From sequence record LR877332: a stretch of DNA of 64,000 nt; one strand, 5' to 3'. The stretch is from Shigella phage vB_SsoM_JK08. Below are positions 1-64,000 of this stretch, piece by piece. The position numbers and the translations under genes are program-made. The notes beneath the pieces are model-generated. The model had not been told where the DNA came from, did not search any database, and saw nothing but the letters and a program-made list of their open reading frames with translations. How positions within the stretch are numbered: the stretch's first letter is position 1; each line of letters starts with the position of its first letter.

Positions 1-305
1 CAATTTCTAAACATCTCATGCTCTACTGGAATCGTATAATAAAATAACTGTAAGTCTTTATTACTAGAATATTTAAATACACCTAGGTCTTCTAGAAGGT
101 CTGGATTATAATTGCTAAAACCGGTCTCTTCTAAGCATTCTCTTTTTGCAGCTTCCAGTGCATTCAAATCAGAACTTTCTACGCGGCCCTTTGGAATATC
201 CCAGCGATGTGCCATCATTCCAGGCTTACGAGAACCAGTAACCCGACCCATAAATAAATCTTTATCTTCTGTCATAAAGATAATACCAGCTGATAGTGTT
301 TTCAT
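1..305 (-). CDS. nudE: Nudix hydrolase NudE (T4 e.1), 3' end cut by window edge
   Basis: Minus-strand reading frame runs off the window start, ATG at 303-305; translation contains a Nudix box (GRVESSDLNALEAAKRECLEETG). The plus ORF 112..327 in the track is antisense to it. Confidence 0.8.
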   Translation of the reverse strand, partial: MKTLSAGIIFMTEDKDLFMGRVTGSRKPGMMAHRWDIPKGRVESSDLNALEAAKRECLEETGFSNYNPDLLEDLGVFKYSSNKDLQLFYYTIPVEHEMFRN

Positions 306-790
306 TTTAATTTCCTGCATTCAGTGATAAAGTTATTTAAATTTTGAGTATATTTCTTTTCATCAAAAATCTTTTGTTGTCTGCGTAAACGCCATGGCAT
401 TTCAATGAACATACGCCATATTCCTGATAATACTGCTGCTGTAAAAATATTAACAAGTATAGTTAAAAGAACCCAATCTCCTATTCTGTCCATTGGATTT
501 TTTATAAAAAAGTAAAATACGAACGATGATATAGGAAGACTAATGATATACCACAGAAGAACCTTCTTATCTGTGAACCAATCAGCATTCGTTAACTTAG
601 CGCGACCGTTTTGAATACATACGAACTTATCATCTGTTACAGTAAATGGCTTAGCTGCTTGATATCCCATTCTAAACTCCCTAATCAACAAATTTTTCAT
701 ATCTTCGGAACAACCATTCCAGTCAACTCTATCAACTGAAATGCCATCATCCCCATCATCTAAATCATACCAGCGAGTTTTTAAAATCAT
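302..790 (-). CDS. small membrane protein, paralog family member A
   Basis: 162 aa ORF with hydrophobic segments; ATGA overlap with nudE start; C-terminus ...FITECRKLK shares the motif seen in the next three genes. Confidence 0.6.
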   Translation of the reverse strand: MILKTRWYDLDDGDDGISVDRVDWNGCSEDMKNLLIREFRMGYQAAKPFTVTDDKFVCIQNGRAKLTNADWFTDKKVLLWYIISLPISSFVFYFFIKNPMDRIGDWVLLTILVNIFTAAVLSGIWRMFIEMPWRLRRQQKIFDEKKYTQNLNNFITECRKLK

Positions 791-1149
791 TTAATTTTCC
801 TACAATCACTCACAAACTCTTTCATTGACTCATTTTCAATATAAGACATGTAGCTATTATATTCTTTTAATTGTATTTTGTAATCCTTTTTTCTTTGCCA
901 ATTTATTTTAAAATTATCATAATGAAAATATAACATGGTACCAAAGAATGAAAATAATGAAATCGCTATAGTAAAACGAAGTTCACTCCAAACCTCTGTT
1001 ATAATTACTGTGCCGTCGATATTTAAAATAAAACAGTCAATTAACAATCCAATAAGACTACCCGCAAGAGCTGTAAATACTGATACAGCAAGAATTAATA
1101 GTGCCTCAGGAAACGAATATTTGACTTTATTTAGTTTTGGCTTTTGCAT
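787..1149 (-). CDS. small membrane protein, paralog family member B
   Basis: 120 aa, two hydrophobic helices, C-terminus ...MKEFVSDCRKIK; stop overlaps downstream start; AGGAAA Shine-Dalgarno of next gene lies inside its last codons. Confidence 0.6.
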   Translation of the reverse strand: MQKPKLNKVKYSFPEALLILAVSVFTALAGSLIGLLIDCFILNIDGTVIITEVWSELRFTIAISLFSFFGTMLYFHYDNFKINWQRKKDYKIQLKEYNSYMSYIENESMKEFVSDCRKIK

Positions 1150-1523
1150 CGTGATTCCTTAACAAATTTCATAATTTCATCAAATTCATACATATCTAGC
1201 TTAAGCTGGTGTTCCTTTTTAATCTTTTTACACTGAGCTTTCCAATCACGTACACGTTTACGATAATGTCTTCCTTGATACCAGTATCCTACCCAATTTA
1301 CGGGTACTAATAAAAGTGGAACTATTAATGGAAGAATTAGCATTAACACAAGTATTTCGCCAGAATCAATATCAGTCATAACATCTAAAACACCTCCAAT
1401 AATCAATAGAATTACAAATGATATGAGTATAACAGGACCTATTAACACATCAGTAGAAATTATCTGACGCTTTGGTTCATACTTCACAGGTTTACTTGGA
1501 AGGTATAGTGATGGTTTTGACAT
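1131..1523 (-). CDS. small membrane protein, paralog family member C
   Basis: Track ORF 1131..1544 begins at TTG; first ATG (MSKPSL) at 1523; very hydrophobic core; C-terminus ...MKFVKESRCKSQN. Confidence 0.55.
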   Translation of the reverse strand: MSKPSLYLPSKPVKYEPKRQIISTDVLIGPVILISFVILLIIGGVLDVMTDIDSGEILVLMLILPLIVPLLLVPVNWVGYWYQGRHYRKRVRDWKAQCKKIKKEHQLKLDMYEFDEIMKFVKESRCKSQN

Positions 1524-2106
1524 ATTCTCTACATTCCTTAACAAATTTTTCTAGTAATAAATCACTTTCAAAATTGGGATTTTCTACAAATTTATCAAAA
1601 AGATCATCAACAATAGTTAAGATATTCTTTTTACTAAGAATACGTTTATTTTCATGCTTCGTTTCAGAATCAACTATAAGAGTAAAGAAATATTTCTTGC
1701 CCTGAAATTTTACAGTAGTATCAATATAAAATAAATTTGACTTTTGTAAATTACGTTTAAACCATGCGTCACTTAAACTATAAACACCGAGATAATCAAA
1801 ATCGTCGTTTAAATAACAAACCGTCCATTCAGGAGAAATGAAATCAGTAAATTCAACATCAAAATCACACGTCAATGAATGAATTGATTCAATACTGTTA
1901 ATGAGTATTCCAGGACGTATTAAAGACTTTTTACCTCTAGAAAATCTTCCGGAAAGGCTTTCATCAGTTTCATATGAAGACCCCCAATAGTAATTACGTC
2001 CTTCTGCCATGCGTTTAAGAGCATTTAGTAATTGGTCTGGAACATCAACCTGTCTTTGGAACTCTTCAAACATTGAATTGAAATCACTTTGCATTTTCAT
2101 TTTCAT
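1492..2106 (-). CDS. hypothetical protein
   Basis: 204 aa ORF; C-terminus ...EKFVKECREYVKT carries the same junction motif and overlaps the start of the downstream gene. Confidence 0.6.
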   Translation of the reverse strand: MKMKMQSDFNSMFEEFQRQVDVPDQLLNALKRMAEGRNYYWGSSYETDESLSGRFSRGKKSLIRPGILINSIESIHSLTCDFDVEFTDFISPEWTVCYLNDDFDYLGVYSLSDAWFKRNLQKSNLFYIDTTVKFQGKKYFFTLIVDSETKHENKRILSKKNILTIVDDLFDKFVENPNFESDLLLEKFVKECREYVKTITIPSK

Positions 2107-2147
2107 TCCTATTTACTCCAAGTATAAGGGGCCGAAGCCCCTTATCA

Positions 2148-2741
2148 TTATTTCAGAGAATTAATGTATTCCTGAACATCGGCAGAGGTAGTTTCAACCC
2201 CAGAAATATTACCGTTAAAGGTTTCAACTCGAGCAAGGGTATCTTCAATATCAACCTTAGTCAGTGCTGCAATTTCAACTACATCATCAGCAGTACTAAT
2301 TCCAAGGGCATTTGCTGCACGAGTTTCACGGATATATTCCAATTTAACCGCAAGTTCTTGACGAGCATCATCTAACTCAACTACTTTCTTGGCGATTTCA
2401 ATTCGCATTTCAGCATAACCGTCAGCCTTAGTAGTCAACTGCTCAGCTGTTCGACGATATAGTAAACCGAGTTTAGCATGCATTGTTACATCTTGGCCTT
2501 CGGAAAGAAGTTTACGAATTTCACGCTCTTTTGATTCGGCCTGTCGATTCTTTTCGATAACAAGTTCACGAATACGTTTTTCTTCGTTAATAGATTTAAC
2601 AGAAGCAGTTTTTAGATCTTTAATTTTATCAAGTAGTTTTGCTGCTGCAGCAGTATACTGTTCTTCGACAGATAGATTTTTAGCCATAGCAGAACCAAGT
2701 TTAGTGCGAATAAACTCAACAATTTTCTTCAGTGTGTTCAT
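2148..2741 (-). CDS. coiled-coil protein, possibly PspA/IM30-like
   Basis: 197 aa, charged heptad-like sequence throughout, amphipathic N-terminus; promoter-early stem-loop immediately upstream. Confidence 0.6.
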
Positions 2742-2807
2742 AGTATTTCCTTAGGTTAATTGAGATTTAAAATCCGTAGGAGTATAATACTCTATCGTCA
2801 AATTATA

Positions 2808-2842
2808 GGCTCATAATATCTCAATCATGAGCCTGCGTAAAC
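2808..2842 (-). promoter_or_regulatory. early promoter with stem-loop (PeSL-like)
   Basis: On minus strand GTTTAC -35, about 18 nt spacer, TATTAT -10 embedded in inverted repeat GGCTCAT...ATGAGCC; upstream of gene 2148..2741. Confidence 0.5.
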
Positions 2843-3106
2843 TTATTTCATATTATTGAAATATTCTTCTGCGATTTCGTCGTTATCATGGTAAACTTTA
2901 GAAGACAGTTTAACATAACCTTCTGCTGTGAACATATTAATCACAACTTTTACAGTATACCACTGACCGTCTTCATTACCCATTACTGCGTAAGTTTCAA
3001 ACATCGGATGATCAGGACCGATAACTTTAATATCATTCACTGTACGACCGAAATCTTCTGAAACGCATTTCATAAAGAAGTTGAACAGTTCGCCGTAATT
3101 ATCCAT
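2843..3106 (-). CDS. hypothetical protein
   Basis: Start set at ATG 3104-3106 (MDNYGELF) with GGAG 8 nt upstream; the longer track ORF to 3226 lacks a ribosome-binding site. Confidence 0.5.
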   Translation of the reverse strand: MDNYGELFNFFMKCVSEDFGRTVNDIKVIGPDHPMFETYAVMGNEDGQWYTVKVVINMFTAEGYVKLSSKVYHDNDEIAEEYFNNMK

Positions 3107-3149
3107 TTCATTCTCCAAGTTGTTTTCTGTATCAGTAGTTGATAGTTGT

Positions 3150-3178
3150 ATAGTACCATGGAAGAACAGAGATGTAAA
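3150..3178 (-). promoter_or_regulatory. early sigma70-like promoter
   Basis: Minus strand TTTACA, 17 nt spacer, TACTAT; preceded by TTTCACAAA block shared with the ipI-locus promoters. Confidence 0.45.
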
Positions 3179-3335
3179 CAGTTTTGTGAAAAAATTTTTA
3201 GGGAATTCTAGGGCAGGGATGGGCAATTAAAGGATAGGATAATATATTATAAAGGGTATAAACTAAATGATGCCTAGAGAGGTCCAGAAAGGCCTAGATA
3301 CCAAAAAGCCCTATCATTTAGATAGGGATTTAAAA

Positions 3336-3899
3336 TTATTTACCTAGTTTACTTATTATAGCTTCTGCAGCAGCTTTTAGCTTAGATGCAGTGTTAATAC
3401 GATTTTTAATTTCAGTATACGCATCGCCAAGAACATCAAGGCTATCAGAATAAACACTTACACTATTGCGTTCGCTATTTGAAATAGAACCTTTAGTTTT
3501 GCGGTCAAAATCGGTGTACACGTCTTGAAGATCGCGGGCTGCCTTCTTTGCATCATCCAATGCATCAAGAGCTTTATTCAAAGCATTAACGTATTTTTTA
3601 GTGTCGAACATATTCTTAGAAATTTTAACAGGTGCGCGTTCAGGAGTAGCTAACACAGATTTAGGAACCTGAGCGCCAGATGCCAATTTCTTAGAAATTT
3701 TGAAAAATGCTTTATTGAATTTATTTTCTTGACTCATTGTAAAAGAACTATTATCGATGTTGTACATTTCAATAGCTTTAGCTTTCCACTTAAGAAAATC
3801 GCCGCGGTCTTTTGGGTCCAATTGGAAGAATACTTTAGTAAGATCTGCTTCAGATGGTAATTTTGCTGCTTCGGTTAAAAATTCGGCATAGGTTTTCAT
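3336..3899 (-). CDS. internal-protein-like capsid-targeted protein
   Basis: 187 aa; N-terminus MKTYAEFLTEA matches the T4 internal protein capsid-targeting sequence MKTYQEFIAEA, with a protease-type LTE site. Confidence 0.6.
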   Translation of the reverse strand: MKTYAEFLTEAAKLPSEADLTKVFFQLDPKDRGDFLKWKAKAIEMYNIDNSSFTMSQENKFNKAFFKISKKLASGAQVPKSVLATPERAPVKISKNMFDTKKYVNALNKALDALDDAKKAARDLQDVYTDFDRKTKGSISNSERNSVSVYSDSLDVLGDAYTEIKNRINTASKLKAAAEAIISKLGK

Positions 3900-3989
3900 T
3901 TAAAATCCTTGAAATAATTTATCGGTTGGTTATTAATTATTTATTACTTTGTTACTATCCGTAACAGCGTTATCCGAGTGATTCAAACT

Positions 3990-4016
3990 AAAAAGCCCCA
4001 ACCTTTCGGTCGGGGC
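3990..4016 (-). terminator. rho-independent terminator
   Basis: GC-rich hairpin GCCCCGACCGAAAGGTTGGGGC followed by U-run on the minus strand, just after the stop of gene 4025..4498. Confidence 0.6.
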
Positions 4017-4024
4017 TAAGAATG

Positions 4025-4498
4025 TCATTTGATTTGTTTAGCAGACCAAATGCGGTCTTTAATAATTTTTTGGATGTCTTCAACATACTCAAGAGAGTGA
4101 ACATGTGGATTATCTTTGAAACTATAAGCACGGGCTAACTTTTGGCCTTCGGTTTTGATTACTAAAAGCTCTTTAAGGATAGCTTCATATTTGGAGATAA
4201 TTCCTTTAACAATATTTTTCTCTTGTGTGACTTTAGGATCTTCTTTAGGAGCAGGTTTACCTGAAGCCTTTGCAAAAGCAGCTCCAGTAGCAACTAAACT
4301 TTTCCAAGCCATACTAACTGCATTCCCTGTAAATCCTTCGGCTTTCATATCACGAGCAAATTGGAATCGTGATTCATCGGAAGCATCTTTATAGGAATAT
4401 TTACCCGCGGCAATGGCAGCTTTTGCAACAGCTTGAATTTCAGTGCTAGATGCTTCATTTAACACCGCTTCATTTAAAAATTGAGTATATGATTTCAT
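4025..4498 (-). CDS. internal-protein-like capsid-targeted protein
   Basis: 157 aa; N-terminus MKSYTQFLNEA resembles the capsid-targeting sequence; late promoter TATAAATA directly upstream. Confidence 0.6.
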   Translation of the reverse strand: MKSYTQFLNEAVLNEASSTEIQAVAKAAIAAGKYSYKDASDESRFQFARDMKAEGFTGNAVSMAWKSLVATGAAFAKASGKPAPKEDPKVTQEKNIVKGIISKYEAILKELLVIKTEGQKLARAYSFKDNPHVHSLEYVEDIQKIIKDRIWSAKQIK

Positions 4499-4534
4499 CT
4501 TATTTCCTGTTTTAATTCGGGGTTTTAATATACT

Positions 4535-4542
4535 TATTTATA
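4535..4542 (-). promoter_or_regulatory. T4-type late promoter TATAAATA
   Basis: Exact TATAAATA on minus strand about 37 nt upstream of ATG 4498. Confidence 0.55.
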
Positions 4543-4544
4543 CT

Positions 4545-4571
4545 AAAAAGCCCCAACCTTTCGGTCGGGGC
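4545..4571 (-). terminator. rho-independent terminator after tRNA/stable RNA cluster
   Basis: Same hairpin sequence as at 3990-4016, followed by U-run on minus strand. Confidence 0.6.
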
Positions 4572-4625
4572 TAAGCCTTGCGGCAACCTTGTCGGGGTTC
4601 CACCTTCTAAGGCAAGTGTTTGTAC

Positions 4626-4780
4626 GAAACGCCGGGATTCGAACCCGGTTATTAAGCAGTTGACGCTACTCAATATTTTTAAAAGGCCATATCTCGACCA
4701 TATCCGAACGTTCCGTCAAAAACGCTACTCGGCTTACGGCAAAGATATTTCCTCGAATCGATAATTCGGTGCGCCGTTTC
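4626..4780 (-). ncRNA. tRNA-like stable RNA (T4 species 1/2 RNA-like)
   Basis: 3' part folds as T-arm (CCGGG TTCGAAT CCCGG) closed by GAAACG/CGTTTC acceptor-like helix enclosing about 150 nt; lies just downstream of tRNA-Arg as in T4. Confidence 0.35.
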
Positions 4781-4888
4781 TGCTGTGATATAAGGGGACA
4801 TTAACAAAACATAAAGATTTATTAATACCAGTCCTTAAACAGGGAACATCAGTCCGACGACTTGCCGGTAGCGACCCGGCTTCTTGTC

Positions 4889-4964
4889 TGGTCGAGGCAG
4901 TAGGGATCGAACCTACGACCCAGGACTTAGAAGGTCCTTGCTCTTCCTTCTGAGCTATGCCTCG
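4889..4964 (-). tRNA. tRNA-Arg (anticodon TCT), CCA encoded
   Basis: Manual cloverleaf: acceptor CGAGGCA/TGCCTCG, D-stem GCTC/GAGC, anticodon stem AGGAC/GTCCT with loop CTTCTAA, T-loop TTCGATC. Confidence 0.85.
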
Positions 4965-4968
4965 TATT

Positions 4969-5043
4969 TGGCGGACGTGATAGGATTCGAACCTATAACC
5001 AATCGCTTAACAGGCGATCGCTCTGCCATTGAGCTACACATCC
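4969..5043 (-). tRNA. tRNA-Asn (anticodon GTT), CCA encoded
   Basis: Cloverleaf: acceptor GGATGTG/CACGTCC, D-stem GCTC/GAGC, anticodon loop CTGTTAA, T-loop TTCGAAT. Confidence 0.8.
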
Positions 5044-5047
5044 AAAT

Positions 5048-5134
5048 TGGTGGGGAGTGGTGGAGTCGAACCACCCGAGTCGCAATGACAATGAATTTAC
5101 AGTCCACACCGCTACCTCTACGGGATAACTCCCC
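5048..5134 (-). tRNA. tRNA-Tyr (anticodon GTA), long variable arm
   Basis: Acceptor GGGGAGT/ACTCCCC, anticodon loop CTGTAAA, long variable arm, T-stem GGTGG/CCACC; D-arm and anticodon stem less canonical. Confidence 0.6.
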
Positions 5135-5143
5135 AAATTAATT

Positions 5144-5218
5144 TGGTGGCCCTGGGTGGAATTGAACCACCATCTGGCGATTATGAGTCGCTTGCTTGAA
5201 CCTTCCAGCTACAGGGCC
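5144..5218 (-). tRNA. tRNA with anticodon CAT (Met, or Ile if lysidine-modified)
   Basis: Acceptor GGCCCTG/CAGGGCC, anticodon loop CTCATAA, T-loop TTCAATT; occupies the position of T4 tRNA-Ile. Confidence 0.75.
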
Positions 5219-5219
5219 T

Positions 5220-5295
5220 TGGTGCTGATTGACGGAATCGAACCGCCGACCTTCTCATTACAAGTGAGTTGCTCTACCTACTGAGCTAAATCAGC
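5220..5295 (-). tRNA. tRNA-Thr (anticodon TGT)
   Basis: Acceptor GCTGATT/AATCAGC, D-stem GCTC/GAGC, anticodon loop CTTGTAA, T-loop TTCGATT. Confidence 0.85.
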
Positions 5296-5300
5296 AAAAC

Positions 5301-5390
5301 TGGCGGAGGCGATAGGATTTGAACCTATGAGTCGCCGGAGCGACTGCCGGTTTTCAAGACCGGTGCATTAAACCACTCTGCCACGCCTCC
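5301..5390 (-). tRNA. tRNA-Ser (anticodon TGA), long variable arm
   Basis: Acceptor GGAGGCG/CGCCTCC, anticodon stem CCGGT/ACCGG with loop CTTGAAA, variable-arm helix AGTCGC/GCGACT, T-loop TTCAAAT. Confidence 0.85.
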
Positions 5391-5392
5391 AG

Positions 5393-5466
5393 TCTCCGTG
5401 GCAGGATTTGAACCTACGACATTCTGCTCCCAAAGCAGACGCTCTACCAAACTGAGCTACACGGAG
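5393..5466 (-). tRNA. tRNA-Pro (anticodon TGG), CCA not encoded
   Basis: Acceptor CTCCGTG/CACGGAG, D-stem GCTC/GAGC, anticodon stem TCTGC/GCAGA with loop TTTGGGA. Confidence 0.85.
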
Positions 5467-5476
5467 TAAATTAAAT

Positions 5477-5550
<74 letters not shown>

Positions 5551-5555
5551 AAATT

Positions 5556-5642
5556 TGGTGCGAGAAGTGGGACTCGAACCCACAAGGAAATCATTCCGCA
5601 GCATTTTAAGTGCTGTGCCTTTACCAATTTGGCCATTCTCGC
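5556..5642 (-). tRNA. tRNA-Leu (anticodon TAA), long variable arm
   Basis: Acceptor GCGAGAA/TTCTCGC, anticodon stem CAGCA/TGCTG with loop CTTAAAA, T-loop GTTCGAGT; one nt from tRNA-Gln. Confidence 0.85.
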
Positions 5643-5643
5643 G

Positions 5644-5716
5644 CTGGGAATAAAGGACTCGAACCTTTGCATCCTGGAATCAAAATCCAGTGCCTTACCA
5701 ACTTGGCTAATTCCCA
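5644..5716 (-). tRNA. tRNA-Gln (anticodon TTG), CCA not encoded
   Basis: Acceptor TGGGAAT/ATTCCCA, anticodon stem CTGGA/TCCAG with loop TTTTGAT, T-stem AAAGG/CCTTT. Confidence 0.85.
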
Positions 5717-5813
5717 ATTATTAACAAAGGCTCTTAAGCAAGAACCCTTGATGATAGAGGGTATTAATCAGTGCGATATGAGTTAATAATAACAAATAAT
5801 TCTTAAAGCATAT

Positions 5814-6101
5814 TTACCATTTATAATAATACATATTTACGATGCATTCAAGACCCAAAGGATTCTTGAAAATATCATATTCAAGAGGACCTTTTTCTGT
5901 TTCAATAAAGAAATCAAAATTTACTGTATTAAATTTACGTTCTTCCTTCACTAATTTAACTTGAGAAGATGAACGGTCAATGTAAACCTTTTCAACTTCA
6001 AAACATGTTAAAATGCCATAATCATCAATCAAAGCTTTAGCCGCGTCTTGATCATATTTATATCCATTTTCAATGGATGATACTTTCGCATAAAGAATCA
6101 T
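5814..6101 (-). CDS. hypothetical protein
   Basis: 95 aa ORF with ATG start, abutting gene 6104..6502. Confidence 0.5.
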   Translation of the reverse strand: MILYAKVSSIENGYKYDQDAAKALIDDYGILTCFEVEKVYIDRSSSQVKLVKEERKFNTVNFDFFIETEKGPLEYDIFKNPLGLECIVNMYYYKW

Positions 6102-6103
6102 TA

Positions 6104-6502
6104 TCAGCCTTCATCAACAATAGTGTGAGTATTAGCATTTACGATTTGCCACCAATCAAAGCGATTAGAATCCATCGGTTTGTTTTCATTTTCTTTGATA
6201 ATGTCACGGAGTTCATCTTCAGAGAATGCTTTAGCAATTAAATCGGTATACCCACCACGGGGATAATAATTATCACCTGCAAACAAAAGGAAATTTACCT
6301 TCCCGGAAGCAACATATGCTTCCTTAGGATACTTGTTTCCTGCGTGGTCAACCACTTCAATATAACGGTAAGGAATATCGGTTCTTTCAACCCATTGCCA
6401 TGCCGCCGCAGGGGAATCGAAAGCATCTACACCTAAACGATTATCTTCATCTTTAGACGGATTATTTTCGTAATCCGCATATACATAATATTCAACGTTC
6501 AT
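6104..6502 (-). CDS. hypothetical protein
   Basis: 132 aa ORF, ATG at 6500-6502, stop overlaps start of upstream gene (ATGA). Confidence 0.5.
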   Translation of the reverse strand: MNVEYYVYADYENNPSKDEDNRLGVDAFDSPAAAWQWVERTDIPYRYIEVVDHAGNKYPKEAYVASGKVNFLLFAGDNYYPRGGYTDLIAKAFSEDELRDIIKENENKPMDSNRFDWWQIVNANTHTIVDEG

Positions 6503-6687
6503 TATTCACCTTTAGAAATTTTATCCATAACAATAGCAATTAAACCAATTAAAAATGCTACTACAAGTGAAAACACATTTTCTGCTGTAGTCAATAATCC
6601 ACATATAAATCCAACAAACATTGAAAAACTAAAAGCGGAAGCAGAAATTGCAATAGCAACATTTCGAATTAATTCACAACGTTTCAT
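6502..6687 (-). CDS. small hydrophobic membrane protein
   Basis: 61 aa, almost entirely one or two transmembrane helices; GAGGAG ribosome-binding site; PeSL promoter upstream. Confidence 0.5.
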   Translation of the reverse strand: MKRCELIRNVAIAISASAFSFSMFVGFICGLLTTAENVFSLVVAFLIGLIAIVMDKISKGE

Positions 6688-6706
6688 TTTATTCTCCTCA
6701 GTAGTA

Positions 6707-6744
6707 GATAGGGTAATAGTATCACTACCCTATCTAAAAGTAAA
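6707..6744 (-). promoter_or_regulatory. promoter-early stem-loop (PeSL) cassette
   Basis: Minus strand TTTACT -35, 17 nt spacer, TACTAT -10 inside perfect inverted repeat GATAGGGTA...TACCCTATC. Confidence 0.55.
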
Positions 6745-6745
6745 C

Positions 6746-6979
6746 TTATTTTTTACGAAAAATTGATTTATTTTCTGCTGCCCATTTTTCAATAACTGCA
6801 GCAGGACCAGTAACAACAATTTTATCACCGTAATCTTCTGCGGCGAGTTGACCGAAATTATCTAATGCATCACGAAGAACTCCATGAGGCATTTCACCCA
6901 TTTTATCTTTCTTGCCAGTGTAAATAAACTCAACTTTTACATCAGCAGTTTCAGCAATAAATTCTTGGTAAGTTTTCAT
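6746..6979 (-). CDS. internal-protein-like capsid-targeted protein (ipI-locus cassette)
   Basis: Start chosen at MKTYQEFIAE (ATG 6977-6979), identical to the T4 capsid-targeting sequence; the track ORF starts 4 codons earlier at 6991. Confidence 0.55.
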   Translation of the reverse strand: MKTYQEFIAETADVKVEFIYTGKKDKMGEMPHGVLRDALDNFGQLAAEDYGDKIVVTGPAAVIEKWAAENKSIFRKK

Positions 6980-7005
6980 TTTGATTTCCATTTGGTTTTG
7001 TTTTG

Positions 7006-7042
7006 ATAGGGTAATAGTATCACAACTAAAACCCTATGTAAA
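7006..7042 (-). promoter_or_regulatory. promoter-early stem-loop (PeSL) cassette
   Basis: TTTACA, 17 nt spacer, TACTAT with inverted repeat TAGGGT...ACCCTA; adjoining 30 nt block GTAAACAACTTTGTGAAATTATTTTAAATC repeated at 7367-7396. Confidence 0.55.
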
Positions 7043-7055
7043 CAACTTTGTGAAA

Positions 7056-7313
7056 TTATTTTAAATCTTCTAATCGTTTCTTCATCTTAGAACCATTTTT
7101 AGCAATTTCTCCTGCATCGGAGCATAATGCTAAAAGTGCTTTAACTTTAGTTTGGTCTCCTTTAAAAGATGAAGGATCGACCGCAGCAGCAAGTTCTTTA
7201 ATACGAGAGAAAAGACGCTCAGCTTCAGCTAAAGCCATTCCAAGCTTTACTTCCATACCGTGGGAAGATTCGGTGATAGTAGTTTTTGTAGCAAACTCTT
7301 TGAAAGTTTTCAT
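7056..7313 (-). CDS. internal-protein-like protein at the ipI position
   Basis: 85 aa, N-terminus MKTFKEFATK resembles the capsid-targeting sequence; sits next to 57B where T4 has ipI. Confidence 0.55.
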   Translation of the reverse strand: MKTFKEFATKTTITESSHGMEVKLGMALAEAERLFSRIKELAAAVDPSSFKGDQTKVKALLALCSDAGEIAKNGSKMKKRLEDLK

Positions 7314-7335
7314 TTTTATTTTCCTAATTAATTTT

Positions 7336-7373
7336 GATGAGGTAATAGTATCACTACCTCATCAGTATGTAAA
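7336..7373 (-). promoter_or_regulatory. promoter-early stem-loop (PeSL) cassette
   Basis: TTTACA, 17 nt spacer, TACTAT inside inverted repeat GATGAGGTA...TACCTCATC, immediately after 57B stop. Confidence 0.55.
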
Positions 7374-7386
7374 CAACTTTGTGAAA

Positions 7387-8071
<685 letters not shown>

Positions 8072-8072
<1 letters not shown>

Positions 8073-8797
8073 TATAGTACCTTTAGTGTATTTTTAATTT
8101 TAGAAAAAAGTTCTTCAAGAGAACCATCGTTTGTAATTACTAAATCGCCATCACGAATTGGCAATCCAGCTTCTGTAATATGTGTATCATTGGATTTTTG
8201 ACCAGGACGAACTACATGAATTACTGTAGCACCCATCGCCCTAGCCGCATCCATTTCATGATCTTGACGGGTATCAGGAACGATATAATAATCATAACCT
8301 GAGTTAAATTTATCAAGATAATCTAAAGCAAATAATTTTACCCAGTACATGCGGTCGAAGTTATTAACAATCAAATCCGTACCTAGGGCTTGCATCAGAC
8401 GACGGACTGACCATTGATCTTCAATATTATTTATAACGTCAATAATCTTGTTAAATGCTACGGAATTAACTGATTCTTGTCCTTCGTCATCAAAAACAAA
8501 CACACCTTTAATTGGGCTTTTACCATTAAGATAGCAAAATGCTTGTTCCATAATCGTGATTACTTCTAATTTAGTTAGATTTAAATTAGTCTCACGATCA
8601 TAGTCAATTCCTTCAAACTCTTTACGAGTTAAGCAAGGATAGTCGGTATTTGCTGCAAATACTCCCCATGCATAAGCCAATGCATCCTTAATAGGACCAG
8701 CAAGTTGGTATTTAACTGCAGAATAATTGCTCATGATAAAATCAGCAGTAGTATCTTTTCCACTACGCTTTACACCGCTTAAAAAGATTAGTTTCAT
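8072..8797 (-). CDS. 1: deoxynucleoside monophosphate kinase
   Basis: 241 aa, P-loop GVKRSGKDT near N-terminus; length and position match T4 gp1. Confidence 0.9.
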
Positions 8798-8846
8798 ATG
8801 TTTCTCCTCAAATTTAGTTAAGATTATAACACATGAAACTGAAGCA

Positions 8847-9377
8847 TTAAACTTCCGCTATAATTTTTCCATCTTTTTCTACTTGAAAATACGTATAAGG
8901 AATCGTTGCTGTACATACTAAAGCCGGGTCTGAATCTTCTGTGTAGCTAAATTCTACTTCAGATAGGTCAGAAACCCAAGGCTTATAAAAATTTATTGAC
9001 ATCACGATTTCAGTTTTGCTATTATCTAAAATGTAAAGCGTAATGTATTCAGGACCTGTTTTTTGGGCAGTATTTTCACCTGTAAGATAGTTGCTAGTTC
9101 CTAGCATCCATTCATACATTCCTATCCATGACTTAAGTTCTTCATCAACTATAAATCTCACGATGAGTGGATCGTACTCAAATGTAGCACCTGGACGTTG
9201 TGCTCGGCCCAGTCCAAACGGCCCAGTCACGGTATCAGTAACAGGTATTCTAATTCCTGGAATAGGAACTGACTGAGCATTTAAAGTAAAAGCAGATGTA
9301 GTATTACTATGTGGTATTGATACTACAAAGTTAGTTGTATTTGCTTGGTTAAAAATTTGTTGCAGTGCTTGCGACAT
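8847..9377 (-). CDS. 3: gp3 tail tube terminator / sheath stabiliser
   Basis: Start moved to ATG 9375-9377 (GAGGA ribosome-binding site), giving 176 aa as in T4 gp3; the track ORF extends to a TTG at 9458. Confidence 0.8.
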   Translation of the reverse strand: MSQALQQIFNQANTTNFVVSIPHSNTTSAFTLNAQSVPIPGIRIPVTDTVTGPFGLGRAQRPGATFEYDPLIVRFIVDEELKSWIGMYEWMLGTSNYLTGENTAQKTGPEYITLYILDNSKTEIVMSINFYKPWVSDLSEVEFSYTEDSDPALVCTATIPYTYFQVEKDGKIIAEV

Positions 9378-9483
9378 ATATTCCTCATAATGCTTTATAA
9401 CTGTTGGTGGTATAATGGGTCTAAGTCCCTTCCATTCAATTCCATTTAGAACAAACAACAGAAAAGAATGGAAGATAATAGAA

Positions 9484-10308
9484 TTAGATATTTGACCAGA
9501 CTTTGTTTGCAGAGAAACGTTTTCCTTTTGAAACGAACTGCTGAAGTGGCATTAACACAACGTTCGCCCAGTCTTTCGGGGCGATTTCAACAAGGCTACC
9601 CATAATATTACCAGGTATATATGCCTTAATCATTTGGTCTGCACCCCTAAATCCTTTCACTTGACTCCAATCAATTTTTAATTTCGTTTTATTAGTAATA
9701 GTAGGTGTATTTGCATATTGCTTTAAAAGCTCTTCTAGAAACTGTTGACGAGCTTTAGGTGGAATATAGTGCAAGTTCAATCCGTACATTAAATTATGCT
9801 TACCTAAACCAAGGTAAATTATCAAAGGAAATTTATCCCAGTAAGGAAGAGTTTCCTTGTGTTTAGCATCATAAGCAAAAGCATATATTCGTCCCGGCTG
9901 CGGGCGAACAACTTTATGTCCTTTTACTTGCTTAATAGTTTCAGCAAACCACTTTCTGGTTTTATTATTAATTGCTGCGCCTTCATTACGAATTTTATCG
10001 CGCAATGTTTGTCTGAATGAATTTATCATAAGCAGTTGTCTTTCTTGCTTATTGAGTTTATTCATTGGTTTTGATTCAAGCTTTTGAATCTTTTCAGCCG
10101 TTTTAATTCCTGAAGCATATTTTGACATTGCTGAAGTAAACGTAGAGTATTTGATTCCTCTTTCTTCAGCAAATTGCTTTCCTGTCATTCCTTTTGCTTT
10201 GGCCTTTTTATATTCAAGACCTATCTGAATCCATTTCTTTTCGTTTAATGATTGCTTAACCTTTGGAACTTGGGGAGTGCTTTCATTAATTATTTGAAAA
10301 ATAGCCAT
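9484..10308 (-). CDS. 2: gp2 DNA end protector
   Basis: 274 aa, length and order match T4 gp2. Confidence 0.85.
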
Positions 10309-10760
10309 TATGCCCCCTTAAAGCCAAGAGCTCGTAATCCATCTTCTGTCAGAATTCTAAATTTTATTCCACGCTTTTCAGCTAAAGCTTGCGCTGCTTT
10401 CCATTTGTCGGTATTAACAGAATATGTATAAATTTCATTCATAAATCTTTTCTTCGCTGCGGTTGTTAGATGTGCTGGTTTAACTGGTGGTTGTGTTTCT
10501 TTTTTAGGTTTTATTTCAATAAAAAATTCTTGTCCAGAAGAATCTTTCATCCAAATATCCATGAAGTATCTACGTTTTTTCCCTTCTGCATTACAAAAAT
10601 AAGGAATTACTGCTGTTTCACTACCCCATGCAATAATTTCTGGATTTTTATCTAACCATTCAAAAAAGAATTTTTCCCAATTTGATCTATACGTAATTTT
10701 TTTAGGGTCACCTCTATACTTTGATATATTTTTAGGAACCCATTTTCCAGAATATGCCAT
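10308..10760 (-). CDS. 4: gp4 head completion protein
   Basis: 150 aa, length and order match T4 gp4; stop overlaps gp2 start. Confidence 0.85.
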
Positions 10761-10771
10761 TGGATTCTCCT

Positions 10772-10779
10772 TATAAATA
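10772..10779 (+). promoter_or_regulatory. late promoter TATAAATA for gene 53
   Basis: Exact TATAAATA about 30 nt upstream of ATG 10808. Confidence 0.6.
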
Positions 10780-10786
10780 GATAATA

Positions 10787-10794
10787 TATTTATA
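10787..10794 (-). promoter_or_regulatory. late promoter TATAAATA for genes 4-2-3
   Basis: Exact TATAAATA on minus strand about 27 nt upstream of gp4 ATG 10760; divergent from the gene 53 promoter. Confidence 0.6.
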
Positions 10795-10807
10795 AACAGG
10801 AGGGCCC

Positions 10808-11398
10808 ATGCTCTTTACATTTTTTGATCCGATTGAATATGCGGCCAAAACGGTGAATAAAAACGCGCCGACTATTCCTATGACAGATATTTTTAGAAAC
10901 TATAAAGACTATTTTAAACGCGCTCTTGCGGGATACCGCTTACGTACTTATTATATCAAAGGTTCACCACGCCCGGAAGAATTAGCAAATACTATATATG
11001 GAAATCCACAGTTGTATTGGGTTTTATTGATGTGTAATGATAATTATGACCCGTATTATGGATGGATTACTTCACAAGAAGCAGCTTATCAAGCATCTAT
11101 ACAAAAATACAAAAATGTAGGTGGAGACCAAATAGTATATCATGTGAATGAGAACGGTGAAAAATTTTATAATTTAATATCATACGATGATAATCCATAT
11201 GTTTGGTATGATAAAGGTGATAAAGCTAGAAAATATCCTCAATATGAAGGAGCACTTGCTGCTGTTAATACGTATGAAGATGCTGTTCTTGAAAATGAAA
11301 AACTTCGTCAAATAAAAATAATAGCAAAATCAGACATTAATTCATTTATGAACGACCTTATACGTATAATGGAGAAATCTTATGGAAATGATAAGTAA
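10808..11398 (+). CDS. 53: gp53 baseplate wedge protein
   Basis: 196 aa, length and position match T4 gp53. Confidence 0.85.
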   Translation: MLFTFFDPIEYAAKTVNKNAPTIPMTDIFRNYKDYFKRALAGYRLRTYYIKGSPRPEELANTIYGNPQLYWVLLMCNDNYDPYYGWITSQEAAYQASIQKYKNVGGDQIVYHVNENGEKFYNLISYDDNPYVWYDKGDKARKYPQYEGALAAVNTYEDAVLENEKLRQIKIIAKSDINSFMNDLIRIMEKSYGNDK

Positions 11399-13109
11399 TA
11401 ACCTTAATTGGTTTGTTGGTGTTGTTGAAGATAGAATGGACCCATTAAAATTAGGTCGTGTTCGTGTTCGTGTGGTTGGTCTGCATCCACCTCAAAGAGC
11501 ACAAGGCGATGTAATGGGTATTCCAACTGAAAAATTACCATGGATGTCAGTTATTCAACCTATAACTTCTGCAGCAATGTCTGGAATTGGAGGTTCTGTT
11601 ACTGGACCGGTAGAAGGAACTAGAGTTTATGGTCATTTTTTAGACAAATGGAAAACTAACGGAATTGTCCTTGGCACGTATGGTGGAATAGTTCGCGAAA
11701 AACCGAATAGACTTGAAGGATTTTCTGACCCAACTGGGCAATATCCTAGACGTTTAGGAAATGATACTAATGTATTAAACCAAGGCGGAGAAGTAGGATA
11801 TGATTCGTCTTCTAACATTATCCAAGATAGTAACTTAGACACTGCAATAAATCCCGATGATAGACCACTATCAGAGATTCCAACCGATGATAATCCAAAT
11901 ATGTCAATGGCTGACATGCTTCGCCGTGATGAAGGATTAAGACTAAAAGTTTATTGGGATACTGAAGGATATCCGACAATTGGTATTGGTCATCTTATCA
12001 TGAAGCAGCCAGTTCGTGATATGGCTCAAATTAATAAAGTTTTATCAAAACAAGTTGGTCGTGAAATTACTGGAAACCCAGGTTCTATTACGATGGAAGA
12101 GGCGACGACTTTATTTGAACGTGATTTGGCTGATATGCAACGGGACATTAAATCACATTCTAAAGTAGGACCAGTCTGGCAAGCTGTCAACCGTTCTCGT
12201 CAAATGGCGTTAGAAAATATGGCATTTCAAATGGGTGTTGGCGGTGTAGCTAAATTTAACACAATGTTAACTGCTATGTTAGCCGGAGATTGGGAAAAAG
12301 CATATAAAGCCGGTCGTGATTCATTGTGGTATCAACAAACAAAAGGCCGTGCATCCCGTGTTACCATGATTATTCTTACGGGGAATTTGGAATCATATGG
12401 TGTTGAAGTGAAAACCCCAGCTAGGTCTCTATCAGCAATGGCTGCTACTGTAGCTAAATCTTCTGACCCGGCTGACCCTCCTATTCCAAATGACTCGAGA
12501 ATTTTATTCAAAGAACCAGTTTCTTCATATAAAGGTGAATATCCTTATGTGCATACAATGGAAACTGAAAGCGGACATATTCAGGAATTTGATGATACTC
12601 CTGGGCAAGAACGATACAGATTAGTTCATCCGACTGGAACTTATGAAGAAGTATCACCGTCAGGAAGAAGAACAAGAAAAACTGTCGATAATTTGTATGA
12701 TATAACCAACGCTGATGGTAATTTTTTGGTAGCCGGTGATAAAAAGACTAACGTCGGTGGATCAGAAATTTATTACAACATGGATAATCGTCTTCACCAA
12801 ATAGATGGAAGCAATACAATATTTGTACGTGGCGATGAAACTAAGACAGTTGAAGGCAATGGAACTATCCTAGTTAAAGGTAATGTTACTATTGTAGTTG
12901 AAGGTAATGCTGACATTACAGTTAAAGGAGATGCTACCACTTTAGTTGAAGGAAATCAAACTAACACAGTAAATGGAAATCTTTCTTGGAAAGTTGCTGG
13001 GACAGTTGATTGGGACGTTGGTGGTGATTGGACAGAAAAAATGGCATCTATGAGTTCTATTTCATCTGGTCAATACACAATTGATGGATCGAGGATTGAC
13101 ATTGGCTAA
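11382..13109 (+). CDS. 5: gp5 baseplate hub / cell-puncturing protein with lysozyme domain
   Basis: 575 aa; N-terminus MEMISNNLNWFVGVVED; lysozyme-like segment DEGLRLKVYWDTEGYPTIGIGH; C-terminal VxGxxxxx beta-helix repeats. Confidence 0.95.
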   Translation: MEMISNNLNWFVGVVEDRMDPLKLGRVRVRVVGLHPPQRAQGDVMGIPTEKLPWMSVIQPITSAAMSGIGGSVTGPVEGTRVYGHFLDKWKTNGIVLGTYGGIVREKPNRLEGFSDPTGQYPRRLGNDTNVLNQGGEVGYDSSSNIIQDSNLDTAINPDDRPLSEIPTDDNPNMSMADMLRRDEGLRLKVYWDTEGYPTIGIGHLIMKQPVRDMAQINKVLSKQVGREITGNPGSITMEEATTLFERDLADMQRDIKSHSKVGPVWQAVNRSRQMALENMAFQMGVGGVAKFNTMLTAMLAGDWEKAYKAGRDSLWYQQTKGRASRVTMIILTGNLESYGVEVKTPARSLSAMAATVAKSSDPADPPIPNDSRILFKEPVSSYKGEYPYVHTMETESGHIQEFDDTPGQERYRLVHPTGTYEEVSPSGRRTRKTVDNLYDITNADGNFLVAGDKKTNVGGSEIYYNMDNRLHQIDGSNTIFVRGDETKTVEGNGTILVKGNVTIVVEGNADITVKGDATTLVEGNQTNTVNGNLSWKVAGTVDWDVGGDWTEKMASMSSISSGQYTIDGSRIDIG

Positions 13110-13119
13110 TATACTTCCA

Positions 13120-13638
13120 ATGAGCGCTGATTTAGGAGAATCCATGGAAGGTTCTTCTATCGACGTCACCTTTACCGCTCAATTAGAAACAGGTGAAACG
13201 TTAGTATCTATAAATATAACTAGTTACGAAGAAACTCCTGGGGTTTTAGTAGAAGAAAATCGCTTATACGGAACATATGAATCTGTGTTTGGATTTGGAA
13301 ATGACGCGTTGAAATATCGTTTAGGCGATGAATTTAAAACTGCTGCTTCATGGGAAGAACTTCCTACTGATTCTGATACTCAGTTGTATTTATGGAAAGC
13401 TCCTCAAAACCTCCAGAAGACATTCACTTACGAAGTAACATTAATATATGACTACCAAGAACAAAGTGAATCTGGAGGTTCTGGCAGTAATTCTAGGTCA
13501 TCTTCTGATACTACTGAACCGACAGATCCTCCTGCTCCAGTAAGAAAAACTCTCGTTAAAAATTATACTAAAACTATAGTTGGAAATTGGAGTCGTTGGG
13601 CTAATAAATTAAGAAGCTATGTGTATGAGAGGTCATAG
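13120..13638 (+). CDS. 5.1: gp5.1-like hypothetical protein
   Basis: Start set at first ATG after gp5 stop (MSADLGES); the track ORF begins at a TTG inside gp5. Confidence 0.6.
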
Positions 13639-13932
13639 ATGTCAGGATTAAGTTATGATAAATGTGTTACTGCTGGTCATGAAGCATGGCCTCCAACAGT
13701 TGTGAATGCTACACAAAGTAAAGTATTCACTGGAGGAATTGCTGTTCTCGTAGCAGGTGATCCAATTACAGAACATACAGAAATTAAAAAGCCATATGAA
13801 ACACATGGCGGAGTGACACAACCCAGAACTTCTAAGGTATATGTCACTGGAAAGAAAGCCGTTCAAATGGCTGATCCAATATCATGCGGTGATACTGTGG
13901 CTCAGGCATCATCTAAAGTATTCATTAAATAG
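13639..13932 (+). CDS. 5.4: gp5.4 PAAR-repeat spike tip protein
   Basis: 97 aa, same length as T4 gp5.4, immediately after 5.1. Confidence 0.8.
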
Positions 13933-13940
13933 GATTTAAA

Positions 13941-15923
13941 ATGGCAAATACCCCTGTAAATTATCAATTAACAAGAACAGCAAATGCTATTCCCGAGATA
14001 TTCGTCGGGGGTACGTTTGCTGAAATAAAACAAAACCTCATTGAATGGCTTAATGGCCAAAATGAATTTTTGGATTATGATTTTGAAGGCTCAAGATTAA
14101 ACGTTCTGTGTGACCTTTTAGCTTATAATACATTGTACATTCAACAGTTTGGTAATGCTGCTGTGTATGAAAGCTTTATGCGTACTGCTAACTTACGAAG
14201 TTCAGTTGTTCAAGCTGCACAAGATAACGGATATTTACCTACTTCAAAATCCGCTGCGCAGACCGAAATTATGTTAACATGCACCGACGCATTGAATAGG
14301 AATTACATTACTATTCCTCGCGGAACTCGCTTTTTAGCATATGCAAAAGATACTTCTGTTAATCCATATAACTTCGTTTCTACCGAAGACGTTATTGCTA
14401 TTCGTGATAAAAATAACCAATATTTTCCGCGTTTAAAATTGGCCCAGGGACGTATAGTAAGAACTGAAATCATTTATGATAAATTAACACCTATTATCAT
14501 TTATGATAAAAATATTGATAGAAACCAGGTTAAATTATACGTTGATGGAGCAGAATGGATTAACTGGACAAGAAAGTCAATGGTTCATGCTGGTTCTACA
14601 TCGACAATTTACTACATGCGTGAAACTATTGATGGAAATACTGAATTCTATTTTGGTGAAGGTGAAATTTCTGTTAATGCTTCTGAAGGAGCTTTGACCG
14701 CTAATTATATCGGAGGTCTTAAACCTACTCAGAACTCTACGATTGTTATTGAGTACATCAGTACTAATGGTGCTGACGCGAACGGAGCAGTCGGATTTTC
14801 ATACGCAGATACATTAACAAATATAACTGTCATCAATATTAATGAAAATCCAAACGATGACCCAGATTTTGTTGGGGCAGATGGCGGCGGTGATCCAGAA
14901 GATATTGAGCGTATCCGCGAATTGGGTACTATTAAACGCGAAACCCAGCAACGCTGCGTAACTGCGACTGACTATGATACATTCGTTTCAGAGAGATTTG
15001 GTTCTATTATTCAAGCAGTTCAGACTTTCACTGATTCTACTAAACCTGGTTATGCATTTATTGCTGCTAAACCTAAATCAGGTCTGTATTTAACTACTGT
15101 ACAGCGTGAAGATATTAAAAATTATCTCAAAGACTATAATTTAGCTCCTATTACGCCATCAATTATTTCTCCTAATTATCTTTTTATTAAGACTAATTTA
15201 AAAGTCACATATGCTTTAAATAAGCTGCAAGAATCCGAACAGTGGCTCGAAGGTCAAATAATTGATAAAATTGATCGTTATTATACCGAAGACGTAGAAA
15301 TTTTTAATTCATCTTTCGCTAAATCTAAGATGTTGACATATGTAGATGATGCAGATCATTCTATCATTGGCTCATCAGCGACAATTCAAATTGTTCGTGA
15401 AGTACAAAACTTCTATAAAACGCCTGAAGCAGGTATTAAATACAATAATCAAATAAAAGATTGTTCTATGGAATCTAATACGTTTTCATTTAATTCTGGA
15501 CGAAAGGTTGTAAATCCTGATACTGGTTTAGAAGAAGATGTATTATATGACGTTCGCATAGTATCAACAGACCGAGATTCTAAAGGAATTGGTAAAGTTA
15601 TTATTGGTCCATTTGCTTCTGGCGATGTTACAGAAAATGAAAACATTCAGCCATATACAGGCAACGATTTTAACAAATTAGCAAATTCTAATGGACGCGA
15701 CAAATACTATGTTATCGGTGAAATAAATTATCCAGCTGATGTGATTTATTGGAATATCGCTAAAATTAATTTAACATCTGAAAAATTTGAAGTTCAGACC
15801 ATCGAATTATATTCTGACCCAACCGATGATGTTATCTTTACTCGCGACGGTTCACTGATTGTATTTGAAAATGACTTACGTCCACAATACTTAACTATCG
15901 ATTTGGAGCCTATATCACAATGA
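13941..15923 (+). CDS. 6: gp6 baseplate wedge protein
   Basis: 660 aa, matches T4 gp6 length and order. Confidence 0.9.
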   Translation: MANTPVNYQLTRTANAIPEIFVGGTFAEIKQNLIEWLNGQNEFLDYDFEGSRLNVLCDLLAYNTLYIQQFGNAAVYESFMRTANLRSSVVQAAQDNGYLPTSKSAAQTEIMLTCTDALNRNYITIPRGTRFLAYAKDTSVNPYNFVSTEDVIAIRDKNNQYFPRLKLAQGRIVRTEIIYDKLTPIIIYDKNIDRNQVKLYVDGAEWINWTRKSMVHAGSTSTIYYMRETIDGNTEFYFGEGEISVNASEGALTANYIGGLKPTQNSTIVIEYISTNGADANGAVGFSYADTLTNITVININENPNDDPDFVGADGGGDPEDIERIRELGTIKRETQQRCVTATDYDTFVSERFGSIIQAVQTFTDSTKPGYAFIAAKPKSGLYLTTVQREDIKNYLKDYNLAPITPSIISPNYLFIKTNLKVTYALNKLQESEQWLEGQIIDKIDRYYTEDVEIFNSSFAKSKMLTYVDDADHSIIGSSATIQIVREVQNFYKTPEAGIKYNNQIKDCSMESNTFSFNSGRKVVNPDTGLEEDVLYDVRIVSTDRDSKGIGKVIIGPFASGDVTENENIQPYTGNDFNKLANSNGRDKYYVIGEINYPADVIYWNIAKINLTSEKFEVQTIELYSDPTDDVIFTRDGSLIVFENDLRPQYLTIDLEPISQ

Positions 15924-18900
15924 CAGTAAAAGCACCTTCAGTCACTAGTCTCAGAATTTCCAAGTTATCCGCAAATCAGGTGCAAGTACGCTGGGATGAC
16001 GTTGGTGCTAATTTCTACTATTTTGTAGAAATCGCTGAGACAAAAACGAACTCGGGGGAAAATCTCCCGAGTAATCAATACAGATGGATTAACTTAGGAT
16101 ATACTGCAAATAACAGCTTCTTTTTTGATGATGCTGACCCATTGACATCATACATTATCAGAGTAGCTACAGCTGCGCAAGATTTTGAGCAGTCTGATTG
16201 GATTTATACCGAAGAGTTTGAAACTTTTGCTACAAATGCTTATACATTTCAAAACATGATTGAAATGCAATTAGCCAATAAATTCATTCAGGAAAAATTT
16301 ACTCTTAATAATTCTGATTATGTTAATTTTAACAATGACACTATAATGGCTGCATTGATGAATGAATCATTTCAATTCAGCCCATCGTATGTTGATGTTT
16401 CATCAATAAGTAATTTTATTATTGGTGAAAATGAGTATCATGAAATACAAGGTTCTATTCAGCAAGTATGTAAGGATATTAACCGAGTTTATTTGATGGA
16501 ATCAGAAGGAATTCTATATCTTTTTGAGCGCTATCAACCTGTAGTTAAAGTATCCAATGATAAAGGACAAACCTGGAAAGCCGTAAAGCTCTTCAATGAC
16601 CGTGTAGGATATCCTTTATCTAAGACAGTATATTACCAATCTGCGAACACAACATACGTTCTAGGATACGACAAGATTTTCTATGGCCGTAAATCGACTG
16701 ACGTTAGATGGTCAGCAGATGATGTCAGATTCAGTTCGCAGGATATAACATTTGCTAAACTTGGCGACCAGTTACATTTAGGATTTGATGTAGAAATCTT
16801 TGGTACTTATGCGACTTTACCAGCGAATGTATATCGTATAGCTGAAGCCATTACTTGTACGGATGATTATATCTATGTTGTTGCCAGAGATAAAGTTAGA
16901 TATATAAAAACGAGCAATGCACCTATAGATTCTGATCCATTATCTCCAACATATTCGGAAAGGCTATTTGAATCTGATACAATGACTATAACTGGAAATC
17001 CTAAAGCAGTATGCTATAAAATGGATTCTATTGGTGATAAAGTTTTTGCTCTTATTATCGGTGAAGTTGAAACATTAAATGCTAATCCTAGAACGTCAAA
17101 AATAATTGATTCTACTGATAAAGGAATATATGTTTTAAATCATGACACAAAAACGTGGAAAAGAGTTTTTGGCAACACTGAAGAAGAAAGAAGACGTATT
17201 CAACCTGGGTATGCGAATATGTCAACTGATGGTAAATTAGTTTCTCTATCTTCGAGTAATTTTAAATTTTTAAATGATAACGTTGTTAATGACCCTGAAA
17301 CTGTAGCAAAATATCAGTTAATCGGTGCCGTTAAATATGAATTTCCTCGTGAATGGTTAGCTGATAAGCATTATCATATGATGGCATTTATAGCAGATGA
17401 AAAGTCTGATTGGGAAACTTTTACGCCTCAGCCAATGAAATACTACGCAGAACCGTTCTTTAATTGGTCTAAAAAATCTAACACACGCTGTTGGATAAAC
17501 AACTCTAATAGAGCTGTAGTAGTTTATGCTGATTTAAAATACACTAAAGTTATAGAAAATATTCCGGAAACATCACCAGATAGATTAGTTCATGAATACT
17601 GGGATGATGGTGATTGTACGATAGTAATGCCAAATGTTAAATTCACGGGATTTAAAAAATATGCGTCTGGGATGCTTTTTTATAAATCTTCTGGTGAAAT
17701 AATTTCTTATTATGATTTTAACTATCGTGTGAGAGATACAGTAGAAATTATTTGGAAGCCGACTGGAGTATTTTTAAAAGCATTTTTACAAAACCAAGAG
17801 CATGAGACTCCTTGGTCGCCAGAAGAAGAGCATGGATTAGCTGACCCTGATTTAAGACCATTAATTGGCACAATGATGCCTGATTCTTATTTGTTGCAGG
17901 ATTCGAATTTTGAGGCATTTTGTGAAGCATATATTCAATATCTTTCTGACGGATACGGAACTCAGTATAATAATTTACGAAATTTAATTCGTAATCAGTA
18001 TCCACGAGAAGAGCATGCGTGGGAATATTTGTGGTCAGAGATATATAAAAGAAACATTTATTTAAATGCTGACAAACGTGATGCTGTTGCAAGATTTTTT
18101 GAATCACGTAGTTATGATTTTTATTCTACTAAAGGAATTGAAGCATCATACAAATTTCTTTTTAAAGTTCTTTATAATGAAGAAGTTGAAATTGAAATTG
18201 AATCTGGGGCTGGTACTGAATATGACATAATCGTTCAATCTGATTCTTTGACTGAAGATTTAGTAGGACAAACGATTTATACAGCCACAGGAAGATGTAA
18301 TGTTACTTATATAGAAAGAAGTTATTCTAATGGTAAATTGCAATGGACCGTAACTATTCATAATCTTTTGGGAAGATTAATTGCTGGTCAAGAAGTTAAA
18401 GCAGAAAGACTCCCTAGTTTTGAAGGCGAAATTATTCGTGGAGTTAAAGGAAAGGATTTGCTTCAAAACAATATAGACTATATTAATAGAAGTAGATCAT
18501 ACTATGTAATGAAAATTAAATCCAATTTACCTTCTTCCCGCTGGAAATCTGACGTTATTCGTTTTGTTCATCCAGTAGGATTTGGATTTATAGCAATTAC
18601 CCTTTTAACGATGTTTATTAATGTTGGTTTAACTCTTAAACATACAGAGACTATAATTAATAAATACAAAAACTATAAATGGGATTCTGGATTGCCTACT
18701 GAATATGCTGATAGAGTAGCTAAATTAACTCCAACCGGTGAAATTGAGTATGATTCAGTAACAGGCGAAGCAATTTATGAGCCTGGCCCAATGGCTGGTG
18801 TAGAATATCCTCTTCCTGATGACTATAATGCTGAAAATAATAATTCAATATTTCAAGGTCAATTGCCGTCTGAACGACGTAAATTAATGAGTCCCCTATT

Positions 18901-19018
18901 TGATGCTTCTGGAACAACATTTGCGCAATTTAGGGATTTAGTTAATAAACGTCTAAAAGATAATATAGGAAATCCAAGAGACCCTGAAAATCCAACACAG
19001 GTTAAAATAGATGAATGA
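15920..19018 (+). CDS. 7: gp7 baseplate wedge initiator
   Basis: 1032 aa, matches T4 gp7 length and order; overlaps gp6 stop. Confidence 0.9.
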   Translation: MTVKAPSVTSLRISKLSANQVQVRWDDVGANFYYFVEIAETKTNSGENLPSNQYRWINLGYTANNSFFFDDADPLTSYIIRVATAAQDFEQSDWIYTEEFETFATNAYTFQNMIEMQLANKFIQEKFTLNNSDYVNFNNDTIMAALMNESFQFSPSYVDVSSISNFIIGENEYHEIQGSIQQVCKDINRVYLMESEGILYLFERYQPVVKVSNDKGQTWKAVKLFNDRVGYPLSKTVYYQSANTTYVLGYDKIFYGRKSTDVRWSADDVRFSSQDITFAKLGDQLHLGFDVEIFGTYATLPANVYRIAEAITCTDDYIYVVARDKVRYIKTSNAPIDSDPLSPTYSERLFESDTMTITGNPKAVCYKMDSIGDKVFALIIGEVETLNANPRTSKIIDSTDKGIYVLNHDTKTWKRVFGNTEEERRRIQPGYANMSTDGKLVSLSSSNFKFLNDNVVNDPETVAKYQLIGAVKYEFPREWLADKHYHMMAFIADEKSDWETFTPQPMKYYAEPFFNWSKKSNTRCWINNSNRAVVVYADLKYTKVIENIPETSPDRLVHEYWDDGDCTIVMPNVKFTGFKKYASGMLFYKSSGEIISYYDFNYRVRDTVEIIWKPTGVFLKAFLQNQEHETPWSPEEEHGLADPDLRPLIGTMMPDSYLLQDSNFEAFCEAYIQYLSDGYGTQYNNLRNLIRNQYPREEHAWEYLWSEIYKRNIYLNADKRDAVARFFESRSYDFYSTKGIEASYKFLFKVLYNEEVEIEIESGAGTEYDIIVQSDSLTEDLVGQTIYTATGRCNVTYIERSYSNGKLQWTVTIHNLLGRLIAGQEVKAERLPSFEGEIIRGVKGKDLLQNNIDYINRSRSYYVMKIKSNLPSSRWKSDVIRFVHPVGFGFIAITLLTMFINVGLTLKHTETIINKYKNYKWDSGLPTEYADRVAKLTPTGEIEYDSVTGEAIYEPGPMAGVEYPLPDDYNAENNNSIFQGQLPSERRKLMSPLFDASGTTFAQFRDLVNKRLKDNIGNPRDPENPTQVKIDE

Positions 19019-20015
19019 TTCAAGTGTTATCTATCGTGCGATAGTTACTTCAAAATTTAGAACAGAAAAAATGTTGAATTTTTATAATTCAATTGGAAGT
19101 GGTCCGGATAAAAACACTATCTTTATCACATTTGGAAGATCAGAACCGTGGTCATCAAATGAAAATGAGGTGGGCTTTGCCCCACCTTATCCAACCGATT
19201 CTGTATTAGGCGTAACTGACATGTGGACGCATATGATGGGAACAGTAAAGGTTCTTCCATCAATGCTTGACGCAGTTATTCCTCGTCGAGATTGGGGAGA
19301 TACTAGATATCCGGATCCATACACATTTAGAATTAACGATATTGTAGTGTGTAACTCAGCTCCTTACAACGCTACTGAATCAGGCGCAGGCTGGTTAGTA
19401 TATCGTTGTTTAGATGTTCCTGATACTGGAATGTGTTCAATCGCATCTTTAACTGATAAGGATGAATGCCTTAAATTAGGCGGAAAATGGACACCTTCTG
19501 TTAGGTCAATGACTCCTCCTGAAGGTCGAGGAGATGCTGAAGGAACAATTGAACCTGGGGACGGGTATGTATGGGAATATCTTTTTGAGATTCCACCCGA
19601 TGTATCTATAAATAGATGCACGAATGAATATATTGTGGTTCCTTGGCCTGAGGAATTAAAAGAAGACCCGACTAGATGGGGATATGAAGATAATCTCACT
19701 TGGCAGCAAGATGATTTTGGATTAATTTACCGGGTTAAGGCAAATACTATCCGTTTTAAAGCATATTTAGATTCAGTTTACTTTCCTGATGCTGCATTGC
19801 CAGGAAATAAAGGATTTAGACAAATATCAATAATCACAAATCCTCTTGAAGCTAAAGCTCATCCAAATGACCCAAATGTTAAAGCTGAAAAGGATTATTA
19901 TGATCCAGAAGATTTAATGAGGCATTCGGGCGAAATGATTTATATGGAAAATAGGCCACCTATTATCATGGCAATGGATCAGACAGAAGAAATCAATATT
20001 CTGTTTACATTTTAA
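19011..20015 (+). CDS. 8: gp8 baseplate wedge protein
   Basis: 334 aa, matches T4 gp8. Confidence 0.9.
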   Translation: MNDSSVIYRAIVTSKFRTEKMLNFYNSIGSGPDKNTIFITFGRSEPWSSNENEVGFAPPYPTDSVLGVTDMWTHMMGTVKVLPSMLDAVIPRRDWGDTRYPDPYTFRINDIVVCNSAPYNATESGAGWLVYRCLDVPDTGMCSIASLTDKDECLKLGGKWTPSVRSMTPPEGRGDAEGTIEPGDGYVWEYLFEIPPDVSINRCTNEYIVVPWPEELKEDPTRWGYEDNLTWQQDDFGLIYRVKANTIRFKAYLDSVYFPDAALPGNKGFRQISIITNPLEAKAHPNDPNVKAEKDYYDPEDLMRHSGEMIYMENRPPIIMAMDQTEEINILFTF

Positions 20016-20020
20016 ATTAA

Positions 20021-20046
20021 GGGAGCCCATGGGCTCCCTTTTTCTT
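20021..20046 (+). terminator. rho-independent terminator after gene 8
   Basis: Hairpin GGGAGCCCATGGGCTCCC followed by TTTTTCTTT. Confidence 0.6.
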
Positions 20047-20054
20047 TATAAATA
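20047..20054 (+). promoter_or_regulatory. late promoter TATAAATA for gene 9
   Basis: Exact TATAAATA about 26 nt upstream of ATG 20079. Confidence 0.6.
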
Positions 20055-20078
20055 CTATAAACTCATAAGGAAACCGCT

Positions 20079-20945
20079 ATGTTCATTCAAGAACCAAAGA
20101 AATTGATTGATACCGGCGAAATTGGTAACGCTTCTACTGGTGATATCTTATTCGACGGTGGTAATAAAATTAATAGTGATTTTAACGCAATTTATAATGC
20201 GTTTGGCGATCAGCGTAAAATGGCAGTAGCAAATGGCACTGGAGCAGATGGTCAAATTATCCATGCTACTGGATATTATCAAAAGCACTCTATCGCGGAG
20301 TACGCAACTCCAGTGAAAGTTGGCACTAGACATGATATTGATACCTCTACTGTAGGTGTTAAAGTTATTATTGAAAGAGGAGAACTTGGCGATTGTGTTG
20401 AATTCATTAACTCTAATGGATCAATATCAGTTACTAATCCTTTAACGATTCAGGCTATTGATTCAATTAAAGGCGTTTCAGGTAATTTAGTAGTAACTAG
20501 CCCATATAGTAAAGTAACTTTACGCTGTATTTCATCTGATAATTCTACATCGGTTTGGAATTATTCTATTGAAAGTATGTTTGGACAAAAGGAATCACCA
20601 GCTGAAGGTACATGGAATATTTCTACATCCGGATCAGTTGATATTCCACTATTTCATCGCACTGAATACAATATGGCTAAATTGCTAGTTACGTGCCAAT
20701 CAGTAGATGGAAGAAAAATTAAAACAGCAGAAATAAATATTCTTGTGGATACTGTTAATTCAGAAGTTATTTCTTCTGAGTATGCTGTCATGAGAGTTGG
20801 AAATGAAACAGAAGAAGACGAGATTGCTAATATTGCATTTAGTATTAAAACCAACTATGTAACGGCGACTATAAGTTCTTCTACCGTTGGCATGAGAGCA
20901 GCAGTTAAAGTTATCGCTACGCAGAAAATCGGGGTGGCTCAATAA
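20079..20945 (+). CDS. 9: gp9 baseplate wedge / long tail fibre socket
   Basis: 288 aa, matches T4 gp9. Confidence 0.9.
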   Translation: MFIQEPKKLIDTGEIGNASTGDILFDGGNKINSDFNAIYNAFGDQRKMAVANGTGADGQIIHATGYYQKHSIAEYATPVKVGTRHDIDTSTVGVKVIIERGELGDCVEFINSNGSISVTNPLTIQAIDSIKGVSGNLVVTSPYSKVTLRCISSDNSTSVWNYSIESMFGQKESPAEGTWNISTSGSVDIPLFHRTEYNMAKLLVTCQSVDGRKIKTAEINILVDTVNSEVISSEYAVMRVGNETEEDEIANIAFSIKTNYVTATISSSTVGMRAAVKVIATQKIGVAQ

Positions 20946-22750
20946 TGAAACAAAATATTAATATCGGTAATGTTGTTGATGATGGTACCGGTGACTACCT
21001 GCGTAAAGGTGGTATAAAAATAAATGAAAACTTTGATGAACTTTATTATGAACTTGGCGATGGAGATGTTCCATATTCAGCCGGTGCCTGGAAAACTTAT
21101 AATGCTTCATCTGGTCAAACATTAAAAGCTAAGTGGGGAAAATCATACGCTATTAATACCTCTTCTGGAAGAGTAACTTTACAACTTCCTAAAGGAACTG
21201 TTAATGATTATAATAAAGTAATTAGAGCTAGGGATGTATTTGCAACATGGAACATTAATCCAGTTACTTTAGTAGCTGCTTCTGGAGATACAATTAAAGG
21301 GTCGTCATCATCGGTTGAAATTAATACTCAATTTAGTGATTTAGAGCTCGTTTATTGCGCTCCAGGACGTTGGGAGTATGTCAAAAACAAACAAATTGAC
21401 AAAATTATTAGTTCAGATATTAGTAATGTAGCACGTAAAGAATTTTTAGTCGAAGTTCAAGGACAAACGGACTTTTTAGATGTTTTCCGCGGAACTAGCT
21501 ATAATGTTAATAACATCCGAGTAAAACACCGTGGTAATGAATTATATTACGGCGATGTATTTAGTGAAAACAGTGACTTTGGCTCTCCTGGGGAAAATGA
21601 AGGAGAATTGATTCCTCTTGATGGATTTAATATTAGGTTAAGACAGCCTTGTAATATTGGTGACACTGTTCAAATTGAAACATTTATGGATGGTATATCA
21701 CAATGGAGAAGTTCATATACAAGACGCCAAATAAAAGTATTAGATTCAAAATTAACGTCAAAAACTTCTTTAGAAGGAAGTATTTACGTTACTGATTTAT
21801 CAACAATGAAATCAATTCCATTCTCTGCATTTGGATTAATTCCTGGAGAACCTATTAATCCTAATTCTCTTGAAGTTCGTTTTAATGGAATTTTACAACA
21901 ACAAGCTGGAACAGCAGGATATCCTCTGTTTTTGTGTGAAGGTGCTAACTCAGATACGCAAGCAGGATGTATATCTCTTGGTGGTGAATGGAAAGAATCG
22001 AACACAGATTATTCTATAGAATATGAAGATGGAAAACCTGTCAGTCTTTTATTTGATAGAAAATTTGAATCAGGTGATATAATCGTTATAACATGGTTTA
22101 ATAATGATTTAGGAACTCTTTTAGAAAAAGATGACATTATTGAATTAACTGATGACCGTTATGTTAGTAAAGGATCATCTACTGAAGTTACTGGGGATGT
22201 AGCCTTAACAGATTTTGATAAAATCGGTTGGCCAAATGTTGAAAAAGTTGATTCTTATACTAGAACGTATAATTCAATATCATCTATTTTCGATAGCATT
22301 TATCCCGTAGGTTCAATTTATGAAAATGCTATAAACCCAAATAATCCGGTGACTTATATGGGGTTTGGTTCGTGGAAATTATTTGGTAAAGGACAAGTTT
22401 TAGTAGGATGGAATGATGATGTTACGGATCCAAACTTTGCTTTAAACAATAATGATTTAGATTCTAGCGGAAATCCTTCACATACTGCCGGTGGAACAGT
22501 TGGAACAACATCGGTGACACTTGAGAACGCAAATCTTCCTGCGACTAAAACTGATGAAAAAGTTTTAATTGAAGATGAAAACGGATCAGTTATTATTGGA
22601 GGTTGTCAATATGACCCAGACGAAACTGGTCCTATATATACAAAATATCGTGAAGACTACGCAACAACAAACTCTTCACATACTCCTCCTACTAATATTA
22701 GTAATATTCAACCGTCTATTACTGTATACCGTTGGATAAGGATTGCATAA
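20945..22750 (+). CDS. 10: gp10 baseplate wedge protein
   Basis: 601 aa (T4 about 602), ATGA-type overlaps with genes 9 and 11. Confidence 0.9.
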
Positions 22751-23409
22751 TGAGTTTACTTAATAATAAAGCGGGAGTTATTTCCCGCTTAGCAGATTTT
22801 CTTGGTTTTAGAACTAAGAAAAATGATATTTCGGTTATGAATAATCAGCCAGTAGGCGCTGTAACAATTTCACAAATAGCAAAAGGTTTTTATGACCCGA
22901 ATGTAGAATCTGCTATCAATGATGTTAGAAATATGGCAGAGCAACCGGTTGGAGCTGTATTAGTTAATATAAGCGGCGTATCTCCTACTGGCGTGCAACA
23001 AACCGACTATTGGTCATTTGAAGGAACTGTTACTGATACTTCAGTCAAATCAGGTGACCCAGTTATTGTTAACATGTTTGGTATTCCAGTTAAAGCTACT
23101 AATGGAATGACTTCAATTGAATTTACTAGTGCCGTTAGAATAGCTCTACAGGAAATGGTTGTAAAATTTATTGCAATTGATTCATTTGAAGACCATCCTA
23201 CCATAGGAAATAAAATACAAGTTAAGTATTTAGATAACCAAGAACATATCTTAGAACAATACTCTGATAAAGGAATTACTTTCAAACAGGAAATAATTTC
23301 TCCTTCTAAACCTGGGTATGGAACTTGGCAATTATTAGGTGCGCAAACTGTTACGCTAGATAGTCACACACAACCTACAGTATTTTATTATTTTGAGAGA
23401 ATAGCATGA
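22750..23409 (+). CDS. 11: gp11 baseplate wedge / short tail fibre attachment
   Basis: Start at ATG 22750 overlapping gp10 stop gives 219 aa as in T4; the track ORF starts 6 codons earlier. Confidence 0.85.
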
Positions 23410-24129
23410 GTAACAATACATATCAGCACGTATCAAATGAATCAAAATATGTTAAATTCGATCCTACTGGATCGAATTTTCCTGGCACTGTTACGACAGT
23501 ACAGTCTGCATTCCCGAATGTAGAATCTGCTATCAATGATGTTAGAAATATGGCAGAGCAACCGGTTGGAGCTGTATTAGTTAATATAAGCGGCGTATCT
23601 CCTACTGGCGTGCAACAAACCGACTATTGGTCATTTGAAGGAACTGTTACTGATACTTCAGTCAAATCAGGTGACCCAGTTATTGTTAACATGTTTGGTA
23701 TTCCAGTTAAAGCTACTAATGGAATGACTTCAATTGAATTTACTAGTGCCGTTAGAATAGCTCTACAGGAAATGGTTGTAAAATTTATTGCAATTGATTC
23801 ATTTGAAGACCATCCTACCATAGGAAATAAAATACAAGTTAAGTATTTAGATAACCAAGAACATATCTTAGAACAATACTCTGATAAAGGAATTACTTTC
23901 AAACAGGAAATAATTTCTCCTTCTAAACCTGGGTATGGAACTTGGCAATTATTAGGTGCGCAAACTGTTACGCTAGATAGTCACACACAACCTACAGTAT
24001 TTTATTATTTTGAGAGAATAGCATGAGTAACAATACATATCAGCACGTATCAAATGAATCAAAATATGTTAAATTCGATCCTACTGGATCGAATTTTCCT
24101 GGCACTGTTACGACAGTACAGTCTGCATT
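22896..24129 (+). repeat. perfect direct tandem duplication, 2 x 617 bp
   Basis: Copy 22896-23512 is repeated at 23513-24129 with no mismatch seen by eye; the track ORFs 23007..23285 and 23624..23902 are identical and offset by exactly 617. Confidence 0.85.
23406..24026 (+). CDS. chimeric ORF: N-terminal 35-36 residues of gp12 fused in frame to C-terminal about 170 residues of gp11
   Basis: 206 aa; starts at the gene 12 ATG inside copy 1 and crosses the duplication junction (...TTVQSA|FPNVESAIN...) into the gene 11 3' half; ATGA-coupled on both sides. Confidence 0.5.
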
Positions 24130-25573
24130 ATCAAAAATAAGTAATATCGGCGTAAATGGTATTCCTGATGCAACTATGGAAGTTAAAGGAATAGCAATGA
24201 TTGCATCAGAGCAAGAGGTTTTAGATGGAACAAATAATTCTAAAATCGTTACACCAGCTACATTAGCAACAAGATTATTGTATCCAAATGCTACTGAAAC
24301 TAAATATGGTTTAACGCGCTATTCAACAAATGAAGAAACATTAGAAGGCTCAGATAATAATTCATCAATAACGCCGCAAAAACTGAAATACCATACTGAT
24401 GATGTGTTCCGAAATAGATATTCATCTGAGTCATCAAACGGGGTTATTAAAATATCATCTACGCCTGCGGCTTTGGCTGGTGTTGATGATACTACGGCGA
24501 TGACTCCGCTAAAAACCCAAAAACTCGCAATAAAATTAATTTCACAAATAGCTCCTTCCGAAGATACTGCATCAGAATCTGTGAGAGGTGTGGTTCAATT
24601 ATCAACTGTTGCGCAAACTCGTCAAGGAACTCTCCGCGAAGGATATGCAATTTCTCCGTATACCTTTATGAATTCTGTTGCAACACAAGAATATAAGGGT
24701 GTTATACGTTTAGGAACACAATCGGAAATTAACAGTAATTTAGGAGATGTTGCAGTAACAGGTGAAACACTAAATGGTCGAGGAGCTACTGGTTCTATGC
24801 GTGGAGTAGTTAAATTAACGACGCAAGCCGGTATTGCCCCTGAAGGTGATAGTTCTGGAGCATTAGCGTGGAACGCAGATGTAATTAATACGCGTGGTGG
24901 ACAAACTATTAATGGTTCTTTAAATTTAGACCATCTTACAGCAAATGGAATTTGGTCACGCGGTGGAATGTGGAAAAATGGCGATCAACCTGTTGCCACT
25001 GAAAGATATGCGTCCGAACGAGTTCCGGTTGGAACTATTATGATGTTTGCGGGTGATTCAGCACCTCCAGGTTGGATTATGTGTCATGGTGGAACCGTGT
25101 CAGGTGACCAATTTCCTGATTATAGAAACGTAGTTGGAACAAGATTTGGTGGCGATTGGAATAATCCTGGCGTTCCTGATATGCGGGGTCTTTTCGTCAG
25201 AGGAGCTGGCACAGGCGGTCATATTTTAAATCAACGAGGACAAGATGGTTATGGAAAGGATAGACTTGGCGTAGGATGTGACGGAATGCATGTTGGTGGT
25301 GTTCAAGCACAACAAATGTCATACCATAAACACGCCGGTGGTTGGGGGGAACATAACAGAAGTGAAGGCCCATTTGGCGCGTCTGTTTATCAAGGATATC
25401 TTGGAACTAGAAAATATGCCGACTGGGATAATGCTTCATACTTCACTAATGATGGATTTGAATTAGGCGGACCGAGAGATGCCCTTGGTACACTTAATCG
25501 TGAAGGATTAATTGGTTATGAAACTAGACCATGGAATATATCATTAAACTATATTATTAAAGTTCATTACTAA
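24023..25573 (+). CDS. 12: gp12 short tail fibre
   Basis: 516 aa (T4 527); Gly-rich C-terminal receptor-binding region. Confidence 0.9.
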
Positions 25574-25582
25574 GGATTACAA

Positions 25583-27040
25583 ATGATTGAATTAAAAGAT
25601 TTACCTTTTGTTGATAGCGTTCCTGATGAAGGTCAGGAACGTATTTCATGGATTAAAAATGGTGAAGAAATACTAGGAGCTAGCACTAAGTATGGAAACG
25701 ATGGATCAATGAATAGACCAATTGTTTCCGTGTTTAAAAATGTTGAGGTTCTTGACGAAAATATAGGAATTCTTAAAACTGCCATTGAAACATCGCAGAA
25801 AGATATTAAAACAATTCAAGGAGTTTTAGATGTATCAGGAGATATAGAAGCACTATCGCAGATCAGTGTTAATAAAAATGACATATCAAATTTAAAGACA
25901 CTTACTAATGAACACACTGATATATTAACTGGAACTAATAATACAGTTGACAAAATTATTGCTGATATAGGTCCATTTAATGATGAAGAAAACTCTGTTT
26001 ATAGAACAATTAGAAATGATTTATTGTGGATTAAACAAGAACTAGGGCAATATTCTGGCCAAGACATTAACGGTCTTCCTGTTGTTGGTAATGCTAGCAC
26101 AGGAATGAAACATAGAATAATAACAAATAGTACATTATTATCTTCACAAGGCATTCGTTTAAGTGAATTAGAAAATAAATTTACTGAATCTGACGTAGGA
26201 TCATTGACGGTTGAAGTTGGTAAATTACGCGATGAACTTGGTAATAAACCAGTAGATTTTGGACCAAATATTTATAATAGATTAAACACTATAGATGATA
26301 AACAAACTTTAATAAATTCTGATATAGCAGAAATTAAATCTTCTATTGGATACCCAGAAAATGTTTCTATAATAACAGAAATTAATAATAACAAAAGTAG
26401 CATTGAATCTATTAATAATGAATTAAATCAGAGTGAAGGTGTTAAACAGCGCTTAACGGCTATTGAAACTTCTATAGGTTCAGATGATATTCCTTCTAGT
26501 ATTAAAGGAAAAATTAAAAATCACACAACTTCTATTGAGTCTTTAAACGGAATTGTTGGTGAAAACACTTCGTCTGGTTTAAGAGCGAATGTTTCGTGGT
26601 TAAATCAAATTGTTGGAACTGACTCCAGCGGAGGACAACCGTCTCCTTCTGGATCTCTATTAAATAAAGTTTCAGTGCTTGAAGGAGAAGTTTCAGTTTT
26701 AAACAATAATGTTCAAAATATACAAGTTGAAATAGGAAATAATAGAACAGGAATTAAAGGTCAAGTTATTGAACTTACTTCACTTATAAATGGAAATAAT
26801 CCTGACGGATCAACTGTTGAAGAACGAGGATTAACTAATTCTATAAAAACGAATGAAACTAACATTGCGGCAGTCACGCATGAAGTAAATACAGCTAAAG
26901 ACAATATATCCTCTTTACAGAGCAGCGTTCAAGCTCTACAAGAAGCAGGTTATATTCCTGAAGCTCCAAAAGATGGCCAAGCTTACGTTCGTAAAGACGG
27001 CGAATGGGTACTACTTTCTACCTTTTTATCACCAGCATAA
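25583..27040 (+). CDS. wac: fibritin (whisker antigen control)
   Basis: 485 aa coiled coil ending in foldon [27 protein letters not shown]. Confidence 0.95.
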
Positions 27041-27071
27041 CATGGGGCCGCAAGGCCCCAAAGGATTTTAA

Positions 27072-28773
<1,702 letters not shown>

Positions 28774-28814
28774 TAAATATTATAAACTAATTAAAGCCCA
28801 GATTAGGAGAAATC

Positions 28815-31952
<3,138 letters not shown>

Positions 31953-31983
31953 ATATATTAAAGCATATTAAAGAGGATTAAAA

Positions 31984-33963
31984 ATGACTTTATTATCTCC
32001 GGGCATTGAGCTCAAAGAAACTACGGTTCAAAGCACCGTGGTTAATAACTCTACTGGTACAGCAGCTTTGGCCGGTAAATTCCAGTGGGGTCCTGCTTTT
32101 CAGATTAAACAGGTTACAAACGAAGTAGATTTAGTTAATACTTTTGGTCAACCTACAGCTGAAACTGCTGACTATTTTATGTCTGCAATGAATTTCTTAC
32201 AATATGGAAATGATTTGCGAGTTGTGCGCGCTGTCGATAGAGATACCGCTAAAAACTCATCTCCGATTGCTGGTAATATTGAATACACAATTTCTACCCC
32301 AGGTAGTAACTATGCGGTTGGAGATAAAATCACGGTCAAATATGTTTCAGATGATATTGAAACTGAAGGTAAAATCACCGAAGTAGATGCTGATGGAAAA
32401 ATCAAGAAAATTAGTATTCCTACTGCAAAAATTATCGCTAAAGCGAAAGAAGTCGGTGAATATCCAACACTAGGTTCTAACTGGACTGCGGAAATTTCTT
32501 CGTCTTCCTCTGGTTTAGCTGCAGTAATAACTCTTGGAAAAATTATTACTGATTCTGGTATTTTATTAGCTGAAATTGAAAATGCTGAAGCTGCTATAAC
32601 AGCTGTTGATTTTCAGGAAAATCTTAAAAAATATGGAATTCCAGGAGTAGTAGCTCTTTATCCAGGCGAATTAGGCGATAAAATCGAAATCGAAATCGTA
32701 TCTAAAGCTGATTACGCGAAAGGCGCTTCTGCATTACTCCCAATTTATCCAGGTGGTGGTACTCGTGCATCTACTGCCAAGGCAGTGTTTGGATATGGAC
32801 CGCAAACTGATTCACAGTACGCTATTATAGTTCGTCGCAATGATGCTATTGTTCAAAGCGTTGTTCTTTCAACTAAGCGTGGTGAAAAAGATATTTACGA
32901 TAGTAACATCTATATCGATGACTTTTTCGCAAAAGGCGGCTCAGAATATATTTTTGCAACTGCACAAAACTGGCCAGAAGGCTTCTCTGGAATTTTAACT
33001 CTGTCTGGTGGATTATCATCAAATGCTGAAGTAACAGCAGGAGATTTAATGGAAGCTTGGGACTTCTTTGCTGACCGTGAATCTGTTGATGTTCAACTGT
33101 TTATTGCGGGTTCTTGTGCCGGTGAATCTTTAGAAACAGCATCTACTGTCCAAAAACACGTCGTTTCAATTGGGGATGCTCGCCAAGATTGCTTAGTATT
33201 GTGCTCTCCTCCGCGTGAAACTGTAGTTGGAATTCCTGTAACTCGTGCAGTAGATAATTTAGTTAACTGGAGAACTGCGGCAGGTTCATACACTGATAAT
33301 AACTTTAATATCAGTTCAACCTATGCAGCAATCGACGGCAACTACAAATATCAGTATGACAAATATAATGATGTGAATCGTTGGGTTCCATTAGCAGCTG
33401 ATATTGCCGGTTTATGCGCGAAAACTGATAACGTTTCTCAGACTTGGATGTCTCCAGCTGGTTATAATCGTGGTCAGATTCTTAACGTTATTAAACTTGC
33501 TATTGAAACTCGCCAAGCTCAGCGCGACCGTTTATATCAAGAAGCTATCAACCCAGTAACTGGTACAGGTGGTGATGGTTACGTATTGTATGGTGATAAA
33601 ACAGCTACTTCTGTTCCTTCTCCATTTGATCGTATTAACGTTCGTCGTCTGTTTAATATGTTGAAAACGAATATCGGACGTAGTTCAAAATATCGTTTGT
33701 TCGAATTAAACAACGCGTTTACTCGTTCATCATTCCGCACAGAAACTGCCCAATACTTACAGGGAATTAAAGCTCTCGGTGGAATTTATGAATATCGTGT
33801 AGTTTGCGATACAACAAATAACACTCCGTCAGTAATTGATAGAAATGAGTTTGTTGCAACATTCTACATTCAACCGGCTCGTAGTATAAATTATATCCAA
33901 CTTAATTTCGTCGCAACTGCTACTGGTGCAGATTTTGATGAGTTAACTGGTCTTGCAGGTTAA
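31984..33963 (+). CDS. 18: gp18 contractile tail sheath
   Basis: 659 aa, matches T4 gp18. Confidence 0.95.
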   Translation: MTLLSPGIELKETTVQSTVVNNSTGTAALAGKFQWGPAFQIKQVTNEVDLVNTFGQPTAETADYFMSAMNFLQYGNDLRVVRAVDRDTAKNSSPIAGNIEYTISTPGSNYAVGDKITVKYVSDDIETEGKITEVDADGKIKKISIPTAKIIAKAKEVGEYPTLGSNWTAEISSSSSGLAAVITLGKIITDSGILLAEIENAEAAITAVDFQENLKKYGIPGVVALYPGELGDKIEIEIVSKADYAKGASALLPIYPGGGTRASTAKAVFGYGPQTDSQYAIIVRRNDAIVQSVVLSTKRGEKDIYDSNIYIDDFFAKGGSEYIFATAQNWPEGFSGILTLSGGLSSNAEVTAGDLMEAWDFFADRESVDVQLFIAGSCAGESLETASTVQKHVVSIGDARQDCLVLCSPPRETVVGIPVTRAVDNLVNWRTAAGSYTDNNFNISSTYAAIDGNYKYQYDKYNDVNRWVPLAADIAGLCAKTDNVSQTWMSPAGYNRGQILNVIKLAIETRQAQRDRLYQEAINPVTGTGGDGYVLYGDKTATSVPSPFDRINVRRLFNMLKTNIGRSSKYRLFELNNAFTRSSFRTETAQYLQGIKALGGIYEYRVVCDTTNNTPSVIDRNEFVATFYIQPARSINYIQLNFVATATGADFDELTGLAG

Positions 33964-34002
33964 TTGATTATGGGGCTTCGGCCCCTATTCTCGAGGAAAC
34001 AA

Positions 34003-34608
34003 GTGATTATTTCTAAGTTTGTTACAATAAAACCAAGAAATCATTCAAAAATGTGGTCGACAATTCTGGGATATAAAGTATCATATCATGATACAGTATC
34101 TGTTCCAATAGAATTAATGCCAAAGAATAGTAATAAAATAGTTGACGCTAAATGTGATTTGTGTGGTATTAAATTTAGTAGAAGCATTCAGCTTTTAAAT
34201 AGAACACCCACGCATGCATGTAGAAAATGTAGCATTAAACAAGTTGCTATTAAAAATTCGGAAGTTCAATCTGGAATAAGTAGACCATGGCAAAGAGGTG
34301 ATAAACATCCTCGATGGACTGGTAAAAGAAAAGAGTTTGCATTATATGCTAGTAGAGTTCATTCTATAACTAAGTCAGCTAAAATAAGAAAAATCTGGTC
34401 AAAATGGCCAAATGCTGATAAAATAGGAGTGTGTGGTGTAGAAGGTGCTTACCAACTTGATCATAAGGTATCTATCAAATATGGATTTGATAATTTAATT
34501 CCGCCGGAAATTATAGCAAGCGTAAAAAATTTAGAAATAATCACTTGGGAATCTAACCGAGAAAAGTCAAAAAGAAATAGCGTAGATCTTTGGGATTTAC
34601 TAGAATGA
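34003..34608 (+). CDS. HNH homing endonuclease (mob-like)
   Basis: Zn-ribbon CDLCG...CRKC and HNH core YQLDHKVSIKYGFDNL...WESNREK; start uncertain (GTG 34003 with GAGGA ribosome-binding site, or ATG 34051); the track start 33964 is a TTG overlapping a hairpin. Confidence 0.65.
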   Translation: MIISKFVTIKPRNHSKMWSTILGYKVSYHDTVSVPIELMPKNSNKIVDAKCDLCGIKFSRSIQLLNRTPTHACRKCSIKQVAIKNSEVQSGISRPWQRGDKHPRWTGKRKEFALYASRVHSITKSAKIRKIWSKWPNADKIGVCGVEGAYQLDHKVSIKYGFDNLIPPEIIASVKNLEIITWESNREKSKRNSVDLWDLLE

Positions 34609-34634
34609 TTCTAAAGGCCTGTTTCGGCAGGCCA

Positions 34635-34642
34635 TATAAATA
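34635..34642 (+). promoter_or_regulatory. late promoter TATAAATA (distal copy)
   Basis: Exact TATAAATA just after the hairpin following the HNH gene. Confidence 0.5.
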
Positions 34643-34693
34643 CACTATATCCTTAATTCTTTAATTCTATATGCCCTAGGTTAAACATAGGGA

Positions 34694-34701
34694 TATAAAT
34701 A
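34694..34701 (+). promoter_or_regulatory. late promoter TATAAATA for gene 19 (proximal copy)
   Basis: Exact TATAAATA 15 nt upstream of ATG 34716. Confidence 0.6.
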
Positions 34702-34715
34702 CTACAGAGGCTAAT

Positions 34716-35207
34716 ATGTTTGTAGATGATGTAACACGAGCGTTTGAATCTGGTGATTTTGCTCGACCTAACTTATTCCAAGTAGAAATTTCTTATCTTG
34801 GACAAAATTTTACATTCCAATGTAAAGCCACTGCTTTACCAGCTGGTATTGTAGAAAAAATTCCAGTCGGATTTATGAACCGTAAAATTAACGTAGCAGG
34901 CGATCGTACATTCGATGACTGGACTGTTACAGTAATGAACGATGAAGCTCATGATGCTCGCCAGAAGTTTGTTGATTGGCAAAGCATTGCTGCTGGTCAA
35001 GGAAACGAAATTACTGGTGGAAAACCTGCAGAGTATAAAAAGAGCGCTATTGTTCGTCAATATGCTCGTGATGCTAAAACAGTAACAAAAGAAATTGAAA
35101 TTAAAGGTCTGTGGCCTACTAACGTGGGTGAACTTCAATTAGATTGGGATTCAAACAATGAAATCCAAACCTTTGAAGTAACTCTTGCTCTCGATTATTG
35201 GGAATAA
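34716..35207 (+). CDS. 19: gp19 tail tube protein
   Basis: 163 aa, matches T4 gp19. Confidence 0.9.
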   Translation: MFVDDVTRAFESGDFARPNLFQVEISYLGQNFTFQCKATALPAGIVEKIPVGFMNRKINVAGDRTFDDWTVTVMNDEAHDARQKFVDWQSIAAGQGNEITGGKPAEYKKSAIVRQYARDAKTVTKEIEIKGLWPTNVGELQLDWDSNNEIQTFEVTLALDYWE

Positions 35208-35239
35208 AATGAATGGGGAGAAATCCCCATCCTGCTTAA

Positions 35240-36864
<1,625 letters not shown>

Positions 36865-36865
<1 letters not shown>

Positions 36866-37104
36866 TGGAAGGTTTAATTGAAGCTATTAAATCAAACGAC
36901 CTCGTAGCCGCTCGTAAATTATTTGCTGAAGCCATGGCTGCAAGAACGACTGATTTAATTAAAGAAGAAAAAATCGCTATCGCTCGTAATTTCTTAATCG
37001 AAGGTGAAGAACCTGATGACGAGGATGATGACGAAGACGAAGATAGTGATGATAAAGACGACAAAAAAGACAAAGACTCTGACGAAGACGAGGATGATGA
37101 ATAA
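36865..37104 (+). CDS. 67: gp67 prohead core protein
   Basis: 79 aa with strongly acidic D/E-rich C-terminus; position between 20 and 68. Confidence 0.85.
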
Positions 37105-37529
37105 TGCTTCTGATCCCTGAAACTCATGAATTAGTTCTCGAGAATGTCGAAGCACTTATTCCTGAAGCACAGGGTCGCTTTGACGAATTGTCTTCTGCTT
37201 TAAATAAAGACGATATAAATACAATTGTCGAGAATATGCTTGATGATGAAACTGATTTAGCGGTTGCATTAGCTTCTATTAATGAAAATATGCCGTTAAA
37301 TGAATTTATCGTTAAACATGTTTCTGCCCGTGGTGAAATTACTCGCACTAAAGATCGCAAAACCCGCGAACGTAATGCATTTCAAACTACCGGGTTGTCT
37401 AAAGCAAAACGTAGACAAATTGCTCGTAAAGCTACCAAAACGAAGATTGCCAATCCAGCAGGTCAATCTCGTGCTCAGCGTAAGCGTAAAAAAGCTCTTA
37501 AACGCCGTAAAGCATTAGGATTAAGCTAA
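37104..37529 (+). CDS. 68: gp68 prohead core protein
   Basis: 141 aa, basic C-terminus, matches T4 gp68. Confidence 0.85.
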
Positions 37530-38167
37530 TGAATGAACCCCAATTACTAATTGAAACTTGGGGTCAACCTGGCGAAATTATTGATGGCGTACCAATGCTT
37601 GAATCTCATGATGGAAAAGACTTAGGTTTAAAACCGGGTTTATACATCGAAGGAATATTCATGCAAGCGGAAGTCGTCAATAGAAATAAACGTCTTTATC
37701 CAAAACGTATATTAGAAAAAGCGGTAAAAGACTATATTAATGAGCAAGTTTTAACTAAACAAGCTCTCGGAGAATTAAATCATCCTCCACGCGCTAATGT
37801 TGACCCGATGCAAGCCGCTATCATTATAGAAGATATGTGGTGGAAAGGAAATGACGTATACGGACGAGCTCGTGTTATTGAAGGTGACCACGGTCCTGGA
37901 GATAAATTAGCAGCTAATATTCGTGCCGGATGGATTCCAGGAGTTTCTTCTCGTGGATTAGGTTCATTGACTGACACAAATAAAGGTTATCGTATCGTAA
38001 ACGAAGGATTCAAATTAACTGTAGGTGTTGATGCAGTATGGGGTCCAAGTGCTCCAGATGCATGGGTAACTCCTAAGGAAATTACAGAATCACAGACGGC
38101 GGAAGCCGATACAAGTGCCGATGACGCCTATATGGCTCTCGCAGAGGCCATGAAAAAAGCGTTATAA
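37529..38167 (+). CDS. 21: gp21 prohead protease
   Basis: 212 aa, matches T4 gp21. Confidence 0.9.
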   Translation: MNEPQLLIETWGQPGEIIDGVPMLESHDGKDLGLKPGLYIEGIFMQAEVVNRNKRLYPKRILEKAVKDYINEQVLTKQALGELNHPPRANVDPMQAAIIIEDMWWKGNDVYGRARVIEGDHGPGDKLAANIRAGWIPGVSSRGLGSLTDTNKGYRIVNEGFKLTVGVDAVWGPSAPDAWVTPKEITESQTAEADTSADDAYMALAEAMKKAL

Positions 38168-38170
38168 ATA
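38163..38170 (+). promoter_or_regulatory. late promoter TATAAATA for gene 22
   Basis: Exact TATAAATA spanning the gp21 stop, about 27 nt upstream of ATG 38198. Confidence 0.6.
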
Positions 38171-38197
38171 TTATTATCTAAACAACAGGACTACAAA

Positions 38198-39007
38198 ATG
38201 CTTAAAGAACAACTGATTGCCGAAGCGCAGAAAATTGATGCTTCCGTTGCTCTTGATAGTATTTTCGAATCAGTTAATATTTCTCCGGAAGCAAAAGAAA
38301 CTTTCGGCACTGTATTCGAAGCTACCGTCAAGCAGCACGCCGTTAAATTAGCTGAATCTCATATCGCTAAAATTGCTGAAAAAGCAGAAGAAGAAGTAGA
38401 AAAAAATAAAGAAGAAGCAGAAGAAAAAGCTGAGAAGAAAATCGCTGAGCAAGCTTCTAAATTCCTTGACCATCTTGCAAAAGAATGGCTCACTGAAAAT
38501 AAATTAGCAGTAGATAAAGGTATCAAAGCCGAACTGTTTGAATCCATGCTTGGTGGATTGAAAGAGCTCTTCGTTGAACACAACGTTGTTGTTCCAGAAG
38601 AATCAGTTGATGTTGTAGCTGAAATGGAAGAAGAACTGCAAGAACATAAAGAAGAATCAGCTCGTCTGTTCGAAGAACTCAATAAGCGTGACGCATATAT
38701 CAATTATGTGCAGCGTGAAGTGGCATTGAGCGAAAGTACTAAAGATCTGACTGAGTCTCAAAAAGAAAAAGTCTCTGCTCTGGTCGAAGGTATGGATTAT
38801 TCAGATGCATTCTCAAGTAAATTGAGTGCAATCGTAGAAATGGTGAAGAAATCTAATAAAGATGAAAGCACTATTACTGAGAGTATAAATACTCCTGATA
38901 CTGAAGCAGCCGGACTGAATTTCGTCACTGAAGCTGTAGAAGATAAATCTGCACAAGGTGCAGAAGATATTGTAAGTGTATATGCGAAAGTCGCATCTCG
39001 TTTCTAA
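38198..39007 (+). CDS. 22: gp22 prohead scaffold core protein
   Basis: 269 aa, highly charged coiled coil, matches T4 gp22. Confidence 0.9.
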   Translation: MLKEQLIAEAQKIDASVALDSIFESVNISPEAKETFGTVFEATVKQHAVKLAESHIAKIAEKAEEEVEKNKEEAEEKAEKKIAEQASKFLDHLAKEWLTENKLAVDKGIKAELFESMLGGLKELFVEHNVVVPEESVDVVAEMEEELQEHKEESARLFEELNKRDAYINYVQREVALSESTKDLTESQKEKVSALVEGMDYSDAFSSKLSAIVEMVKKSNKDESTITESINTPDTEAAGLNFVTEAVEDKSAQGAEDIVSVYAKVASRF

Positions 39008-39025
39008 TTTTAAAGGTTAACACAA

Positions 39026-40591
39026 ATGACTATCAAAACTAAAGCTGAACTTTTGAACAAATGGAAGCCATTACTGGAAGGTGAAGGTTTACCGGAAATT
39101 GCTAATAGCAAACAAGCGATTATCGCTAAAATCTTTGAAAACCAGGAAAAAGATTTCCAGACAGCTCCGGAATATAAAGACGAAAAAATTGCTCAGGCAT
39201 TCGGTTCTTTCTTAACAGAAGCTGAAATCGGTGGTGACCACGGTTACAATGCTACCAACATCGCTGCAGGTCAGACTTCTGGAGCAGTAACTCAGATTGG
39301 CCCAGCTGTTATGGGTATGGTACGTCGTGCTATTCCTAACCTGATTGCTTTCGATATTTGTGGTGTTCAGCCAATGAATAGCCCGACTGGCCAGGTATTC
39401 GCACTGCGTGCAGTATATGGTAAAGACCCAATCGCTGCTGATGCTAAAGAAGCATTCCACCCAATGTATGGTCCAGATGCAATGTTCTCTGGTCAGGGTG
39501 CTGCTAAGAAATTCCCAGCTCTGGCTGCTAGCACACAAACCAAAGTAGGTGATATCTATACTCACTTCTTCCAGGAAACTGGTACTGTATATCTGCAAGC
39601 TTCTGCTCAAGTAACAATTAGTTCTACTGCAGATGATGCAGCTAAATTAGATGCTGAAATTAAGAAACAAATGGAAGCTGGCGCATTGGTAGAAATCGCT
39701 GAAGGTATGGCTACTTCTATCGCTGAACTTCAGGAAGGTTTCAACGGTTCTACCGATAACCCATGGAATGAAATGGGCTTCCGTATCGATAAACAAGTTA
39801 TCGAAGCTAAATCTCGTCAGCTGAAAGCTGCTTACTCTATCGAATTAGCACAAGACCTCCGCGCTGTTCACGGTATGGATGCTGATGCTGAACTGTCTGG
39901 TATTCTGGCTACCGAAATTATGCTGGAAATCAACCGCGAAGTTGTTGATTGGATTAACTACTCCGCTCAGGTTGGTAAATCTGGTATGACCCTGACTCCG
40001 GGTTCTAAAGCTGGTGTATTTGACTTCCAGGACCCAATCGATATTCGTGGTGCTCGCTGGGCAGGTGAATCCTTTAAAGCTCTGTTGTTCCAGATTGACA
40101 AAGAAGCAGTTGAAATTGCTCGTCAGACTGGTCGCGGCGAAGGTAACTTCATTATCGCTTCCCGTAACGTAGTTAACGTTCTGGCTTCAGTTGATACCGG
40201 CATTTCTTATGCTGCACAAGGTCTGGCTACTGGCTTTAACACTGATACTACCAAGTCAGTATTTGCTGGTGTTCTGGGTGGTAAATACCGTGTATATATC
40301 GACCAGTATGCTAAACAGGATTATTTCACCGTAGGTTATAAAGGTCCGAACGAAATGGATGCTGGTATTTACTATGCTCCATATGTAGCTCTGACTCCGC
40401 TGCGTGGTTCTGATCCGAAGAACTTCCAACCGGTAATGGGATTCAAAACTCGTTACGGTATCGGTATCAACCCATTTGCAGAATCCGCTGCTCAGGCTCC
40501 GGCTTCTCGCATCCAGAGCGGTATGCCTTCTATTCTGAATAGCCTTGGTAAAAACGCTTACTTTAGACGTGTATATGTTAAAGGTATCTAA
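39026..40591 (+). CDS. 23: gp23 major capsid protein
   Basis: 521 aa, matches T4 gp23; biased codon usage typical of a highly expressed gene. Confidence 0.95.
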   Translation: MTIKTKAELLNKWKPLLEGEGLPEIANSKQAIIAKIFENQEKDFQTAPEYKDEKIAQAFGSFLTEAEIGGDHGYNATNIAAGQTSGAVTQIGPAVMGMVRRAIPNLIAFDICGVQPMNSPTGQVFALRAVYGKDPIAADAKEAFHPMYGPDAMFSGQGAAKKFPALAASTQTKVGDIYTHFFQETGTVYLQASAQVTISSTADDAAKLDAEIKKQMEAGALVEIAEGMATSIAELQEGFNGSTDNPWNEMGFRIDKQVIEAKSRQLKAAYSIELAQDLRAVHGMDADAELSGILATEIMLEINREVVDWINYSAQVGKSGMTLTPGSKAGVFDFQDPIDIRGARWAGESFKALLFQIDKEAVEIARQTGRGEGNFIIASRNVVNVLASVDTGISYAAQGLATGFNTDTTKSVFAGVLGGKYRVYIDQYAKQDYFTVGYKGPNEMDAGIYYAPYVALTPLRGSDPKNFQPVMGFKTRYGIGINPFAESAAQAPASRIQSGMPSILNSLGKNAYFRRVYVKGI

Positions 40592-40606
40592 TCTTTGACG
40601 ATTTAA

Positions 40607-40636
40607 GGGACCTTCGGGTCCCTTTAGTTGTTTTTA
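40607..40636 (+). terminator. rho-independent terminator after gene 23
   Basis: Hairpin GGGACCTTCGGGTCCC (UUCG tetraloop) followed by T-rich tract. Confidence 0.65.
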
Positions 40637-40639
40637 TGG

Positions 40640-40647
40640 TATAAATA
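40640..40647 (+). promoter_or_regulatory. late promoter TATAAATA for gene 24
   Basis: Exact TATAAATA about 28 nt upstream of ATG 40675. Confidence 0.6.
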
Positions 40648-40674
40648 AATCATATAAACCAAAAGGAAAGCGCA

Positions 40675-41958
40675 ATGGCTAAAATCAACGAACTTCTGCG
40701 CGAATCAACCACAACGAATAGCAACTCAATCGGTCGCCCAAATCTCGTTGCTTTGACTCGCGCTACCACTAAATTAATATATTCTGACATTGTAGCAACG
40801 CAAAGAACTAATCAACCTGTTGCTGCTTTTTATGGTATCAAATACCTTAACCCGGATAACGAATTTACATTTAAAACTGGTGCTACTTACGCTGGCGAAG
40901 CTGGGTATGTAGACCGAGAACAAATCACAGAATTAACAGAAGAGTCTAAATTAACTCTCAATAAAGGCGATTTATTCAAATATAATAATATCGTTTATAA
41001 AGTATTAGAAGATACACCATTTGCTGATATTGAAGAAAGCGATTTAGAATTAGCTCTTCAGATTGCAATCGTTCTTTTAAAGGTTCGTTTATTTTCTGAT
41101 GCTGCAGTAACAAGCAAATTTGAAAACTCTGATAGCGAAATTGCGGATGCTAGATTCCAGATTAATAAATGGCAAACCGCAGTTAAATCTCGTAAACTTA
41201 AAACTGGCATCACAGTTGAATTAGCACAAGATTTAGAAGCAAACGGATTCGATGCTCCTAATTTCTTGGAAGATTTGCTTGCAACTGAAATGGCGGATGA
41301 AATCAATAAAGATATTCTGCAGTCTTTGATTACAGTATCAAAACGCTATAAAGTTACAGGAATTACTGATACTGGATTCATTGATTTGAGTTATGCATCT
41401 GCACCTGAAGCTGGTCGTTCATTATACCGAATGGTGTGTGAAATGGTTTCACATATCCAGAAAGAATCAACTTATACAGCAACGTTCTGTGTTGCTTCAG
41501 CTCGTGCCGCTGCGATTCTTGCTGCATCAGGTTGGTTAAAACATAAACCAGAAGATGACAAATATCTTTCACAAAATGCCTACGGGTTCTTAGCTAATGG
41601 TTTACCGCTTTATTGCGATACCAACAGTCCATTAGATTATGTAATCGTTGGCGTAGTAGAAAATATTGGTGAAAAAGAAATTGTTGGATCAATTTTCTAT
41701 GCTCCGTATACAGAAGGTCTTGACTTAGATGACCCTGAACATGTAGGTGCATTTAAAGTTGTAGTTGATCCAGAAAGTTTGCAGCCATCTATCGGTTTAT
41801 TAGTTAGATATGCTTTATCTGCAAATCCTTACACTGTAGCAAAAGATGAAAAAGAAGCAAGAGTAATTGATGGTGGAGATATGGATAAAATGGCGGGTCG
41901 TTCAGATTTGTCTGTTTTATTAGGTGTTAAGCTACCAAAAATTATCATTGATGAATAA
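40675..41958 (+). CDS. 24: gp24 capsid vertex protein
   Basis: 427 aa, matches T4 gp24. Confidence 0.9.
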   Translation: MAKINELLRESTTTNSNSIGRPNLVALTRATTKLIYSDIVATQRTNQPVAAFYGIKYLNPDNEFTFKTGATYAGEAGYVDREQITELTEESKLTLNKGDLFKYNNIVYKVLEDTPFADIEESDLELALQIAIVLLKVRLFSDAAVTSKFENSDSEIADARFQINKWQTAVKSRKLKTGITVELAQDLEANGFDAPNFLEDLLATEMADEINKDILQSLITVSKRYKVTGITDTGFIDLSYASAPEAGRSLYRMVCEMVSHIQKESTYTATFCVASARAAAILAASGWLKHKPEDDKYLSQNAYGFLANGLPLYCDTNSPLDYVIVGVVENIGEKEIVGSIFYAPYTEGLDLDDPEHVGAFKVVVDPESLQPSIGLLVRYALSANPYTVAKDEKEARVIDGGDMDKMAGRSDLSVLLGVKLPKIIIDE

Positions 41959-41961
41959 AAC

Positions 41962-41988
41962 AAAGGGACCGAAAGGTCCCTTTTTATT
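41962..41988. terminator. bidirectional rho-independent terminator between 24 and rnlB
   Basis: Hairpin AAAGGGACCGAAAGGTCCCTTT flanked by A-run and T-run. Confidence 0.6.
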
Positions 41989-42992
41989 TAACTTACCAAT
42001 TCAATCCAAGCCGGACGAAGTACATCTTGTACCATTTTAACTAATTCCTTCTTAATCAAAGAAGGATTATCCGCTTGAGTTAGAGTAATACCTTCACGAG
42101 AAGTTTCTTCCAAAATATCTTGAACAGTTAGCCCCATCACCTTTCCAAAATCTTTTGGACCAATTTCACCAATTTTAGAAATAACGTTATTTACTCGGTT
42201 CAGTGTAACGTAACAAGCTAAAATTCCAACCAATTTGTTATCAGCTTCTGACAGTTCAACTTTAGCTTTAATAGGCTTATCAGACTTTTTCTTTTCACTA
42301 AATTTAGAGTTCTTGCATTTGATAGCTACGCGATTGCCATTAGGCATCCAAGAAGGATAACAAGGTTTCAATACATATCCTTCAGCGGTAAATACTTCGC
42401 CTTTTACTTCAGCATTCCAAACGCATTTATTTGCATCAACTAATCCAGCATGGTCTACCGTAAAATTATAATCCTGGACGACAGAATCTAAATCATTTGG
42501 CAATTTAATAAGTTCTTCAAATTTACCGCGACCTAAAAGTGGAGCCATTTTAAATTTAAATGTATTACAAAATGATTCCATCATATAATCATCGACATAA
42601 GTCACATCACCACTTTCTGTAGTGACAATAATGTCAAATACATAAAAATCTTTATCACCATAATCAACATTCTTCTGAATGCCAGGTCCAGCGAATTCGC
42701 CAAAGACTTGATAAGATACAACCGCTGAGGTTTCCATAATATCTTGTACTGCTTTAATAGAATCTTCGTAATTCTTTAGAATAATTTCATACCCAAAGAA
42801 ATCTTCAGCAGGAAGAATTGGTCCAGTACGTTTAGCGCAAGTTACTTTATCACGCTCAATAATCAATGAGAAATTTGTGCCGTGAATCTTTTCACGAGCT
42901 ACCCACTCCCCACCAGTCAATCCCAAGCTATAAAGTTTTTCAATAAATTTAGAGTTGTAATGATTTTCAAGACTGCTATACTTTTTAAACAT
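41988..42992 (-). CDS. rnlB: RNA ligase 2
   Basis: 334 aa; ligase motif I lysine in EKIHGTNFS; same length and position as T4 Rnl2. Confidence 0.9.
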
Positions 42993-43001
42993 AATTAATC
43001 C

Positions 43002-43280
43002 TCAAAATGTAATTTCTAACCAATCACCATCACGCTGATCACTATTGACTTTAAAGCTGAATCCTTCTTTTCTCAGCCAATCACCAATTTCTTCAGTAAT
43101 CAATTTATCACGAGCAATACAATAATAACTAAAATGCGTTTTACCTTGTTCAGCTGCTTTATTAGCAAGTTCCGAAAAATCTTTAATAAAACATTCTAGT
43201 TTAAACTGTTTACTTTTAAGTGCTTTTTCTCGCAATTGATTAGCAAAAGATTCATTTTCATAAAGATCATACTGTTCCAT
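43002..43280 (-). CDS. 24.2: hypothetical protein (24.2-like)
   Basis: 92 aa ORF at the T4 24.2 position. Confidence 0.6.
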   Translation of the reverse strand: MEQYDLYENESFANQLREKALKSKQFKLECFIKDFSELANKAAEQGKTHFSYYCIARDKLITEEIGDWLRKEGFSFKVNSDQRDGDWLEITF

Positions 43281-43482
43281 TTTTCACCTTTTTATTGATA
43301 TGTCTTTTTCTATAGACGACTTTTTCTCGAGTTTCAAATTTATTCTTAGCAGTCATAGCTCGAGCCCATAATACAGCCACTTCTTTTGCCTGTAAGTTTA
43401 ATTCACGAGCAATTTCAATGAATGACTTTCCAGACTCATGAAGCGTAAACACCACAACCTCAGTTCTCATAATTAATCTCAT
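43267..43482 (-). CDS. 24.3: hypothetical protein (24.3-like)
   Basis: 71 aa ORF at the T4 24.3 position, overlaps 24.2 start. Confidence 0.6.
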   Translation of the reverse strand: MRLIMRTEVVVFTLHESGKSFIEIARELNLQAKEVAVLWARAMTAKNKFETREKVVYRKRHINKKVKNGTV

Positions 43483-43549
43483 GTTATCGAGTTGGTGCCA
43501 TTATATACATCATTTTCTGATTGTGTTTTGCGTGCTTTCAAAATGAAGA

Positions 43550-43567
43550 AAGGGGCCGAAGCCCCTT
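43550..43567 (-). terminator. rho-independent terminator after hoc
   Basis: Hairpin AAGGGGCTTCGGCCCCTT followed on the minus strand by a T-rich tract. Confidence 0.55.
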
Positions 43568-43571
43568 ATGA

Positions 43572-44990
43572 TTATGGATAGGTATAGATGATACCAGTTT
43601 CTAAAGCAGTTTTATGAATGATGTATCCATTACGCGATTCTTGGACATCAACTTCTGGATAGTCTTTAATCATCTTCTGAAGAGTGTAACGATGCAGGTA
43701 GTATTTACTATCTGGGTCGTCAGTTTTCCAATCTTTACCTTCTTCGGTCATTTTTTGGATTTCATCCATAACCCACCAACCGCACCAGATATAAGCTGAA
43801 GTACGATGTGGAAGAGGATGAACATAAGGTAGTTCACCTTCTGGTTCTGGAGCAACTTTATCAGTTACCTGAACTTGACCTTCTGCTGTAATAGTTTTGC
43901 TATCGTAATCAGTTGCAGTAACGACAGCAGTAACTTCAATAGTTTGACTTCCAACAGATGAGGTATCGACAGTATATACGTTAGTTGACCCTTCTACAGG
44001 AGAAGAATCTTTCTTCCATGAGTAAGTAATTTGTGCTTCTTCTGGAGCACCCGTAACATTAGCCGTAAATGTAGCCGAAGCATCTTGCTGAACGTTAATA
44101 GAAGGAGGAGTCAATGTAACCTGTGGATTCATTGTTTTCTTATTAACAGTCAATGATACTTCATTAGAAGTAACTTCCTTTTCATTGTAATTTTCTGCAG
44201 TTACTTGCGCTACACACTTAACTGTTTTAGCTCCAACTGTGGTAGGAGTATAGTTAAATGTAGTAGTAGTTTCTCCATCGACCAGAGAACCGTCAACATA
44301 CCACTGATACGTAGCAGACGCTCCTGGTGGCTGTGAATCCAAGGCAGCAGTAAATTGAACTGGGGTTCCAATTACTCCGGCAGCAGGATTAGCAGGAGTT
44401 ACGGCTAACGTAGTCGTCTGCGTCTTTTTATTAACAGTCAATGATACTTCATTAGAAGTAACGCTTAGTGCATCATAATCTGCCGCAGTTACTTGAGCTA
44501 CACACTTGATTTTTTTAACTCCGCTTGTGTCAGGAGTGTAATTGAATGTAGCGTCAGTTGCTTCGTCTACAGGAGAACCGTCAACGTGCCATTGATACGT
44601 AGCGTTTGCACCTGATGGCTGTGAAGCTAAGGCAGCGGTAAATTCAATTGGAGTTCCAATCACTCCAGCATCAGGGCTACCAGGAGTTACAGCTAAAGTA
44701 GTTGTTTGTGTCTTATTTTGAACTGTGATAGTTGTACTAATTTCTGCTGTTTCAGGTTCAGATTCTGCAACTTGATTGGTTGCAACTACTTTAATAGTCT
44801 TTTGACCGGCAGGTCCTTTTAGTACATAACTAAAAGTTGCTGACGTTTCTTCCTGTGGAGCGTCGTCTACAGTCCAAGCATATGTAATAGGTCCATCTCC
44901 AGTTTGACCACTGGGTGTAGCAGTAAACTGCTGAGTCTGATCTATAACTCCAGTAGGTGTTTTAGGAGTTATATCAACTGTAAAAGTCAT
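43572..44990 (-). CDS. hoc: Hoc outer capsid decoration protein, enlarged
   Basis: 472 aa (T4 376); tandem Ig-like modules with recurring motifs (ATYQWxVDGSxVD); conserved C-terminal capsid-binding segment. Confidence 0.85.
   Translation of the reverse strand: MTFTVDITPKTPTGVIDQTQQFTATPSGQTGDGPITYAWTVDDAPQEETSATFSYVLKGPAGQKTIKVVATNQVAESEPETAEISTTITVQNKTQTTTLAVTPGSPDAGVIGTPIEFTAALASQPSGANATYQWHVDGSPVDEATDATFNYTPDTSGVKKIKCVAQVTAADYDALSVTSNEVSLTVNKKTQTTTLAVTPANPAAGVIGTPVQFTAALDSQPPGASATYQWYVDGSLVDGETTTTFNYTPTTVGAKTVKCVAQVTAENYNEKEVTSNEVSLTVNKKTMNPQVTLTPPSINVQQDASATFTANVTGAPEEAQITYSWKKDSSPVEGSTNVYTVDTSSVGSQTIEVTAVVTATDYDSKTITAEGQVQVTDKVAPEPEGELPYVHPLPHRTSAYIWCGWWVMDEIQKMTEEGKDWKTDDPDSKYYLHRYTLQKMIKDYPEVDVQESRNGYIIHKTALETGIIYTYP
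44140..44715 (-). repeat. internal tandem duplication of an Ig-like domain within hoc
   Basis: Two adjacent blocks of about 95 codons nearly identical at protein level and sharing long identical nucleotide runs (for example TTATTAACAGTCAATGATACTTCATTAGAAGTAAC twice). Confidence 0.7.
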
Positions 44991-44999
44991 AAGTTATCC

Positions 45000-45680
45000 T
45001 TATTTTAATGTTACGAAAGAAGAGTTGCGTGTTTCACGAATTAAAACTGATCCGTCACGGTTAATGTAATAAATTAAGCTAAATAAAGTTTGGTGTGCTG
45101 ACGCATGTTCAAAACTAGTTGGGTGAGATTTCCAATCAGGAGTTTCAGCAATCCATTGATAAATCCACCAAGGAACAGTACAGAATCCTGGATTTTTTCC
45201 AATCAACTGAAGATTCGGGCTAAAGTTTTCCGGAAGAGTAAATACAGACGGCTTTTCAGATTCAATAATCTCAGCTACAGCTTGTTCAAACTTTTCTTCA
45301 ACAAACGGAGTGTCTTCAATCAAAACTGAGGTATTTTCAGAAATTTTATCCGTTTCTACTACTTCAATTTTAATGTCAGATTTAACCGGAGAATCAATCA
45401 AAAGTGCTGCTTCTGGATTGACTTCTTCATCGTCATATTTTAATCCCTCTGCGGCATCAGCAGCATCAATTAAGTCTTTAATAGATAACCCATCAGTCTC
45501 CGGCATAGGTTCACTAGCGAGCTTCTGGAGGGCTTCTTCAATATCAACAACGATATTATCAAAAGATTTATTCTTTTTGACCTTTATACCAAACTGTTCA
45601 GCATATTCAGCTAATTTAGCTTTAGCTTCTTTATTATCATCAAGAGCCTTCAGCTCTGCAATATAATCTTTATCTATCAT
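45000..45680 (-). CDS. inh: Inh inhibitor of prohead protease
   Basis: 226 aa, same length and position as T4 Inh. Confidence 0.8.
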   Translation of the reverse strand: MIDKDYIAELKALDDNKEAKAKLAEYAEQFGIKVKKNKSFDNIVVDIEEALQKLASEPMPETDGLSIKDLIDAADAAEGLKYDDEEVNPEAALLIDSPVKSDIKIEVVETDKISENTSVLIEDTPFVEEKFEQAVAEIIESEKPSVFTLPENFSPNLQLIGKNPGFCTVPWWIYQWIAETPDWKSHPTSFEHASAHQTLFSLIYYINRDGSVLIRETRNSSFVTLK

Positions 45681-45729
45681 AATATTTCCTCAGTATAAAT
45701 ATAGATATATTTATTACTCGGAAAATAGT

Positions 45730-46347
45730 ATGTACCACTTTGTATATGAAACAACAAATCTAATAAATGGTAAAAAGTATATAGGAAAACACTCTACTGA
45801 TGACTTGAATGATGGTTACCTTGGTTCCGGTAAGGCAATTCAGCAGGCTATAAAGAAATATGGTGAAAACAATTTCTCTAGAACAATACTAAAAGAGTTT
45901 AAAACTTCTGAAGAAGCGTACATGTATGAAGAAGAAATTATAACTCCTGAACTAATAAAAAGCAAAAATTATTATAATATGAAACCTGGTGGAATTGGTG
46001 GAATTGTTATGACTACAGAGGTTATAGCAAAGATGAAAGAATCTTCCGCTAAAAGATTTGAAAACTCACCAGGCACGGTATTAGGTAAAACTTGTTACAC
46101 TAATGGAACTAAAAATATTTTTATTAAACCTGGAGAACTTGTTCCAGAAGGATTTGTAAAAGGGATGGTTCATCCTAATAGAAAGTCCAGAAAAGGATGT
46201 AAAGTCAAACCGACTACCACAGGAACTTTTTGGGTCAATAATGGCGCAATAAATAAATTAATACAACCAGACGGTATTATTCCCGACGGATTTATTAAAG
46301 GTCGTCTCATGAAAAGAGATTCTAAAGGCAAATTTAGTAAGGCATAA
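45730..46347 (+). CDS. segE: GIY-YIG homing endonuclease SegE-like
   Basis: N-terminal GIY-YIG module (HFVYETTNLINGKKYIGKHS...GYLGSG); between inh and uvsW as T4 segE. Confidence 0.8.
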   Translation: MYHFVYETTNLINGKKYIGKHSTDDLNDGYLGSGKAIQQAIKKYGENNFSRTILKEFKTSEEAYMYEEEIITPELIKSKNYYNMKPGGIGGIVMTTEVIAKMKESSAKRFENSPGTVLGKTCYTNGTKNIFIKPGELVPEGFVKGMVHPNRKSRKGCKVKPTTTGTFWVNNGAINKLIQPDGIIPDGFIKGRLMKRDSKGKFSKA

Positions 46348-46349
46348 TT

Positions 46350-47858
46350 ATGGATATTAAAGTACATTTTCACGACTTCAGTCATGTACGCATCGATTGT
46401 GAAGAGAGCACATTCCACGAATTAAGAGATTTCTTTTCGTTTGAGGCCGATGGATATAGATTTAATCCTCGCTTCAGATATGGCAACTGGGATGGACGAA
46501 TCCGTCTGTTAGATTATAATCGCCTTCTTCCATTCGGCTTAGTCGGGCAAATTAAAAAGTTCTGTGATAACTTTGGCTATAAAGCCTGGATTGACCCACA
46601 GATTAACGAAAAAGAAGAATTATCAAGAAAAGATTTTGATGAATGGCTTTCTAAATTAGAAATCTATTCAGGAAATAAAAGAATTGAACCGCATTGGTAT
46701 CAAAAAGATGCAGTGTTCGAAGGATTAGTTAATCGTCGTAGAATTCTTAATCTTCCAACATCCGCTGGTAAATCGTTAATTCAAGCTTTGCTTGCGCGAT
46801 ATTATTTGGAAAATTATGAAGGTAAAATTCTTATCATTGTTCCAACAACTGCTCTAACAACTCAGATGGCTGATGACTTCGTTGACTATCGTTTATTCAG
46901 TCATGCAATGATAAAGAAAATTGGTGGCGGAGCATCAAAAGATGATAAATATAAAAATGATGCACCAGTCGTTGTTGGTACATGGCAAACTGTAGTAAAA
47001 CAACCGAAAGAATGGTTCTCACAGTTTGGAATGATGATGAATGATGAATGCCATCTTGCTACAGGAAAAAGTATTTCATCCATCATATCAGGTTTAAATA
47101 ACTGCATGTTCAAATTCGGTTTGTCTGGTTCATTACGTGATGGCAAAGCTAATATCATGCAGTATGTTGGAATGTTCGGTGAAATATTTAAGCCAGTAAC
47201 GACCTCTAAATTAATGGAAGATGGACAAGTAACTGAGTTAAAAATTAATAGTATTTTTCTTCGCTATCCCGATGAGTTCACTACTAAATTAAAGGGAAAA
47301 ACTTACCAAGAAGAAATAAAAATTATTACTGGGCTTAGTAAAAGAAATAAATGGATCGCTAAATTAGCTATTAAGCTTGCACAAAAAGATGAAAACGCTT
47401 TTGTCATGTTTAAACACGTATCGCACGGTAAAGCTATTTTCGATTTAATTAAAAATGAATACGATAAAGTTTATTACGTATCAGGGGAAGTTGATACCGA
47501 AACCCGCAATATAATGAAAACCTTAGCTGAAAACGGTAAAGGAATAATTATAGTAGCTAGTTATGGTGTATTTTCTACTGGTATTTCAGTTAAAAATCTG
47601 CATCACGTTGTTTTAGCACACGGTGTTAAATCTAAAATTATTGTATTGCAAACAATAGGTCGCGTATTACGTAAACATGGTTCTAAAACAATCGCAACAG
47701 TCTGGGACCTCATAGATGACTGTGGTGTCAAGCCAAAATCTGCTAATACTAAAAAGAAATATGTTCACTTGAACTATCTTTTAAAACACGGCATTGATCG
47801 TATTCAGCGCTACGCAGATGAAAAATTTAATTACGTAATGAAAACAGTTAATTTATAA
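46350..47858 (+). CDS. uvsW: UvsW DNA helicase
   Basis: 502 aa; helicase motifs (PTSAGKS Walker A, DECH box); matches T4 uvsW. Confidence 0.9.
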   Translation: MDIKVHFHDFSHVRIDCEESTFHELRDFFSFEADGYRFNPRFRYGNWDGRIRLLDYNRLLPFGLVGQIKKFCDNFGYKAWIDPQINEKEELSRKDFDEWLSKLEIYSGNKRIEPHWYQKDAVFEGLVNRRRILNLPTSAGKSLIQALLARYYLENYEGKILIIVPTTALTTQMADDFVDYRLFSHAMIKKIGGGASKDDKYKNDAPVVVGTWQTVVKQPKEWFSQFGMMMNDECHLATGKSISSIISGLNNCMFKFGLSGSLRDGKANIMQYVGMFGEIFKPVTTSKLMEDGQVTELKINSIFLRYPDEFTTKLKGKTYQEEIKIITGLSKRNKWIAKLAIKLAQKDENAFVMFKHVSHGKAIFDLIKNEYDKVYYVSGEVDTETRNIMKTLAENGKGIIIVASYGVFSTGISVKNLHHVVLAHGVKSKIIVLQTIGRVLRKHGSKTIATVWDLIDDCGVKPKSANTKKKYVHLNYLLKHGIDRIQRYADEKFNYVMKTVNL

Positions 47859-47883
47859 GGGCTTCGGCCCTTTGGAGAAAAAG

Positions 47884-48114
47884 ATGTTACTAGAATTTAA
47901 ACAATTTCTTTATGAAGCTTCTATTGATGAATTTATGGGTAAAATTGCCTCTTGTCAAACATTAGAAGGTTTAGAAGAACTTGAAGCTTATTATAAGAAA
48001 AGAGTTAAAGAAACTGAATTAAAAGATACTGATGACATCTCAGTCAGAGATGCTTTGGCAGGAAAAAGAGCTGAATTAGAAGATTCAGACGATGAAGTAG
48101 AAGAAAGCTTTTAA
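47884..48114 (+). CDS. uvsW.1: UvsW.1
   Basis: Start at ATG 47884 with GGAG upstream gives 76 aa as in T4; the track start 47872 is a TTG. Confidence 0.7.
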   Translation: MLLEFKQFLYEASIDEFMGKIASCQTLEGLEELEAYYKKRVKETELKDTDDISVRDALAGKRAELEDSDDEVEESF

Positions 48115-48169
48115 ATTAAAAAAGGCCCAACCAAAAAGGAAGGGCCAAAACTATAGACTAAAGGTCACA

Positions 48170-48337
48170 CTATAGCAAAAGTTGCGTTTCATTTAATTGT
48201 TCTTCCGAACTTTCTGAAACTGGTAGTTCTTTAATGTAATTATAGCAAGGCCCAGGATGTACAGGACCTTTGTCTGTTTCAACAACCAATGCAGAATCGA
48301 TTGGAGTTTTACAGACAACACAAATCTTATCTGACAT
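48170..48337 (-). CDS. small Cys-containing protein (uvsY.-1-like), absent from ORF track
   Basis: 55 aa (MSDKICVVCKTP...GPCYNY...), below the track size cutoff; strong ribosome-binding site GAGGAG 7 nt upstream of ATG 48335-48337. Confidence 0.5.
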   Translation of the reverse strand: MSDKICVVCKTPIDSALVVETDKGPVHPGPCYNYIKELPVSESSEEQLNETQLLL

Positions 48338-48365
48338 GATTGTCTCCTCTGAATTATATATCTAT

Positions 48366-48590
48366 TTATACAACTCTCATATGCATATCAATGCCCATAT
48401 CTTTAGAATAAAAATATTCATCAAGATATCCGGCAAATTTTCCTTTAATATAAAGAACATCTTCACCGCACGGGTGGTCGGCCAGGATACGAATATCCTG
48501 ACGCTTAAGATTATGCTTTTTCATTAAGAATTGAATTTCCGTTTCAAATTCTTCTTCATAATTAAAAGCATCATCAATGCTATATCTCAT
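48366..48590 (-). CDS. uvsY.-2: hypothetical protein (uvsY.-2-like)
   Basis: 74 aa; stop/start overlap with uvsY. Confidence 0.6.
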   Translation of the reverse strand: MRYSIDDAFNYEEEFETEIQFLMKKHNLKRQDIRILADHPCGEDVLYIKGKFAGYLDEYFYSKDMGIDMHMRVV

Positions 48591-49003
48591 TATTTTCCAG
48601 CCTCAAATGCTCGCATGTCTTGAATATGCTTAATAGCAAATCCACGTGATTTAATAGCATCAAGAGCTCCGCTACAGAAATCTAATAAAATCCCCCAATA
48701 CTGTAACGAGGTATCAACCTTTAAAACATCCTTATCAGCTGATAGAACTGTCTTCATTTCTGATTTCTCGTAACGATCCATACTAAATTCATCACCATCT
48801 CCTCGTCCCGAGTAGTAGTCTAATTTAGCTTTAAGAGCAACTTTTTTCTGTGCATCAATTCTAAGCATTTCCTTTTTAATACTTGAATGCTTATTAAGCC
48901 ATTTACTATATAACATCACATTATTAGCTGCTTCATACTGTAATTTAGTCGAATCTATAAATACATCTTTCTTCAATTCTTCTTGAAGATCTTCTAATCT
49001 CAT
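48590..49003 (-). CDS. uvsY: UvsY recombination mediator
   Basis: 137 aa, same length and position as T4 UvsY. Confidence 0.9.
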   Translation of the reverse strand: MRLEDLQEELKKDVFIDSTKLQYEAANNVMLYSKWLNKHSSIKKEMLRIDAQKKVALKAKLDYYSGRGDGDEFSMDRYEKSEMKTVLSADKDVLKVDTSLQYWGILLDFCSGALDAIKSRGFAIKHIQDMRAFEAGK

Positions 49004-49069
49004 ATTGTTCTCTATTCAATTGTTATTGGATGGACTTAGATTCATTATACCACGTTTATACGTGAAGCA

Positions 49070-49468
49070 TTATACTCTATTACTGGAAGCCAGTTGTAGT
49101 TTTATTTGCTCAATATCATCAGGGTTATCGATGACTGAAAAGCGTATTTCTACTATCAAAGTATAATCATCATAAACCGGTATTACATTAACTGCTAATT
49201 TATCAATACGTGGCTCATAGTTTCTTACTGCGCTTTCGATATTACGCTCAACCGTGTCAGCAGTAAGAGGAGTCATATTCTCAAAAAGTTGGTCAGATAA
49301 ATCGCATCCAAATTCAGGGTCAAACGGTCTTGAACCTTTTCTTGTTGTAATAATTCCTAAAAGACTATTTTTAATTGACCTTAATCCAAGTGATCTTGAA
49401 ACGTCTTTGTTCCAATCCATTTTCATCTCTGGGTCAATATCAGAATAAAGCTTATTAATATTTGCCAT
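49070..49468 (-). CDS. 25: gp25 baseplate wedge protein
   Basis: 132 aa, matches T4 gp25. Confidence 0.9.
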   Translation of the reverse strand: MANINKLYSDIDPEMKMDWNKDVSRSLGLRSIKNSLLGIITTRKGSRPFDPEFGCDLSDQLFENMTPLTADTVERNIESAVRNYEPRIDKLAVNVIPVYDDYTLIVEIRFSVIDNPDDIEQIKLQLASSNRV

Positions 49469-50094
49469 TACAATAGCTCAAAGAATTCTTTGAGTCCTCT
49501 TATTACATGAGCGTGAGTTTTTCCACACTCTGGACATTTAATTGGAACAGCCAAATAAACAGTAGGCTTTAAAAGCATATCTTTTATAGCTACAATATCT
49601 GACTCTGCGATGATAGAATATAAATCTTCCAGTTCTTTTTCATTTAAGTCTTCAACTGGAATGCTTTCACCGTTAGCATGAATCGTTTCTATACATGATA
49701 CTATCATGTGGGCTATATTTTTATCATCAAAAATTTTAGGGTAATGGAATTTAATTTTAATGTCACCCAGTGTATACCAGAGGTCTTCTGGTGCATCTAT
49801 TTGTGTATGTAATAGATTTATATGGGTTGGTATTTCAGTTCCACAGGTGCACTTCCAGGAGTTTTCGTGATTAACTTCTCCAAGAGAATGCGCCCATAAA
49901 TGAATCAGTAATAGTTCTGATTCTTGGCGGTTTAAATCTTTTGCATTTGTACAGTCTTTGATTAGCTTTTTAACAATCTCTTCTACTGAACCATTCTTTT
50001 TAGCAGTAATAAGTTCTAGATATTCTTTAAGAGTAAATGCGCGACAGTTGATTATTTTAGAACCAACTCTCACATCAAATTTGTATTCATACAT
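49468..50094 (-). CDS. 26: gp26 baseplate hub protein
   Basis: 208 aa, matches T4 gp26. Confidence 0.85.
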
Positions 50095-50115
50095 ATTTAG
50101 CTCCTTTATTTATCA

Positions 50116-50123
50116 TATTTATA
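50116..50123 (-). promoter_or_regulatory. late promoter TATAAATA for genes 26-25
   Basis: Minus-strand TATAAATA about 22 nt upstream of ATG 50094; overlaps the plus-strand promoter within palindrome ATTTATAAAT. Confidence 0.55.
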
Positions 50124-50127
50124 AATA
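50120..50127 (+). promoter_or_regulatory. late promoter TATAAATA for gene 51
   Basis: Exact TATAAATA about 18 nt upstream of ATG 50145. Confidence 0.55.
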
Positions 50128-50144
50128 GAATAAAAGGAGCATCT

Positions 50145-50897
50145 ATGGCAAACATTATTCGTTGTAAATTACCAGATGGTGTTCATCGTTTTAAACCATT
50201 TACGGTAGAAGATTATCGAGATTTTTTGTTAGTTCGAAACGATATAGAACATCGGTCACCACAAGAACAAAAAGAAGTAATTGCTGATTTAATTGCTGAT
50301 TATTTTGGAGACTATCCAAAGACTTGGCAACCATTTATATTTTTGCAGGTATTTGTAGGTTCAATAGGTAAAACTAAAGTACCGGTCACATTTGTATGTC
50401 CAAAATGTAAAAAAGAAAAGACAGTTCCATTTGAAATATATCAAAAAGAATTAAAGGAACCTGTTTTTGATGTAGCTAATGTTAAAATTAAATTAAAGTT
50501 TCCTTCTGAGTTTTATGAAAATAAAGCAAAGATGATTACTGAAAATATTCATTCTGTTCAAGTAGATGAAATATGGTATGATTGGAAGGAAATTAGCGAG
50601 TCCAGTCAAATAGAACTAGTTGACGCCATCGAGATAGAAACATTAGAAAAAATTCTCGATGCAATGAATCCTATTAATTTAACATTGCACATGTCGTGTT
50701 GTGATAAGTACATTAAAAAATACACTGATATAGTAGATGTGTTTAAGCTATTAGTTAATCCAGATGAGATATTTACTTTTTATCAAATTAATCACACGCT
50801 TGTAAAAAGTAATTATAGCTTAAATTCAATAATGAAAATGATTCCTGCCGAGCGCGGATTCGTATTAAAACTGATTGAGAAGGATAAACATCAATGA
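50145..50897 (+). CDS. 51: gp51 baseplate hub assembly protein
   Basis: 250 aa (T4 249), position matches. Confidence 0.85.
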
Positions 50898-52066
50898 GTA
50901 TGTTACAACGTCCTGGATATCCAAATCTCAGCGTTAAATTATTTGAGAGTTATGACGCTTGGAGTAATAATAGATTTGTTGAATTAGCTGCTACTATTAC
51001 CACATTAACTATGCGTGACTCTCTTTATGGTCGAAATGAAGGAATGCTGCAGTTTTATGATTCTAAAAACATCCATACAAAAATGGATGGAAATGAAATA
51101 ATTCAGATTTCTGTAGCTAATGCAAATGATATTAATAATGTTAAAACACGAATTTATGGATGTAAGCATTTTTCCGTGTCAGTAGATTCAAAAGGCGATA
51201 ACATCATTGCTATTGAATTGGGAACTATTCATTCTATAGAAAATCTTAAATTTGGTAGACCATTTTTCCCTGATGCCGGTGAATCTATAAAAGAAATGCT
51301 TGGTGTCATTTATCAAGACCGTACATTATTAACTCCAGCAATAAATGCTATAAATGCTTATGTTCCTGATATTCCATGGACTAGCACATTTGAAAACTAT
51401 TTGTCATATGTCAGAGAAGTTGCTCTAGCTGTAGGAAGTGACAAATTTGTATTTGTATGGCAAGACATCATGGGAGTTAACATGATGGACTATGATATGA
51501 TGATAAATCAAGAACCATATCCAATGATTGTAGGTGAGCCAACTTTAATAGGTCAATTCGTCCAAGAATTGAAATATCCATTAGCATATGATTTTGTTTG
51601 GTTGACTAAATCAAACCCGCATAAACGTGATCCAATGAAAAATGCTACTATCTATGCTCATTCATTTTTAGATTCTTCATTACCAATGATTACTACAGGA
51701 AAGGGTGAAAACTCTATTGTAGTGTCAAGGTCAGGTGCTTATTCTGAAATGACTTATAGAAATGGATATGAAGAAGCTATTCGTCTTCAGACTATGGCGC
51801 AATATGACGGCTATGCTAAATGTTCTACTGTCGGTAATTTTAACTTGACTCCTGGCGTTAAAATTATTTTTAATGATAGTAAAAACCAATTTAAAACAGA
51901 ATTTTACGTTGATGAAGTTATTCACGAATTATCAAATAATAATTCCGTAACTCATCTATATATGTTCACTAATGCAACGAAACTGGAAACAATCGACCCA
52001 GTTAAGGTTAAAAATGAATTTAAATCTGATACTACCACTGAAGAAAGTAGTTCTTCCAATAAGTAA
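50894..52066 (+). CDS. 27: gp27 baseplate hub protein
   Basis: 390 aa (T4 391). Confidence 0.9.
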
Positions 52067-52547
52067 TAAAGAAGTTTCTATTCCTAAGATGGGTCTTAAA
52101 CATTATAACATTTTAAAAGATGTTAAAGGTCCTGATGAAAATTTAAAACTTCTTATTGATTCTATTTGTCCGAATTTATCACCGGCAGAAGTTGATTTCG
52201 TTTCCATTCATTTATTGGAATTTAATGGAAAGATTAAATCCCGTAAAGAAATAGATGGTTATACTTATGATATTAATGACGTTTATGTATGTCAAAGATT
52301 GGAATTTCAATACCAAGGAAATACATTTTATTTTAGACCTCCTGGAAAATTTGAACAATTTTTAACTGTAAGCGATATGTTATCCAAATGCTTGCTTAAG
52401 GTCAATGATGAAGTTAAAGAAATTAATTTTCTTGAGATGCCAGCATTTGTTTTAAAATGGGCAAATGATATTTCTACAACTTTAGCAATTCCTGGCCCTA
52501 ATGGTCCAATAACCGGAATTGGCAATATTATTGGATTATTTGAATGA
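52014..52547 (+). CDS. 28: gp28 baseplate hub distal subunit
   Basis: Start at ATG 52014 with AAGG upstream gives 177 aa as in T4; the track start 51972 is 14 codons earlier inside gp27. Confidence 0.75.
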
Positions 52548-54316
52548 AAAAGCCACAAGAAATGCAAACGATGCGTAGAAAAGTTATTTCAGATAATAAA
52601 CCAACACAGGAAGCGGCTAAATCCGCTTCTAATACTTTATCTGGTCTTAATGACATTTCTACAAAATTAGATGATGCTCAAGCTGCCTCTGAATTAATAG
52701 CTCAGACTGTTGAAGAAAAATCAAATGAAATAGTTGGAGCAATTGATAACGTTGAAAGCGCAGTAAGTGATACTACTGCCGGTTCTGAGTTAATTGCCGA
52801 GACTGTTGAAATTGGCAATAATATCAATAAAGAAATAGGCGAATCACTCGGAAGCAAATTAGATAAATTAACGAGTTTATTAGAACAAAAAATTCAAACA
52901 GCTGGAATTCAACAGACTGGAACGAGTTTAGCAGTAGTAGAAAATGCTATTCCTGTTAAAGTCGTCGAGGATGATACAGCTGAATCTGTGGGTCCTTTAT
53001 TACCGGCTCCTGAAGCAGTTAATAATGATCCTGATGCTGATTTTTTCCCTACTCCTCAGCCAATTGAACCAAAACAAGAGTCTCCAGAAGAGAAGCAAAA
53101 AAGAGACGCATTTAACTTAAAATTATCTCAAGCTTTAGATAAATTAACAAAGACAGTTGATTTCGGATTTAAGAAATCTATTTCAATTACTGATAAAATA
53201 TCTAGCATGCTATTTAAGTATACCGTCAGTGCTGCTATTGAAGCTGCTAAAATGGTTGCATTGATAATGGCTGTTGTTATTGGAATAGACCTGCTGATGG
53301 TTCATTTTAAATACTGGTCAGATAAATTTTCAAAAGCCTGGGATTTATTTAGCACTGATTTTAAAACTTTCTCAAGCGAAACAGGAACTTGGGGCCCTTT
53401 ATTACAAAGCATCTTTGAATCTATTGATGAAATTAAAAAGTTCTGGGAAGCTGGAGATTGGGGCGGATTAACAGTAGCTATTGTTGAAGGGCTTGGAAGT
53501 GTTCTTTATAATTTAGGAGAGCTTATTCAATTAGGTATGGCTAAATTATCTGCAGCAATTCTTCGAGTCATTCCTGGCATGAAGGATACTGCTGATGAAG
53601 TAGAAGGAAGAGCATTAGAAAATTTCCAAAATTCTACTGGAGCATCTCTTAATAAAGAAGACCAAGAAAAAGTAGCAAATTATCAAGATAAACGAATGAA
53701 TGATGATCTTGGCCCAATAGCAAAAGGATTAGACAAAATTGCGAACTGGAAAACTCGTGCATCTAACTGGATTCGTGGTGTAGATAATAAAGAAGCATTG
53801 ACTACTGACGAAGAACGCGCAGCAGAAGAAGAAAAATTAAAACAACTTTCACCGGAAGAAAGAAAAAATGCTTTAATGAAAGCTAATGAAGCTCGTGCTG
53901 CGATGATTCGTTTTGAAAAATACGCTGATTCAGCTGATATGAGCAAAGACTCGACAGTTAAATCAATTGAAGCTGCTCATGAAGACCTTAAAAAACGAAT
54001 GAATGATCCGGATTTAAATAATTCACCAGCAGTTAAAAAAGAACTTGCTTCTAGATTTGCTAAAATTGATGCCACTTATCAAGAGCTCAAGAAAAATCAA
54101 CCTGAAGCAAAACCTGAAACTTCTGCTAAATCACCAGAAGCAAAACAGGTCCAGGTGATTGAAAAGAACAAAGCACAACAAGCTCCTGTTCAACAAGCAT
54201 CTCCTTCAATCAATAATACTAATAATGTTATTAAGAAAAATACTGTCGTTCATAATATGACACCTGTCACAAGCACAACTGCTCCTGGTGTATTTGGTGC
54301 GACGGGAGTTAATTAA
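52544..54316 (+). CDS. 29: gp29 tail tape measure / baseplate hub protein
   Basis: 590 aa, matches T4 gp29. Confidence 0.9.
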   Translation: MKKPQEMQTMRRKVISDNKPTQEAAKSASNTLSGLNDISTKLDDAQAASELIAQTVEEKSNEIVGAIDNVESAVSDTTAGSELIAETVEIGNNINKEIGESLGSKLDKLTSLLEQKIQTAGIQQTGTSLAVVENAIPVKVVEDDTAESVGPLLPAPEAVNNDPDADFFPTPQPIEPKQESPEEKQKRDAFNLKLSQALDKLTKTVDFGFKKSISITDKISSMLFKYTVSAAIEAAKMVALIMAVVIGIDLLMVHFKYWSDKFSKAWDLFSTDFKTFSSETGTWGPLLQSIFESIDEIKKFWEAGDWGGLTVAIVEGLGSVLYNLGELIQLGMAKLSAAILRVIPGMKDTADEVEGRALENFQNSTGASLNKEDQEKVANYQDKRMNDDLGPIAKGLDKIANWKTRASNWIRGVDNKEALTTDEERAAEEEKLKQLSPEERKNALMKANEARAAMIRFEKYADSADMSKDSTVKSIEAAHEDLKKRMNDPDLNNSPAVKKELASRFAKIDATYQELKKNQPEAKPETSAKSPEAKQVQVIEKNKAQQAPVQQASPSINNTNNVIKKNTVVHNMTPVTSTTAPGVFGATGVN

Positions 54317-54324
54317 GGAATAAT

Positions 54325-55419
54325 ATGGCAATTGTTAAAGAAATAACTGCTGATTTAATTAAAAAGTCCGGTGAAACAATTTCAGCCGGACAGAGTACTA
54401 AATCAGAAGTAGGAACTAAAACATACACAGCCCAGTTTCCAACTGGGCGTGCTAGTGGTAATGACACTACAGGGGACTTCCAGGTAACAGATCTATATAA
54501 GAATGGATTATTATTTACTGCATACAATATGTCATCTAGGGATTCTGGAAGTCTTAGAACGATGAGATCTAACTACTCTTCTTCATCTTCGAGTATTTTA
54601 CGTACAGCCAGAAACACTATCAGTAATACAGTATCAAAACTATCAAATGGACTAATATCAGATAATAATTCAGGAGCAATAAGTAAAGTTCCTGTTGCAA
54701 ATATTCTTTTACCTAGATCTAAATCTGACGTCGATACGTCATCACATAGATTTAATGATGTTCAAGATAGTCTTATTACAAAAGGTGGAGGTACTGCTAC
54801 TGGTGTGCTAAGCAATATGGCTTCAACCGCAGTATTTGGAGCGCTGGAAAGTATAACACAAGGTATAATGGCTGATAATAATGAACAGATTTATACGACA
54901 GCCAGAAGCATGTACGGCGGTGCTGAAAATAGAACTAAAGTGTTCACTTGGGATTTGACTCCGCGCTCAACAGAAGATTTAATGGCTATTATTAATATCT
55001 ATCAGTATTTTAACTATTTTTCTTACGGTGAAACTGGTAAATCTCAATATGCTGCTGAAATAAAAGGATATTTAGATGAGTGGTACCGTTCTACTTTTAT
55101 TGAGCCGTTAACTCCAGAAGATGCAGTTAAAAATAAGACGTTATTTGAGAAAATGACATCGAGTTTAACTAACGTTCTTGTAGTTTCAAACCCGACAATT
55201 TGGATGGTGAAAAACTTTGGTGCAACATCTAAGTTTGATGGAAAAACGGAAATATTCGGTCCATGTCAAATCCAGAGTATCAGATTTGATAAAACACCTA
55301 ATGGTAACTTTAACGGATTAGCTATTGCTCCAAATCTCCCTAGTACATTTACTCTCGAGATTACTATGAGAGAAATTATCACGTTAAACCGTGCTTCTTT
55401 ATATGCGGGGACTTTTTAA
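54325..55419 (+). CDS. 48: gp48 baseplate-tail tube junction protein
   Basis: 364 aa, matches T4 gp48. Confidence 0.9.
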   Translation: MAIVKEITADLIKKSGETISAGQSTKSEVGTKTYTAQFPTGRASGNDTTGDFQVTDLYKNGLLFTAYNMSSRDSGSLRTMRSNYSSSSSSILRTARNTISNTVSKLSNGLISDNNSGAISKVPVANILLPRSKSDVDTSSHRFNDVQDSLITKGGGTATGVLSNMASTAVFGALESITQGIMADNNEQIYTTARSMYGGAENRTKVFTWDLTPRSTEDLMAIINIYQYFNYFSYGETGKSQYAAEIKGYLDEWYRSTFIEPLTPEDAVKNKTLFEKMTSSLTNVLVVSNPTIWMVKNFGATSKFDGKTEIFGPCQIQSIRFDKTPNGNFNGLAIAPNLPSTFTLEITMREIITLNRASLYAGTF

Positions 55420-56384
55420 TGTATTCTTTAGAGGAATTTAATAATCAAGCAATAAACGCAGATTTCCAACGTAATAATATGTTCAGCTGTGTTTTTGCTA
55501 CAACTCCATCAACTAAAAGCTCTTCGTTGATAAGTTCAATTAGCAACTTTTCTTATAATAACTTGGGCCTAAATTCAGATTGGTTAGGATTAACTCAAGG
55601 CGATATTAATCAGGGAATTACTACGCTAATTACAGCTGGCACACAAAAACTGATAAGAAAATCAGGGGTTAGTAAATATCTTATTGGTGCCATGAGTCAA
55701 CGTACAGTTCAAAGTTTATTAGGCTCATTTACAGTTGGTACATATTTAATTGACTTCTTTAACATGGCATATAACTCATCTGGATTGATGATATACTCTG
55801 TAAAAATGCCAGAGAATAGATTATCCTATGAAACTGACTGGAACTATAATTCTCCTAATATTCGTATAACTGGGAGAGAATTAGACCCTTTGGTTATTTC
55901 ATTCAGAATGGATTCAGAAGCTTGTAACTATCGTGCAATGCAAGACTGGGTTAACGCTGTTCAAGACCCAGTAACTGGATTGCGTGCTTTGCCGCAAGAT
56001 GTCGAGGCAGATATTCAGGTTAATCTTCATTCTCGCAATGGATTACCACATACTGCGGTGATGTTCACTGGATGCATTCCAGTGTCCGTAAGCGCTCCTG
56101 AGTTATCATATGATGGAGATAACCAAATAACTACATTTGATGTTACTTTTGCGTATAGAGTGATGCAGGCTGGAGCAGTTGATAGACAAGCTGCCATTGA
56201 ATGGCTTGAATCTGCTACTATAAATGGTATTCAAAGCGTTCTCGGAAATAGTGGAGGTGTTACTGGACTATCTAATTCGCTTTCACGACTTAGTAGATTA
56301 GGGGGAACTGCAGGAAGCATTTCAAATATTAATACTATGACAGGAATTGTCAATTCGCAAAGTAAAATATTAGGAGCAATATAA
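55419..56384 (+). CDS. 54: gp54 baseplate-tail tube initiator
   Basis: 321 aa (T4 320), ATGA overlap with gp48. Confidence 0.9.
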   Translation: MYSLEEFNNQAINADFQRNNMFSCVFATTPSTKSSSLISSISNFSYNNLGLNSDWLGLTQGDINQGITTLITAGTQKLIRKSGVSKYLIGAMSQRTVQSLLGSFTVGTYLIDFFNMAYNSSGLMIYSVKMPENRLSYETDWNYNSPNIRITGRELDPLVISFRMDSEACNYRAMQDWVNAVQDPVTGLRALPQDVEADIQVNLHSRNGLPHTAVMFTGCIPVSVSAPELSYDGDNQITTFDVTFAYRVMQAGAVDRQAAIEWLESATINGIQSVLGNSGGVTGLSNSLSRLSRLGGTAGSISNINTMTGIVNSQSKILGAI

Positions 56385-56387
56385 CAA

Positions 56388-56417
56388 TGGGGACCTTTCG
56401 GTCCCCATATTTTTATT
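56388..56417 (+). terminator. rho-independent terminator after gene 54
   Basis: Hairpin TGGGGACCTTTCGGTCCCCA followed by TATTTTTATTT. Confidence 0.65.
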
Positions 56418-56703
56418 TACGGAATGAAATGAAAGCAGCAACTGAAGCAACTAAACTGTCTTCAATATAAACTTCAATTTTTACCGGAGCTTCTGACTCA
56501 AATTTACCTGTTACTACACCCTGAAAAATACTTTCAGTCTGTTCTGGCTTTGAAAAATTTTCAGAAGGAAAAATTCCGAACTTTTTATCTGTTCCAAAAA
56601 TTTTGATAAATTCATCGTAAACTGCTTCATTAAAAGCATTATCAGCAGGAATAACGCCTTCAACTACAAGTTCTTGACCTAAAAAGCGCAAAGAAGATTT
56701 CAT
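56413..56703 (-). CDS. hypothetical protein (alt-downstream ORF)
   Basis: 96 aa ORF directly after the alt paralogs on the minus strand. Confidence 0.55.
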   Translation of the reverse strand: MKSSLRFLGQELVVEGVIPADNAFNEAVYDEFIKIFGTDKKFGIFPSENFSKPEQTESIFQGVVTGKFESEAPVKIEVYIEDSLVASVAAFISFRK

Positions 56704-56763
56704 TTTGTGTTCCTCATGTTATGTCAGTAAGACTACTATAACACAACACGAGGGACTTGTAAA

Positions 56764-58821
56764 CTACATCTTGAACTTTTTAGACATTCCGTTGATGTTA
56801 ACCAAAGAAGCTAAGATTTGAGAAACTTCGTTTTCCTCTTCTTTTGATTCTTCTACAAGGAATTGATTAAATCCAGCCATTGGACGAACTTCACCAGTTT
56901 CCATCAAATGATCGCCATCATATACTGATTCTTCTAATTGCTCAGAAGGAGGAACGATTGTACCTTCGATTAGATACTTGTTATAAGCAGTTTCTTTCAT
57001 AAAGTAAGTACTTACTTTATTAATCTTCAGTAAAATTCCACGCGGTAGAATAACTTCAGCTTCTGATGGAAATCCTGATAAATGACCCGGAACGATAACT
57101 TTGATTCGCTCAGCTCCTTTAATTACCATACCCACGCTAGTTTCAGCATCTTCATTAGCATATGTAGAATGACTACCCATATGCATCAAATCTTCTGCAT
57201 CAACGGAACCTTCTCCTTCACCAGAAAATACTGCACCGGAATCATCTAGAGCCATATAGTTTTTACCATGCTCGCCGAAGATATTTGGTTTAAGCGATGT
57301 AGATACGAAGTTCTTGAAATAGAACATTTTGTTTTCAATGTTATGACGCAAAGTTTTAAAGGTAACTTCTTGTCCGCGATAAAGCGTAGTTCCTGGAGGA
57401 AGAACTGAACCTTTAGCGAATGCAGAATCCAACGTCTCGATGTGCTTAATAGCTCGTTCCATATATTCTTCACGGGTAGAATCTGGTTTACCCAAAAGGA
57501 ACGAGTTCATTTCAACATATGAATCTGCACAATAATCTTCAATTACATCAGATTCGGCCTGAGTCAGTCCTTTTGGAGTTACTTCAGTGCTTGCGTATTC
57601 ATATGCCTTGGCAGCAGATTCATTAATCAATTTATAAATGCCATTCATGACAAATTGAATAATAGCTGTCTTTTCATCTGGCGTAGCTTTAGAACCTTTA
57701 ACTAAATCATTAATAATTTTCTTAATAACATCAAAGCTATTAGAAATATTAATGTCAGCAAGATCGCTTAAAATTTTATCAGTTTTATAATCAAAGAATT
57801 CTTTATTCTTTAAATATTCTTGAGAACCTTGATATGTTATATCGCTCTGCAACTTGATAGATGGATCACGTAAACGTGCATGGGCCAATGCAATATGATT
57901 TCGGAAGCTTTCTAGTTCATAATCGTTAGATTTAAAACGAGAAGCACTTCTCATACCACCGATAGCTCCTTTGCTGAAGTTTGAACCAATCTGGATAACG
58001 CCAGAGTTCATCGGACCTTCTGCTTTATATACCGGAACTTTAGATTCAAACTCTTGATATTTCTTAGCAGCGAAGCTATCACCCTGAAGCGAAGCATCAA
58101 CAGTAGAATATTGAGCTTGTGCTGCTAATCGACGACTAATTTTAGTTTTCTGAATAACAGCTTGGTCCGTGCGCTTATCATTTTCTAAAGCAATAGAAGC
58201 AGCAACAGCAACAGCTTTAGGAACAGCATTTCCTGTTTTAACGTCTACATAAACATCACCGACCTTTGATTCAACTTTTGTGAATAACTCAGTTGAAATA
58301 GGAGGTACACCTGGAATGTCTTCTAAATTGGCATTTTTACGGTAAACCATAATATATGCATACTTTTTATCATAGTCCCAGATTTCCTTTAAAAGAACAT
58401 ATCGACCTGCTCCTTTAGTACGTACTAAACGGTCAGCAATAACTTGCATTTGACGAGCAGCGCCATTTGTTTTACTTTTTAGTACGCGGAATAAGCATGC
58501 ATCAATTTTATACTGTTTCATTGTTTGAAGAGCAGTATCAAAAACAGCGTTAATGACGCCAATTGGATTTCCACCCAAGTTTCTAAGTTTAACCAGTGAT
58601 AATTTCTCGTTGACACCTATCATTACGATATGCATCATTTTATCGCCCGGCTTAACGTTTTTATTTGTATCACCTCCAGAGGTGTATGTACAAAATCTAA
58701 ATCCAGGAAGCACGCTTTCTTCGCCGGCTTGAATAGCAAAAATTTGAGGTATTTTATGCTTAGGATTTAAGTTAACAACCGGCGCCGAAGCGCCGTCAAA
58801 TAATTCTGTAATAAGTTCCAT
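56764..58821 (-). CDS. alt: Alt-family mono-ADP-ribosyltransferase, paralog 1
   Basis: 685 aa (T4 Alt 682); N-terminus MELITELFD; C-terminal ART signature: R in TLYRGQ, STS in FVSTSL, ExE in EAEVILPRG. Confidence 0.85.
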   Translation of the reverse strand: MELITELFDGASAPVVNLNPKHKIPQIFAIQAGEESVLPGFRFCTYTSGGDTNKNVKPGDKMMHIVMIGVNEKLSLVKLRNLGGNPIGVINAVFDTALQTMKQYKIDACLFRVLKSKTNGAARQMQVIADRLVRTKGAGRYVLLKEIWDYDKKYAYIMVYRKNANLEDIPGVPPISTELFTKVESKVGDVYVDVKTGNAVPKAVAVAASIALENDKRTDQAVIQKTKISRRLAAQAQYSTVDASLQGDSFAAKKYQEFESKVPVYKAEGPMNSGVIQIGSNFSKGAIGGMRSASRFKSNDYELESFRNHIALAHARLRDPSIKLQSDITYQGSQEYLKNKEFFDYKTDKILSDLADINISNSFDVIKKIINDLVKGSKATPDEKTAIIQFVMNGIYKLINESAAKAYEYASTEVTPKGLTQAESDVIEDYCADSYVEMNSFLLGKPDSTREEYMERAIKHIETLDSAFAKGSVLPPGTTLYRGQEVTFKTLRHNIENKMFYFKNFVSTSLKPNIFGEHGKNYMALDDSGAVFSGEGEGSVDAEDLMHMGSHSTYANEDAETSVGMVIKGAERIKVIVPGHLSGFPSEAEVILPRGILLKINKVSTYFMKETAYNKYLIEGTIVPPSEQLEESVYDGDHLMETGEVRPMAGFNQFLVEESKEEENEVSQILASLVNINGMSKKFKM

Positions 58822-58824
58822 GAT

Positions 58825-60876
58825 TTATCCTTGAACGAACTTGTAAGGCATGTTTGCAATATCTATGCAAGACGCAATAATTCCAAGAGATGATTCTACT
58901 TTCTGTTTAACATTTGATGAAACAAATGATGCAAAGTCAACTCTATCTTCTATATCACCTGTCATTGTAACTACTTCGCCGGTTTCCATTAGACGGTCAC
59001 CGTCATAAATTACCGATTCGGTGAGTTCTTCTGTGGTCATAACTTCAGCTTGAATAAGCTTGTTGTTAGTTTTAACTGTTCCATCATTGTAAGATGCATC
59101 GGTTATTTTATTAACTTTGACCATTAATCCACGTGGCAAAATGACTTCCATTTCATTTGAAGGTGCTAAACTTCCACCTGGTAAAACAACATTGACTTTA
59201 TCAGCCCCAGTAATAACCCATCCAATTCCAACTAAATTATCGCTAGAATTTACTAGTCCTTCATCAGTTTTATCAATAGAAACACTTAAACGCTTTTCGT
59301 CTGGTAAAACACCCACAGATGAATCAGTCATCCAGGTACCAAAAATATTTGGATATAATGATGTTGACACAAAATTTCTAAAATAAAAAACTCGATTTTT
59401 TACCAGTGCTTCATATATTGAAGGTAACATTCGTTGTGAACGATACAAAGTAATACCTTTTGGTAATCGTTCACCATTTTTAAAGGCAGAATCTAAATTA
59501 TCAATAGCTTTTTCTATATCAGATGCTGTCAAAATACTTGTACGCTCATCTGGATTATATAATCCCAAAAGAGCGTTATTTATGTCTACATATCCTGAAC
59601 TTACGTATTCACGAATTCCGCGTTTTTGTGCCGGTGTGTATTTAGATGAATCTTTATTTTCGACTATAGGATGTAGTGACCATCCAGCGGTAAGAGCATA
59701 TCCACGCAATTCTCTTCGAATAATCTTTGTTTTTATTGCATTCCAAGAATTTTGTACTAACTCATTCGCAGCATCTTGATTTAAATGCGAATGCTTGTTA
59801 ATGTTTCTTTCTAACCAAGCACCTTTATATTTTTCTAAAGTATCATCAACTATAGAAGCAATAGTTTCTAAAGTTTTTATTGAAGTAATAGATTCTTTTC
59901 GTAATCTTTCTAAAGCTTTATTTTTTATTTCTGCATTAACATCAGATTCTTTATCTTCAGGAATTATAGAAGCTTCTCTGAATGCCATTCCAGCTGTAAC
60001 ACTACTAAGAGCATTCTCTAATGCAAATCCTGAAGTAGAAATAACAGTTAATTCATTAGCGTCAGAAATTAAAGGAGCGTCAGCAGGTTTATTTAATTCT
60101 GCTGCTGAAGCCTCAAATTTTTGAAACATCGGCGTTTCAAATCTAGAAGATTCCAATGATTGACTTTGCGCAATTGCTCTACGGGAAATTTTAACTTTAA
60201 CGATTACAGCTTGGTCAGAACGTTTATCATTTTCTTGCGCAATAGATGCTGCAATTGCCTCATTTTTAGTTACTTGAGCTCCAGTATCTTTATTGATATA
60301 AACATCACCGACCTTCGATTCAACTTTAGTAAAGAGCTCGGTACTAATTTCTGGAACTCCTGGAATGTCTTCTAGTGATACATTTTTGCGATGTATAAGA
60401 ATATATGCATACTTTTTATCATAATCCCAGAGTTCCTTAAGAAGGACGTATCTGCCACCTGAACGACTACGGATAAGTCTATCAGCAATAACTTGAATTT
60501 GTCGAGCTTGACCAGCGGTTTTAGACTTAAGAATACGGAGCATACAAGCATCAATTTTATATTGACGCATTGTTTGCATTGCAACAGTAAAAACTGAATT
60601 GATATAATTAATTGGGCTTGGCCCAAGACCTTTCAATTTAGCAATTGAACCTTTAGCGGTTAATGTAAAAGGAACAATATGCATCATTTTATCGCCCATT
60701 TTTAAATCGCGATTAGTATCACCTCCAGATGTATAGGTACATAAACGAAAGCCTGGTTGTTCAATTGCATCATCAACATGAACTGAAAAAATTTGCGGTA
60801 TTTTCTTCTTTGGATTTAAGTTTGTAATCGGAAGAGTAGTATCTTCGTCAAATAATTCTGTAATAAGTTCCATCAT
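58825..60876 (-). CDS. Alt-family mono-ADP-ribosyltransferase, paralog 2
   Basis: 683 aa; N-terminal region closely similar to paralog 1, central region divergent; ART signature: R in TLYRSQ, STS in FVSTSL, ExE in NEMEVILPRG. Confidence 0.85.
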   Translation of the reverse strand: MMELITELFDEDTTLPITNLNPKKKIPQIFSVHVDDAIEQPGFRLCTYTSGGDTNRDLKMGDKMMHIVPFTLTAKGSIAKLKGLGPSPINYINSVFTVAMQTMRQYKIDACMLRILKSKTAGQARQIQVIADRLIRSRSGGRYVLLKELWDYDKKYAYILIHRKNVSLEDIPGVPEISTELFTKVESKVGDVYINKDTGAQVTKNEAIAASIAQENDKRSDQAVIVKVKISRRAIAQSQSLESSRFETPMFQKFEASAAELNKPADAPLISDANELTVISTSGFALENALSSVTAGMAFREASIIPEDKESDVNAEIKNKALERLRKESITSIKTLETIASIVDDTLEKYKGAWLERNINKHSHLNQDAANELVQNSWNAIKTKIIRRELRGYALTAGWSLHPIVENKDSSKYTPAQKRGIREYVSSGYVDINNALLGLYNPDERTSILTASDIEKAIDNLDSAFKNGERLPKGITLYRSQRMLPSIYEALVKNRVFYFRNFVSTSLYPNIFGTWMTDSSVGVLPDEKRLSVSIDKTDEGLVNSSDNLVGIGWVITGADKVNVVLPGGSLAPSNEMEVILPRGLMVKVNKITDASYNDGTVKTNNKLIQAEVMTTEELTESVIYDGDRLMETGEVVTMTGDIEDRVDFASFVSSNVKQKVESSLGIIASCIDIANMPYKFVQG

Positions 60877-60896
60877 AGCCTCTCTAGTGTTTATTC

Positions 60897-60904
60897 TATT
60901 TATA
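60897..60904 (-). promoter_or_regulatory. late promoter TATAAATA for the alt paralogs
   Basis: Minus-strand TATAAATA about 21 nt upstream of ATG 60876, directly after a hairpin. Confidence 0.55.
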
Positions 60905-60926
60905 AAATTAAAGGCCCGAAGGCCTT
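60905..60926 (-). terminator. stem-loop / weak terminator
   Basis: Hairpin AAAGGCCTTCGGGCCTTT followed by a short U-run on the minus strand. Confidence 0.4.
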
Positions 60927-61114
60927 TAATAATCTAGTGGTAAGAGAGTACGGTATATTTCAAACTTTGGACCTTTTTCATAGGCATCAAATGTTTCTGT
61001 GAATTTATTATAAGCGTATGCATCTACAAATTCGAGAATGACTTGTGATACAGAAGTAGAAACATCTCCACCTTCTTTTTGAGCAATGACAATTGTTTCT
61101 AAGTAAGCTTTCAT
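60926..61114 (-). CDS. hypothetical protein
   Basis: 62 aa ORF with ATGA overlap to the ligase gene stop. Confidence 0.5.
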   Translation of the reverse strand: MKAYLETIVIAQKEGGDVSTSVSQVILEFVDAYAYNKFTETFDAYEKGPKFEIYRTLLPLDY

Positions 61115-62574
61115 AAACCAGTTACCTCATGAAAATCACCAAATACATCCTCGAATGTATTAGCTTTAGTTTTATCTTCACGCAAACGAATCGCAATCGG
61201 AAGAAATAATTTAACGTAATCAGTGCGGCCATCAGATTTTAACCAACCGTTGCATTCGCACTCTAGAATTTTTCCAATATAATAATTTTGGTTTTCCATA
61301 ATGCGAGTACGGTCAAGTTCATGCGATTTTACACCGGCTTTATCTTTTAAGCCTGAACCAGCATTTACTTTAATTTTTCCACACTCTGACTCAAGAATAA
61401 ATCCACCTGCTTTAGTAGGGTCTTTACGGTGAGGATAAATTCCTACAATTTTTAAATCAACATCAATTACTTCTTTAAATTTATAGAGATTTTTTGAACG
61501 AGCATTTTCCCATAATCCATCGATATTTTTGAGAATAATACCTTCAAGACCTTGGTCAATATACTTTTTATAAATTACCTTGGCTTCGTCTAGGTTATTT
61601 ACTACCTGGTTTTCAATTAAAATTACTTTATCATAGCCTGATGTCATTTGTTCTAGTTTAGAAAAACGTACATCATATTTCAAACGAAATGCAGGAAGAC
61701 CGTATATTTCTACCAACGGTACATAATCCCAGACCTGAAACTTCATGCATTGTGCTTCTTTTTCAGAAATGGTTCCCTTTAAAGATTTATTGGCGATGCC
61801 ATTAGATGCAGTACGTGATTCAGCTACTTCGGCGAATTCTTTAGCTTTACTGTTTTCAGGATAAGCATCAAAAAGAAAATCTAGGCCTTCTGGCTCCTTT
61901 TCAACTTGCTCATGGTATACCAATTCGCCATCAATTAACACGCCTTCTGGATGAATCTGGCGGGCTTCAGCGGTCATTTTGATTAATTCTTCCTTAAGAA
62001 GATCTAATCCTAGATATTCATTACCAGCTCGTGATAAAAGACGAACGTCATCTAATTCATCACCTCTGACTTCGGCAAAGCACCGAGCTCCATCAGCTTT
62101 TAACTGGGCAAAGGCTGGAAATTTGATATTCTTATTAATGCCTTTTTCATCATAAGAACTTGCGAGCATTTGAGGTTGTTCAGGAATTAAACCTGGCCAA
62201 ACTTTGTTTGCAATAGATACTGAAGCACCACATTCAAGGTCTCGCATCATCACTCGACGCAAAACTTCAACATCATCTTTTTTACCGTCAGTAATATAAC
62301 CTACTAATTCCTCAATTGCCGCATTTCCGGTCAATTTTCGAGTAGCTAACGTGAATTCAATGAAGTCAAGCATATCGGTAATAGTCAGCATTCCAAAACT
62401 CTGGGTAGCAATACCAGGTTTAGGCCATTTCTTGATATAATACTGTAACCCACGAGAATAAGTCAGACGATATACTCGTTTAAGCAATTCATTATCTTTA
62501 TTCTTTTCAAGAATTGCTTGCTTCTGCTTAGTTGAACCAATAGATGCTATTTCGTTCAGAATTTTAAGAATCAT
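61111..62574 (-). CDS. 30: ATP-dependent DNA ligase
   Basis: 487 aa as in T4 gp30; adenylation motif KADGARC. Confidence 0.95.
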   Translation of the reverse strand: MILKILNEIASIGSTKQKQAILEKNKDNELLKRVYRLTYSRGLQYYIKKWPKPGIATQSFGMLTITDMLDFIEFTLATRKLTGNAAIEELVGYITDGKKDDVEVLRRVMMRDLECGASVSIANKVWPGLIPEQPQMLASSYDEKGINKNIKFPAFAQLKADGARCFAEVRGDELDDVRLLSRAGNEYLGLDLLKEELIKMTAEARQIHPEGVLIDGELVYHEQVEKEPEGLDFLFDAYPENSKAKEFAEVAESRTASNGIANKSLKGTISEKEAQCMKFQVWDYVPLVEIYGLPAFRLKYDVRFSKLEQMTSGYDKVILIENQVVNNLDEAKVIYKKYIDQGLEGIILKNIDGLWENARSKNLYKFKEVIDVDLKIVGIYPHRKDPTKAGGFILESECGKIKVNAGSGLKDKAGVKSHELDRTRIMENQNYYIGKILECECNGWLKSDGRTDYVKLFLPIAIRLREDKTKANTFEDVFGDFHEVTGL

Positions 62575-62840
62575 TGTTCATCCTTTAGAGTTTGGTTTAC
62601 AGCTCTATTATAAATCAATTCATCATTAAGCTCAGTCAAAGACCTGTGGTACGTGGTTCTAACTTTATTTCCTTGCATCCAGTGCTTGACGTAAATGAAA
62701 CCTTGCTCTACACATTTTTTAAAAATTCGTTCGTCTTTTTGAGCTCGGAATTCTGGATTGCATCTAAAAAATTGATTTACGTGACCGTAATCACGTGTAG
62801 TATTACCTTCATTTTCATAAATAGTGTGAACAACAAACAT
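62571..62840 (-). CDS. 30.1: hypothetical protein (30.1-like)
   Basis: 89 aa ORF overlapping ligase start. Confidence 0.6.
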   Translation of the reverse strand: MFVVHTIYENEGNTTRDYGHVNQFFRCNPEFRAQKDERIFKKCVEQGFIYVKHWMQGNKVRTTYHRSLTELNDELIYNRAVNQTLKDEQ

Positions 62841-63694
62841 TAGAATGCTCCTTGGAAAATATTATCACCACTACCACTAGTAAGTCTATTAAAATACCCT
62901 GCGTCGCCAGGCTTAATATAACTCCACGTATGGAATGGATGCATCTGATGTGAGTGTGTATAATATGGATGATATGGATTATAAGGATTAAATCCAGGAG
63001 TTCTCCAAGTAGTGTTCCAACGAAAAGAATCGTTTTTAATCATCTTCTCAATTACATCTTTTATAACTTTTTCACTATCAAAACTTTCTTTATTTTCCTT
63101 CGATGGAAAAAGCTTATTCTCTACATCATTCCATGTATAAACTCGCTGTGCAGTTTTTGGAATACTGTCACGTTCCCCTCGAGCCATCCAATAAACAGGA
63201 ACATTTAATATTTCACTTGCGTGATCGCAGTGGTGAGCGAGATCGTCAATATAACAAATTACGTTATATTTTTCTTTTGCCTTTTTGAACAACTCTTCTT
63301 TTGAAGAATCATGACCACACATCAGTACTTCTGAGAAGGCACCAGGAAAAAGAGCATTCAAATTAAATTGACGATTCAGCAGAGCGTCAATAGAATCACC
63401 CAATGCTGTAACAGCTACAAAATTATAATCTTCTTTTAATTTGTTAATTACACACAGGGCATCTTTATATGGAGACAAGTATCGAATAAAATCCGAACGA
63501 TTGTATTTTTCAATTAGCTTAACGCCAAGTTCTTCATCGCAATTAAATAGTTTACCAGGAGAAATAAATTTCTCATCCTGGATCATTTTTAAAATATGTT
63601 CTAACGGAAGATTATATTTCTGAGCAAAATAAGGAAGGCCTGATTGCCAGCTTAAACATACTCCATCAATATCAGTTAAAATAGTAGGCTTCAT
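62840..63694 (-). CDS. 30.2: HAD-superfamily-like protein (30.2-like)
   Basis: 284 aa; N-terminal motif ILTDIDGV resembles HAD motif I (hhhDxDG). Confidence 0.65.
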   Translation of the reverse strand: MKPTILTDIDGVCLSWQSGLPYFAQKYNLPLEHILKMIQDEKFISPGKLFNCDEELGVKLIEKYNRSDFIRYLSPYKDALCVINKLKEDYNFVAVTALGDSIDALLNRQFNLNALFPGAFSEVLMCGHDSSKEELFKKAKEKYNVICYIDDLAHHCDHASEILNVPVYWMARGERDSIPKTAQRVYTWNDVENKLFPSKENKESFDSEKVIKDVIEKMIKNDSFRWNTTWRTPGFNPYNPYHPYYTHSHQMHPFHTWSYIKPGDAGYFNRLTSGSGDNIFQGAF

Positions 63695-64000
63695 AGAGAG
63701 TCTCTTAATAGGTTTAACACATCAATAAATTCAGCTTCGGTTAGTATTGTATCATCTTTTGTTAGACCACTAGCCATGCTGTGCTTCAAAACTTTTCCTT
63801 TCGAGGCTTGTAATGCATCACGGAAGCCCTTGTTTTGGATCGCTGCTTCAAAATATGCATTTGTGTATAATTCTTTCCACGCCGGGGAGTATCTTGAAAA
63901 TGGAACTCCAAGCCAGAAGAGGGTCCCACGGTCCTGAGCTCTTGCATAAGACCTTCCAGCTTGTTGGGCGGCAAGCCCGGATAACCCAAATATACGACGT
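63691..64000 (-). CDS. hypothetical protein (30.3-like), 5' end beyond window
   Basis: Manual translation gives an open minus-strand frame from the window end to TGA 63691-63693, overlapping the 30.2 start; it is a different frame from the track ORF 63786..63989. Confidence 0.5.
   Translation of the reverse strand, partial: RRIFGLSGLAAQQAGRSYARAQDRGTLFWLGVPFSRYSPAWKELYTNAYFEAAIQNKGFRDALQASKGKVLKHSMASGLTKDDTILTEAEFIDVLNLLRDSL

Follow-up and report, generated by a model that had tools for sequence, protein, structure and literature searches.

Four consecutive early genes of a T-even phage, e.5, e.4, e.3 and e.2, encode proteins with a common C-terminal tail which, judging from its codons in four genera, is itself the object of selection, and one short stretch of DNA at the gene ends has three uses, as protein motif, ribosome-binding site and recombination breakpoint. 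This triple use lets non-essential genes come and go without disturbing how the other operon genes are expressed. About half of the T4 genes are still without a function, e.2 to e.5 among them, and a common selected tail on a soluble protein and on interchangeable membrane proteins offers the first concrete testable link among these ORFans, namely tail-dependent assembly or a common partner. On balance we lean towards an explanation that combines an overlapping gene string, a selected shared tail, junctions that act as breakpoints and a docking or oligomerisation role of the tail.

An overlapping string of early genes

The window, that is, the whole stretch of 64,000 nucleotides analysed, belongs to a Tequatrovirus; it is 100% identical to Tequatrovirus records, which name the four genes e.2 to e.5. 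All four ORFs were confirmed on the minus strand where the sequence-only reading had placed them, in the order e.5, e.4, e.3, e.2, as adjacent early genes upstream of nudE and e. Their products are 84-100% identical to Tequatrovirus entries, and the gene order is equal. The features are:

1..305, minus strand: nudE (e.1, Nudix hydrolase), 5' part, last gene of the overlapping string; starts at 305 and runs off the window
302..790, minus strand: e.2, 162 aa, two TM helices; phrog_2203; precomputed PF26896
314..340, minus strand: tail unit of e.2, LNNFITECR
about 419..475 and 503..559, minus strand: predicted TM helices of e.2
787..1149, minus strand: e.3, 120 aa, N-in/C-in two-TM protein, paralog of e.4 by profile comparison; phrog_2330
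799..825, minus strand: tail unit of e.3, MKEFVSDCR
about 925..981 and 1039..1095, minus strand: predicted TM helices of e.3
1131..1523, minus strand: e.4, 130 aa, N-in/C-in two-TM protein; phrog_2604; precomputed PF26873
1149..1166, minus strand: terminal Cys-less copy in e.4, FVKESR
1227..1253, minus strand: internal Cys-bearing unit of e.4, VRDWKAQCK
about 1299..1355 and 1377..1433, minus strand: predicted TM helices of e.4
1492..2106, minus strand: e.5, 204 aa, soluble, no TM helix; phrog_2607
1528..1554, minus strand: tail unit of e.5, LEKFVKECR, then EYVKTITIPSK, overlapping the e.4 start
2124..2145, minus strand: GC-rich UUCG hairpin between e.6 and e.5, a terminator by annotation in relatives

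That the four genes are contiguous and overlapping, as had been claimed from the sequence, was borne out: e.5 and e.4 overlap by 32 nt, e.4 and e.3 by 19 nt, and e.3/e.2 and e.2/nudE by the 4 nt of an ATGA. The hairpin at 2124..2145 is the upstream boundary of the string. The genes lie on one strand, each stop overlaps the next start, an AAGGA or AGGA stands 6-11 nt upstream of every downstream ATG, within the upstream ORF, and e.5-e.4-e.3-e.2-nudE is probably one translationally coupled string. Against coupling counts that the junction RNAs have no structure able to enforce it; none that would sequester the downstream starts is predicted at the junctions (fold z from -1.4 to +1.6). An Rfam covariance-model search of the junctions returned only a spurious miRNA match (E 0.44), and RNA explanations of the junctions were dropped, as the folds are not significant and no Rfam family applies. 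At the four junctions, which are coding overlaps, no significant hairpin or promoter was found, the only hairpin being that of the e.6/e.5 spacer. For T4 infection, the supplements of PMC9697503 give e.2-e.5 RNA as early and all four proteins as detected, and they assign the proteins to different timing classes, e.4 and e.5 to early, e.2 to middle and e.3 to late. These differing classes argue against strict equimolar coupling.

The four proteins match PHROGs 2203, 2330, 2604 and 2607 with profile E-values of 1e-58 to 1e-110, and the Pfam assignments of e.4 (PF26873) and e.2 (PF26896) were precomputed on close homologs. Topology prediction upholds the earlier view that three of the four (e.4, e.3 and e.2) are proteins of two hydrophobic helices, e.5 having none, and by the positive-inside rule the predicted topology is N-in/C-in, with the tails of the membrane proteins in the cytoplasm, as is the tail of soluble e.5. 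Both helices of e.2 are preceded by an N-terminal cytoplasmic domain of 77 aa (W.xLDDGDxGI..VDWxGC). Within Tequatrovirus, few parts are as conserved as the tail and the juxtamembrane segment, and the TM helices and loops are variable. AlphaFold2 models of e.5 (pLDDT 38, single sequence) and e.2 (pLDDT 50, 17 sequences) were unusable.

In GenBank and UniProt the same T4 genes stand as 'conserved hypothetical, predicted membrane protein', and databases keep e.2, e.3, e.4 and e.5 as four separate families without assigned function. Scans of Pfam, NCBIfam and PADLOC gave nothing above threshold for the four proteins. The name 'sulfurtransferase', carried by e.3/e.4 in several public records, finds no Pfam or NCBIfam match at E up to 1 and is apparently an annotation error that has been propagated. 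An exhaustive HMMER search with e.5 gave only 6 matches among 1.84e9 representative proteins (e.5 itself, a Mosigvirus representative, fragments and one spurious repeat protein), with no functional lead. In the literature searched, the T4 genome review apart, we found no functional study of e.2-e.5, nor any account of the tail they share, of e.3 and e.4 as paralogs, or of breakpoints at the junctions.

A shared tail maintained by selection

The four products share the tail consensus L-[N/E]-x-F-[I/V]-x-E-C-R-[K/E]. The C-termini read ...MKFVKESRCKSQN in e.4, ...MKEFVSDCRKIK in e.3 and ...NNFITECRKLK in e.2. For e.5 the sequence-only reading had recognised the right motif and cut the C-terminus short: the protein ends in ...EKFVKECREYVKTITIPSK, with the motif 11 residues from the end. 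That all four genes share the motif is confirmed, and its origin by chance is excluded by six-frame counts in the window and in a 168-kb relative. In the window the loose motif was counted 5 times, 4 of these being the genes in question; in the whole 168-kb relative the strict motif was observed 3 times vs 0.135 expected, all within these genes, and no other real gene of the whole 168-kb T4-like genome has F-[IV]-x-[ED]-[CS]-R. In IMG/VR, the exact DNA pattern 'FIxECRK+ATGA' is found in T-even contigs only, bar about 12 chance matches that do not close an ORF. No new genera came from a profile search with a four-genus e.2 alignment or from a degenerate DNA pattern search in IMG/VR.

In general form the unit is Φ-x-x-[F/W]-x-x-x-C-[K/R] (hydrophobic-x-x-aromatic-x-x-x-Cys-basic), and each of 40/40 proteins has exactly one, shuffled sequences yielding about 1 in total. 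The terminal copy of e.4 is without Cys, and Tequatrovirus e.3 has Asp where others carry Glu, both of which count against the explanation that we favour. Beyond the four proteins the tail is carried by x9, an extra two-TM protein of some Mosigviruses, and the e.5 slot is held by two different soluble proteins, e5A and e5B, both tail-bearing. The distance from motif to true C-terminus in e.5 and e.4 is 5-15 residues, or about 31. Ortholog-specific tails persist across genera, with S, I or V replacing Cys together with RCKS in e.4, and ECREY.K in e.5-type proteins. We rejected a gp21 prohead-protease site (L/I-x-E) on the grounds that Tequatrovirus e.3 has Asp there and that the proteins are early and membrane-located; the tail is also unlikely to be an in-plane membrane-binding amphipathic helix, as its mean hydrophobicity is negative and its hydrophobic moment only 0.34-0.45.

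Codon usage was analysed in 37 distinct motif contexts of Tequatro-, Mosig-, Gapriver- and Dhakavirus, which are not independent, as these four genera are related. F, E, C and R vary hardly or not at all at the first two codon positions, and third positions are free: Cys is encoded by TGT (17) and TGC (14), Arg by CGT (12), AGG (9), AGA (6), CGC (4) and CGA (2). Read in this way, the codons show that the tail is maintained by selection at the amino-acid level.

Were selection instead to act on the mRNA, the motif would be a by-product of a conserved ribosome-binding or overlap junction and the peptide incidental. The motif region does supply the downstream Shine-Dalgarno, as the sequence-only reading had it, each one lying inside or adjoining the tail codons; the ATG is mostly -1 to +10 nt from the Arg codon, and exact 16-nt and near-exact 18-nt repeats exist. 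We nevertheless regard this explanation as highly improbable, because conservation tracks codon positions, with Arg encoded by both AGR and CGN; because the Shine-Dalgarno takes four different positions relative to the motif, in the K-E, E-E, C-R-K or R-G-K codons; and because e5B, the e.5-slot protein of Gapriver- and Dhakavirus, keeps the motif with the Shine-Dalgarno downstream of it and none inside. Moreover, a purine-rich Shine-Dalgarno leaves F, I/V and Cys unaccounted for, and the junctions show neither RNA structure nor an Rfam family. The codon-position analysis by itself already largely refutes the by-product explanation. The rule proposed earlier, that absence of similarity between the protein bodies would reduce the motif to such a by-product, poses a false dichotomy in view of the codon positions, the variable Shine-Dalgarno and e5B.

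Protein bodies: one paralogous pair

The proposal that the genes are a tandem family holds for e.3 and e.4 and fails for e.2 and e.5, which share the tail only. The body-only profile score of e.3 vs e.4 is 22.5-24.8, vs 11.2±2.3 for the shuffled null (z≈5), a value reached in 0/100 shuffles, and hhalign aligns the two colinearly over full length (probability 92%, E 5.7e-7, 115 aligned columns). Gapriver e.4 also matches the e.3 PHROG, the N-termini are alike (MSKPSL and MQKPKL), and these profile comparisons show e.3 and e.4 to be paralogs. For e.2 and e.5 vs e.3/e.4, pairwise and profile comparison detected no similarity beyond the tail. Pairwise BLASTP among the four proteins gives tail alignments only (E 0.006-0.1); e.2 vs e.4 reaches z 1.4; and the e.2-e.3, e.2-x9 and e.3-x9 profile scores are unaffected when the body is shuffled and the tail kept (z about 0). 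Likewise the comparison of e5A with e5B has an E of 7e-6 if the tail is included and a P of 0.35 if it is left out, and the sole stretch that BLASTP aligns between e.5 and the VR25 slot protein is L.[KR]F[VI]KECREY.K.

A single ancestral gene duplicated in tandem, with the tail as its last recognisable remnant, kept for each protein alone and without a shared partner, would fit the true paralogy and similar N-termini of e.3 and e.4. It would also fit the architecture that e.2, e.3, e.4 and x9 have in common (two TM helices, a basic juxtamembrane stretch, a helix and the tail) and weak colinear PHROG cross-matches of e.4 to e.3, e.3 to e.2 and x9 to e.2 (E about 0.002). In view of these cross-matches, the seemingly unrelated bodies may be extremely diverged homologs. 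Yet e5A and e5B are soluble, differ in size and have bodies unlike the membrane proteins and unlike each other, the scores among e.2, x9 and e.3 stem wholly from the tail, and duplication alone leaves unexplained why, on bodies this different, conservation should peak in the tail. We consider this history unlikely, while ranking it first among the alternatives.

Junction repeats and gene loss

The repeated nucleotide block described from the sequence is indeed repeated; it is not a single block, since two distinct short repeats lie at the junctions, an exact 16-mer, AAATTTGTTAAGGAAT, and an 18-mer, TGYAGGAAAWTWAAATGA, each essentially unique in 64 kb:

1533..1548, minus strand: 16-nt repeat AAATTTGTTAAGGAAT, copy 1; codons K-F-V-K-E-; contains the AAGGA Shine-Dalgarno for e.4
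1154..1169, minus strand: 16-nt repeat AAATTTGTTAAGGAAT, copy 2; AAGGA Shine-Dalgarno 6 nt before the e.3 ATG (1147..1149)
787..804, minus strand: 18-nt block TGTAGGAAAATTAAATGA; codons C-R-K-I-K-stop; AGGA Shine-Dalgarno; ATGA overlap with the e.2 start
302..319, minus strand: 18-nt block TGCAGGAAATTAAAATGA; codons C-R-K-L-K-stop; AGGA Shine-Dalgarno; ATGA overlap with the nudE start (305)

At 44182, within a Hoc-like gene, stands a third sequence close to the junction block, which was set aside as chance.

Both repeats coincide with precise natural gene losses. T2 is without e.2, and its e.3-nudE junction consists of the left half of e3/e2 and the right half of e2/nudE; the block at 302..319 is the right-hand partner in this deletion of T2-type phages. 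Dhakavirus is without e.4 and has a hybrid tail that ends in ...ECREYAKEVQNGTA and a stop. Comparison of these relatives shows that the junction repeats mark breakpoints of whole-gene loss. Among 643 records, an e.5-type gene and e.4 are present in 643/643, e.3 in 632/643 and e.2 in 533/643, and the minimal natural array consists of e.5 and a single chimeric e.4::e.2 protein.

Recombination at such repeats may also have spread the tail itself, gene conversion or unequal crossing-over copying one 3' gene-end cassette onto its neighbours with no common protein function. The e.5 tail of Tequatrovirus reads KFVKE and has the same 16 nt as e.4, the Mosigvirus e.5 tail reads QFIME, and the comparison suggests that e.4 converted e.5; the hybrid junctions and exact cassette losses at the repeats are in keeping with this, as is the joining of the same tail and junction to e.2, to nudE or to a WVSSS-family gene. 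As an account of the tail, concerted evolution is nonetheless quite unlikely. The ortholog-specific features of the e.4 and e.5-type tails survive across genera, tails within one genome are not systematically closer than orthologous tails, and codon-position conservation denotes purifying selection on the peptide. Conversion may spread a tail; it fails to explain why the tail is retained.

A possible role of the tail

The conserved tail suggests a joint action of these four proteins, uncharacterised in other respects, at the inner membrane. In the explanation that we favour, a short cytoplasmic helical tail sits on mostly unrelated bodies, those of the e.3/e.4 pair, e.2, x9 and the two e.5-slot proteins, and would act as a common docking or oligomerisation helix, an interaction role that we infer. 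Through it, soluble e.5 and the interchangeable anchors e.2, e.3 and e.4 may assemble mutually or share a single conserved binding partner on the cytoplasmic side of the inner membrane, with the variable TM and periplasmic parts supplying specificity. A candidate for such a partner is e.6, a conserved neighbour; that it is PspA-like is unsupported by PDB sequence search and Pfam. Because the tail is rich in Lys, Glu and Arg and stands at the gene end, the next gene's Shine-Dalgarno falls within its purine-rich codons, and the repeats at successive junctions serve as recombination breakpoints at which whole genes are removed or joined with frame, ribosome-binding site and start codon intact. 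Any complex would not be obligatory, since in nature any single membrane member can be dispensed with.

The tail might alternatively govern protein lifetime, as a C-terminal degron or a tag protecting from proteases (host FtsH, Lon, ClpXP) that gives early proteins a common lifetime. A cytoplasmic C-terminal location on otherwise unrelated early proteins, each of them dispensable, would suit such a signal; the position of the motif in e.5 and e.4, set back from the C-terminus by up to about 31 residues, is unusual for terminal degrons, the protein accumulation classes differ, and we know of no degradation tag that resembles the e.2-e.5 tail. We judge this very unlikely. More radical, and a long shot, is a role in cis, in which the nascent tail acts on elongation or termination and thereby lets one and the same ribosome re-initiate: F-I-x-E-C-R would occupy the upper exit tunnel as the ribosome reaches the overlapping next start, the Arg codon being -1 to +10 nt from the downstream ATG at most junctions. 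If true, this would be peptide-encoded coupling, and it would account for the same tail on unrelated proteins exactly at coupled junctions. Less radical, and likewise a long shot, is a Cys-lined helical bundle of three or four tails that would form a metal or redox site in a new early membrane complex. The practical impact of these findings is modest unless a phenotype emerges, such as exclusion, anti-defence or membrane protection.

Comparison with known systems

Imm and Sp of T4 are small, early, non-essential inner-membrane proteins of superinfection exclusion, with variable membrane and periplasmic parts. In being small, early, non-essential T-even inner-membrane proteins whose membrane and periplasmic parts vary, e.2-e.4 are like them, and the sequence-only reading had raised superinfection exclusion and host takeover as possible functions. 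They differ in that Pfam, PHROG and NCBIfam scans reveal no sequence relationship of Imm and Sp to e.2-e.5, and the same scans together with PADLOC found no similarity to Imm/Sp-type or defence families. To our knowledge, neither a common cytoplasmic tail nor a soluble partner protein has been reported for Imm and Sp. Coupled genes that overlap by ATGA, the downstream one having its Shine-Dalgarno within the upstream ORF, are common in T4 and in bacterial operons, and the e.2-e.5 junctions resemble them in their overlaps of 4-32 nt and in an AAGGA or AGGA 6-11 nt before the starts; ordinary junctions of this kind, in contrast, impose no common selected peptide on the upstream proteins.

In their short gene-boundary repeats the e.2-e.5 junctions resemble the PeSL cassettes of hyperplastic T4-type regions (Arbiol et al. 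2010, PMC2839356; Comeau et al. 2014, PMC4122927), whose recombination deletes, inserts and swaps non-essential genes and leaves expression signals intact. PeSLs are intergenic and consist of a promoter and a stem-loop, whereas the e.2-e.5 repeats are coding and carry a Shine-Dalgarno and a start codon; the four junctions have no intergenic spacer that carries a sigma-70-like early promoter together with a stem-loop terminator. Gene loss by repeat recombination among close relatives is common to both, as seen in e.2 of T2-type phages, e.4 of Dhakavirus and the hybrid junctions. The junctions of e.2-e.5 present a coding counterpart to the PeSL cassettes.

Results

By its sequence the window is a Tequatrovirus (T4-like) genome; over bases 1-3300 it matches Yersinia phage PYps35T and Escherichia phage a15 with 100% identity, and about 500 records exceed 90% identity. 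The four genes, named from annotated relatives, lie between e.6 upstream and nudE (e.1, Nudix hydrolase) downstream.

2148..2741, minus strand: e.6, 197 aa, looks helical or coiled-coil
2124..2145 (and 2121..2148): GGGGCUUCGGCCCC hairpin with a UUCG loop, between e.6 and e.5
1492..2106, minus strand: e.5
1131..1523, minus strand: e.4
787..1149, minus strand: e.3
302..790, minus strand: e.2

The T4 transcripts of e.2-e.5 are all classed as early, and T4 proteomics detected all four proteins, e.4 and e.5 early, e.2 middle and e.3 late (PMC9697503 supplements). Curated libraries place e.5, e.4, e.3 and e.2 in four distinct families of unknown function (PHROGs 2607, 2604, 2330 and 2203; precomputed Pfam PF26873 and PF26896). 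Pfam, NCBIfam and PADLOC scans of the four proteins gave no further match, a search of 1.84 billion representative proteins yielded no informative e.5 homolog, nothing linked the four to Imm/Sp or to any defence family, and literature searches on e.2-e.5 returned no functional studies. Several GenBank/RefSeq entries call e.3, e.4 or e.5 'sulfurtransferase', 'DNA primase' or 'major capsid protein', and 'serine decarboxylase' and 'phosphoserine phosphatase' also occur there; none has profile support, and these enzyme and structural names look like propagated annotation errors. e.6, whose conservation (74-88% identity between genera) far exceeds that of the other proteins in the cluster, matched nothing in Pfam, NCBIfam or PDB sequences, and its 'host specificity protein' label in some records has no visible support.

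The sequence-only reading had described four consecutive coupled genes with a common C-terminal motif and a repeated junction element, three of them for two-helix proteins, and had suggested a tandem family of coupled membrane proteins. Its open reading frames and their ends stand, apart from the end of e.5, which was cut short; the protein ends ...EKFVKECREYVKTITIPSK, hence its motif lies 11 residues before the terminus. The overlapping starts are as proposed (overlaps of 32, 19, 4 and 4 nt, with AAGGA or AGGA 6-11 nt 5' of each downstream ATG), as are the two hydrophobic helices in each of e.4, e.3 and e.2. The positive-inside rule gives these three an N-in/C-in topology, thus all tails are cytoplasmic, alongside soluble e.5. 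The repeated block exists as two separate short repeats rather than one element, an exact 16-mer common to the e.5/e.4 and e.4/e.3 junctions and an 18-mer common to the e.3/e.2 and e.2/nudE junctions, both essentially unique in 64 kb; the sole extra near-match falls within a Hoc-like gene. e.5 also repeats the start of the tail, without the Cys, as LFDKFVEN (1583..1597, minus strand), 14 residues upstream of LLEKFVKECR, and the repeat finder flags its DNA too (family D1).

A six-frame scan of the window with F[IV].[ED][CSIV][RK] gave five occurrences, four of them in these genes. In a complete 168-kb relative the strict motif turns up three times where 0.135 would be expected, each time within e.5, e.3 or e.2, a frequency far beyond chance; the record scanned, HP3 (KY608967.1; L041-L044), is flagged UNVERIFIED with the taxonomy line Rosemountvirus, and the sequence itself is Tequatrovirus, 98% identical to the window. 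When the region was recovered from Mosigvirus, Gaprivervirus (VR25-like) and Dhakavirus (JS10/JS98-like) with e.6 as anchor, the motif was kept in every homolog, as in QFIMECREY, EFVKEIRC and NFIKECRK(stop) of Mosigvirus and RFI[KAT]ECREYAK, EFIKEVRNGTA, TFIKECKS(stop) and [ND]FIEECRK(stop) of the other two. Profile and DNA-pattern searches did not find the family beyond these genera and Tequatrovirus. Each of 40 proteins has exactly one match to a generalised form of the unit, [LIVMA]-x-x-[FWY]-x-x-x-C-[KRAV] (about one in total in shuffled sequences); e.4 has its Cys-bearing unit at an internal position (VRDWKAQCK, W94 and C98 invariant), and its terminal copy, KFVKESR, is without the Cys. 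Comparison within Tequatrovirus places the tail and juxtamembrane stretch with the best-conserved segments, and the transmembrane helices and loops are variable.

The next gene's Shine-Dalgarno lies in or beside the tail codons, and the motif could be a pure by-product of the ribosome-binding site. This is hardly credible and essentially refuted by the codons: across 37 distinct motif contexts, the first two positions of the F, E, C and R codons show little or no variation while third positions are free (Cys TGT 17, TGC 14; Arg CGT 12, AGG 9, AGA 6, CGC 4, CGA 2). Moreover, the Shine-Dalgarno site shifts by junction among K-E, E-E, C-R-K and R-G-K codons and, for the e.5-slot protein of Gapriver- and Dhakavirus, falls wholly 3' of a retained motif; the junction RNAs showed no significant folding and no Rfam match. 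Selection thus acts on the tail peptide, and the ribosome-binding site exploits its purine-rich Lys/Glu/Arg codons without being the cause of the motif. The earlier expectation that dissimilar bodies would make the motif a junction by-product did not hold, since the bodies are mostly unrelated and yet the codon positions reveal selection on the peptide.

Whether the carriers are one family was examined by profile-profile comparison with column shuffling and tail removal or retention as controls. The tandem family holds for e.3 and e.4, which are colinear over 115 columns (probability 92%, E 5.7e-7), score 22.5-24.8 without tails against a column-shuffled null of 11.2±2.3 (0/100 shuffles), begin alike (MSKPSL, MQKPKL) and, judged by profile, are true paralogs; e.2 and e.5 match the others through the tail only. 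Scores of e.2 against e.3, and of both against the extra tail carrier x9, are the same after shuffling body columns with the tail kept (z about 0).

L009 9852..10157, plus strand: x9, 101 aa, two transmembrane helices, phrog_9798, ending ...LENFIKECRGK

In one Mosigvirus (L009) x9 is several kb away from e.3/e.4; another (L002) does not have it. The e.5 slot holds soluble e5A in Tequatro- and Mosigvirus and soluble e5B (phrog_8788) in Gapriver- and Dhakavirus; the two match at E 7e-6 when the tail is included and at P 0.35 when it is removed. One Dhakavirus e5B allele (L014 6595..7107, plus strand) has lost about 26 aa internally (154 versus 178-184 aa) with the tail kept. Some Tequatrovirus e.4 alleles, such as P0132 and P0135, have a wholly different TM1 and periplasmic loop (VEIIPVIMFTISTIIGFIILEHNKNASRE) from that at 1131..1523; this is a mosaic replacement restricted to the membrane/periplasmic part, the rest being identical.

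The repeats coincide with breakpoints of gene loss. About 55 of roughly 500 Tequatrovirus records, the T2-type phages, lack exactly e.2, and their e.3-nudE junction consists of the left half of the e.3/e.2 block and the right half of the e.2/nudE block. In Dhakaviruses e.4 is missing; the protein in the e.5 slot terminates in ...ECREYAKEVQNGTA(stop), a tail hybrid between those of e5B and e.4, directly before the e.3 start. The e.3 tail plus ATGA joins e.2 in Tequatrovirus, nudE in T2 and the first gene of another small-gene array in the other genera. Some rearrangements occur outside the junctions: in UFV-type phages e.4(1-31) is fused in frame to e.2(88-162) inside TM1, leaving e.5 and a single tail-bearing membrane protein, and one Mosigvirus e.3 has an internal deletion with tail and junction intact. 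Among 643 Tequatro/Mosig records, e.5-type and e.4 genes occur in 643, e.3 in 632 and e.2 in 533. The reference T4 e.2 allele is truncated and annotated as only 309 nt (compare P0192), and 102-aa alleles ending after TM1 occur in at least 22 member sequences; together with the precise deletions, these indicate that frameshift, in addition to deletion, often inactivates e.2.

A second tandem array, made up of 3 to 5 or more small soluble paralogs, occupies the position following e.3 in Mosig-, Gapriver- and Dhakavirus.

L002 1867..2661, minus strand: second tandem array
L009 7700..8494, plus strand: second tandem array
L010 7862..9112, plus strand: second tandem array

These paralogs (65-100 aa; the first copy matches phrog_899) all end G-x-W-V-s-S-S-x-x-C(stop), and after each comes the TAAGGAA-N5-ATG of the next copy, a further C-terminal Cys motif recurring at gene junctions.

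Discussion

The four genes are ORFs already known from T4; the finding made on them is real and, as far as could be established, undescribed. A cytoplasmic, probably helical tail under amino-acid selection is carried by mostly unrelated bodies and encoded at overlapping junctions. We hold this overall picture of tail, modules and junctions to be somewhat better than even. The tail hydrophobics (L -3, F 0, I/V +1, C +4, L/I/Y +7) have heptad-like spacing and only a moderate hydrophobic moment, for which reason helix-helix docking would fit better than membrane binding. Since the tail is constant on variable anchors and shared by a soluble protein, the tails may mediate hetero-assembly or bind one common conserved partner, for which e.6, given its conservation across genera, is a candidate. 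The docking role specifically is tentative; the structure models were not good enough for use.

Purely divergent paralogy of the carriers is unlikely, e.2 and e.5 resembling the others by the tail. In view of weak colinear PHROG cross-hits (E about 0.002), a very ancient common origin of the membrane proteins may be envisaged. Concerted evolution of a 3' cassette devoid of protein function is less likely still; the Tequatrovirus e.5 and e.4 tails share an identical 16 nt, that of Mosigvirus e.5 differs, gene conversion between the former is possible, and selection falls on amino acids. That the C-terminal tail is a degron or quality-control tag we consider very unlikely.

The overlap geometry from e.5 to nudE is that of ordinary translational coupling. 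The nearest described mechanism is the modular shuffling by PeSLs in T4-type phages (PMC2839356), in which, as here, gene-boundary repeats recombine. A PeSL is a promoter/stem-loop unit in an intergenic spacer, but none is present at the e.5-nudE junctions; a PeSL-like layout is found between e.6 and e.5, where weak sigma-70-like hexamers (ATGATA-16-TATACT) overlap the GGGGCUUCGGCCCC hairpin, for which the annotation of phage MM02 gives a terminator.

Follow-up and report, generated by a model that had tools for sequence, protein, structure and literature searches.

Gene e.6 of T4-type phages, a probable early-expressed viral relative of PspA, IM30 and Vipp1

The window analyzed here is a stretch of 64,000 nucleotides from Shigella phage vB_SsoM_JK08 (sequence record LR877332). 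Judged by its sequence, the open reading frame at 2148..2741 on the minus strand is gene e.6 of a Tequatrovirus (T4-type phage). Its product very probably belongs, as a diverged and shortened viral member, to the PspA/IM30/Vipp1 branch within the ESCRT-III superfamily, and the evidence supports transcription of the gene from a T4-type early promoter. An earlier note on this DNA, made from the letters alone, had guessed at a coiled-coil protein of possible PspA/IM30-like character behind its own early promoter. That guess is supported in both ancestry and expression; the function of e.6 is something we infer by analogy with its relatives.

The reading frame begins with ATG and encodes 197 amino acids plus a stop codon, at exactly the coordinates and on the strand where the gene had been placed. 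The product is 98% identical to T4 e.6 (NP_049742), with 194/197 residues identical over 197/197, and is assigned to phrog_1203 (E 1.6e-87). The surrounding 2 kb is 100% identical to DalCa, fPS-90 and other Tequatrovirus genomes, and 498/549 of the phage records that match this 2 kb cover at least 80% of it. The leader is identical to that of T4 e.6 in an alignment of the two. RefSeq annotates the T4 gene as 'e.6 conserved hypothetical protein', and a 2025 genome-wide T4 screen lists it as having an unknown function (PMC11879866). Scans of the window protein against Pfam, NCBIfam and PADLOC returned nothing informative. The gene and its ribosome binding site are as follows.

2148..2741, minus strand: gene e.6, 197 amino acids plus stop, very probably a phage-encoded, diverged PspA/IM30/Vipp1 protein of the ESCRT-III superfamily (open reading frame, T4 identity, phrog_1203, homology chain)
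2748..2752, minus strand: strong Shine-Dalgarno sequence AAGGA, with 6 nt between it and the ATG (sequence, T4 alignment)

The connection between e.6 and PspA/IM30 is supported by transitive homology between sequence profiles rather than by a direct Pfam match. The window protein itself gives no match to PF04012 (PspA_IM30) even at E <= 10 and falls short of the gathering score of 33.9 bits. A profile built from T4-like sequences only finds Vipp1 in the PDB at E 1.8-3.7, which is not significant alone and barely above shuffles. Searching this T4-like profile against 1.84 billion cluster representatives yields only ~45 matches, and the complete proteins among them are ~195-209 aa in length and all collinear with the query. 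The same profile reaches two proteins, P0065 (E 1.5e-21) and P0066 (E 8.2e-20), that score 35.1 and 39.0 bits on PF04012, above the gathering score, with residues 6-146 aligned to profile positions 2-143. P0067 and P0068 score 22 bits each on PF04012.

The close relatives of P0065 and P0066 are Ackermannviridae proteins (Kuttervirus, Taipeivirus); for many of them a PF04012 assignment is precomputed, and NCBI names some of them 'PspA/IM30 family protein'. Examples occur in Salmonella phages Vi01, moki and SeF3a (Gp_125) and in Klebsiella phage T751. These are true homologs of e.6: they have the same length, share phrog_1203 with it, and align over its full length (hhalign of the T4-like against the Ackermannviridae alignments, 99.6%, E 2.7e-24, 197 columns). 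Identity between the two groups is about 22-25%, and P0065 and P0066 exceed the Pfam threshold while e.6 lies below it. The Ackermannviridae genes are found beside replication genes and a gene for a protein with an N-terminal transmembrane (TM) segment, in contrast to the e.5-e.2 genes beside e.6.

The relationship of phrog_1203 to PspA is already known for a Kuttervirus, one of whose members was tied to PspA by HHpred in 2022 (PMC9409062), and it is present in some GenBank names. A short paragraph on that Kuttervirus protein is the only explicit mention found in the literature (PMC9409062). No statement of a PspA/Vipp1 link was found there for T4 e.6 or for T4-like phages, nothing on the function of T4 e.6 was found beyond omics and screen tables, and no discussion of phage-encoded members was found in the PspA/ESCRT-III literature examined.

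A profile representing the whole family provides a more direct comparison with known structures. Searched against 177,635 PDB sequences, it returns Vipp1/PspA as the top eight matches (E 2.1e-5 to 2.1e-4), with profile positions 1-145 aligned to positions 1-146, so that the alignment starts at the first residue of both. Coiled coils are prone to spurious matches, and shuffled and reversed sequences were therefore scored as controls. The profile gives 30.3 bits on Vipp1(1-148), compared with 8.6 bits for the best of 1000 shuffles and 0.5 bits for the reversed sequence. Circular permutations retain most of the collinear segment and are therefore uninformative as a control. No unrelated coiled-coil family claimed the window protein in the profile searches.

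Similarity to the PspA of the host is far weaker. E. coli PspA scores 7.5 bits on the whole-family profile (PDB 4whe, E 0.26), and hhalign against an enterobacterial PspA alignment gives a probability of 60-64% with a template too shallow (Neff 1.3) to settle the matter; the Ackermannviridae subgroup alone gives 3.6% against the same template. Pairwise BLASTP of e.6 and E. coli PspA detects only the α4 motif, as a local match at PspA 160-178. PspA of E. coli and LiaH of Bacillus (PF04012) nevertheless have the same superfamily membership and helix layout as e.6, and one e.6 family member gives a weak collinear match to LiaH. Psp and Lia systems have a PspBC/PspF or LiaI-type context that e.6 does not have; no pspB/pspC/pspF- or LiaI/LiaF-type neighbors were found, and the genes around e.6 are phage ORFans. 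The poor scores of E. coli PspA, together with the missing Psp/Lia context, therefore argue that the phage family is not a recent copy or capture of the host gene.

Two AlphaFold2 models, one based on an alignment of 41 sequences and the other on 54, had mean pLDDT values of 76.9 and 80.0, respectively. They contain 158 and 162 helical residues of 197 (80-82%), in agreement with the expectation that the product would be almost entirely helical. Both models place helices at residues 3-22, 25-80 and 86-145 in addition to short C-terminal ones, with pLDDT >90 over most of the hairpin (25-145), whose tip loop is formed by residues 81-85 (EGQDV). The predicted parts of the protein map to the window as follows.

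2676..2735, minus strand: codons 3-22, predicted cationic amphipathic N-terminal helix, α0 equivalent (AlphaFold2 helix with low pLDDT; hydrophobic moment, charge)
2502..2669, minus strand: codons 25-80, predicted α1, first arm of the hairpin (AlphaFold2 pLDDT mostly >90; aligned to Vipp1 α1)
2307..2486, minus strand: codons 86-145, predicted α2/3, second arm of the hairpin (AlphaFold2; collinear with Vipp1 to about residue 145)
2151..2306, minus strand: codons 146-197, conserved C-terminal region (conservation; hhalign/BLASTP match to PspA 160-178; AlphaFold2 confidence low to moderate)

The N-terminal helix is predicted to be the equivalent of the membrane-binding α0 of PspA/Vipp1. The hydrophobic moment of residues 2-19 of e.6 is 0.45 (E. 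coli PspA, 0.42; Vipp1, 0.57); by itself this value is marginal, since 7% of shuffles reach it. Residues 1-22 carry a net charge of +4, and hydrophobic residues occupy positions 4, 7, 10, 11, 15, 18 and 19 in e.6, PspA and Vipp1 alike, a register that is identical in e.6 and PspA/LiaH. The amphipathic N-terminus described in the earlier note is thus found again. The charged, heptad-like stretches that it reported are also evident: 34% of residues are K/R/D/E, Pro, Cys and Trp are absent, and the 3.5-residue hydrophobic periodicity of residues 25-145 is attained by 20/5000 shuffles.

The hairpin of PspA/Vipp1 spans aa 24-142 (PMC8281802), and the boundaries of the predicted e.6 hairpin at 25-145 match it. 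This PspA helical hairpin, which had been chosen in advance as the feature on which the proposal should be judged, is present in the AlphaFold models at 25-80 and 86-145. When the model is compared with the PDB using Foldseek, the top nine matches are Vipp1 (E 1.4e-3 to 6e-2, probability ~1), followed by filaments of archaeal ESCRT-III CdvB2, for which the matches are marginal (E 0.07-0.3) and come with no sequence signal. The nearest BFVD structures are those of family members, with a phage 'PspA/IM30 family protein' (Acinetobacter phage ME3) next. PspA/IM30-like character is therefore borne out by the homology chain, the search of the PDB with the family profile, the predicted hairpin and the Foldseek matches to Vipp1.

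The best match in both sequence and fold is Vipp1/IM30 (Synechocystis sll0617, PDB 7O3W; Nostoc, PDB 6ZVR). Both proteins have an α0 amphipathic helix followed by an α1-α2/3 hairpin, collinear from residue 1 to ~145, with a Gly at the hairpin tip and a Gly-rich hinge after α3. They differ in length (197 aa for e.6 versus about 260-270 for Vipp1), and their identity is about 14-17%. The α0-α1 linker is 'AEDP' in Vipp1 and 'KNLSVEE' in e.6, the α4/α5 region of e.6 is shorter and diverged, and e.6 does not have the Vipp1-specific C-terminal α6 extension. A further difference is that e.6 is an early gene of a lytic phage. With ESCRT-III proper (archaeal CdvB2, eukaryotic Snf7/CHMP), e.6 is predicted to share the superfamily fold; no Vps4-type ATPase partner is evident near the gene.

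The C-terminal third of e.6 is well conserved and contains a hinge at G147, predicted short helices and a predicted terminal helix at 186-196, with G147 and Y192 nearly invariant. Within it, the e.6 sequence 'ARVETF' aligns with 'ARFESF' in PspA α4 (extended by one residue, ARVETFN in e.6 and ARFESFE in PspA). Residues 146-197 are shorter than their PspA counterpart and are modeled at low confidence; they are possible, candidate equivalents of α4/α5. In the superfamily, α4 and α5 follow flexible hinges, and α5 docks on the hairpin of an adjacent subunit to build the polymer, a contact that is at most putative for e.6.

These results also bear on whether e.6 could simply be a generic coiled-coil phage protein whose Vipp1 matches arise from a shared helical, charged composition, a reading that would accommodate the virion-role names given to some homologs. 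It can draw on the missing direct Pfam match, on the known tendency of coiled coils to match spuriously, and on the large composition-bias terms that HMMER applies to the family-profile matches (16-17 bits). It is nevertheless largely refuted, and we regard it as highly improbable. Thousands of coiled coils are present in the PDB, yet the top eight matches are all Vipp1/PspA and begin at the first residue on both sides, and the shuffled and reversed controls remain far below the score on Vipp1. Two family members exceed the curated Pfam threshold, the helix boundaries agree with those of PspA, and early-class transcription is unsuited to a part of the virion. The labels 'host specificity protein' and 'tail completion protein' on homologs received no support in any search.

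The early transcription of e.6 is supported by the sequence upstream of the gene, which includes two overlapping elements.

2813..2842, minus strand: T4-type early promoter, GTTTAC (2842-2837), 18 nt spacer, TATTAT (2818-2813) (pattern enrichment, T4 conservation)
2808..2833, minus strand: inverted repeat GGCTCAT (2833-2827) / ATGAGCC (2814-2808), 7 bp stem and 12-nt loop (sequence, T4 conservation)

The promoter abuts the stop codon of the e.8 homolog upstream. The window contains 5 copies of the pattern GTTTAC-N17-19-TAYWAT, always on the minus strand, where 0.23 would be expected (>20-fold enriched). In 14 kb of T4 there are 7 copies for an expectation of 0.04, likewise all on the minus strand and intergenic. 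The inverted repeat overlaps the promoter spacer and the -10 box and is kept in T4 upstream of e.7. The window promoter is almost identical to the T4 promoter between e.8 and e.7, upstream of e.7. Since e.7 is missing from the window phage, the promoter corresponding to the e.7 promoter of T4 now drives e.6; T4 has a further GTTTAC-N18-TATTAT directly before e.6. An alternative -10 box, TATAAT at 2807-2802, was rejected because no suitable -35 lies 16-19 nt from it.

In a T4 omics time course, e.6 RNA belongs to the early class and the protein to the middle class (PMC9697503 supplement). Detection of the T4 protein in these data indicates that e.6 protein is made, and accumulation of the protein by mid-infection forms part of our best explanation. 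The early promoter with a stem-loop that had been claimed at 2808-2842 accordingly stands on three grounds, namely pattern enrichment, conservation in T4 and the published early-class RNA of T4 e.6.

The genes around e.6 are arranged in the order nudE - e.2 - e.3 - e.4 - e.5 - e.6 - e.8, followed by two internal-protein-like genes and a tRNA cluster, with all genes on the minus strand. Two features immediately downstream of e.6 are of interest.

2124..2145, minus strand: GC-rich hairpin with a UUCG loop (AUAAGGGGC-UUCG-GCCCCUUAU) between e.6 and e.5 (sequence)
1492..2106, minus strand: gene e.5, 204 amino acids, no TM segment, phrog_2607 (conserved downstream neighbor of e.6)

The hairpin has the core GGGGC-UUCG-GCCCC and is annotated in DalCa as a rho-independent terminator. 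There is no U-run on the minus strand, so it is more likely to be a partial terminator or an RNA-stabilizing hairpin. The e.5 protein has no Pfam or NCBIfam match, and neither do e.4/e.3/e.2 and e.8. A gene of the e.5 family follows e.6 in Tequatrovirus, Jiaodavirus and Ceceduovirus, three genera of Straboviridae: PHROGs 2607, 13418 and 16253 are linked by cross-matches, with 13418 and 16253 located after e.6 in Jiaodavirus and Ceceduovirus. The e.5 protein may therefore be considered a candidate partner of e.6.

Two-TM proteins (e.4, e.3 and e.2) are encoded just downstream in the window phage. In Kuttervirus, a gene for a protein with an N-terminal TM segment follows the e.6 homolog, and this protein has no detectable relation to e.5 (BLASTP E 0.23; different PHROG). 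In Tequatrovirus, Jiaodavirus and Kuttervirus, e.6 has TM proteins nearby; in Ceceduovirus and Pseudotevenvirus-like phages it does not. A universal membrane-protein partner was dropped from consideration, as no membrane neighbor is conserved in all lineages.

This neighborhood, together with the properties of the host protein, bears on a second reading, in which the PspA-like hairpin binds a host or phage partner instead of lipid and acts as a regulator or decoy. Candidate partners include the PspF activator, PspB/C, another ESCRT-III-like polymer and e.5. The effect could be a host envelope-stress response that is blocked or redirected, or control over a phage membrane protein or the timing of lysis. 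In its favor, the hairpin of E. coli PspA (1-144) is also the PspF-binding module (structure 4WHE). The e.5-family gene after e.6 in three Straboviridae genera, the two-TM proteins encoded downstream and the TM protein after the gene in Kuttervirus could supply phage partners. We consider this reading improbable. The family profile scores 30.3 bits on Vipp1 versus 7.5 on host PspA, a difference that makes e.6 an unlikely mimic of E. coli PspA, and the neighbors are not conserved across all lineages. Moreover, T4 silences host transcription anyway, so repression of psp would add little.

The reading we prefer, with modest confidence as a full mechanistic statement, is that e.6 is a PspA/Vipp1-type protein made early in infection that would bind and stabilize the inner membrane of the host. 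By analogy with PspA/Vipp1, the cationic amphipathic α0 would attach e.6 to the host inner membrane at its cytoplasmic face, and the long α1-α2/3 hairpins would pack laterally to form oligomers or carpets. The resulting assembly would seal or stabilize stressed membrane and so preserve the proton-motive force. The sources of stress could include genome injection, superinfection, phage membrane proteins and abortive-infection effectors that attack the membrane. T4 shuts off host transcription. The host would then be unable to induce psp, and a copy carried by the phage would make sense. Membrane binding, oligomerization and the physiological role of e.6 are all proposed here from the behavior of its relatives.

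Knockdown of T4 e.6 was scored as 'Not Fit', with no fitness cost under standard laboratory conditions (PMC11879866 supplement). This outcome fits an accessory, condition-dependent role and gives no positive support for any particular role. It is also in keeping with a third reading, under which the PspA-derived e.6 protein neutralizes abortive-infection systems that permeabilize or depolarize the inner membrane (Rex-like, pore-forming or TM effectors). The mechanisms of this reading and of membrane stabilization overlap, and the selective pressure differs. A counter-defense role has already been proposed for the Kuttervirus phrog_1203 member (PMC9409062). Early expression would suit an anti-defense gene, as would the dispensability of e.6 in a laboratory host with few defenses and the patchy distribution of the family in variable neighborhoods among accessory genes. 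We nevertheless judge counter-defense to be unlikely as the main role. The window protein has no PADLOC or anti-defense family match, and the near-universal presence of the gene in Tequatrovirus (498/549 records) would suit a general housekeeping or stress role equally well.

A bolder form of the membrane-stabilizing reading, which we put forward only tentatively and with some doubt, is that T4, the lytic phage studied more than any other, has in e.6 an ESCRT-III-superfamily polymer of its own, possibly acting with e.5, that remodels or reseals the host inner membrane early in infection. Such a polymer could be used to close the injection lesion, to resist superinfection or immune effectors that attack the membrane, or to tune the timing of holin-dependent lysis. 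If this were true, T4 would possess a viral membrane-repair machine in place of the silenced host Psp response, and such a machine would be widespread in Straboviridae and Ackermannviridae.

The assignment of e.6 to the PspA/Vipp1/ESCRT-III group gives one of the many early ORFans of T4 a concrete hypothesis that can be tested cheaply. The protein itself is soluble and small, and phage with the gene knocked out are viable. If e.6 does bind and stabilize membranes, lytic phages would bring their own repair factor because that of the host is silenced. The finding would then be relevant to long-standing reports of cells that leak transiently and reseal when T4 infects them, as well as to the resistance of phages to abortive-infection systems that kill by depolarizing the membrane.

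A search for GTTTAC-N18-TAYWAT returned five matches in the window, all five on the minus strand, versus 0.23 expected:

2813-2842, minus strand, GTTTAC-N18-TAYWAT pattern match
3150-3179, minus strand, GTTTAC-N18-TAYWAT pattern match
6716-6745, minus strand, GTTTAC-N18-TAYWAT pattern match
7014-7043, minus strand, GTTTAC-N18-TAYWAT pattern match
7345-7374, minus strand, GTTTAC-N18-TAYWAT pattern match

These sites, three of which have GTGATACTAT in common at the -10 box, probably constitute the T4-type early promoter set for that part of the genome. The T4 gene e.7 is absent from the window phage (2742-2880, minus strand, compared with 7907-8400 of the T4 sequence L001). At the corresponding junction, the e.8 homologue's 3' end, together with the promoter and stem-loop found before e.7 in T4, is fused to the final ~20 nt of the e.6 leader. 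In the window phage, e.6 is therefore served by the 'e.7' promoter; T4, by contrast, carries another GTTTAC-N18-TATTAT, separate from that one, immediately 5' of e.6.

The ORF call upstream of this junction is the following:

2843-3226, minus strand, 127 aa ORF as called mechanically, starting at TTG (e.8 homologue)

This ORF is probably overlong. Both the PHROG match and the annotation in the closely matching phage DalCa start at Met41 (ATG at 3106), which yields an 87 aa product corresponding to T4 e.8, and the promoter match at 3150-3179 is located within the N-terminal extension.

Several e.6 homologues carry the public-record names 'Host specificity protein' or 'Tail completion protein' (UniRef homologues P0003, P0034 and P0037; matches H39, H44, H51 and H53; viral structure database BFVD entry A0A5Q2F7S5). 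The searches made gave no support for a virion role of e.6 homologues, and these names look like propagated mis-annotations. In phage RB43 (L006, 2501-2986), the annotated e.6 is only 97 aa, equivalent to the C-terminal half, and tblastn matches continue upstream of it to query residue 42; the short annotation could mean that there is a frameshift, that the gene is a pseudogene or that its start was called wrongly.

Downstream of e.6, a similar C-terminal peptide, F-V/I-x-E/D-C/S-R-K, closes each gene:

290-2110, minus strand, junctions with the repeated motif (e.5/e.4, e.4/e.3, e.3/e.2, e.2/next gene)

The peptides are shared because a nucleotide motif, TTTGTTAAGGAAT...ATG or TGTAGGAAA...ATG, recurs at the 3' ends; it supplies the overlapping gene that comes next with its Shine-Dalgarno sequence and start. 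The e.5-e.2 block has the look of a chain of genes coupled in translation more than of a case of protein paralogy. A simple hydropathy scan predicts two transmembrane segments in each of the e.2, e.3 and e.4 homologues (302-1523, minus strand). These small predicted membrane proteins form a block two genes downstream of the PspA-like e.6, and a similar block follows e.6/e.5 in the Jiaodavirus L007.

Two further features lie on the other side of e.8:

4889-5716, minus strand, 10 tRNA genes (Arg, Asn, Tyr, Met, Thr, Ser, Pro, Gly, Leu, Gln)
3336-3899 and 4025-4498, minus strand, two tandem paralogous genes of 187 and 157 aa, both phrog_2280

T4 has eight tRNAs at this site, with Ile present and Asn, Tyr and Met absent, and its cluster is split by the homing endonuclease gene segB, which is absent from the 4889-5716 stretch. 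T4 also has no counterpart of the phrog_2280 pair between e.8 and the tRNA cluster. The two proteins begin with MKTYAEFLTEA and MKSYTQFLNEA, similar to the N-termini that target T4 internal proteins to the capsid, and the pair may represent extra injected internal proteins.

Follow-up and report, generated by a model that had tools for sequence, protein, structure and literature searches.

A family of probable T4-type internal head proteins encoded by two tandem genes between rnaC and e.8 of a Tequatrovirus

The window (the whole 64,000-nucleotide stretch of Shigella phage vB_SsoM_JK08 analysed here) belongs to a Tequatrovirus, and the locus described below is 100% identical to that of Yersinia phage PYps35T and Escherichia phage a15. 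A further Tequatrovirus, vB_EcoM_G9062, has 99.8% identity over the region of the two genes of interest, designated A and B, which are also found in the BASEL phages Paracelsus and WilhelmHis at 98% DNA identity. All genes of the region lie on the minus strand, in the order gp3, gp1, 57A, 57B, two short ipI-locus genes, trna.4, trna.3, trna.2, ten tRNAs (5716-4889), rnaD, rnaC, A (4498-4025), B (3899-3336), e.8 (3106-2843), e.6 and e.5. A and B are thus located between rnaC and e.8, outside the two loci described for internal proteins (57B to trna.4, and denV to e), and this location is a feature of place, not of mechanism. The features of the region are as follows.

7056-7313, minus strand: ipI-locus gene 1, start MKTFKEFATKTTITE, phrog_3499
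6746-6979, minus strand: ipI-locus gene 2, start MKTYQEFIAE, phrog_8111
4889-5716, minus strand: ten tRNA genes (Arg, Asn, Tyr, Met, Thr, Ser, Pro, Gly, Leu, Gln)
4549-4572, minus strand: rnaC terminator hairpin AGCCCCGACCGAAAGGTTGGGGCT, GAAA loop followed by a T-tract; -20.3 kcal/mol, z -3.5
4535-4542, minus strand: late promoter TATAAATA of A, T4-type, right after the terminator T-tract and 36 nt upstream of the ATG
4025..4498, minus strand: gene A, 157 aa, phrog_2280, start MKSYTQFLNEAVLNEA
Residues 1-10 or 1-15 of A, minus strand: leader of A, with L-N-E/A twice
4451-4480, minus strand: 15-bp tandem duplication in the A leader (FLNEA and VLNEA), 12 of 15 positions identical
3994-4017, minus strand: terminator hairpin AGCCCCGACCGAAAGGTTGGGGCT downstream of A, same sequence as the rnaC terminator; -20.3 kcal/mol, z -4.5
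3938-3945, minus strand: late-promoter variant AATAAATA, one mismatch, 38 nt upstream of the B ATG
3336..3899, minus strand: gene B, 187 aa, phrog_2280, leader MKTYAEFLTE/A
3309-3327, minus strand: terminator hairpin CCCTATCTAAATGATAGGG downstream of B, different from that of A and weaker; -10.5 kcal/mol

The two ORFs of 157 and 187 aa had been picked out in a sequence-only reading for starts that are variants of the T4 capsid-targeting sequence (CTS), and both are real. The same reading placed an exact late promoter in front of A, which is confirmed on the minus strand, and the same hairpin after each gene, which is not: the GC-rich AGCCCCGACCGAAAGGTTGGGGCT brackets A, whereas B is followed by CCCTATCTAAATGATAGGG. 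Regarding the neighbourhood, the window has ten tRNA genes versus eight in T4; Asn, Tyr and Met are extra, and tRNA-Ile and the homing endonuclease gene segB are missing. The T4 gene e.7 is absent between e.8 and e.6 (2742-2842); at this position fD1 has a 58-aa ORF, and e.7 is retained in RB27 and slur03. No Rfam match overlaps A or B.

The window contains 23 copies of TATAAATA, against 9.7 expected from shuffles. The element occupies the equivalent place, 25-40 nt 5' of the family gene and directly behind the preceding terminator, in seven phages (RB27, slur03, fD1, IME08, ESh15, KMB19 and ATCCa) from five genera (Tequatro-, Dhaka-, Mosig-, Karam- and Jiaodavirus). For B, neither an exact late promoter nor a sigma-70-type promoter was found on the coding strand, and AATAAATA is the sole promoter-like element in its 5' leader. 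This variant also stands in for TATAAATA at the orthologous site in Shf125875, and it is the sole candidate in RB69, which carries the B cassette alone. We infer from its sequence and position that the element at 3938-3945 may function as the B promoter.

Comparison with related phages indicates how the locus is built. In T4 the rnaC terminator joins the e.8 upstream region directly (GGGGCTTTTT followed immediately by GGTATCTA), with no gene of the A/B family. The upstream hairpin (4549-4572) is the rnaC terminator shared with T4 and marks the point of cassette insertion relative to T4; it forms the upstream copy of a 40-nt direct repeat (repeat D4) that flanks A, and the hairpin at 3994-4017 forms the downstream arm. 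The two copies are 95% identical, and recombination between them would be predicted to restore the T4 state. A single cassette, composed of TATAAATA, gene A and the second hairpin copy, occupies the site in RB27, slur03 and fD1. In the window A is followed by B, the B hairpin by a T-tract, and identity to T4 picks up again at GGTATCTA (3295-3302). Judging from the states of the site among phages (empty in T4, A only, B only, and A plus B) and from the junctions, which are terminator T-tracts, the locus is a series of promoter-gene-terminator cassettes that abut at these T-tracts.

Two further patterns were considered and rejected. The idea that RB69 acquired its B cassette recently was dropped because the entire rnaC-e.8 block is 93-96% identical between the phages, and RB69 B is therefore not exceptional. 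The annotation of the RB69 gene (2597-3159 of the extracted region L013) divides it into two ORFs, ORF149c and ORF148c; the split corresponds to a one-base difference near codon 122 and represents a pseudogene or an old sequencing error. The second pattern was a complementary distribution of A and ipII/ipIII. PYps35T (L011, 2309-3279) has no gene between denV and lysozyme gene e, where T4 has ipII and ipIII, and G9062 is likewise gene-free there. However, RB27 and fD1 have Ip4 in addition to A, and consequently there is no clean replacement pattern. Ip4 (157 aa, beta-rich and unrelated to A) replaces denV in RB27 and lies just past denV in fD1.

Both proteins match phrog_2280 ("unknown function") over their full length, A with an E-value of 2.8e-60 and B with 2e-53, and the products of the syntenic genes in IME08, KMB19, ESh15, fHe-Yen9-01 and KP01 match it with E-values from 1e-52 to 1e-59; the query proteins may sit in the training set of this profile. 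The bodies of A and B had been described as unrelated to each other, which is true only for BLASTP, where the 11-residue leader alone aligns, and for shallow profiles (leader-trimmed families compared by hhalign, E 0.03 and probability 1.6%). The link is seen only once intermediates from HMMER and tblastn are added. An exhaustive HMMER search with B identified a relative (P0026) that is 31% identical, and tblastn from P0026 extended the set to 350 phage records. With the leaders taken off, hhalign then related the A family to the broadened B family with a probability of 94.7% (E 6e-8, 97 columns), and B to the intermediates with 96.5% (E 9.5e-10). The homologous stretch comprises the last helix of the N-domain, a Pro/Lys-rich linker and a C-terminal helical hairpin. 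The N-terminal three-helix modules are of two types, A-type (AGKYSYKD...) and B-type (MTK..W...GERGDF...YGI). On these profile alignments A and B are remote paralogues of one family.

The AlphaFold model of A (pLDDT 77) comprises a three-helix N-domain (residues 18-71), the Pro/Lys-rich linker (72-87) and the helical hairpin (88-154). The model of B has the same three-part layout, and with a low confidence (pLDDT 58) it is to be taken as indicative. Fold searches with the models returned generic helical hairpins and no informative structural match, and searches of Pfam, NCBIfam and PDB sequences with A and B gave sub-threshold noise only; as a control, T4 IPI matched PF11634 (IPI_T4) with an E-value of 7e-54, and A and B had no Pfam match. 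The remote-homology and structure checks suggested beforehand therefore lead to a PHROG of unknown function and to generic helical hairpins, with no Pfam, NCBIfam or PDB relative. An NCBI entry from a 100-kb contig (P0012) encodes a protein of 182 aa in which an A-type leader and N-domain precede a C-terminal half of unrelated sequence; this could reflect another exchange of modules within the family or a chimeric assembly.

The family gene is syntenic, 3' of the tRNA/small-RNA cluster and 5' of e.8 or e.6, in five Tevenvirinae genera, the relatives being Dhakavirus IME08, Mosigvirus ESh15 and Shf125875, Karamvirus KMB19 and Jiaodavirus ATCCa, whose genes all match phrog_2280. The divergence of the family gene exceeds that of its neighbours: against RB27, identity is 77% for the family protein versus 99% for e.8/e.6, and against IME08 it is 25-28% versus 74-83%. 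In all of the roughly 150 database rows listed the phrog_2280 gene is called "hypothetical", and even in genomes with Ip7 or Ip9 labels the annotators gave it no label. This universal annotation is the one point in favour of regarding one or both ORFs as frames that arose by chance in AT-rich inserted intergenic DNA. Against it, A is intact in 511 phage records and B in 164, remote homologues with 25-45% identity retain both frame and position, and peptides of an A orthologue have been seen by mass spectrometry (see below). Chance frames are effectively refuted for A, and for the pair we consider them extremely improbable. One source (JGI/IMG) labels B an "isopenicillin N synthase-like dioxygenase", which is unsupported by sequence or model and looks like an annotation artefact.

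In order to evaluate the N-termini, the full 64 kb, translated in six frames, were searched for the loose leader motif MK[STAE][YFW]x[EQKD][FYL]. It occurs four times, each at the start of an ORF (A, B, 7056-7313 and 6746-6979). According to amber-suppression work on the IPIII leader, targeting depends mainly on residues 4 and 7, and processing on residues 8 and 10 (PMC9026906, section 2.6, a review of Black's work). Both A and B have Y4 and F7, and Y/F at position 4 with F at position 7 is found in 12 of the 12 family members examined. All four key positions (Y/F4, F7, L/I8 and E10) are kept in 11 of these, from five genera; E10 is present in 11 of 12, and in RB27 the Glu is displaced by one residue. 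The L-x-E site noticed in the sequence-only reading lies at residues 8-10 in both proteins, as L8-N-E10 in A and as L8-T-E10 in B (start MKTYAEFLTEA), and A has a second copy at 13-15 (L13-N-E15). The 15-bp duplication thereby doubles the putative prohead-protease site of A. It is not found in the RB27 and Shf125875 orthologues, which have a single copy of the motif, and leader length in the family consequently ranges from 10 to about 20 residues.

The leaders of the A-type and B-type subfamilies are 54% identical, compared with 21% for the bodies, and the Glu-Ala junction after the leader is conserved in the family. Cleavage would yield a mature A of about 15.6 kDa (pI 9.50) and a mature B of about 19.6 kDa (pI 9.54), both without Cys, which resemble T4 IPI-III (pI 9.0-9.65). 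For the A orthologue, the predicted mature N-terminus is AVLNEASSTEIQAVAK if the cut falls after E10, and ASSTEIQAVAK if it falls after E15. The late promoter TATAAATA also fits packaging, because a prohead component needs late expression. Evidence from virions comes from Yersinia phage fD1, whose g140 product was particle-associated at the strict LC-MS/MS threshold (Skurnik et al. 2021, PMC8309999; data in ProteomeXchange PXD026812); this protein, Gp140, has 157 aa and is 98% identical to A. The threshold was also passed by Ip4 (g129) and IPI (g146), the region's two remaining CTS proteins (PMC8309999). This proteome is unspecific: DenV, lysozyme e, NudE, e.5 and e.6 are among the 113 gene products, out of 277, that passed (PMC8309999), and the detection of Gp140 thus represents only about a threefold enrichment. 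A literature search found no virion proteome that covers B, and no paper naming RB32ORF133c.

A different explanation is that A and B are late cytoplasmic proteins that are not packaged, their leader-like start being a product of cassette recombination in which the RBS and first codons are shared. Consistent with this, the start regions of the four leader genes are alike in DNA (repeat families D3 and D6, 64-77% identity), and the proteome that detected the A orthologue also caught clearly non-structural proteins. However, the critical leader residues are retained despite very diverged DNA and bodies, including in Karamvirus and Jiaodavirus, the E-A junction behind the leader is conserved, and the late promoter suits a prohead component. 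An unpackaged role is accordingly a quite improbable one. The reading of A and B as capsid-targeted, late-expressed and candidate injected proteins holds up, on the CTS residues, the promoter position, the size, charge and lack of Cys, and fD1 Gp140. It is highly probable from these features that A and B are packaged and processed, and we infer that packaging occurs through the leader and is followed by processing and injection.

Leader-bearing polymorphic internal proteins were reportedly described by Repoila and colleagues in 1994, and T4-type internal-protein targeting is said to have been reported by Mullaney and Black in 1996. A and B share with the T4 internal proteins an N-terminal CTS of 10-19 residues that agrees at the key positions and includes an L/I-x-E site for cleavage, a small, basic and Cys-free mature product, and the condition of non-essential accessory genes on short promoter-gene-terminator cassettes that vary between related phages. 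They differ in several respects. Their bodies have no detectable homology to IPI, IPII, IPIII, Ip4 or the two ipI-locus genes, each of which falls in a separate PHROG annotated as internal protein (4363, 7857, 5341 and 3155 for the IPI, IPII, IPIII and Ip4 families, versus 2280 for A and B). They occupy a third locus (rnaC to e.8), whereas the known internal proteins lie at ipI or at ipII/ipIII. A is driven by a canonical late promoter, in contrast to the early-promoter stem-loop element of the classical internal-protein genes. Finally, the phrog_2280 family is conserved in position over five genera, unlike the known internal-protein loci. The kind of protein is already known, but phrog_2280 has not been recognised as such a family, an early mention (1994) being possible; judged by leader, position and profile, the family is conserved and modular and marks a third locus for internal proteins.

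The cassettes can likewise be compared with the promoter-early stem-loop (PeSL) cassettes of T4-like phages, on which Arbiol is said to have reported in 2010. Both PeSL elements and cassette behaviour at internal-protein loci have been documented (Comeau 2014, PMC4122927). As with PeSL, repeated terminator stem-loops flank single accessory genes, and the junctions of presence, absence and duplication fall at the repeats; unlike PeSL, A and B have a repeat that consists of the rnaC-type terminator only, together with a late promoter. PeSL-type repeats of 70 nt, with stem-loop and early promoter, are found at the ipI locus (6703-6773, 7001-7071 and 7332-7402), and none around A or B. Both ipI-locus genes of the window are leader-bearing and bracketed by these elements, and neither is T4 IPI. 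For the second of them the mechanical ORF (6746-6991) begins MEIKMKTYQEF; the true start is the second Met (6979), according to the leader consensus and to the annotations of PYps35T and G9062.

We propose that A and B are probably a tandem pair of paralogues from a T4-type internal head protein family that lacks annotation, and that they would be injected and most likely block a type IV restriction enzyme. RNA polymerase directed by gp55 would initiate late at TATAAATA, and B would be expressed through the AATAAATA variant and/or by read-through. The capsid-targeting sequence, with its aromatic residue at position 4 and Phe at 7, would dock both proteins on the scaffolding core of the prohead, where the gp21 prohead protease would cut the leader after Glu10 (and/or Glu15 in A). 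The basic mature proteins, of about 16 and 20 kDa, would remain in the head with the DNA and be co-injected. In the new cell they would most likely block a modification-dependent (type IV) enzyme that the other internal proteins leave uncovered.

The last step is drawn by analogy. T4 Ip1, Ip2 and Ip3 each inhibit one distinct GmrSD-type enzyme, without cross-protection (PMC12373910). Ip3 is required on ECOR17, and host-expressed Ip3 is active without its leader (PMC9391042). McrBC is the target of a fourth protein with such a leader, Bas37_0260 (HIDEN-SEQ preprint, bioRxiv 10.1101/2025.11.20.689424), and all four of the CTS proteins with known targets are thus inhibitors of type IV restriction enzymes (PMC12373910; bioRxiv 10.1101/2025.11.20.689424). 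Like Bas37_0260, Ip2 and Ip3, A and B are CTS-bearing accessory proteins of Tequatrovirus, and for the former the functions emerged only on the right host; these precedents set the expectation for the function of A and B. In contrast, the three known proteins come from classical loci and are genetically tested, whereas A and B are known here from sequence. Since T4 has no member of the family, its genetics are not transferable to A and B. By analogy with Ip1-3 and Bas37_0260, A and B may be inhibitors of further modification-dependent nucleases, and the faster divergence than e.8/e.6, the exchange of N-modules between subfamilies and the cassette variation are consistent with anti-restriction. 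We consider the case for an anti-defence role to be evenly poised.

The position kept across genera and the basic nature of a protein with long hairpins count against a purely anti-defence role, and for the same reasons the main rival is a physical one. According to this, the packaged A and B would mainly neutralise or organise the DNA, or serve head assembly or ejection, and would not inhibit a defence. Both are basic proteins rich in Lys that contain long helical hairpins and a Pro/Lys linker, and the family position is conserved in five genera. In T4 heads the lysines of internal proteins touch DNA phosphates (PMC3012670), and IPIII mutants show slower head assembly and a burst of about 40% of normal (PMC9026906). 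On the other hand, T4 manages without the family, the bodies outpace their neighbours in divergence and N-domains have been swapped between subfamilies, which fits target-driven diversification, and IPIII is an inhibitor of GmrSD in spite of its assembly phenotype (PMC12373910). A mainly physical role is therefore rather unlikely, and the example of IPIII indicates that physical and anti-restriction roles can coexist.

At the ipI locus genes turn over between strains; the five-genus synteny contrasts with this and could mean that the family has a broader role. A further reading, of low probability, is that phrog_2280 represents modular injected effectors of the Tevenvirinae as a whole, with a conserved C-terminal hairpin and swappable N-modules, whose target is a defence other than GmrSD and McrBC or a conserved host factor. 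The hairpin would then serve packing, oligomerisation or DNA association, and the A-type or B-type N-terminal module would set the target specificity. Such modularity would explain why the position is held in five genera while the sequence races.

T-even phages are widely used in phage therapy. Internal proteins help determine their host range, and the literature counts two internal-protein loci (PMC12373910); in the 2025 work every internal protein tested inhibited a single type IV restriction enzyme with high specificity (PMC12373910). The phrog_2280 family would add a third locus; more than 500 sequenced phages have the family, with a "hypothetical" label in every one listed, and its carriers include the collection phages RB14, RB27 and RB69 and the BASEL phages Paracelsus and WilhelmHis. 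Its members are candidate inhibitors to be paired with orphan variants of GmrSD or of other defences, and the leaders of A and B may provide natural variants of the capsid-targeting tag for loading cargo into T4 heads. That more leader-bearing proteins exist would not surprise a specialist; an unannotated family with a late promoter, syntenic across the genera sampled and carried by hundreds of phages of the therapeutic type, is a concrete lead.

Follow-up and report, generated by a model that had tools for sequence, protein, structure and literature searches.

Which function do the similar elements that punctuate the small genes between 57B and the tRNA operon have, and do they exchange these genes as well as express them? 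The window, i.e. the whole stretch of 64,000 nucleotides that was analysed, carries three such elements, which an initial annotation read as promoter-early stem-loop (PeSL) cassettes of an ipI-locus hyperplastic region. This reading is borne out by the fit of the elements to a published promoter consensus, by the arrangement of the same locus in PST and by published descriptions. Hence, the region is very probably the ipI hyperplastic locus of a T4-like phage, with three T-even-type PeSL-like cassettes driving and shuffling internal-protein (IP) genes. In the mechanism that we propose, each cassette would consist of a strong 'early' promoter of the sigma-70 type and, downstream of it, a Shine-Dalgarno sequence (SD) and a start codon, and the cassettes would drive immediate-early transcription of ip5, ip6 and the trna.4/tRNA unit. 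The perfect blocks of 14-33 nt common to the cassettes, together with the leader-coding 5' ends of the IP genes, would provide crossover sites, at which homologous recombination of the phage may delete, insert or exchange whole promoter-gene units between co-infecting relatives. The outcome would be a re-assorted repertoire of capsid-targeted, probably anti-restriction, proteins. This proposal builds on what the sequences display directly, namely the anatomy of the cassettes, the conservation of promoter elements, natural indel and hybrid junctions and the covariation of hairpin arms.

Over positions 5800-8100, the window shows 100% identity with several Tequatrovirus genomes, among them Escherichia phage D5505 and Yersinia phage PYps35T, and 859 phage records, nearly all Tequatrovirus-like, match this segment; judging from these matches, the source phage is a Tequatrovirus (T4-like). 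The genes follow the minus-strand order 1-57A-57B-ip5-ip6-trna.4-trna.3-trna.2-tRNAs (Table 1). The three cassettes sit between 57B (Acb1) and the tRNA operon, fronting ip5, ip6 and trna.4, respectively. The sizes initially given for the first and the last of these genes (85 and 61 aa) are right, and the gene starting with MKTYQEFIAE has 77 aa, not 78. A Pfam search returned no family for ip5, ip6 or trna.4, and an Rfam scan of positions 2500-8900 at E <= 1 returned the tRNAs and weak chance matches only, none of them at the cassettes.

Table 1. Features of the locus and of the promoters compared with it (positions are those of the window)
Feature	Position	Strand	Description	Support or fold
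gene 1	8072-8797	-		
57A	7842-8072	-		
57B	7387..7845	-	Acb1 anti-CBASS phosphodiesterase; conserved, borders the variable locus on the left	Pfam PF23474 Acb1 E = 2.7e-60; annotated 57B in T4 and PST
ip5 (ipV)	7056..7313	-	85-aa internal head protein	phrog_3499 'internal head protein' E = 1.2e-49; annotated in MG781190 and PST
ip6 (ipVI)	6746..6979	-	77-aa internal virion protein	phrog_8111 E = 1.3e-52; annotated ip6/ipVI in relatives
trna.4	6502..6687	-	61-aa predicted membrane protein; conserved right flank	phrog_1692; T4 annotation
ten tRNAs	4889-5716	-		
Cassette A early promoter	7345..7373	-	TTTACA, 17 nt spacer, TGA + TACTAT; predicted start near 7338	
Cassette B early promoter	7014..7042	-	TTTACA, 17 nt spacer, TGA + TACTAT	
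Cassette C early promoter	6716..6744	-	TTTACT, 17 nt spacer, TGA + TACTAT	
Hairpin A	7335..7364	-	brackets -10; 13 pairs as RNA, 10 Watson-Crick, AUAC loop	-17.4 kcal/mol, z = -4.6
Hairpin B	6998..7045	-	interrupted; main 7-bp stem ATAGGGT/ACCCTAT with inner and outer helices	-18.1 kcal/mol, z = -4.3
Hairpin C	6705..6736	-	14 pairs as RNA, 11 Watson-Crick, AUAC loop	-18.5 kcal/mol, z = -4.2
33-nt perfect direct repeat, copy 1	7366..7398	-	GATTTAAAATAATTTCACAAAGTTGTTTACATA; 3' end of 57B (three codons and stop), A/T-rich upstream region, -35	
33-nt perfect direct repeat, copy 2	7035..7067	-	GATTTAAAATAATTTCACAAAGTTGTTTACATA; 3' end of ip5 (three codons and stop), upstream region, -35	
Late-promoter-like site	8428..8435	-	TATAAATA; inside gene 1, upstream of 57A; likely read-through source	
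Early promoter before e.8	3150..3178	-	shares upstream block TTTCACAAA..TGTTTACAT; no hairpin	-1.5 kcal/mol, z = +0.8
Early promoter before e.6	2813..2841	-	unrelated 11-bp hairpin brackets -10	-15.8 kcal/mol, z = -4.4

Both ip5 and ip6 carry an MKT[YF]xEF-type leader ending at a prohead-protease site (L/I-x-E) and belong to internal-protein families (phrog_3499 and phrog_8111, respectively). Cleavage of the ip5 leader MKTFKEFATKTTITE is predicted after I-T-E and before S, and this site (MKTFKEFATKTTITE followed by S) resembles that of T4 IPI (MKTFKEFTSTTTPVSTITE followed by A). The leader of ip6, MKTYQEFIAE followed by T, is a 10-aa capsid-targeting leader of the IPII/IPIII type. Internal proteins bear such a capsid-targeting leader (PMC9026906). 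Each of the T4 proteins Ip1, Ip2 and Ip3 inhibits a GmrSD type IV restriction enzyme of its own, no target being known for other Ips; Ip5 and Ip6 are probably anti-restriction proteins too. When ip5 and ip6 were compared by BLASTP, only the 11-residue leader aligned; the mature parts are unrelated and fall into different PHROGs. The small genes had initially been regarded as strain-specific cargo, and this view could not be maintained: 251 phage records contain ip5 and 221 contain ip6, and PST has the same architecture. Nor is the 61-aa gene a variable cargo, since trna.4 is the conserved right flank of the locus. It is the first gene of the trna.4-trna.3-trna.2-tRNA unit and is present in nearly all relatives.

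The three elements lie on the minus strand where they had been placed, and the arrangement TTTAC(A/T)-17 nt-TACTAT was confirmed in each. Every cassette comprises an A/T-rich upstream region, GTTTAC, a 17 nt spacer, a TGn extended -10 and TACTAT, and so fits the described T4 early promoters (UP/-35/TGn/-10, with GTTTAC at -36 to -31). Each also has the same intergenic layout, in which the stop codon of the upstream gene lies in the AT-rich region and is followed by the promoter and then by the SD and ATG of the next gene. According to Comeau et al. (2014), the consensus of the PeSL promoters of PST/T4 is TTTACW-N17-TAYWAT; all three cassettes match it exactly and carry TGn in addition. Their invariant core is GTGATACTATTACC, and the shared-core pattern has three matches versus 0.00 expected in 100 shuffles, which excludes chance. 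To call the elements near-identical, as had been done, was generous: over 71 nt, cassette A is 86% and cassette C 61% identical to cassette B. Furthermore, cassette A is base-for-base identical to the T4 cassette located between 57B and ipI. In an alignment of 33 distinct sequences from upstream of trna.4, anchored on the gene start only, GT(T)TAC, TG, TA..AT, CCTATCAA and GGAG(A) are conserved and the spacer and upstream region vary, as selection on a promoter would give. No promoter features are annotated in this region in the T4 GenBank/RefSeq records, and our literature search found no usable T4 transcription-start data covering ipI. From their composition and conservation, we infer that these promoters fire.

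Two of the cassettes share a perfect direct repeat. The initial annotation correctly noticed a block repeated at two cassettes and spanning the stop codon of the upstream gene, and gave it 30 nt; its true length is 33 nt. The last three codons of 57B and of ip5 lie inside this repeat, where both encode D-L-K. One relative (L034) lacks precisely the 331-bp ip5 unit and otherwise corresponds to the window, its flanks being identical up to and through the repeat. The junction of this insertion/deletion is inside the 33-nt repeat, copy 2 being the crossover interval. In T4, ipI is found in place of ip5 and ip6 is absent; furthermore, the cassette preceding trna.4 is a hybrid, of which the left half corresponds to B and the right half to C. 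Another relative (L033) has a 102-aa protein in this place. In several relatives, the two arms of a cassette belong to different classes, which is consistent with crossover in the shared GATACTAT core. PST displays 57B-ipV-ipVI-tRNA.4, i.e. the same arrangement as the window, with 96% identity.

These observations were extended to 38 phages, namely T4, PST, the window and 35 of the 36 loci fetched via 57B (L037, which matched with 33% identity, was excluded). Among them, the interval from 57B to trna.4 contains 0-4 genes with an MKT[YF]xEF-type leader, belonging to 19 sequence families and found in many combinations. Comparison across T4-like genomes, which had been suggested as a check, thus gave a positive answer: the relative without the ip5 unit, T4 and the survey of the 38 phages all indicate that cargo differs between identical flanks. 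The borders of these indels and replacements (the ip5 unit, ipI versus ip5, the hybrid cassettes) are located in the cassettes, as expected for a hyperplastic region.

It had also been stated that the finding of the same cargo genes without the repeated flanks would speak against this reading. This is partly the case in one relative (L016), which encodes an 81%-identical ip5 homologue with a shorter, different leader, located 8 nt after another IP gene and having no upstream promoter cassette. Hence, cassettes are frequent but not obligatory borders of the modules. Moreover, several relatives, L013 and L021 among them, have IP genes that follow one another directly: the stop codon of one overlaps the start codon of the next or lies a few nt from it, and no cassette intervenes, so that shuffling does not depend on cassettes alone.

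The repeats might be a mere by-product of the tandem duplication of an ancestral promoter-plus-IP unit followed by divergence, without any role in exchange. An old duplication would indeed give the leader and the similar control sequences that are common to all IP genes. However, the mature parts of ip5 and ip6 share nothing with each other and yet their flanks keep 33 nt of perfect identity, the 19 families are unrelated and occur in shuffled orders, the 331-bp indel is precise and has its junction in the repeat, and hybrid cassettes exist. We consider this explanation highly improbable, and simple tandem duplication was rejected on account of the unrelated cargo and the hybrid junctions.

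Exchange of promoter-gene units at the cassettes, which remains the preferred reading, is a process already described in related systems. Arbiol et al. (2010) defined PeSLs as elements whose stem-loop is most commonly located between -35 and -10 or overlaps -10, and demonstrated promoter activity, terminator activity and mini-circles for PeSLs of RB49/phi1. All three cassettes of the window likewise have a stable stem-loop overlapping the promoter. Like them, RB49/phi1 PeSLs comprise a stop codon, an AT-rich region, -35, -10, a stem-loop, SD and ATG, and undergo crossovers inside the element. They differ by their near-perfect TTGACA/TATAAT hexamers and their GGGG/CCCC stems. With their TTTAC(A/T) -35, TACTAT -10 and AT-rich stems, the cassettes of the window are therefore not sequence homologues of RB49/phi1-type PeSLs. 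This agrees with Arbiol et al. (2010), who considered the T-even IP elements, with their T4 early promoters and weaker AT-rich stems, as analogues and not homologues. These authors credit Repoila et al. (1994) with PeSL-like sequences at two variable T-even IP loci. As far as the descriptions given in later papers and genome annotations allow the match to be made, the elements of Repoila et al. (1994) do not differ substantively from ours: the locus, the gene class, the T4-early-type promoter, the AT-rich stem-loop and the proposed role in IP shuffling are the same. Comeau et al. (2014) extended PeSLs to PST/T4, again linking them to the IP locus. The PST/T4 PeSLs described there by Comeau, Arbiol and Krisch resemble those of the window in their consensus, in their hyperplastic location beside indels and in the order 57B-ipV-ipVI-tRNA.4. 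According to a figure legend of that article, the stem-loops of PST immediately precede the promoter, whereas the stems of the window bracket -10.

The architecture is thus already known (Arbiol et al. 2010; Comeau et al. 2014; Repoila et al. 1994 being credited), and the locus is a textbook case of it in a heavily sequenced phage group. It illustrates how the set of injected proteins is reshuffled in T4-like phages, and it directly adjoins the anti-CBASS gene acb1 (57B). For annotation, ip5 and ip6 should be viewed as widespread alleles at a variable locus that is already known, trna.4 as a fixed flank, and the cassettes as the expected control and recombination elements, which leaves current understanding unchanged. 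Other systems offer looser parallels. In bacterial promoter-coupled terminators (Fletcher et al., bioRxiv 2026), one element also ends and starts transcription units. Unlike in the window, where the stem encloses -10 and has no T-tract, their stem-loop contributes the -35, and -10 comes after a T-tract. The attC cassettes of integrons are a working analogy, as small promoter-proximal genes located between imperfect inverted repeats and shuffled as units. The locus is not an integron, since there is no integrase, the sites are promoters and plain homologous recombination over 14-33 nt of identity could account for the exchange.

The stem-loops themselves differ more from one another than initially proposed. 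The -10 is embedded in an inverted repeat in each cassette, as had been claimed, but the 9 bp perfect inverted repeat attributed to all three does not exist as such, the stems being of 10 (A), 7 (B) and 11 (C) bp. The perfect stems of A and C are TGATGAGGTA/TACCTCATCA (10 bp) and TAGATAGGGTA/TACCCTATCTA (11 bp), respectively, and as RNA both extend to 13-14 pairs through G.U. In cassette B, the 7-bp stem is displaced beside the -35 and encloses an 18-nt interior. The -10 is located in the loop and 3' arm of the hairpin; the inverted repeat is centred on it, with A-11 in the loop. Only 0-1 of 200 shuffles folded as well as the native hairpins.

Pairing is kept between cassette classes of which the arms differ: GATGAGG/CCTCATC, GATAGGG/CCCTATC, AGGTCTATAG/CTATAGACCT, AGGGCTAT/ATAGCCCT, AGGGTTAT/ATAACCCT, TAGGACTAT/ATAGTAGTCCTA and GTAGGGATA/TATCCCTAC. 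Native arm pairs fold with a mean of -10.3 kcal/mol versus -5.8 for arm-swapped chimeras. In an ungapped alignment of 21 sequences, both sides are changed at 7 of the 12 stem pairs, 71% of the cells are paired (versus 28-57% with slid partners) and the covariation score was reached by none of 500 shuffles, statistics that are inflated both by the relatedness of the sequences and by the derivation of the structure from these same sequences. The sense fold is more stable than the antisense one in 29 of 36 distinct cassettes (44 versus 22 G.U pairs), an asymmetry that does not amount to strong evidence because the inner G.U pairs are bases of the promoter consensus (TG, TACTAT) and the cassettes are not independent. 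Outside the promoter-constrained bases, the stem positions that are not Watson-Crick are G.T in eight cases and A.C in two. Several variant cassettes are paired only via sense-strand G.U; for instance, cassette C of PST reaches -12.8 kcal/mol in the sense and -5.5 in the antisense orientation. This bias weakly favours a structure formed at the RNA level.

In three relatives (L009, L020 and L035), the corresponding hairpin is formed between the promoter spacer and the SD of trna.4. The fold of this L009-type hairpin is -19.4 kcal/mol in read-through RNA versus -1.4 in RNA starting downstream of -10, where a locally initiated transcript would begin. The three stems of the window end about 20-30 nt before the SD, which they leave uncovered. 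In the T4 genes e, soc and I-TevI, a hairpin with an internal promoter restricts translation to locally initiated transcripts. As in the window, the promoter is inside the hairpin and only read-through RNA folds; however, the internal promoter of these T4 genes is late, whereas that of the window is early and its stem does not cover the SD. The L009-type hairpin of trna.4 resembles the e/soc logic. A selected RNA element would be in keeping with the covariation, the G.U bias of the sense strand and the variant that pairs with the SD, none of which proves it.

Since the 3' arm precedes the predicted start, being situated between it and -10, hairpin RNA would be found only in read-through transcripts. 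Such transcripts, which would come from 57A/57B or from the preceding cassette and contain the hairpins, are plausible. Their likely source is the late-promoter-like TATAAATA inside gene 1, and T4 has the middle promoter P57A at the equivalent place inside this gene. This late-promoter-like sequence is also the nearest of its kind to ip5 and ip6, neither gene having its own late promoter. Hence, supply of these head-core proteins late in infection would require read-through.

This requirement bears on the possibility that the hairpins are efficient terminators, each cassette being a composite terminator-promoter that isolates the genes transcriptionally, as in one RB49 PeSL. The stem-loop of that PeSL lowered lacZ expression to an extent similar to rrnB T1, and a general role was proposed from it (Arbiol et al. 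2010); moreover, the hairpins of the window are stable (-17 to -18.5 kcal/mol). However, none of the three stems is followed by a U-tract, the following sequences being AAAAUUAA, CAAAACAA and CUACUGAG, and a terminator scan found no terminator-like site at any cassette although it detected canonical ones at 3994-4017 and 4549-4572. An efficient terminator is therefore unsupported by the sequence, and the hairpins do not have the make-up of an intrinsic (Rho-independent) terminator, i.e. a GC-rich stem with a U-tract. In addition, proteins needed late for the head core would depend on read-through across the hairpins, and Arbiol et al. (2010) rated the T-even IP stem-loops as weaker and more AT-rich. 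We therefore regard termination as an unlikely function.

In read-through RNA, the hairpin would most likely act as an attenuator, a processing site or a stability element. A bolder proposal is that the -10-bracketing hairpin is a selected RNA element that marks or processes read-through RNAs, as a 3'-end stabiliser, an RNase site or an SD-sequestering switch of the L009 type. We put it forward as a speculation with a rather low chance of being right. If true, read-through and locally initiated mRNAs of one IP gene would be handled differently, which would be new for T-even IP cassettes.

The inverted repeat could also act as DNA, being the operator of a dimeric regulator, a cruciform that aids melting or a recombination starter cut by a nuclease such as endonuclease VII. 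Its centring on -10 with A-11 in the loop would suit such a role, stem-loop-specific recombination proteins were the subject of speculation by Arbiol et al. (2010), and, among 20 promoter-like sites of a comparable kind between positions 1 and 77,000 of T4, seven have -10-bracketing stems. However, the arm sequences differ by class with pairing kept, and this covariation in place of conservation makes a sequence-specific operator unlikely; the operator reading was rejected on this ground. The variants that are paired only via sense-strand G.U and the excess of G.T over A.C mentioned above also speak, weakly, against a DNA-level role. Moreover, stems of 10-14 bp extrude poorly as cruciforms. 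Altogether, we judge action as DNA to be very unlikely.

The stems at seven of the 20 T4 sites and at the e.6 promoter of the window indicate that placing -10 in a stem is a design that is not special to the IP locus. The e.6 and e.8 promoters had been pointed out, at 2808-2842 and 3150-3178, as similar to those of the cassettes. The likeness holds for the e.8 promoter, which shares the upstream block without having a hairpin; the e.6 promoter has a hairpin, but an unrelated one. In T4, the stems that bracket -10 include 15-bp ones before dmd and in the mobD.2 region.

57B (7387-7845) encodes Acb1 (PF23474, E = 2.7e-60), a cyclic-nucleotide phosphodiesterase directed against CBASS, and genes of injected internal proteins are located directly downstream. 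Therefore, 57B and its neighbours make up a small counter-defence cluster, in which the role of Ip5 and Ip6 is putative. The 33-nt recombination repeat, with copies at the ends of 57B and ip5, includes the three final codons of acb1. Furthermore, one relative (L016) carries an ip5 homologue (1142-1384, relative to the 57B start) whose mature part is 81% identical but whose leader is shorter and different (MKTYQTFMTE versus MKTFKEFATKTTITE). Such an ip5-like mature part behind another leader suggests that leaders and mature domains of internal proteins have themselves been recombined.

Upstream of trna.4, three relatives' loci retrieved through 57B (L009, L020 and L035) harbor CAAATGGAGAT, which includes the trna.4 Shine-Dalgarno sequence and is complementary to the promoter spacer ATCTCCATTTG. 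In read-through RNA, the predicted spacer/Shine-Dalgarno fold reaches -19.4 kcal/mol (z = -4.7); an RNA begun downstream of the -10, like a locally initiated transcript, is essentially unstructured (-1.4 kcal/mol). According to these folding models, this pairing may be a translational switch.

A second variable locus with leader-bearing genes is located between e.8 and the tRNA cluster (3312-4575) and includes two phrog_2280 paralogues. These units are bordered by terminators and not by promoter cassettes like those of the ip5/ip6 locus. The two terminators constitute a 40-nt repeat (95% identity), and TATAAATA at 4535-4542 belongs to the 157-aa gene. Phage fFiEco06 lacks a 675-bp stretch that carries the 187-aa gene.

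Features of the second variable locus, further early promoters and T4 hairpins (window positions unless a T4 stretch is named)
Feature	Position	Description
phrog_2280 paralogue, 187 aa	3336-3899	N-terminus MKTYAEFLTEA...
phrog_2280 paralogue, 157 aa	4025-4498	N-terminus MKSYTQFLNEA...
Canonical terminators, one after each paralogue	3994-4017 and 4549-4572	near-identical
Early promoter before e.6	2813-2841	unrelated 11-bp hairpin around -10
Early promoter before e.8	3150-3178	hairpin absent
15-bp hairpins bracketing -10 (T4)	L041 ~20612 and L042 ~57990	-21.7 and -20.2 kcal/mol

The adjacent tRNA cluster (4889-5716) consists of ten uninterrupted genes (Arg, Asn, Tyr, Met, Thr, Ser, Pro, Gly, Leu and Gln) and is devoid of the segB homing endonuclease, whereas in T4 segB interrupts a set of eight tRNAs, and rnaC and rnaD are also present. 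T4 also differs by gene e.7, which is missing in the window between the e.6 and e.8 promoters. The e.8 promoter shares the upstream block TTTCACAAA..TGTTTACAT with cassettes A and B, the hairpin-bearing early promoters before ip5 and ip6.

Stems bracketing the -10 occur at 7 of the 20 early-promoter-like sites in T4 positions 1-77,000. The sites upstream of dmd and within the mobD.2 region have 15-bp hairpins with similar arms (GACAAGACTATGGTATAGTAGTCTTGTC).

Follow-up and report, generated by a model that had tools for sequence, protein, structure and literature searches.

Genes 10 to 12, the 617-bp repeat and the chimeric frame

The window, that is, the whole stretch of 64,000 nt from Shigella phage vB_SsoM_JK08 (record LR877332) that was analysed here, contains a Tequatrovirus late gene block for baseplate and tail fibre proteins. 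At the border of genes 11 and 12 in this block, a segment of 617 bp is present twice in tandem, and an additional reading frame lies between the two genes. The features of the region are the following.

20047..20054, + strand: T4 late-promoter motif TATAAATA, the nearest on this strand upstream of the repeat, located upstream of gene 9
20945..22750, + strand: gene 10, baseplate wedge, 601 aa, intact and upstream of the repeat; the 601-aa equivalent in relatives has the Pfam domains T4_gp9_10_N and Gp10
22750..23409, + strand: gene 11, baseplate wedge / tail pin, 219 aa, intact; full-length Pfam GP11 match, E 2.8e-75
22896..23512, + strand: repeat copy 1, comprising 514 nt from the 3' end of gene 11 and 107 nt from a gene 12 start; identical to copy 2
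23406..24026, + strand: chimeric ORF, 206 aa, 22.7 kDa, the gp12 start fused to the gp11 C-terminal part
23498..23527, + strand: novel joint from unit end to unit start, AGTACAGTCTGCATT/CCCGAATGTAGAATC, no microhomology
23513..24129, + strand: repeat copy 2, the gene 11 3' part of the chimeric ORF, followed by the beginning of the intact gene 12
24023..25573, + strand: gene 12, short tail fibre, 516 aa, intact; Pfam gp12-short_mid, Collar and S_tail_recep_bd
25583-27040: wac, 485 aa

Phages PYps55T and UTI-E4 have exactly the gp11 protein of the window, and its gp12 protein recurs without a difference in Proteus phage Isf-Pm2 and in one Logan contig. The sequence-only reading had considered both genes (22750-23409, 219 aa; 24023-25573, 516 aa) to be intact, and their identities are confirmed by Pfam.

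Positions 22896-23512 and 23513-24129 are identical at 617/617 positions (0 mismatches in direct comparison and in a repeat search, which gave a spacing of 617), and the perfect head-to-tail unit described in the sequence-only reading is thus upheld by alignment. The copies abut directly, with a spacer of 0. Because identity extends by 0 bases beyond the unit on either side, the unit is exactly 617 nt long, its boundaries are exact and the joint between the copies, ...GTCTGCATT/CCCGAATG... (with other flank lengths, ...ACAGTCTGCATT/CCCGAATGTAGA...), has 0 bp of microhomology; the in-register flanks of the joint match by eye at 2/11 and 5/11 positions. Both ends of the unit fall inside codons (gene 11 codon 49 and gene 12 codon 36) and show no tie to gene or motif boundaries. 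The part of gene 11 included in the unit, first described as its 3' two-thirds, actually amounts to 514/660 nt (78%). Chance does not account for a repeat of this length: exact direct repeats within 5 kb reach at most 34 nt in 444 kb of related T4-like DNA, versus 617 nt in the window.

The unit also contains a perfect palindrome in gene 12 codons 17-25 (23454..23479, copied at 24071-24096), AAATTCGATCC-TACT-GGATCGAATTT, with an 11-bp stem and a 4-nt loop, situated 33 nt before the right end (breakpoint) of the unit. Variation among relatives is confined here to 23465-23469, which comprises the 4-nt loop and, at 23469, the only stem position touched, the first base of the 3' arm; this distribution hints at a conserved DNA or RNA hairpin.

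The chimeric ORF is composed of gp12 residues M1-A35, a new Phe36 (codon TT/C, the slash marking the joint) and gp11 residues P50-A219. The fusion is in frame because 107 mod 3 = 2 and position 22896 is a third codon position. The frame as computed, with ATGA start/stop overlaps on both sides (23406-23409 and 24023-24026), agrees with the in-frame 206-aa gp12N-gp11C product first proposed. The 25 nt upstream of the chimeric ORF are the same as those upstream of gene 12, and the ATGA stop/start overlap is common to both. Within the chimera, residues 34-206 match Pfam GP11, covering profile positions 58-252 of 252 only, and matches are also found to gp11 in PDB 1EL6 and to residues 1-56 of gp12 in PDB 5IV5 (the first roughly 55 residues of T4 gp12), while the PHROG families matched are baseplate wedge subunit and tail collar fiber. 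Since gp11 residues 1-49 at the N-terminus are missing, the chimera falls outside full-length GP11 (PF08677) and, judged by its sequence, is not a full gp11. Leiman et al. reportedly described residues 1-49 in 2000 as most of the N-terminal helical trimerisation region of gp11. An exact look-up of the chimeric protein in an index of 153 billion gene positions found it not on record.

The late-promoter motif TATAAATA is enriched in the window (23 found versus 9.7 expected). A search for promoters within the 617-bp unit gave no TATAAATA, and sigma-70-like matches were at the level of shuffled controls; an own transcript for the chimeric ORF from a promoter inside the unit was rejected on these grounds. 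As the unit is without the late-promoter motif and the nearest one is at 20047, the chimeric ORF would share the late polycistronic mRNA of genes 9-12.

In T4, gp12 docks by its N-terminus on the N-terminal domain of gp10, whose middle domain is clamped by the gp11 fingers (PMC3004832). Because the chimera joins the docking end of gp12 to the fingers of gp11, competition with gp11 and gp12 for gp10 would be a more likely effect than help in assembly. The suggestion that an extra gp11 C-terminal domain could alter the stoichiometry of the short tail fibres found nothing to support it, and competition for gp10 appears likelier.

Single copy in relatives and the mosaic backbone

A 2201-nt query over the repeat matched 501 phage records in INPHARED. 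In 40/40 Tequatrovirus records among the matches listed (40 of 501), the aligned pieces span 1584 nt, which is 2201 minus 617, and these 40 listed records therefore have one copy. The same arrangement was found in 24/24 loci recovered by exact look-ups of the gp11, gp12, wac and gp13 proteins in NCBI, ENA and Logan: a 219-aa gp11 is followed directly by gene 12, whose 516-aa product is called in 23 of the 24 loci, while in the other one (L007) the gene 12 span is uncalled but of single-copy length. The single-copy junction for which the sequence-only reading had looked to related T4-like genomes is thus found throughout the 40 listed records and the 24 loci.

The joint itself was sought in several collections. 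A 44-mer centred on it had no megablast match in INPHARED, and a 28-mer across it had 0 matches in IMG/VR, JGI metagenome contigs and GTDB genome contigs, as well as 0 matches in 28 fetched loci. A two-anchor pattern for the gene 11/12 haplotype of the window gave 0 matches in IMG/VR and metagenomes, and by exact protein look-up the gp18 of the window is not on record. A literature search for a described gene 11/12 duplication, or for a Tequatrovirus tandem duplication, returned nothing relevant.

With one copy of the repeat removed, the window aligns with Yersinia phage PYps35T (MT515754) with 0 gaps over 29 kb. Mismatches are 0 over most of the 64 kb, the exceptions being about 11 patches, with a divergence of 1-9%, and three insertion/replacement segments. 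The segments referred to below are these.

About 9078-9606 and 15462-16117 (window coordinates): patches
23588-33340, 41434-42428, 43231-46077, 48027-48950, 50274-54455 and 57583-57588 (coordinates with one repeat copy removed): patches
33964-34608, + strand: 214-aa ORF between the genes for gp18 (tail sheath) and gp19 (tail tube), present in UTI-E4 as 'gp19.1'

To the left of the gene 11/12 border, the window has 0 mismatches to PYps35T at 16980-23400 and one at 23401, which is private to PYps35T. The largest patch covers genes 12 to 18 over ~10 kb, from de-duplicated position 23588 (window 24205) to 33340, at about 3% divergence. It directly adjoins an insertion of 643 nt (window 33964-34608), which both PYps35T and Isf-Pm2 lack and right after which identity resumes. 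The left end of this 10-kb block lies at the repeat and its right end exactly at the insertion of the 214-aa ORF. For the latter there is no Pfam match; it falls into phrog_5104 (function not assigned there) and has a weak match to a phrog homing endonuclease (E 8e-4).

Window positions 23314-26329 are identical to Isf-Pm2 and many other phages. The Isf-Pm2-type and PYps35T-type lineages differ at 11 sites in the unit (22897 to 23313), and both copies carry the PYps35T-type alleles; in the unit region, about one difference per 40 nt separates neighbouring lineages. Comparison of these sequences places a parental switch somewhere in 23314-23587, an interval of 274 nt which contains the right end of the unit (23512). 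Unequal crossover between the flanking lineages (PYps35T-type and Isf-Pm2-type) is ruled out by the same alleles in both copies at 11/11 diagnostic sites. Since both copies have the same left-parent alleles, the repeat arose in one molecule that was already mosaic, or was copied from it.

The closeness of a patch boundary to the repeat carries only a little weight, as it is expected by chance at roughly 0.1-0.17, considering about 22 patch boundaries in 63.4 kb and either of the two unit ends. Moreover, PYps55T has the sequence of the window from 22373 to 23793 apart from one SNP, and for this reason the switch at the gene 11/12 border may be older than the repeat and unrelated to it. The gene 11 allele is common to PYps35T, PYps55T and UTI-E4.

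A simple mixture of two known phages was rejected, as no single second genome covers the patches that depart from PYps35T: Isf-Pm2 is identical only over 23314-26329, and UTI-E4 fits some patches only. For the 26.9-34 kb block the best database match is 99.3%, and the 10-kb block is itself mosaic. Overall, the pattern of patches looks like ordinary natural mosaicism of Tequatrovirus.

Several other features of the window were recorded. A SegE-like GIY-YIG homing endonuclease gene of 205 aa (45730-46347, + strand) is located between inh and uvsW and is absent from PYps35T and Isf-Pm2; the SNP-dense tracts on either side of it look like co-conversion. The Hoc-like head decoration gene (43572-44990, - strand, 472 aa) encodes several Ig/PKD-like domains, includes an old 288-nt tandem repeat at 44134-44709 with 78% identity, which amounts to one extra Ig-like domain, and is mostly unaligned to PYps35T at the megablast level. 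Ten tRNA genes (Arg, Asn, Tyr, Met, Thr, Ser, Pro, Gly, Leu, Gln) are clustered at 4889-5716 on the - strand; since UTI-E4 and Isf-Pm2 have an additional tRNA-His and an extra ORF in this cluster, tRNA content varies between close relatives. Two repeat families occur in the early and internal-protein gene region, at 6703-7402 and 3294-4575: one consists of three copies of a 71-nt unit, each with a short inverted repeat, and the other of three copies of a G+C-rich hairpin, AAAAAGCCCC..GGGGCT. Both families are probably repeated promoter or terminator modules.

Origin of the repeat

T4-like genomes are circularly permuted and terminally redundant, and their records are re-opened at a conventional start. 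The sequence-only reading held that a perfect duplicate is either very recent or an assembly artefact, which is the right dichotomy, and on balance we incline to the view that the repeat is a finishing or assembly artefact and not present in the phage DNA. The finishing history that we infer would be as follows. Where an assembler contig runs past 100% of a circularly permuted genome, its end bases would repeat its start bases exactly; re-opening of this contig at the conventional start, or joining of two overlapping contigs without trimming, would then leave an internal perfect head-to-tail duplication. By another route, a record with an untrimmed terminal overlap may have been treated as circular when the window was cut. 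The boundaries would be arbitrary, and the 206-aa chimeric ORF would be a by-product, in frame by a one-in-three chance. The Phage Annotation Guide lists contigs extended past 100% of the genome and the re-opening of T4-like records among the problems of such genomes (PMC8785237), and artificial end overlaps in assemblies have been described (PMC5923482).

The exact identity of the copies, their direct adjacency, the arbitrary boundaries and the lack of a repeat in related genomes are all as expected of an artefact. A blunt joint is expected 9/16 of the time under arbitrary boundaries. In addition, the repeat is unique, and its halves, with the same alleles, are copies of one molecule rather than the outcome of exchange between two phages. 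T4 recombination is very active, and a perfect 617-bp repeat is expected to be unstable. Illegitimate recombination in T4 is said, from the work of Singer & Westlye in 1988 and Wu & Black in 1991, to occur usually at short homologies. An artefact is also in keeping with the likely effect of the chimera, which, if expressed, looks more harmful than useful.

Other observations speak against an artefact. The length of 617 nt is unlike the k-mer-sized overlap left by SPAdes (55-127), and an overlap-type or long-read assembler, or manual joining, must be assumed. Base quality is high, with 0 gaps against PYps35T over 29 kb. The sparing of all genes together with an in-frame ORF that has the native ATGA coupling is what a viable real duplication would show, and in an artefact would have a chance of roughly 0.5 times 0.33; the right end of the unit lies within the 274-nt switch in similarity to PYps35T (chance roughly 0.1-0.17), which biological recombination explains better. 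The likelihood ratios on the two sides are small and largely offset one another, so the verdict is governed mainly by prior expectation, and the sequence alone does not tell an artefact from a real event. If the repeat is an artefact, it is a curation matter only: the record then exceeds the genome by 617 nt, and a 206-aa "baseplate wedge" gene that does not exist may spread in protein databases.

A genuine and very recent duplication is somewhat doubtful in our view, yet a serious possibility. In its simplest form, which taken by itself we consider rather unlikely, it would be a spontaneous tandem duplication that arose very recently in the phage stock, independently of the mosaic boundary, through illegitimate joining or through template switching in replication between sister genomes, and was fixed by plaque purification. 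Genes 11 and 12 would be functional, and the chimera, made at about the level of gp12, would be neutral or mildly harmful; unless selected, the duplication would disappear within a few passages as the copies recombine with each other by homology. A recent event accords with the perfect identity of the copies. The essential genes are all spared, the new ORF reads in frame and is still coupled to gene 12 by the native ATGA, and the window is of high base quality and has no other anomalies. Tandem duplications are a classical class of mutation in T4, including rII duplications, Hp17 amplifications and gene 37 duplications, and an extra 617 nt fits easily in the terminal redundancy of the T4 headful; both facts count for a spontaneous event. 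It is made less credible by the joint without microhomology, by the absence of the duplication from the relatives and collections compared, by the rarity a priori of a neutral duplication at consensus level in a random isolate, and by the chimera, which would probably compete for gp10.

The duplication might also be a scar of inter-phage recombination at the far (left) end of a conversion tract formed by the ~10-kb block of genes 12-18, an explanation that we regard as improbable. It supposes a double-strand break at the insertion of the homing-endonuclease-like 214-aa ORF and its repair by copying from a co-infecting phage, with the left end sealed by blunt, homology-independent end-joining instead of homologous resolution, which would leave a 617-bp overlap; the recipient would have supplied copy 1 and the donor copy 2, the two being identical through the same gene 11 allele. 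Such a course of events suits the ~3% divergent tract (de-duplicated 23588 to 33340), which adjoins the 643-nt insertion with identity back beyond it, and the blunt joint. The right end of the unit (23512) is inside the switch interval 23314-23587, but a boundary falls near a unit end by chance in roughly 10-17% of cases, and the sharing of 22373-23793 with PYps55T, bar one SNP, means that the switch may be older and unrelated. An identical donor and recipient are plausible, considering that PYps35T, PYps55T and UTI-E4 have the gene 11 allele in common; however, the 10-kb block is a mosaic in its own right, its closest match in the database being 99.3%. A second nuclease gene, the SegE-like one at 45730-46347, also lies between SNP-dense tracts, whereas the assignment of the 214-aa ORF as a nuclease is weak (no Pfam match; phrog homing endonuclease, E 8e-4). 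We know of no precedent for end-joining scars of this kind in T4, which counts against the scheme. If it is nevertheless true, the repeat would represent a previously undescribed type of scar in T4-like phages and a route to fusions of structural genes.

It is very improbable that the duplication is established and selected, with a chimera that works in short-tail-fibre or baseplate assembly and gene conversion keeping the copies identical: the ORF does read in frame, with the translation start region of gene 12 and the whole gp11 finger and C-terminal part retained, but none of the other genomes among hundreds of close relatives has the duplication, the 617 nt show 0 differences against about 1 site per 40 nt between neighbouring lineages, and the chimera is without gp11 residues 1-49.

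Comparison with known systems

Three known systems can be compared with the repeat. Co-conversion tracts of homing endonucleases, for example those of seg genes, resemble the window in that divergent tracts adjoin the SegE-like GIY-YIG gene and the 214-aa HNH-like ORF. The study 'Nuclease genes occupy boundaries of genetic exchange between bacteriophages' is reportedly an example of such marker co-conversion. However, co-conversion works through homology and does not duplicate sequence. A tract with a duplication at its far end would represent a new type of scar, and in the window the two are linked by position only.

With the class of untrimmed contig-end overlaps, the repeat shares its perfect identity, the head-to-tail adjacency, the arbitrary boundaries, the occurrence in one record only and the setting in a conventionally re-opened T4-like genome. 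It differs from this class in its length, 617 nt as compared with the 127 bp cited for SPAdes, and in that no gene is disrupted here, which may be due to chance.

The tandem duplications of T-even phages (the rII region, gene 17-18 in Hp17, and the host-range duplications of gene 37) resemble the repeat in the head-to-tail order, the novel joint, the intact flanking genes, the fusion ORF and the expected instability. These duplications were recovered under selection and, where sequenced, are usually joined at short homologies. The window accordingly presents the direct repeat, the single novel joint and the intact flanks of the T-even class, and lacks the short-homology joint, which is typical of it and not obligatory. 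The further differences are that here no selection is known and there is no second observation. If the duplication is real, it would offer a natural experiment on competition in baseplate assembly and on the origin of new structural genes, as its expressed fusion would unite the part of the short tail fibre that docks on gp10, its N-terminus, with the tail pin's finger and foot domains. It would then be a tandem duplication caught in the act in a natural T4-like phage, and a fresh example of the already-known T-even tandem duplications rather than a new class.
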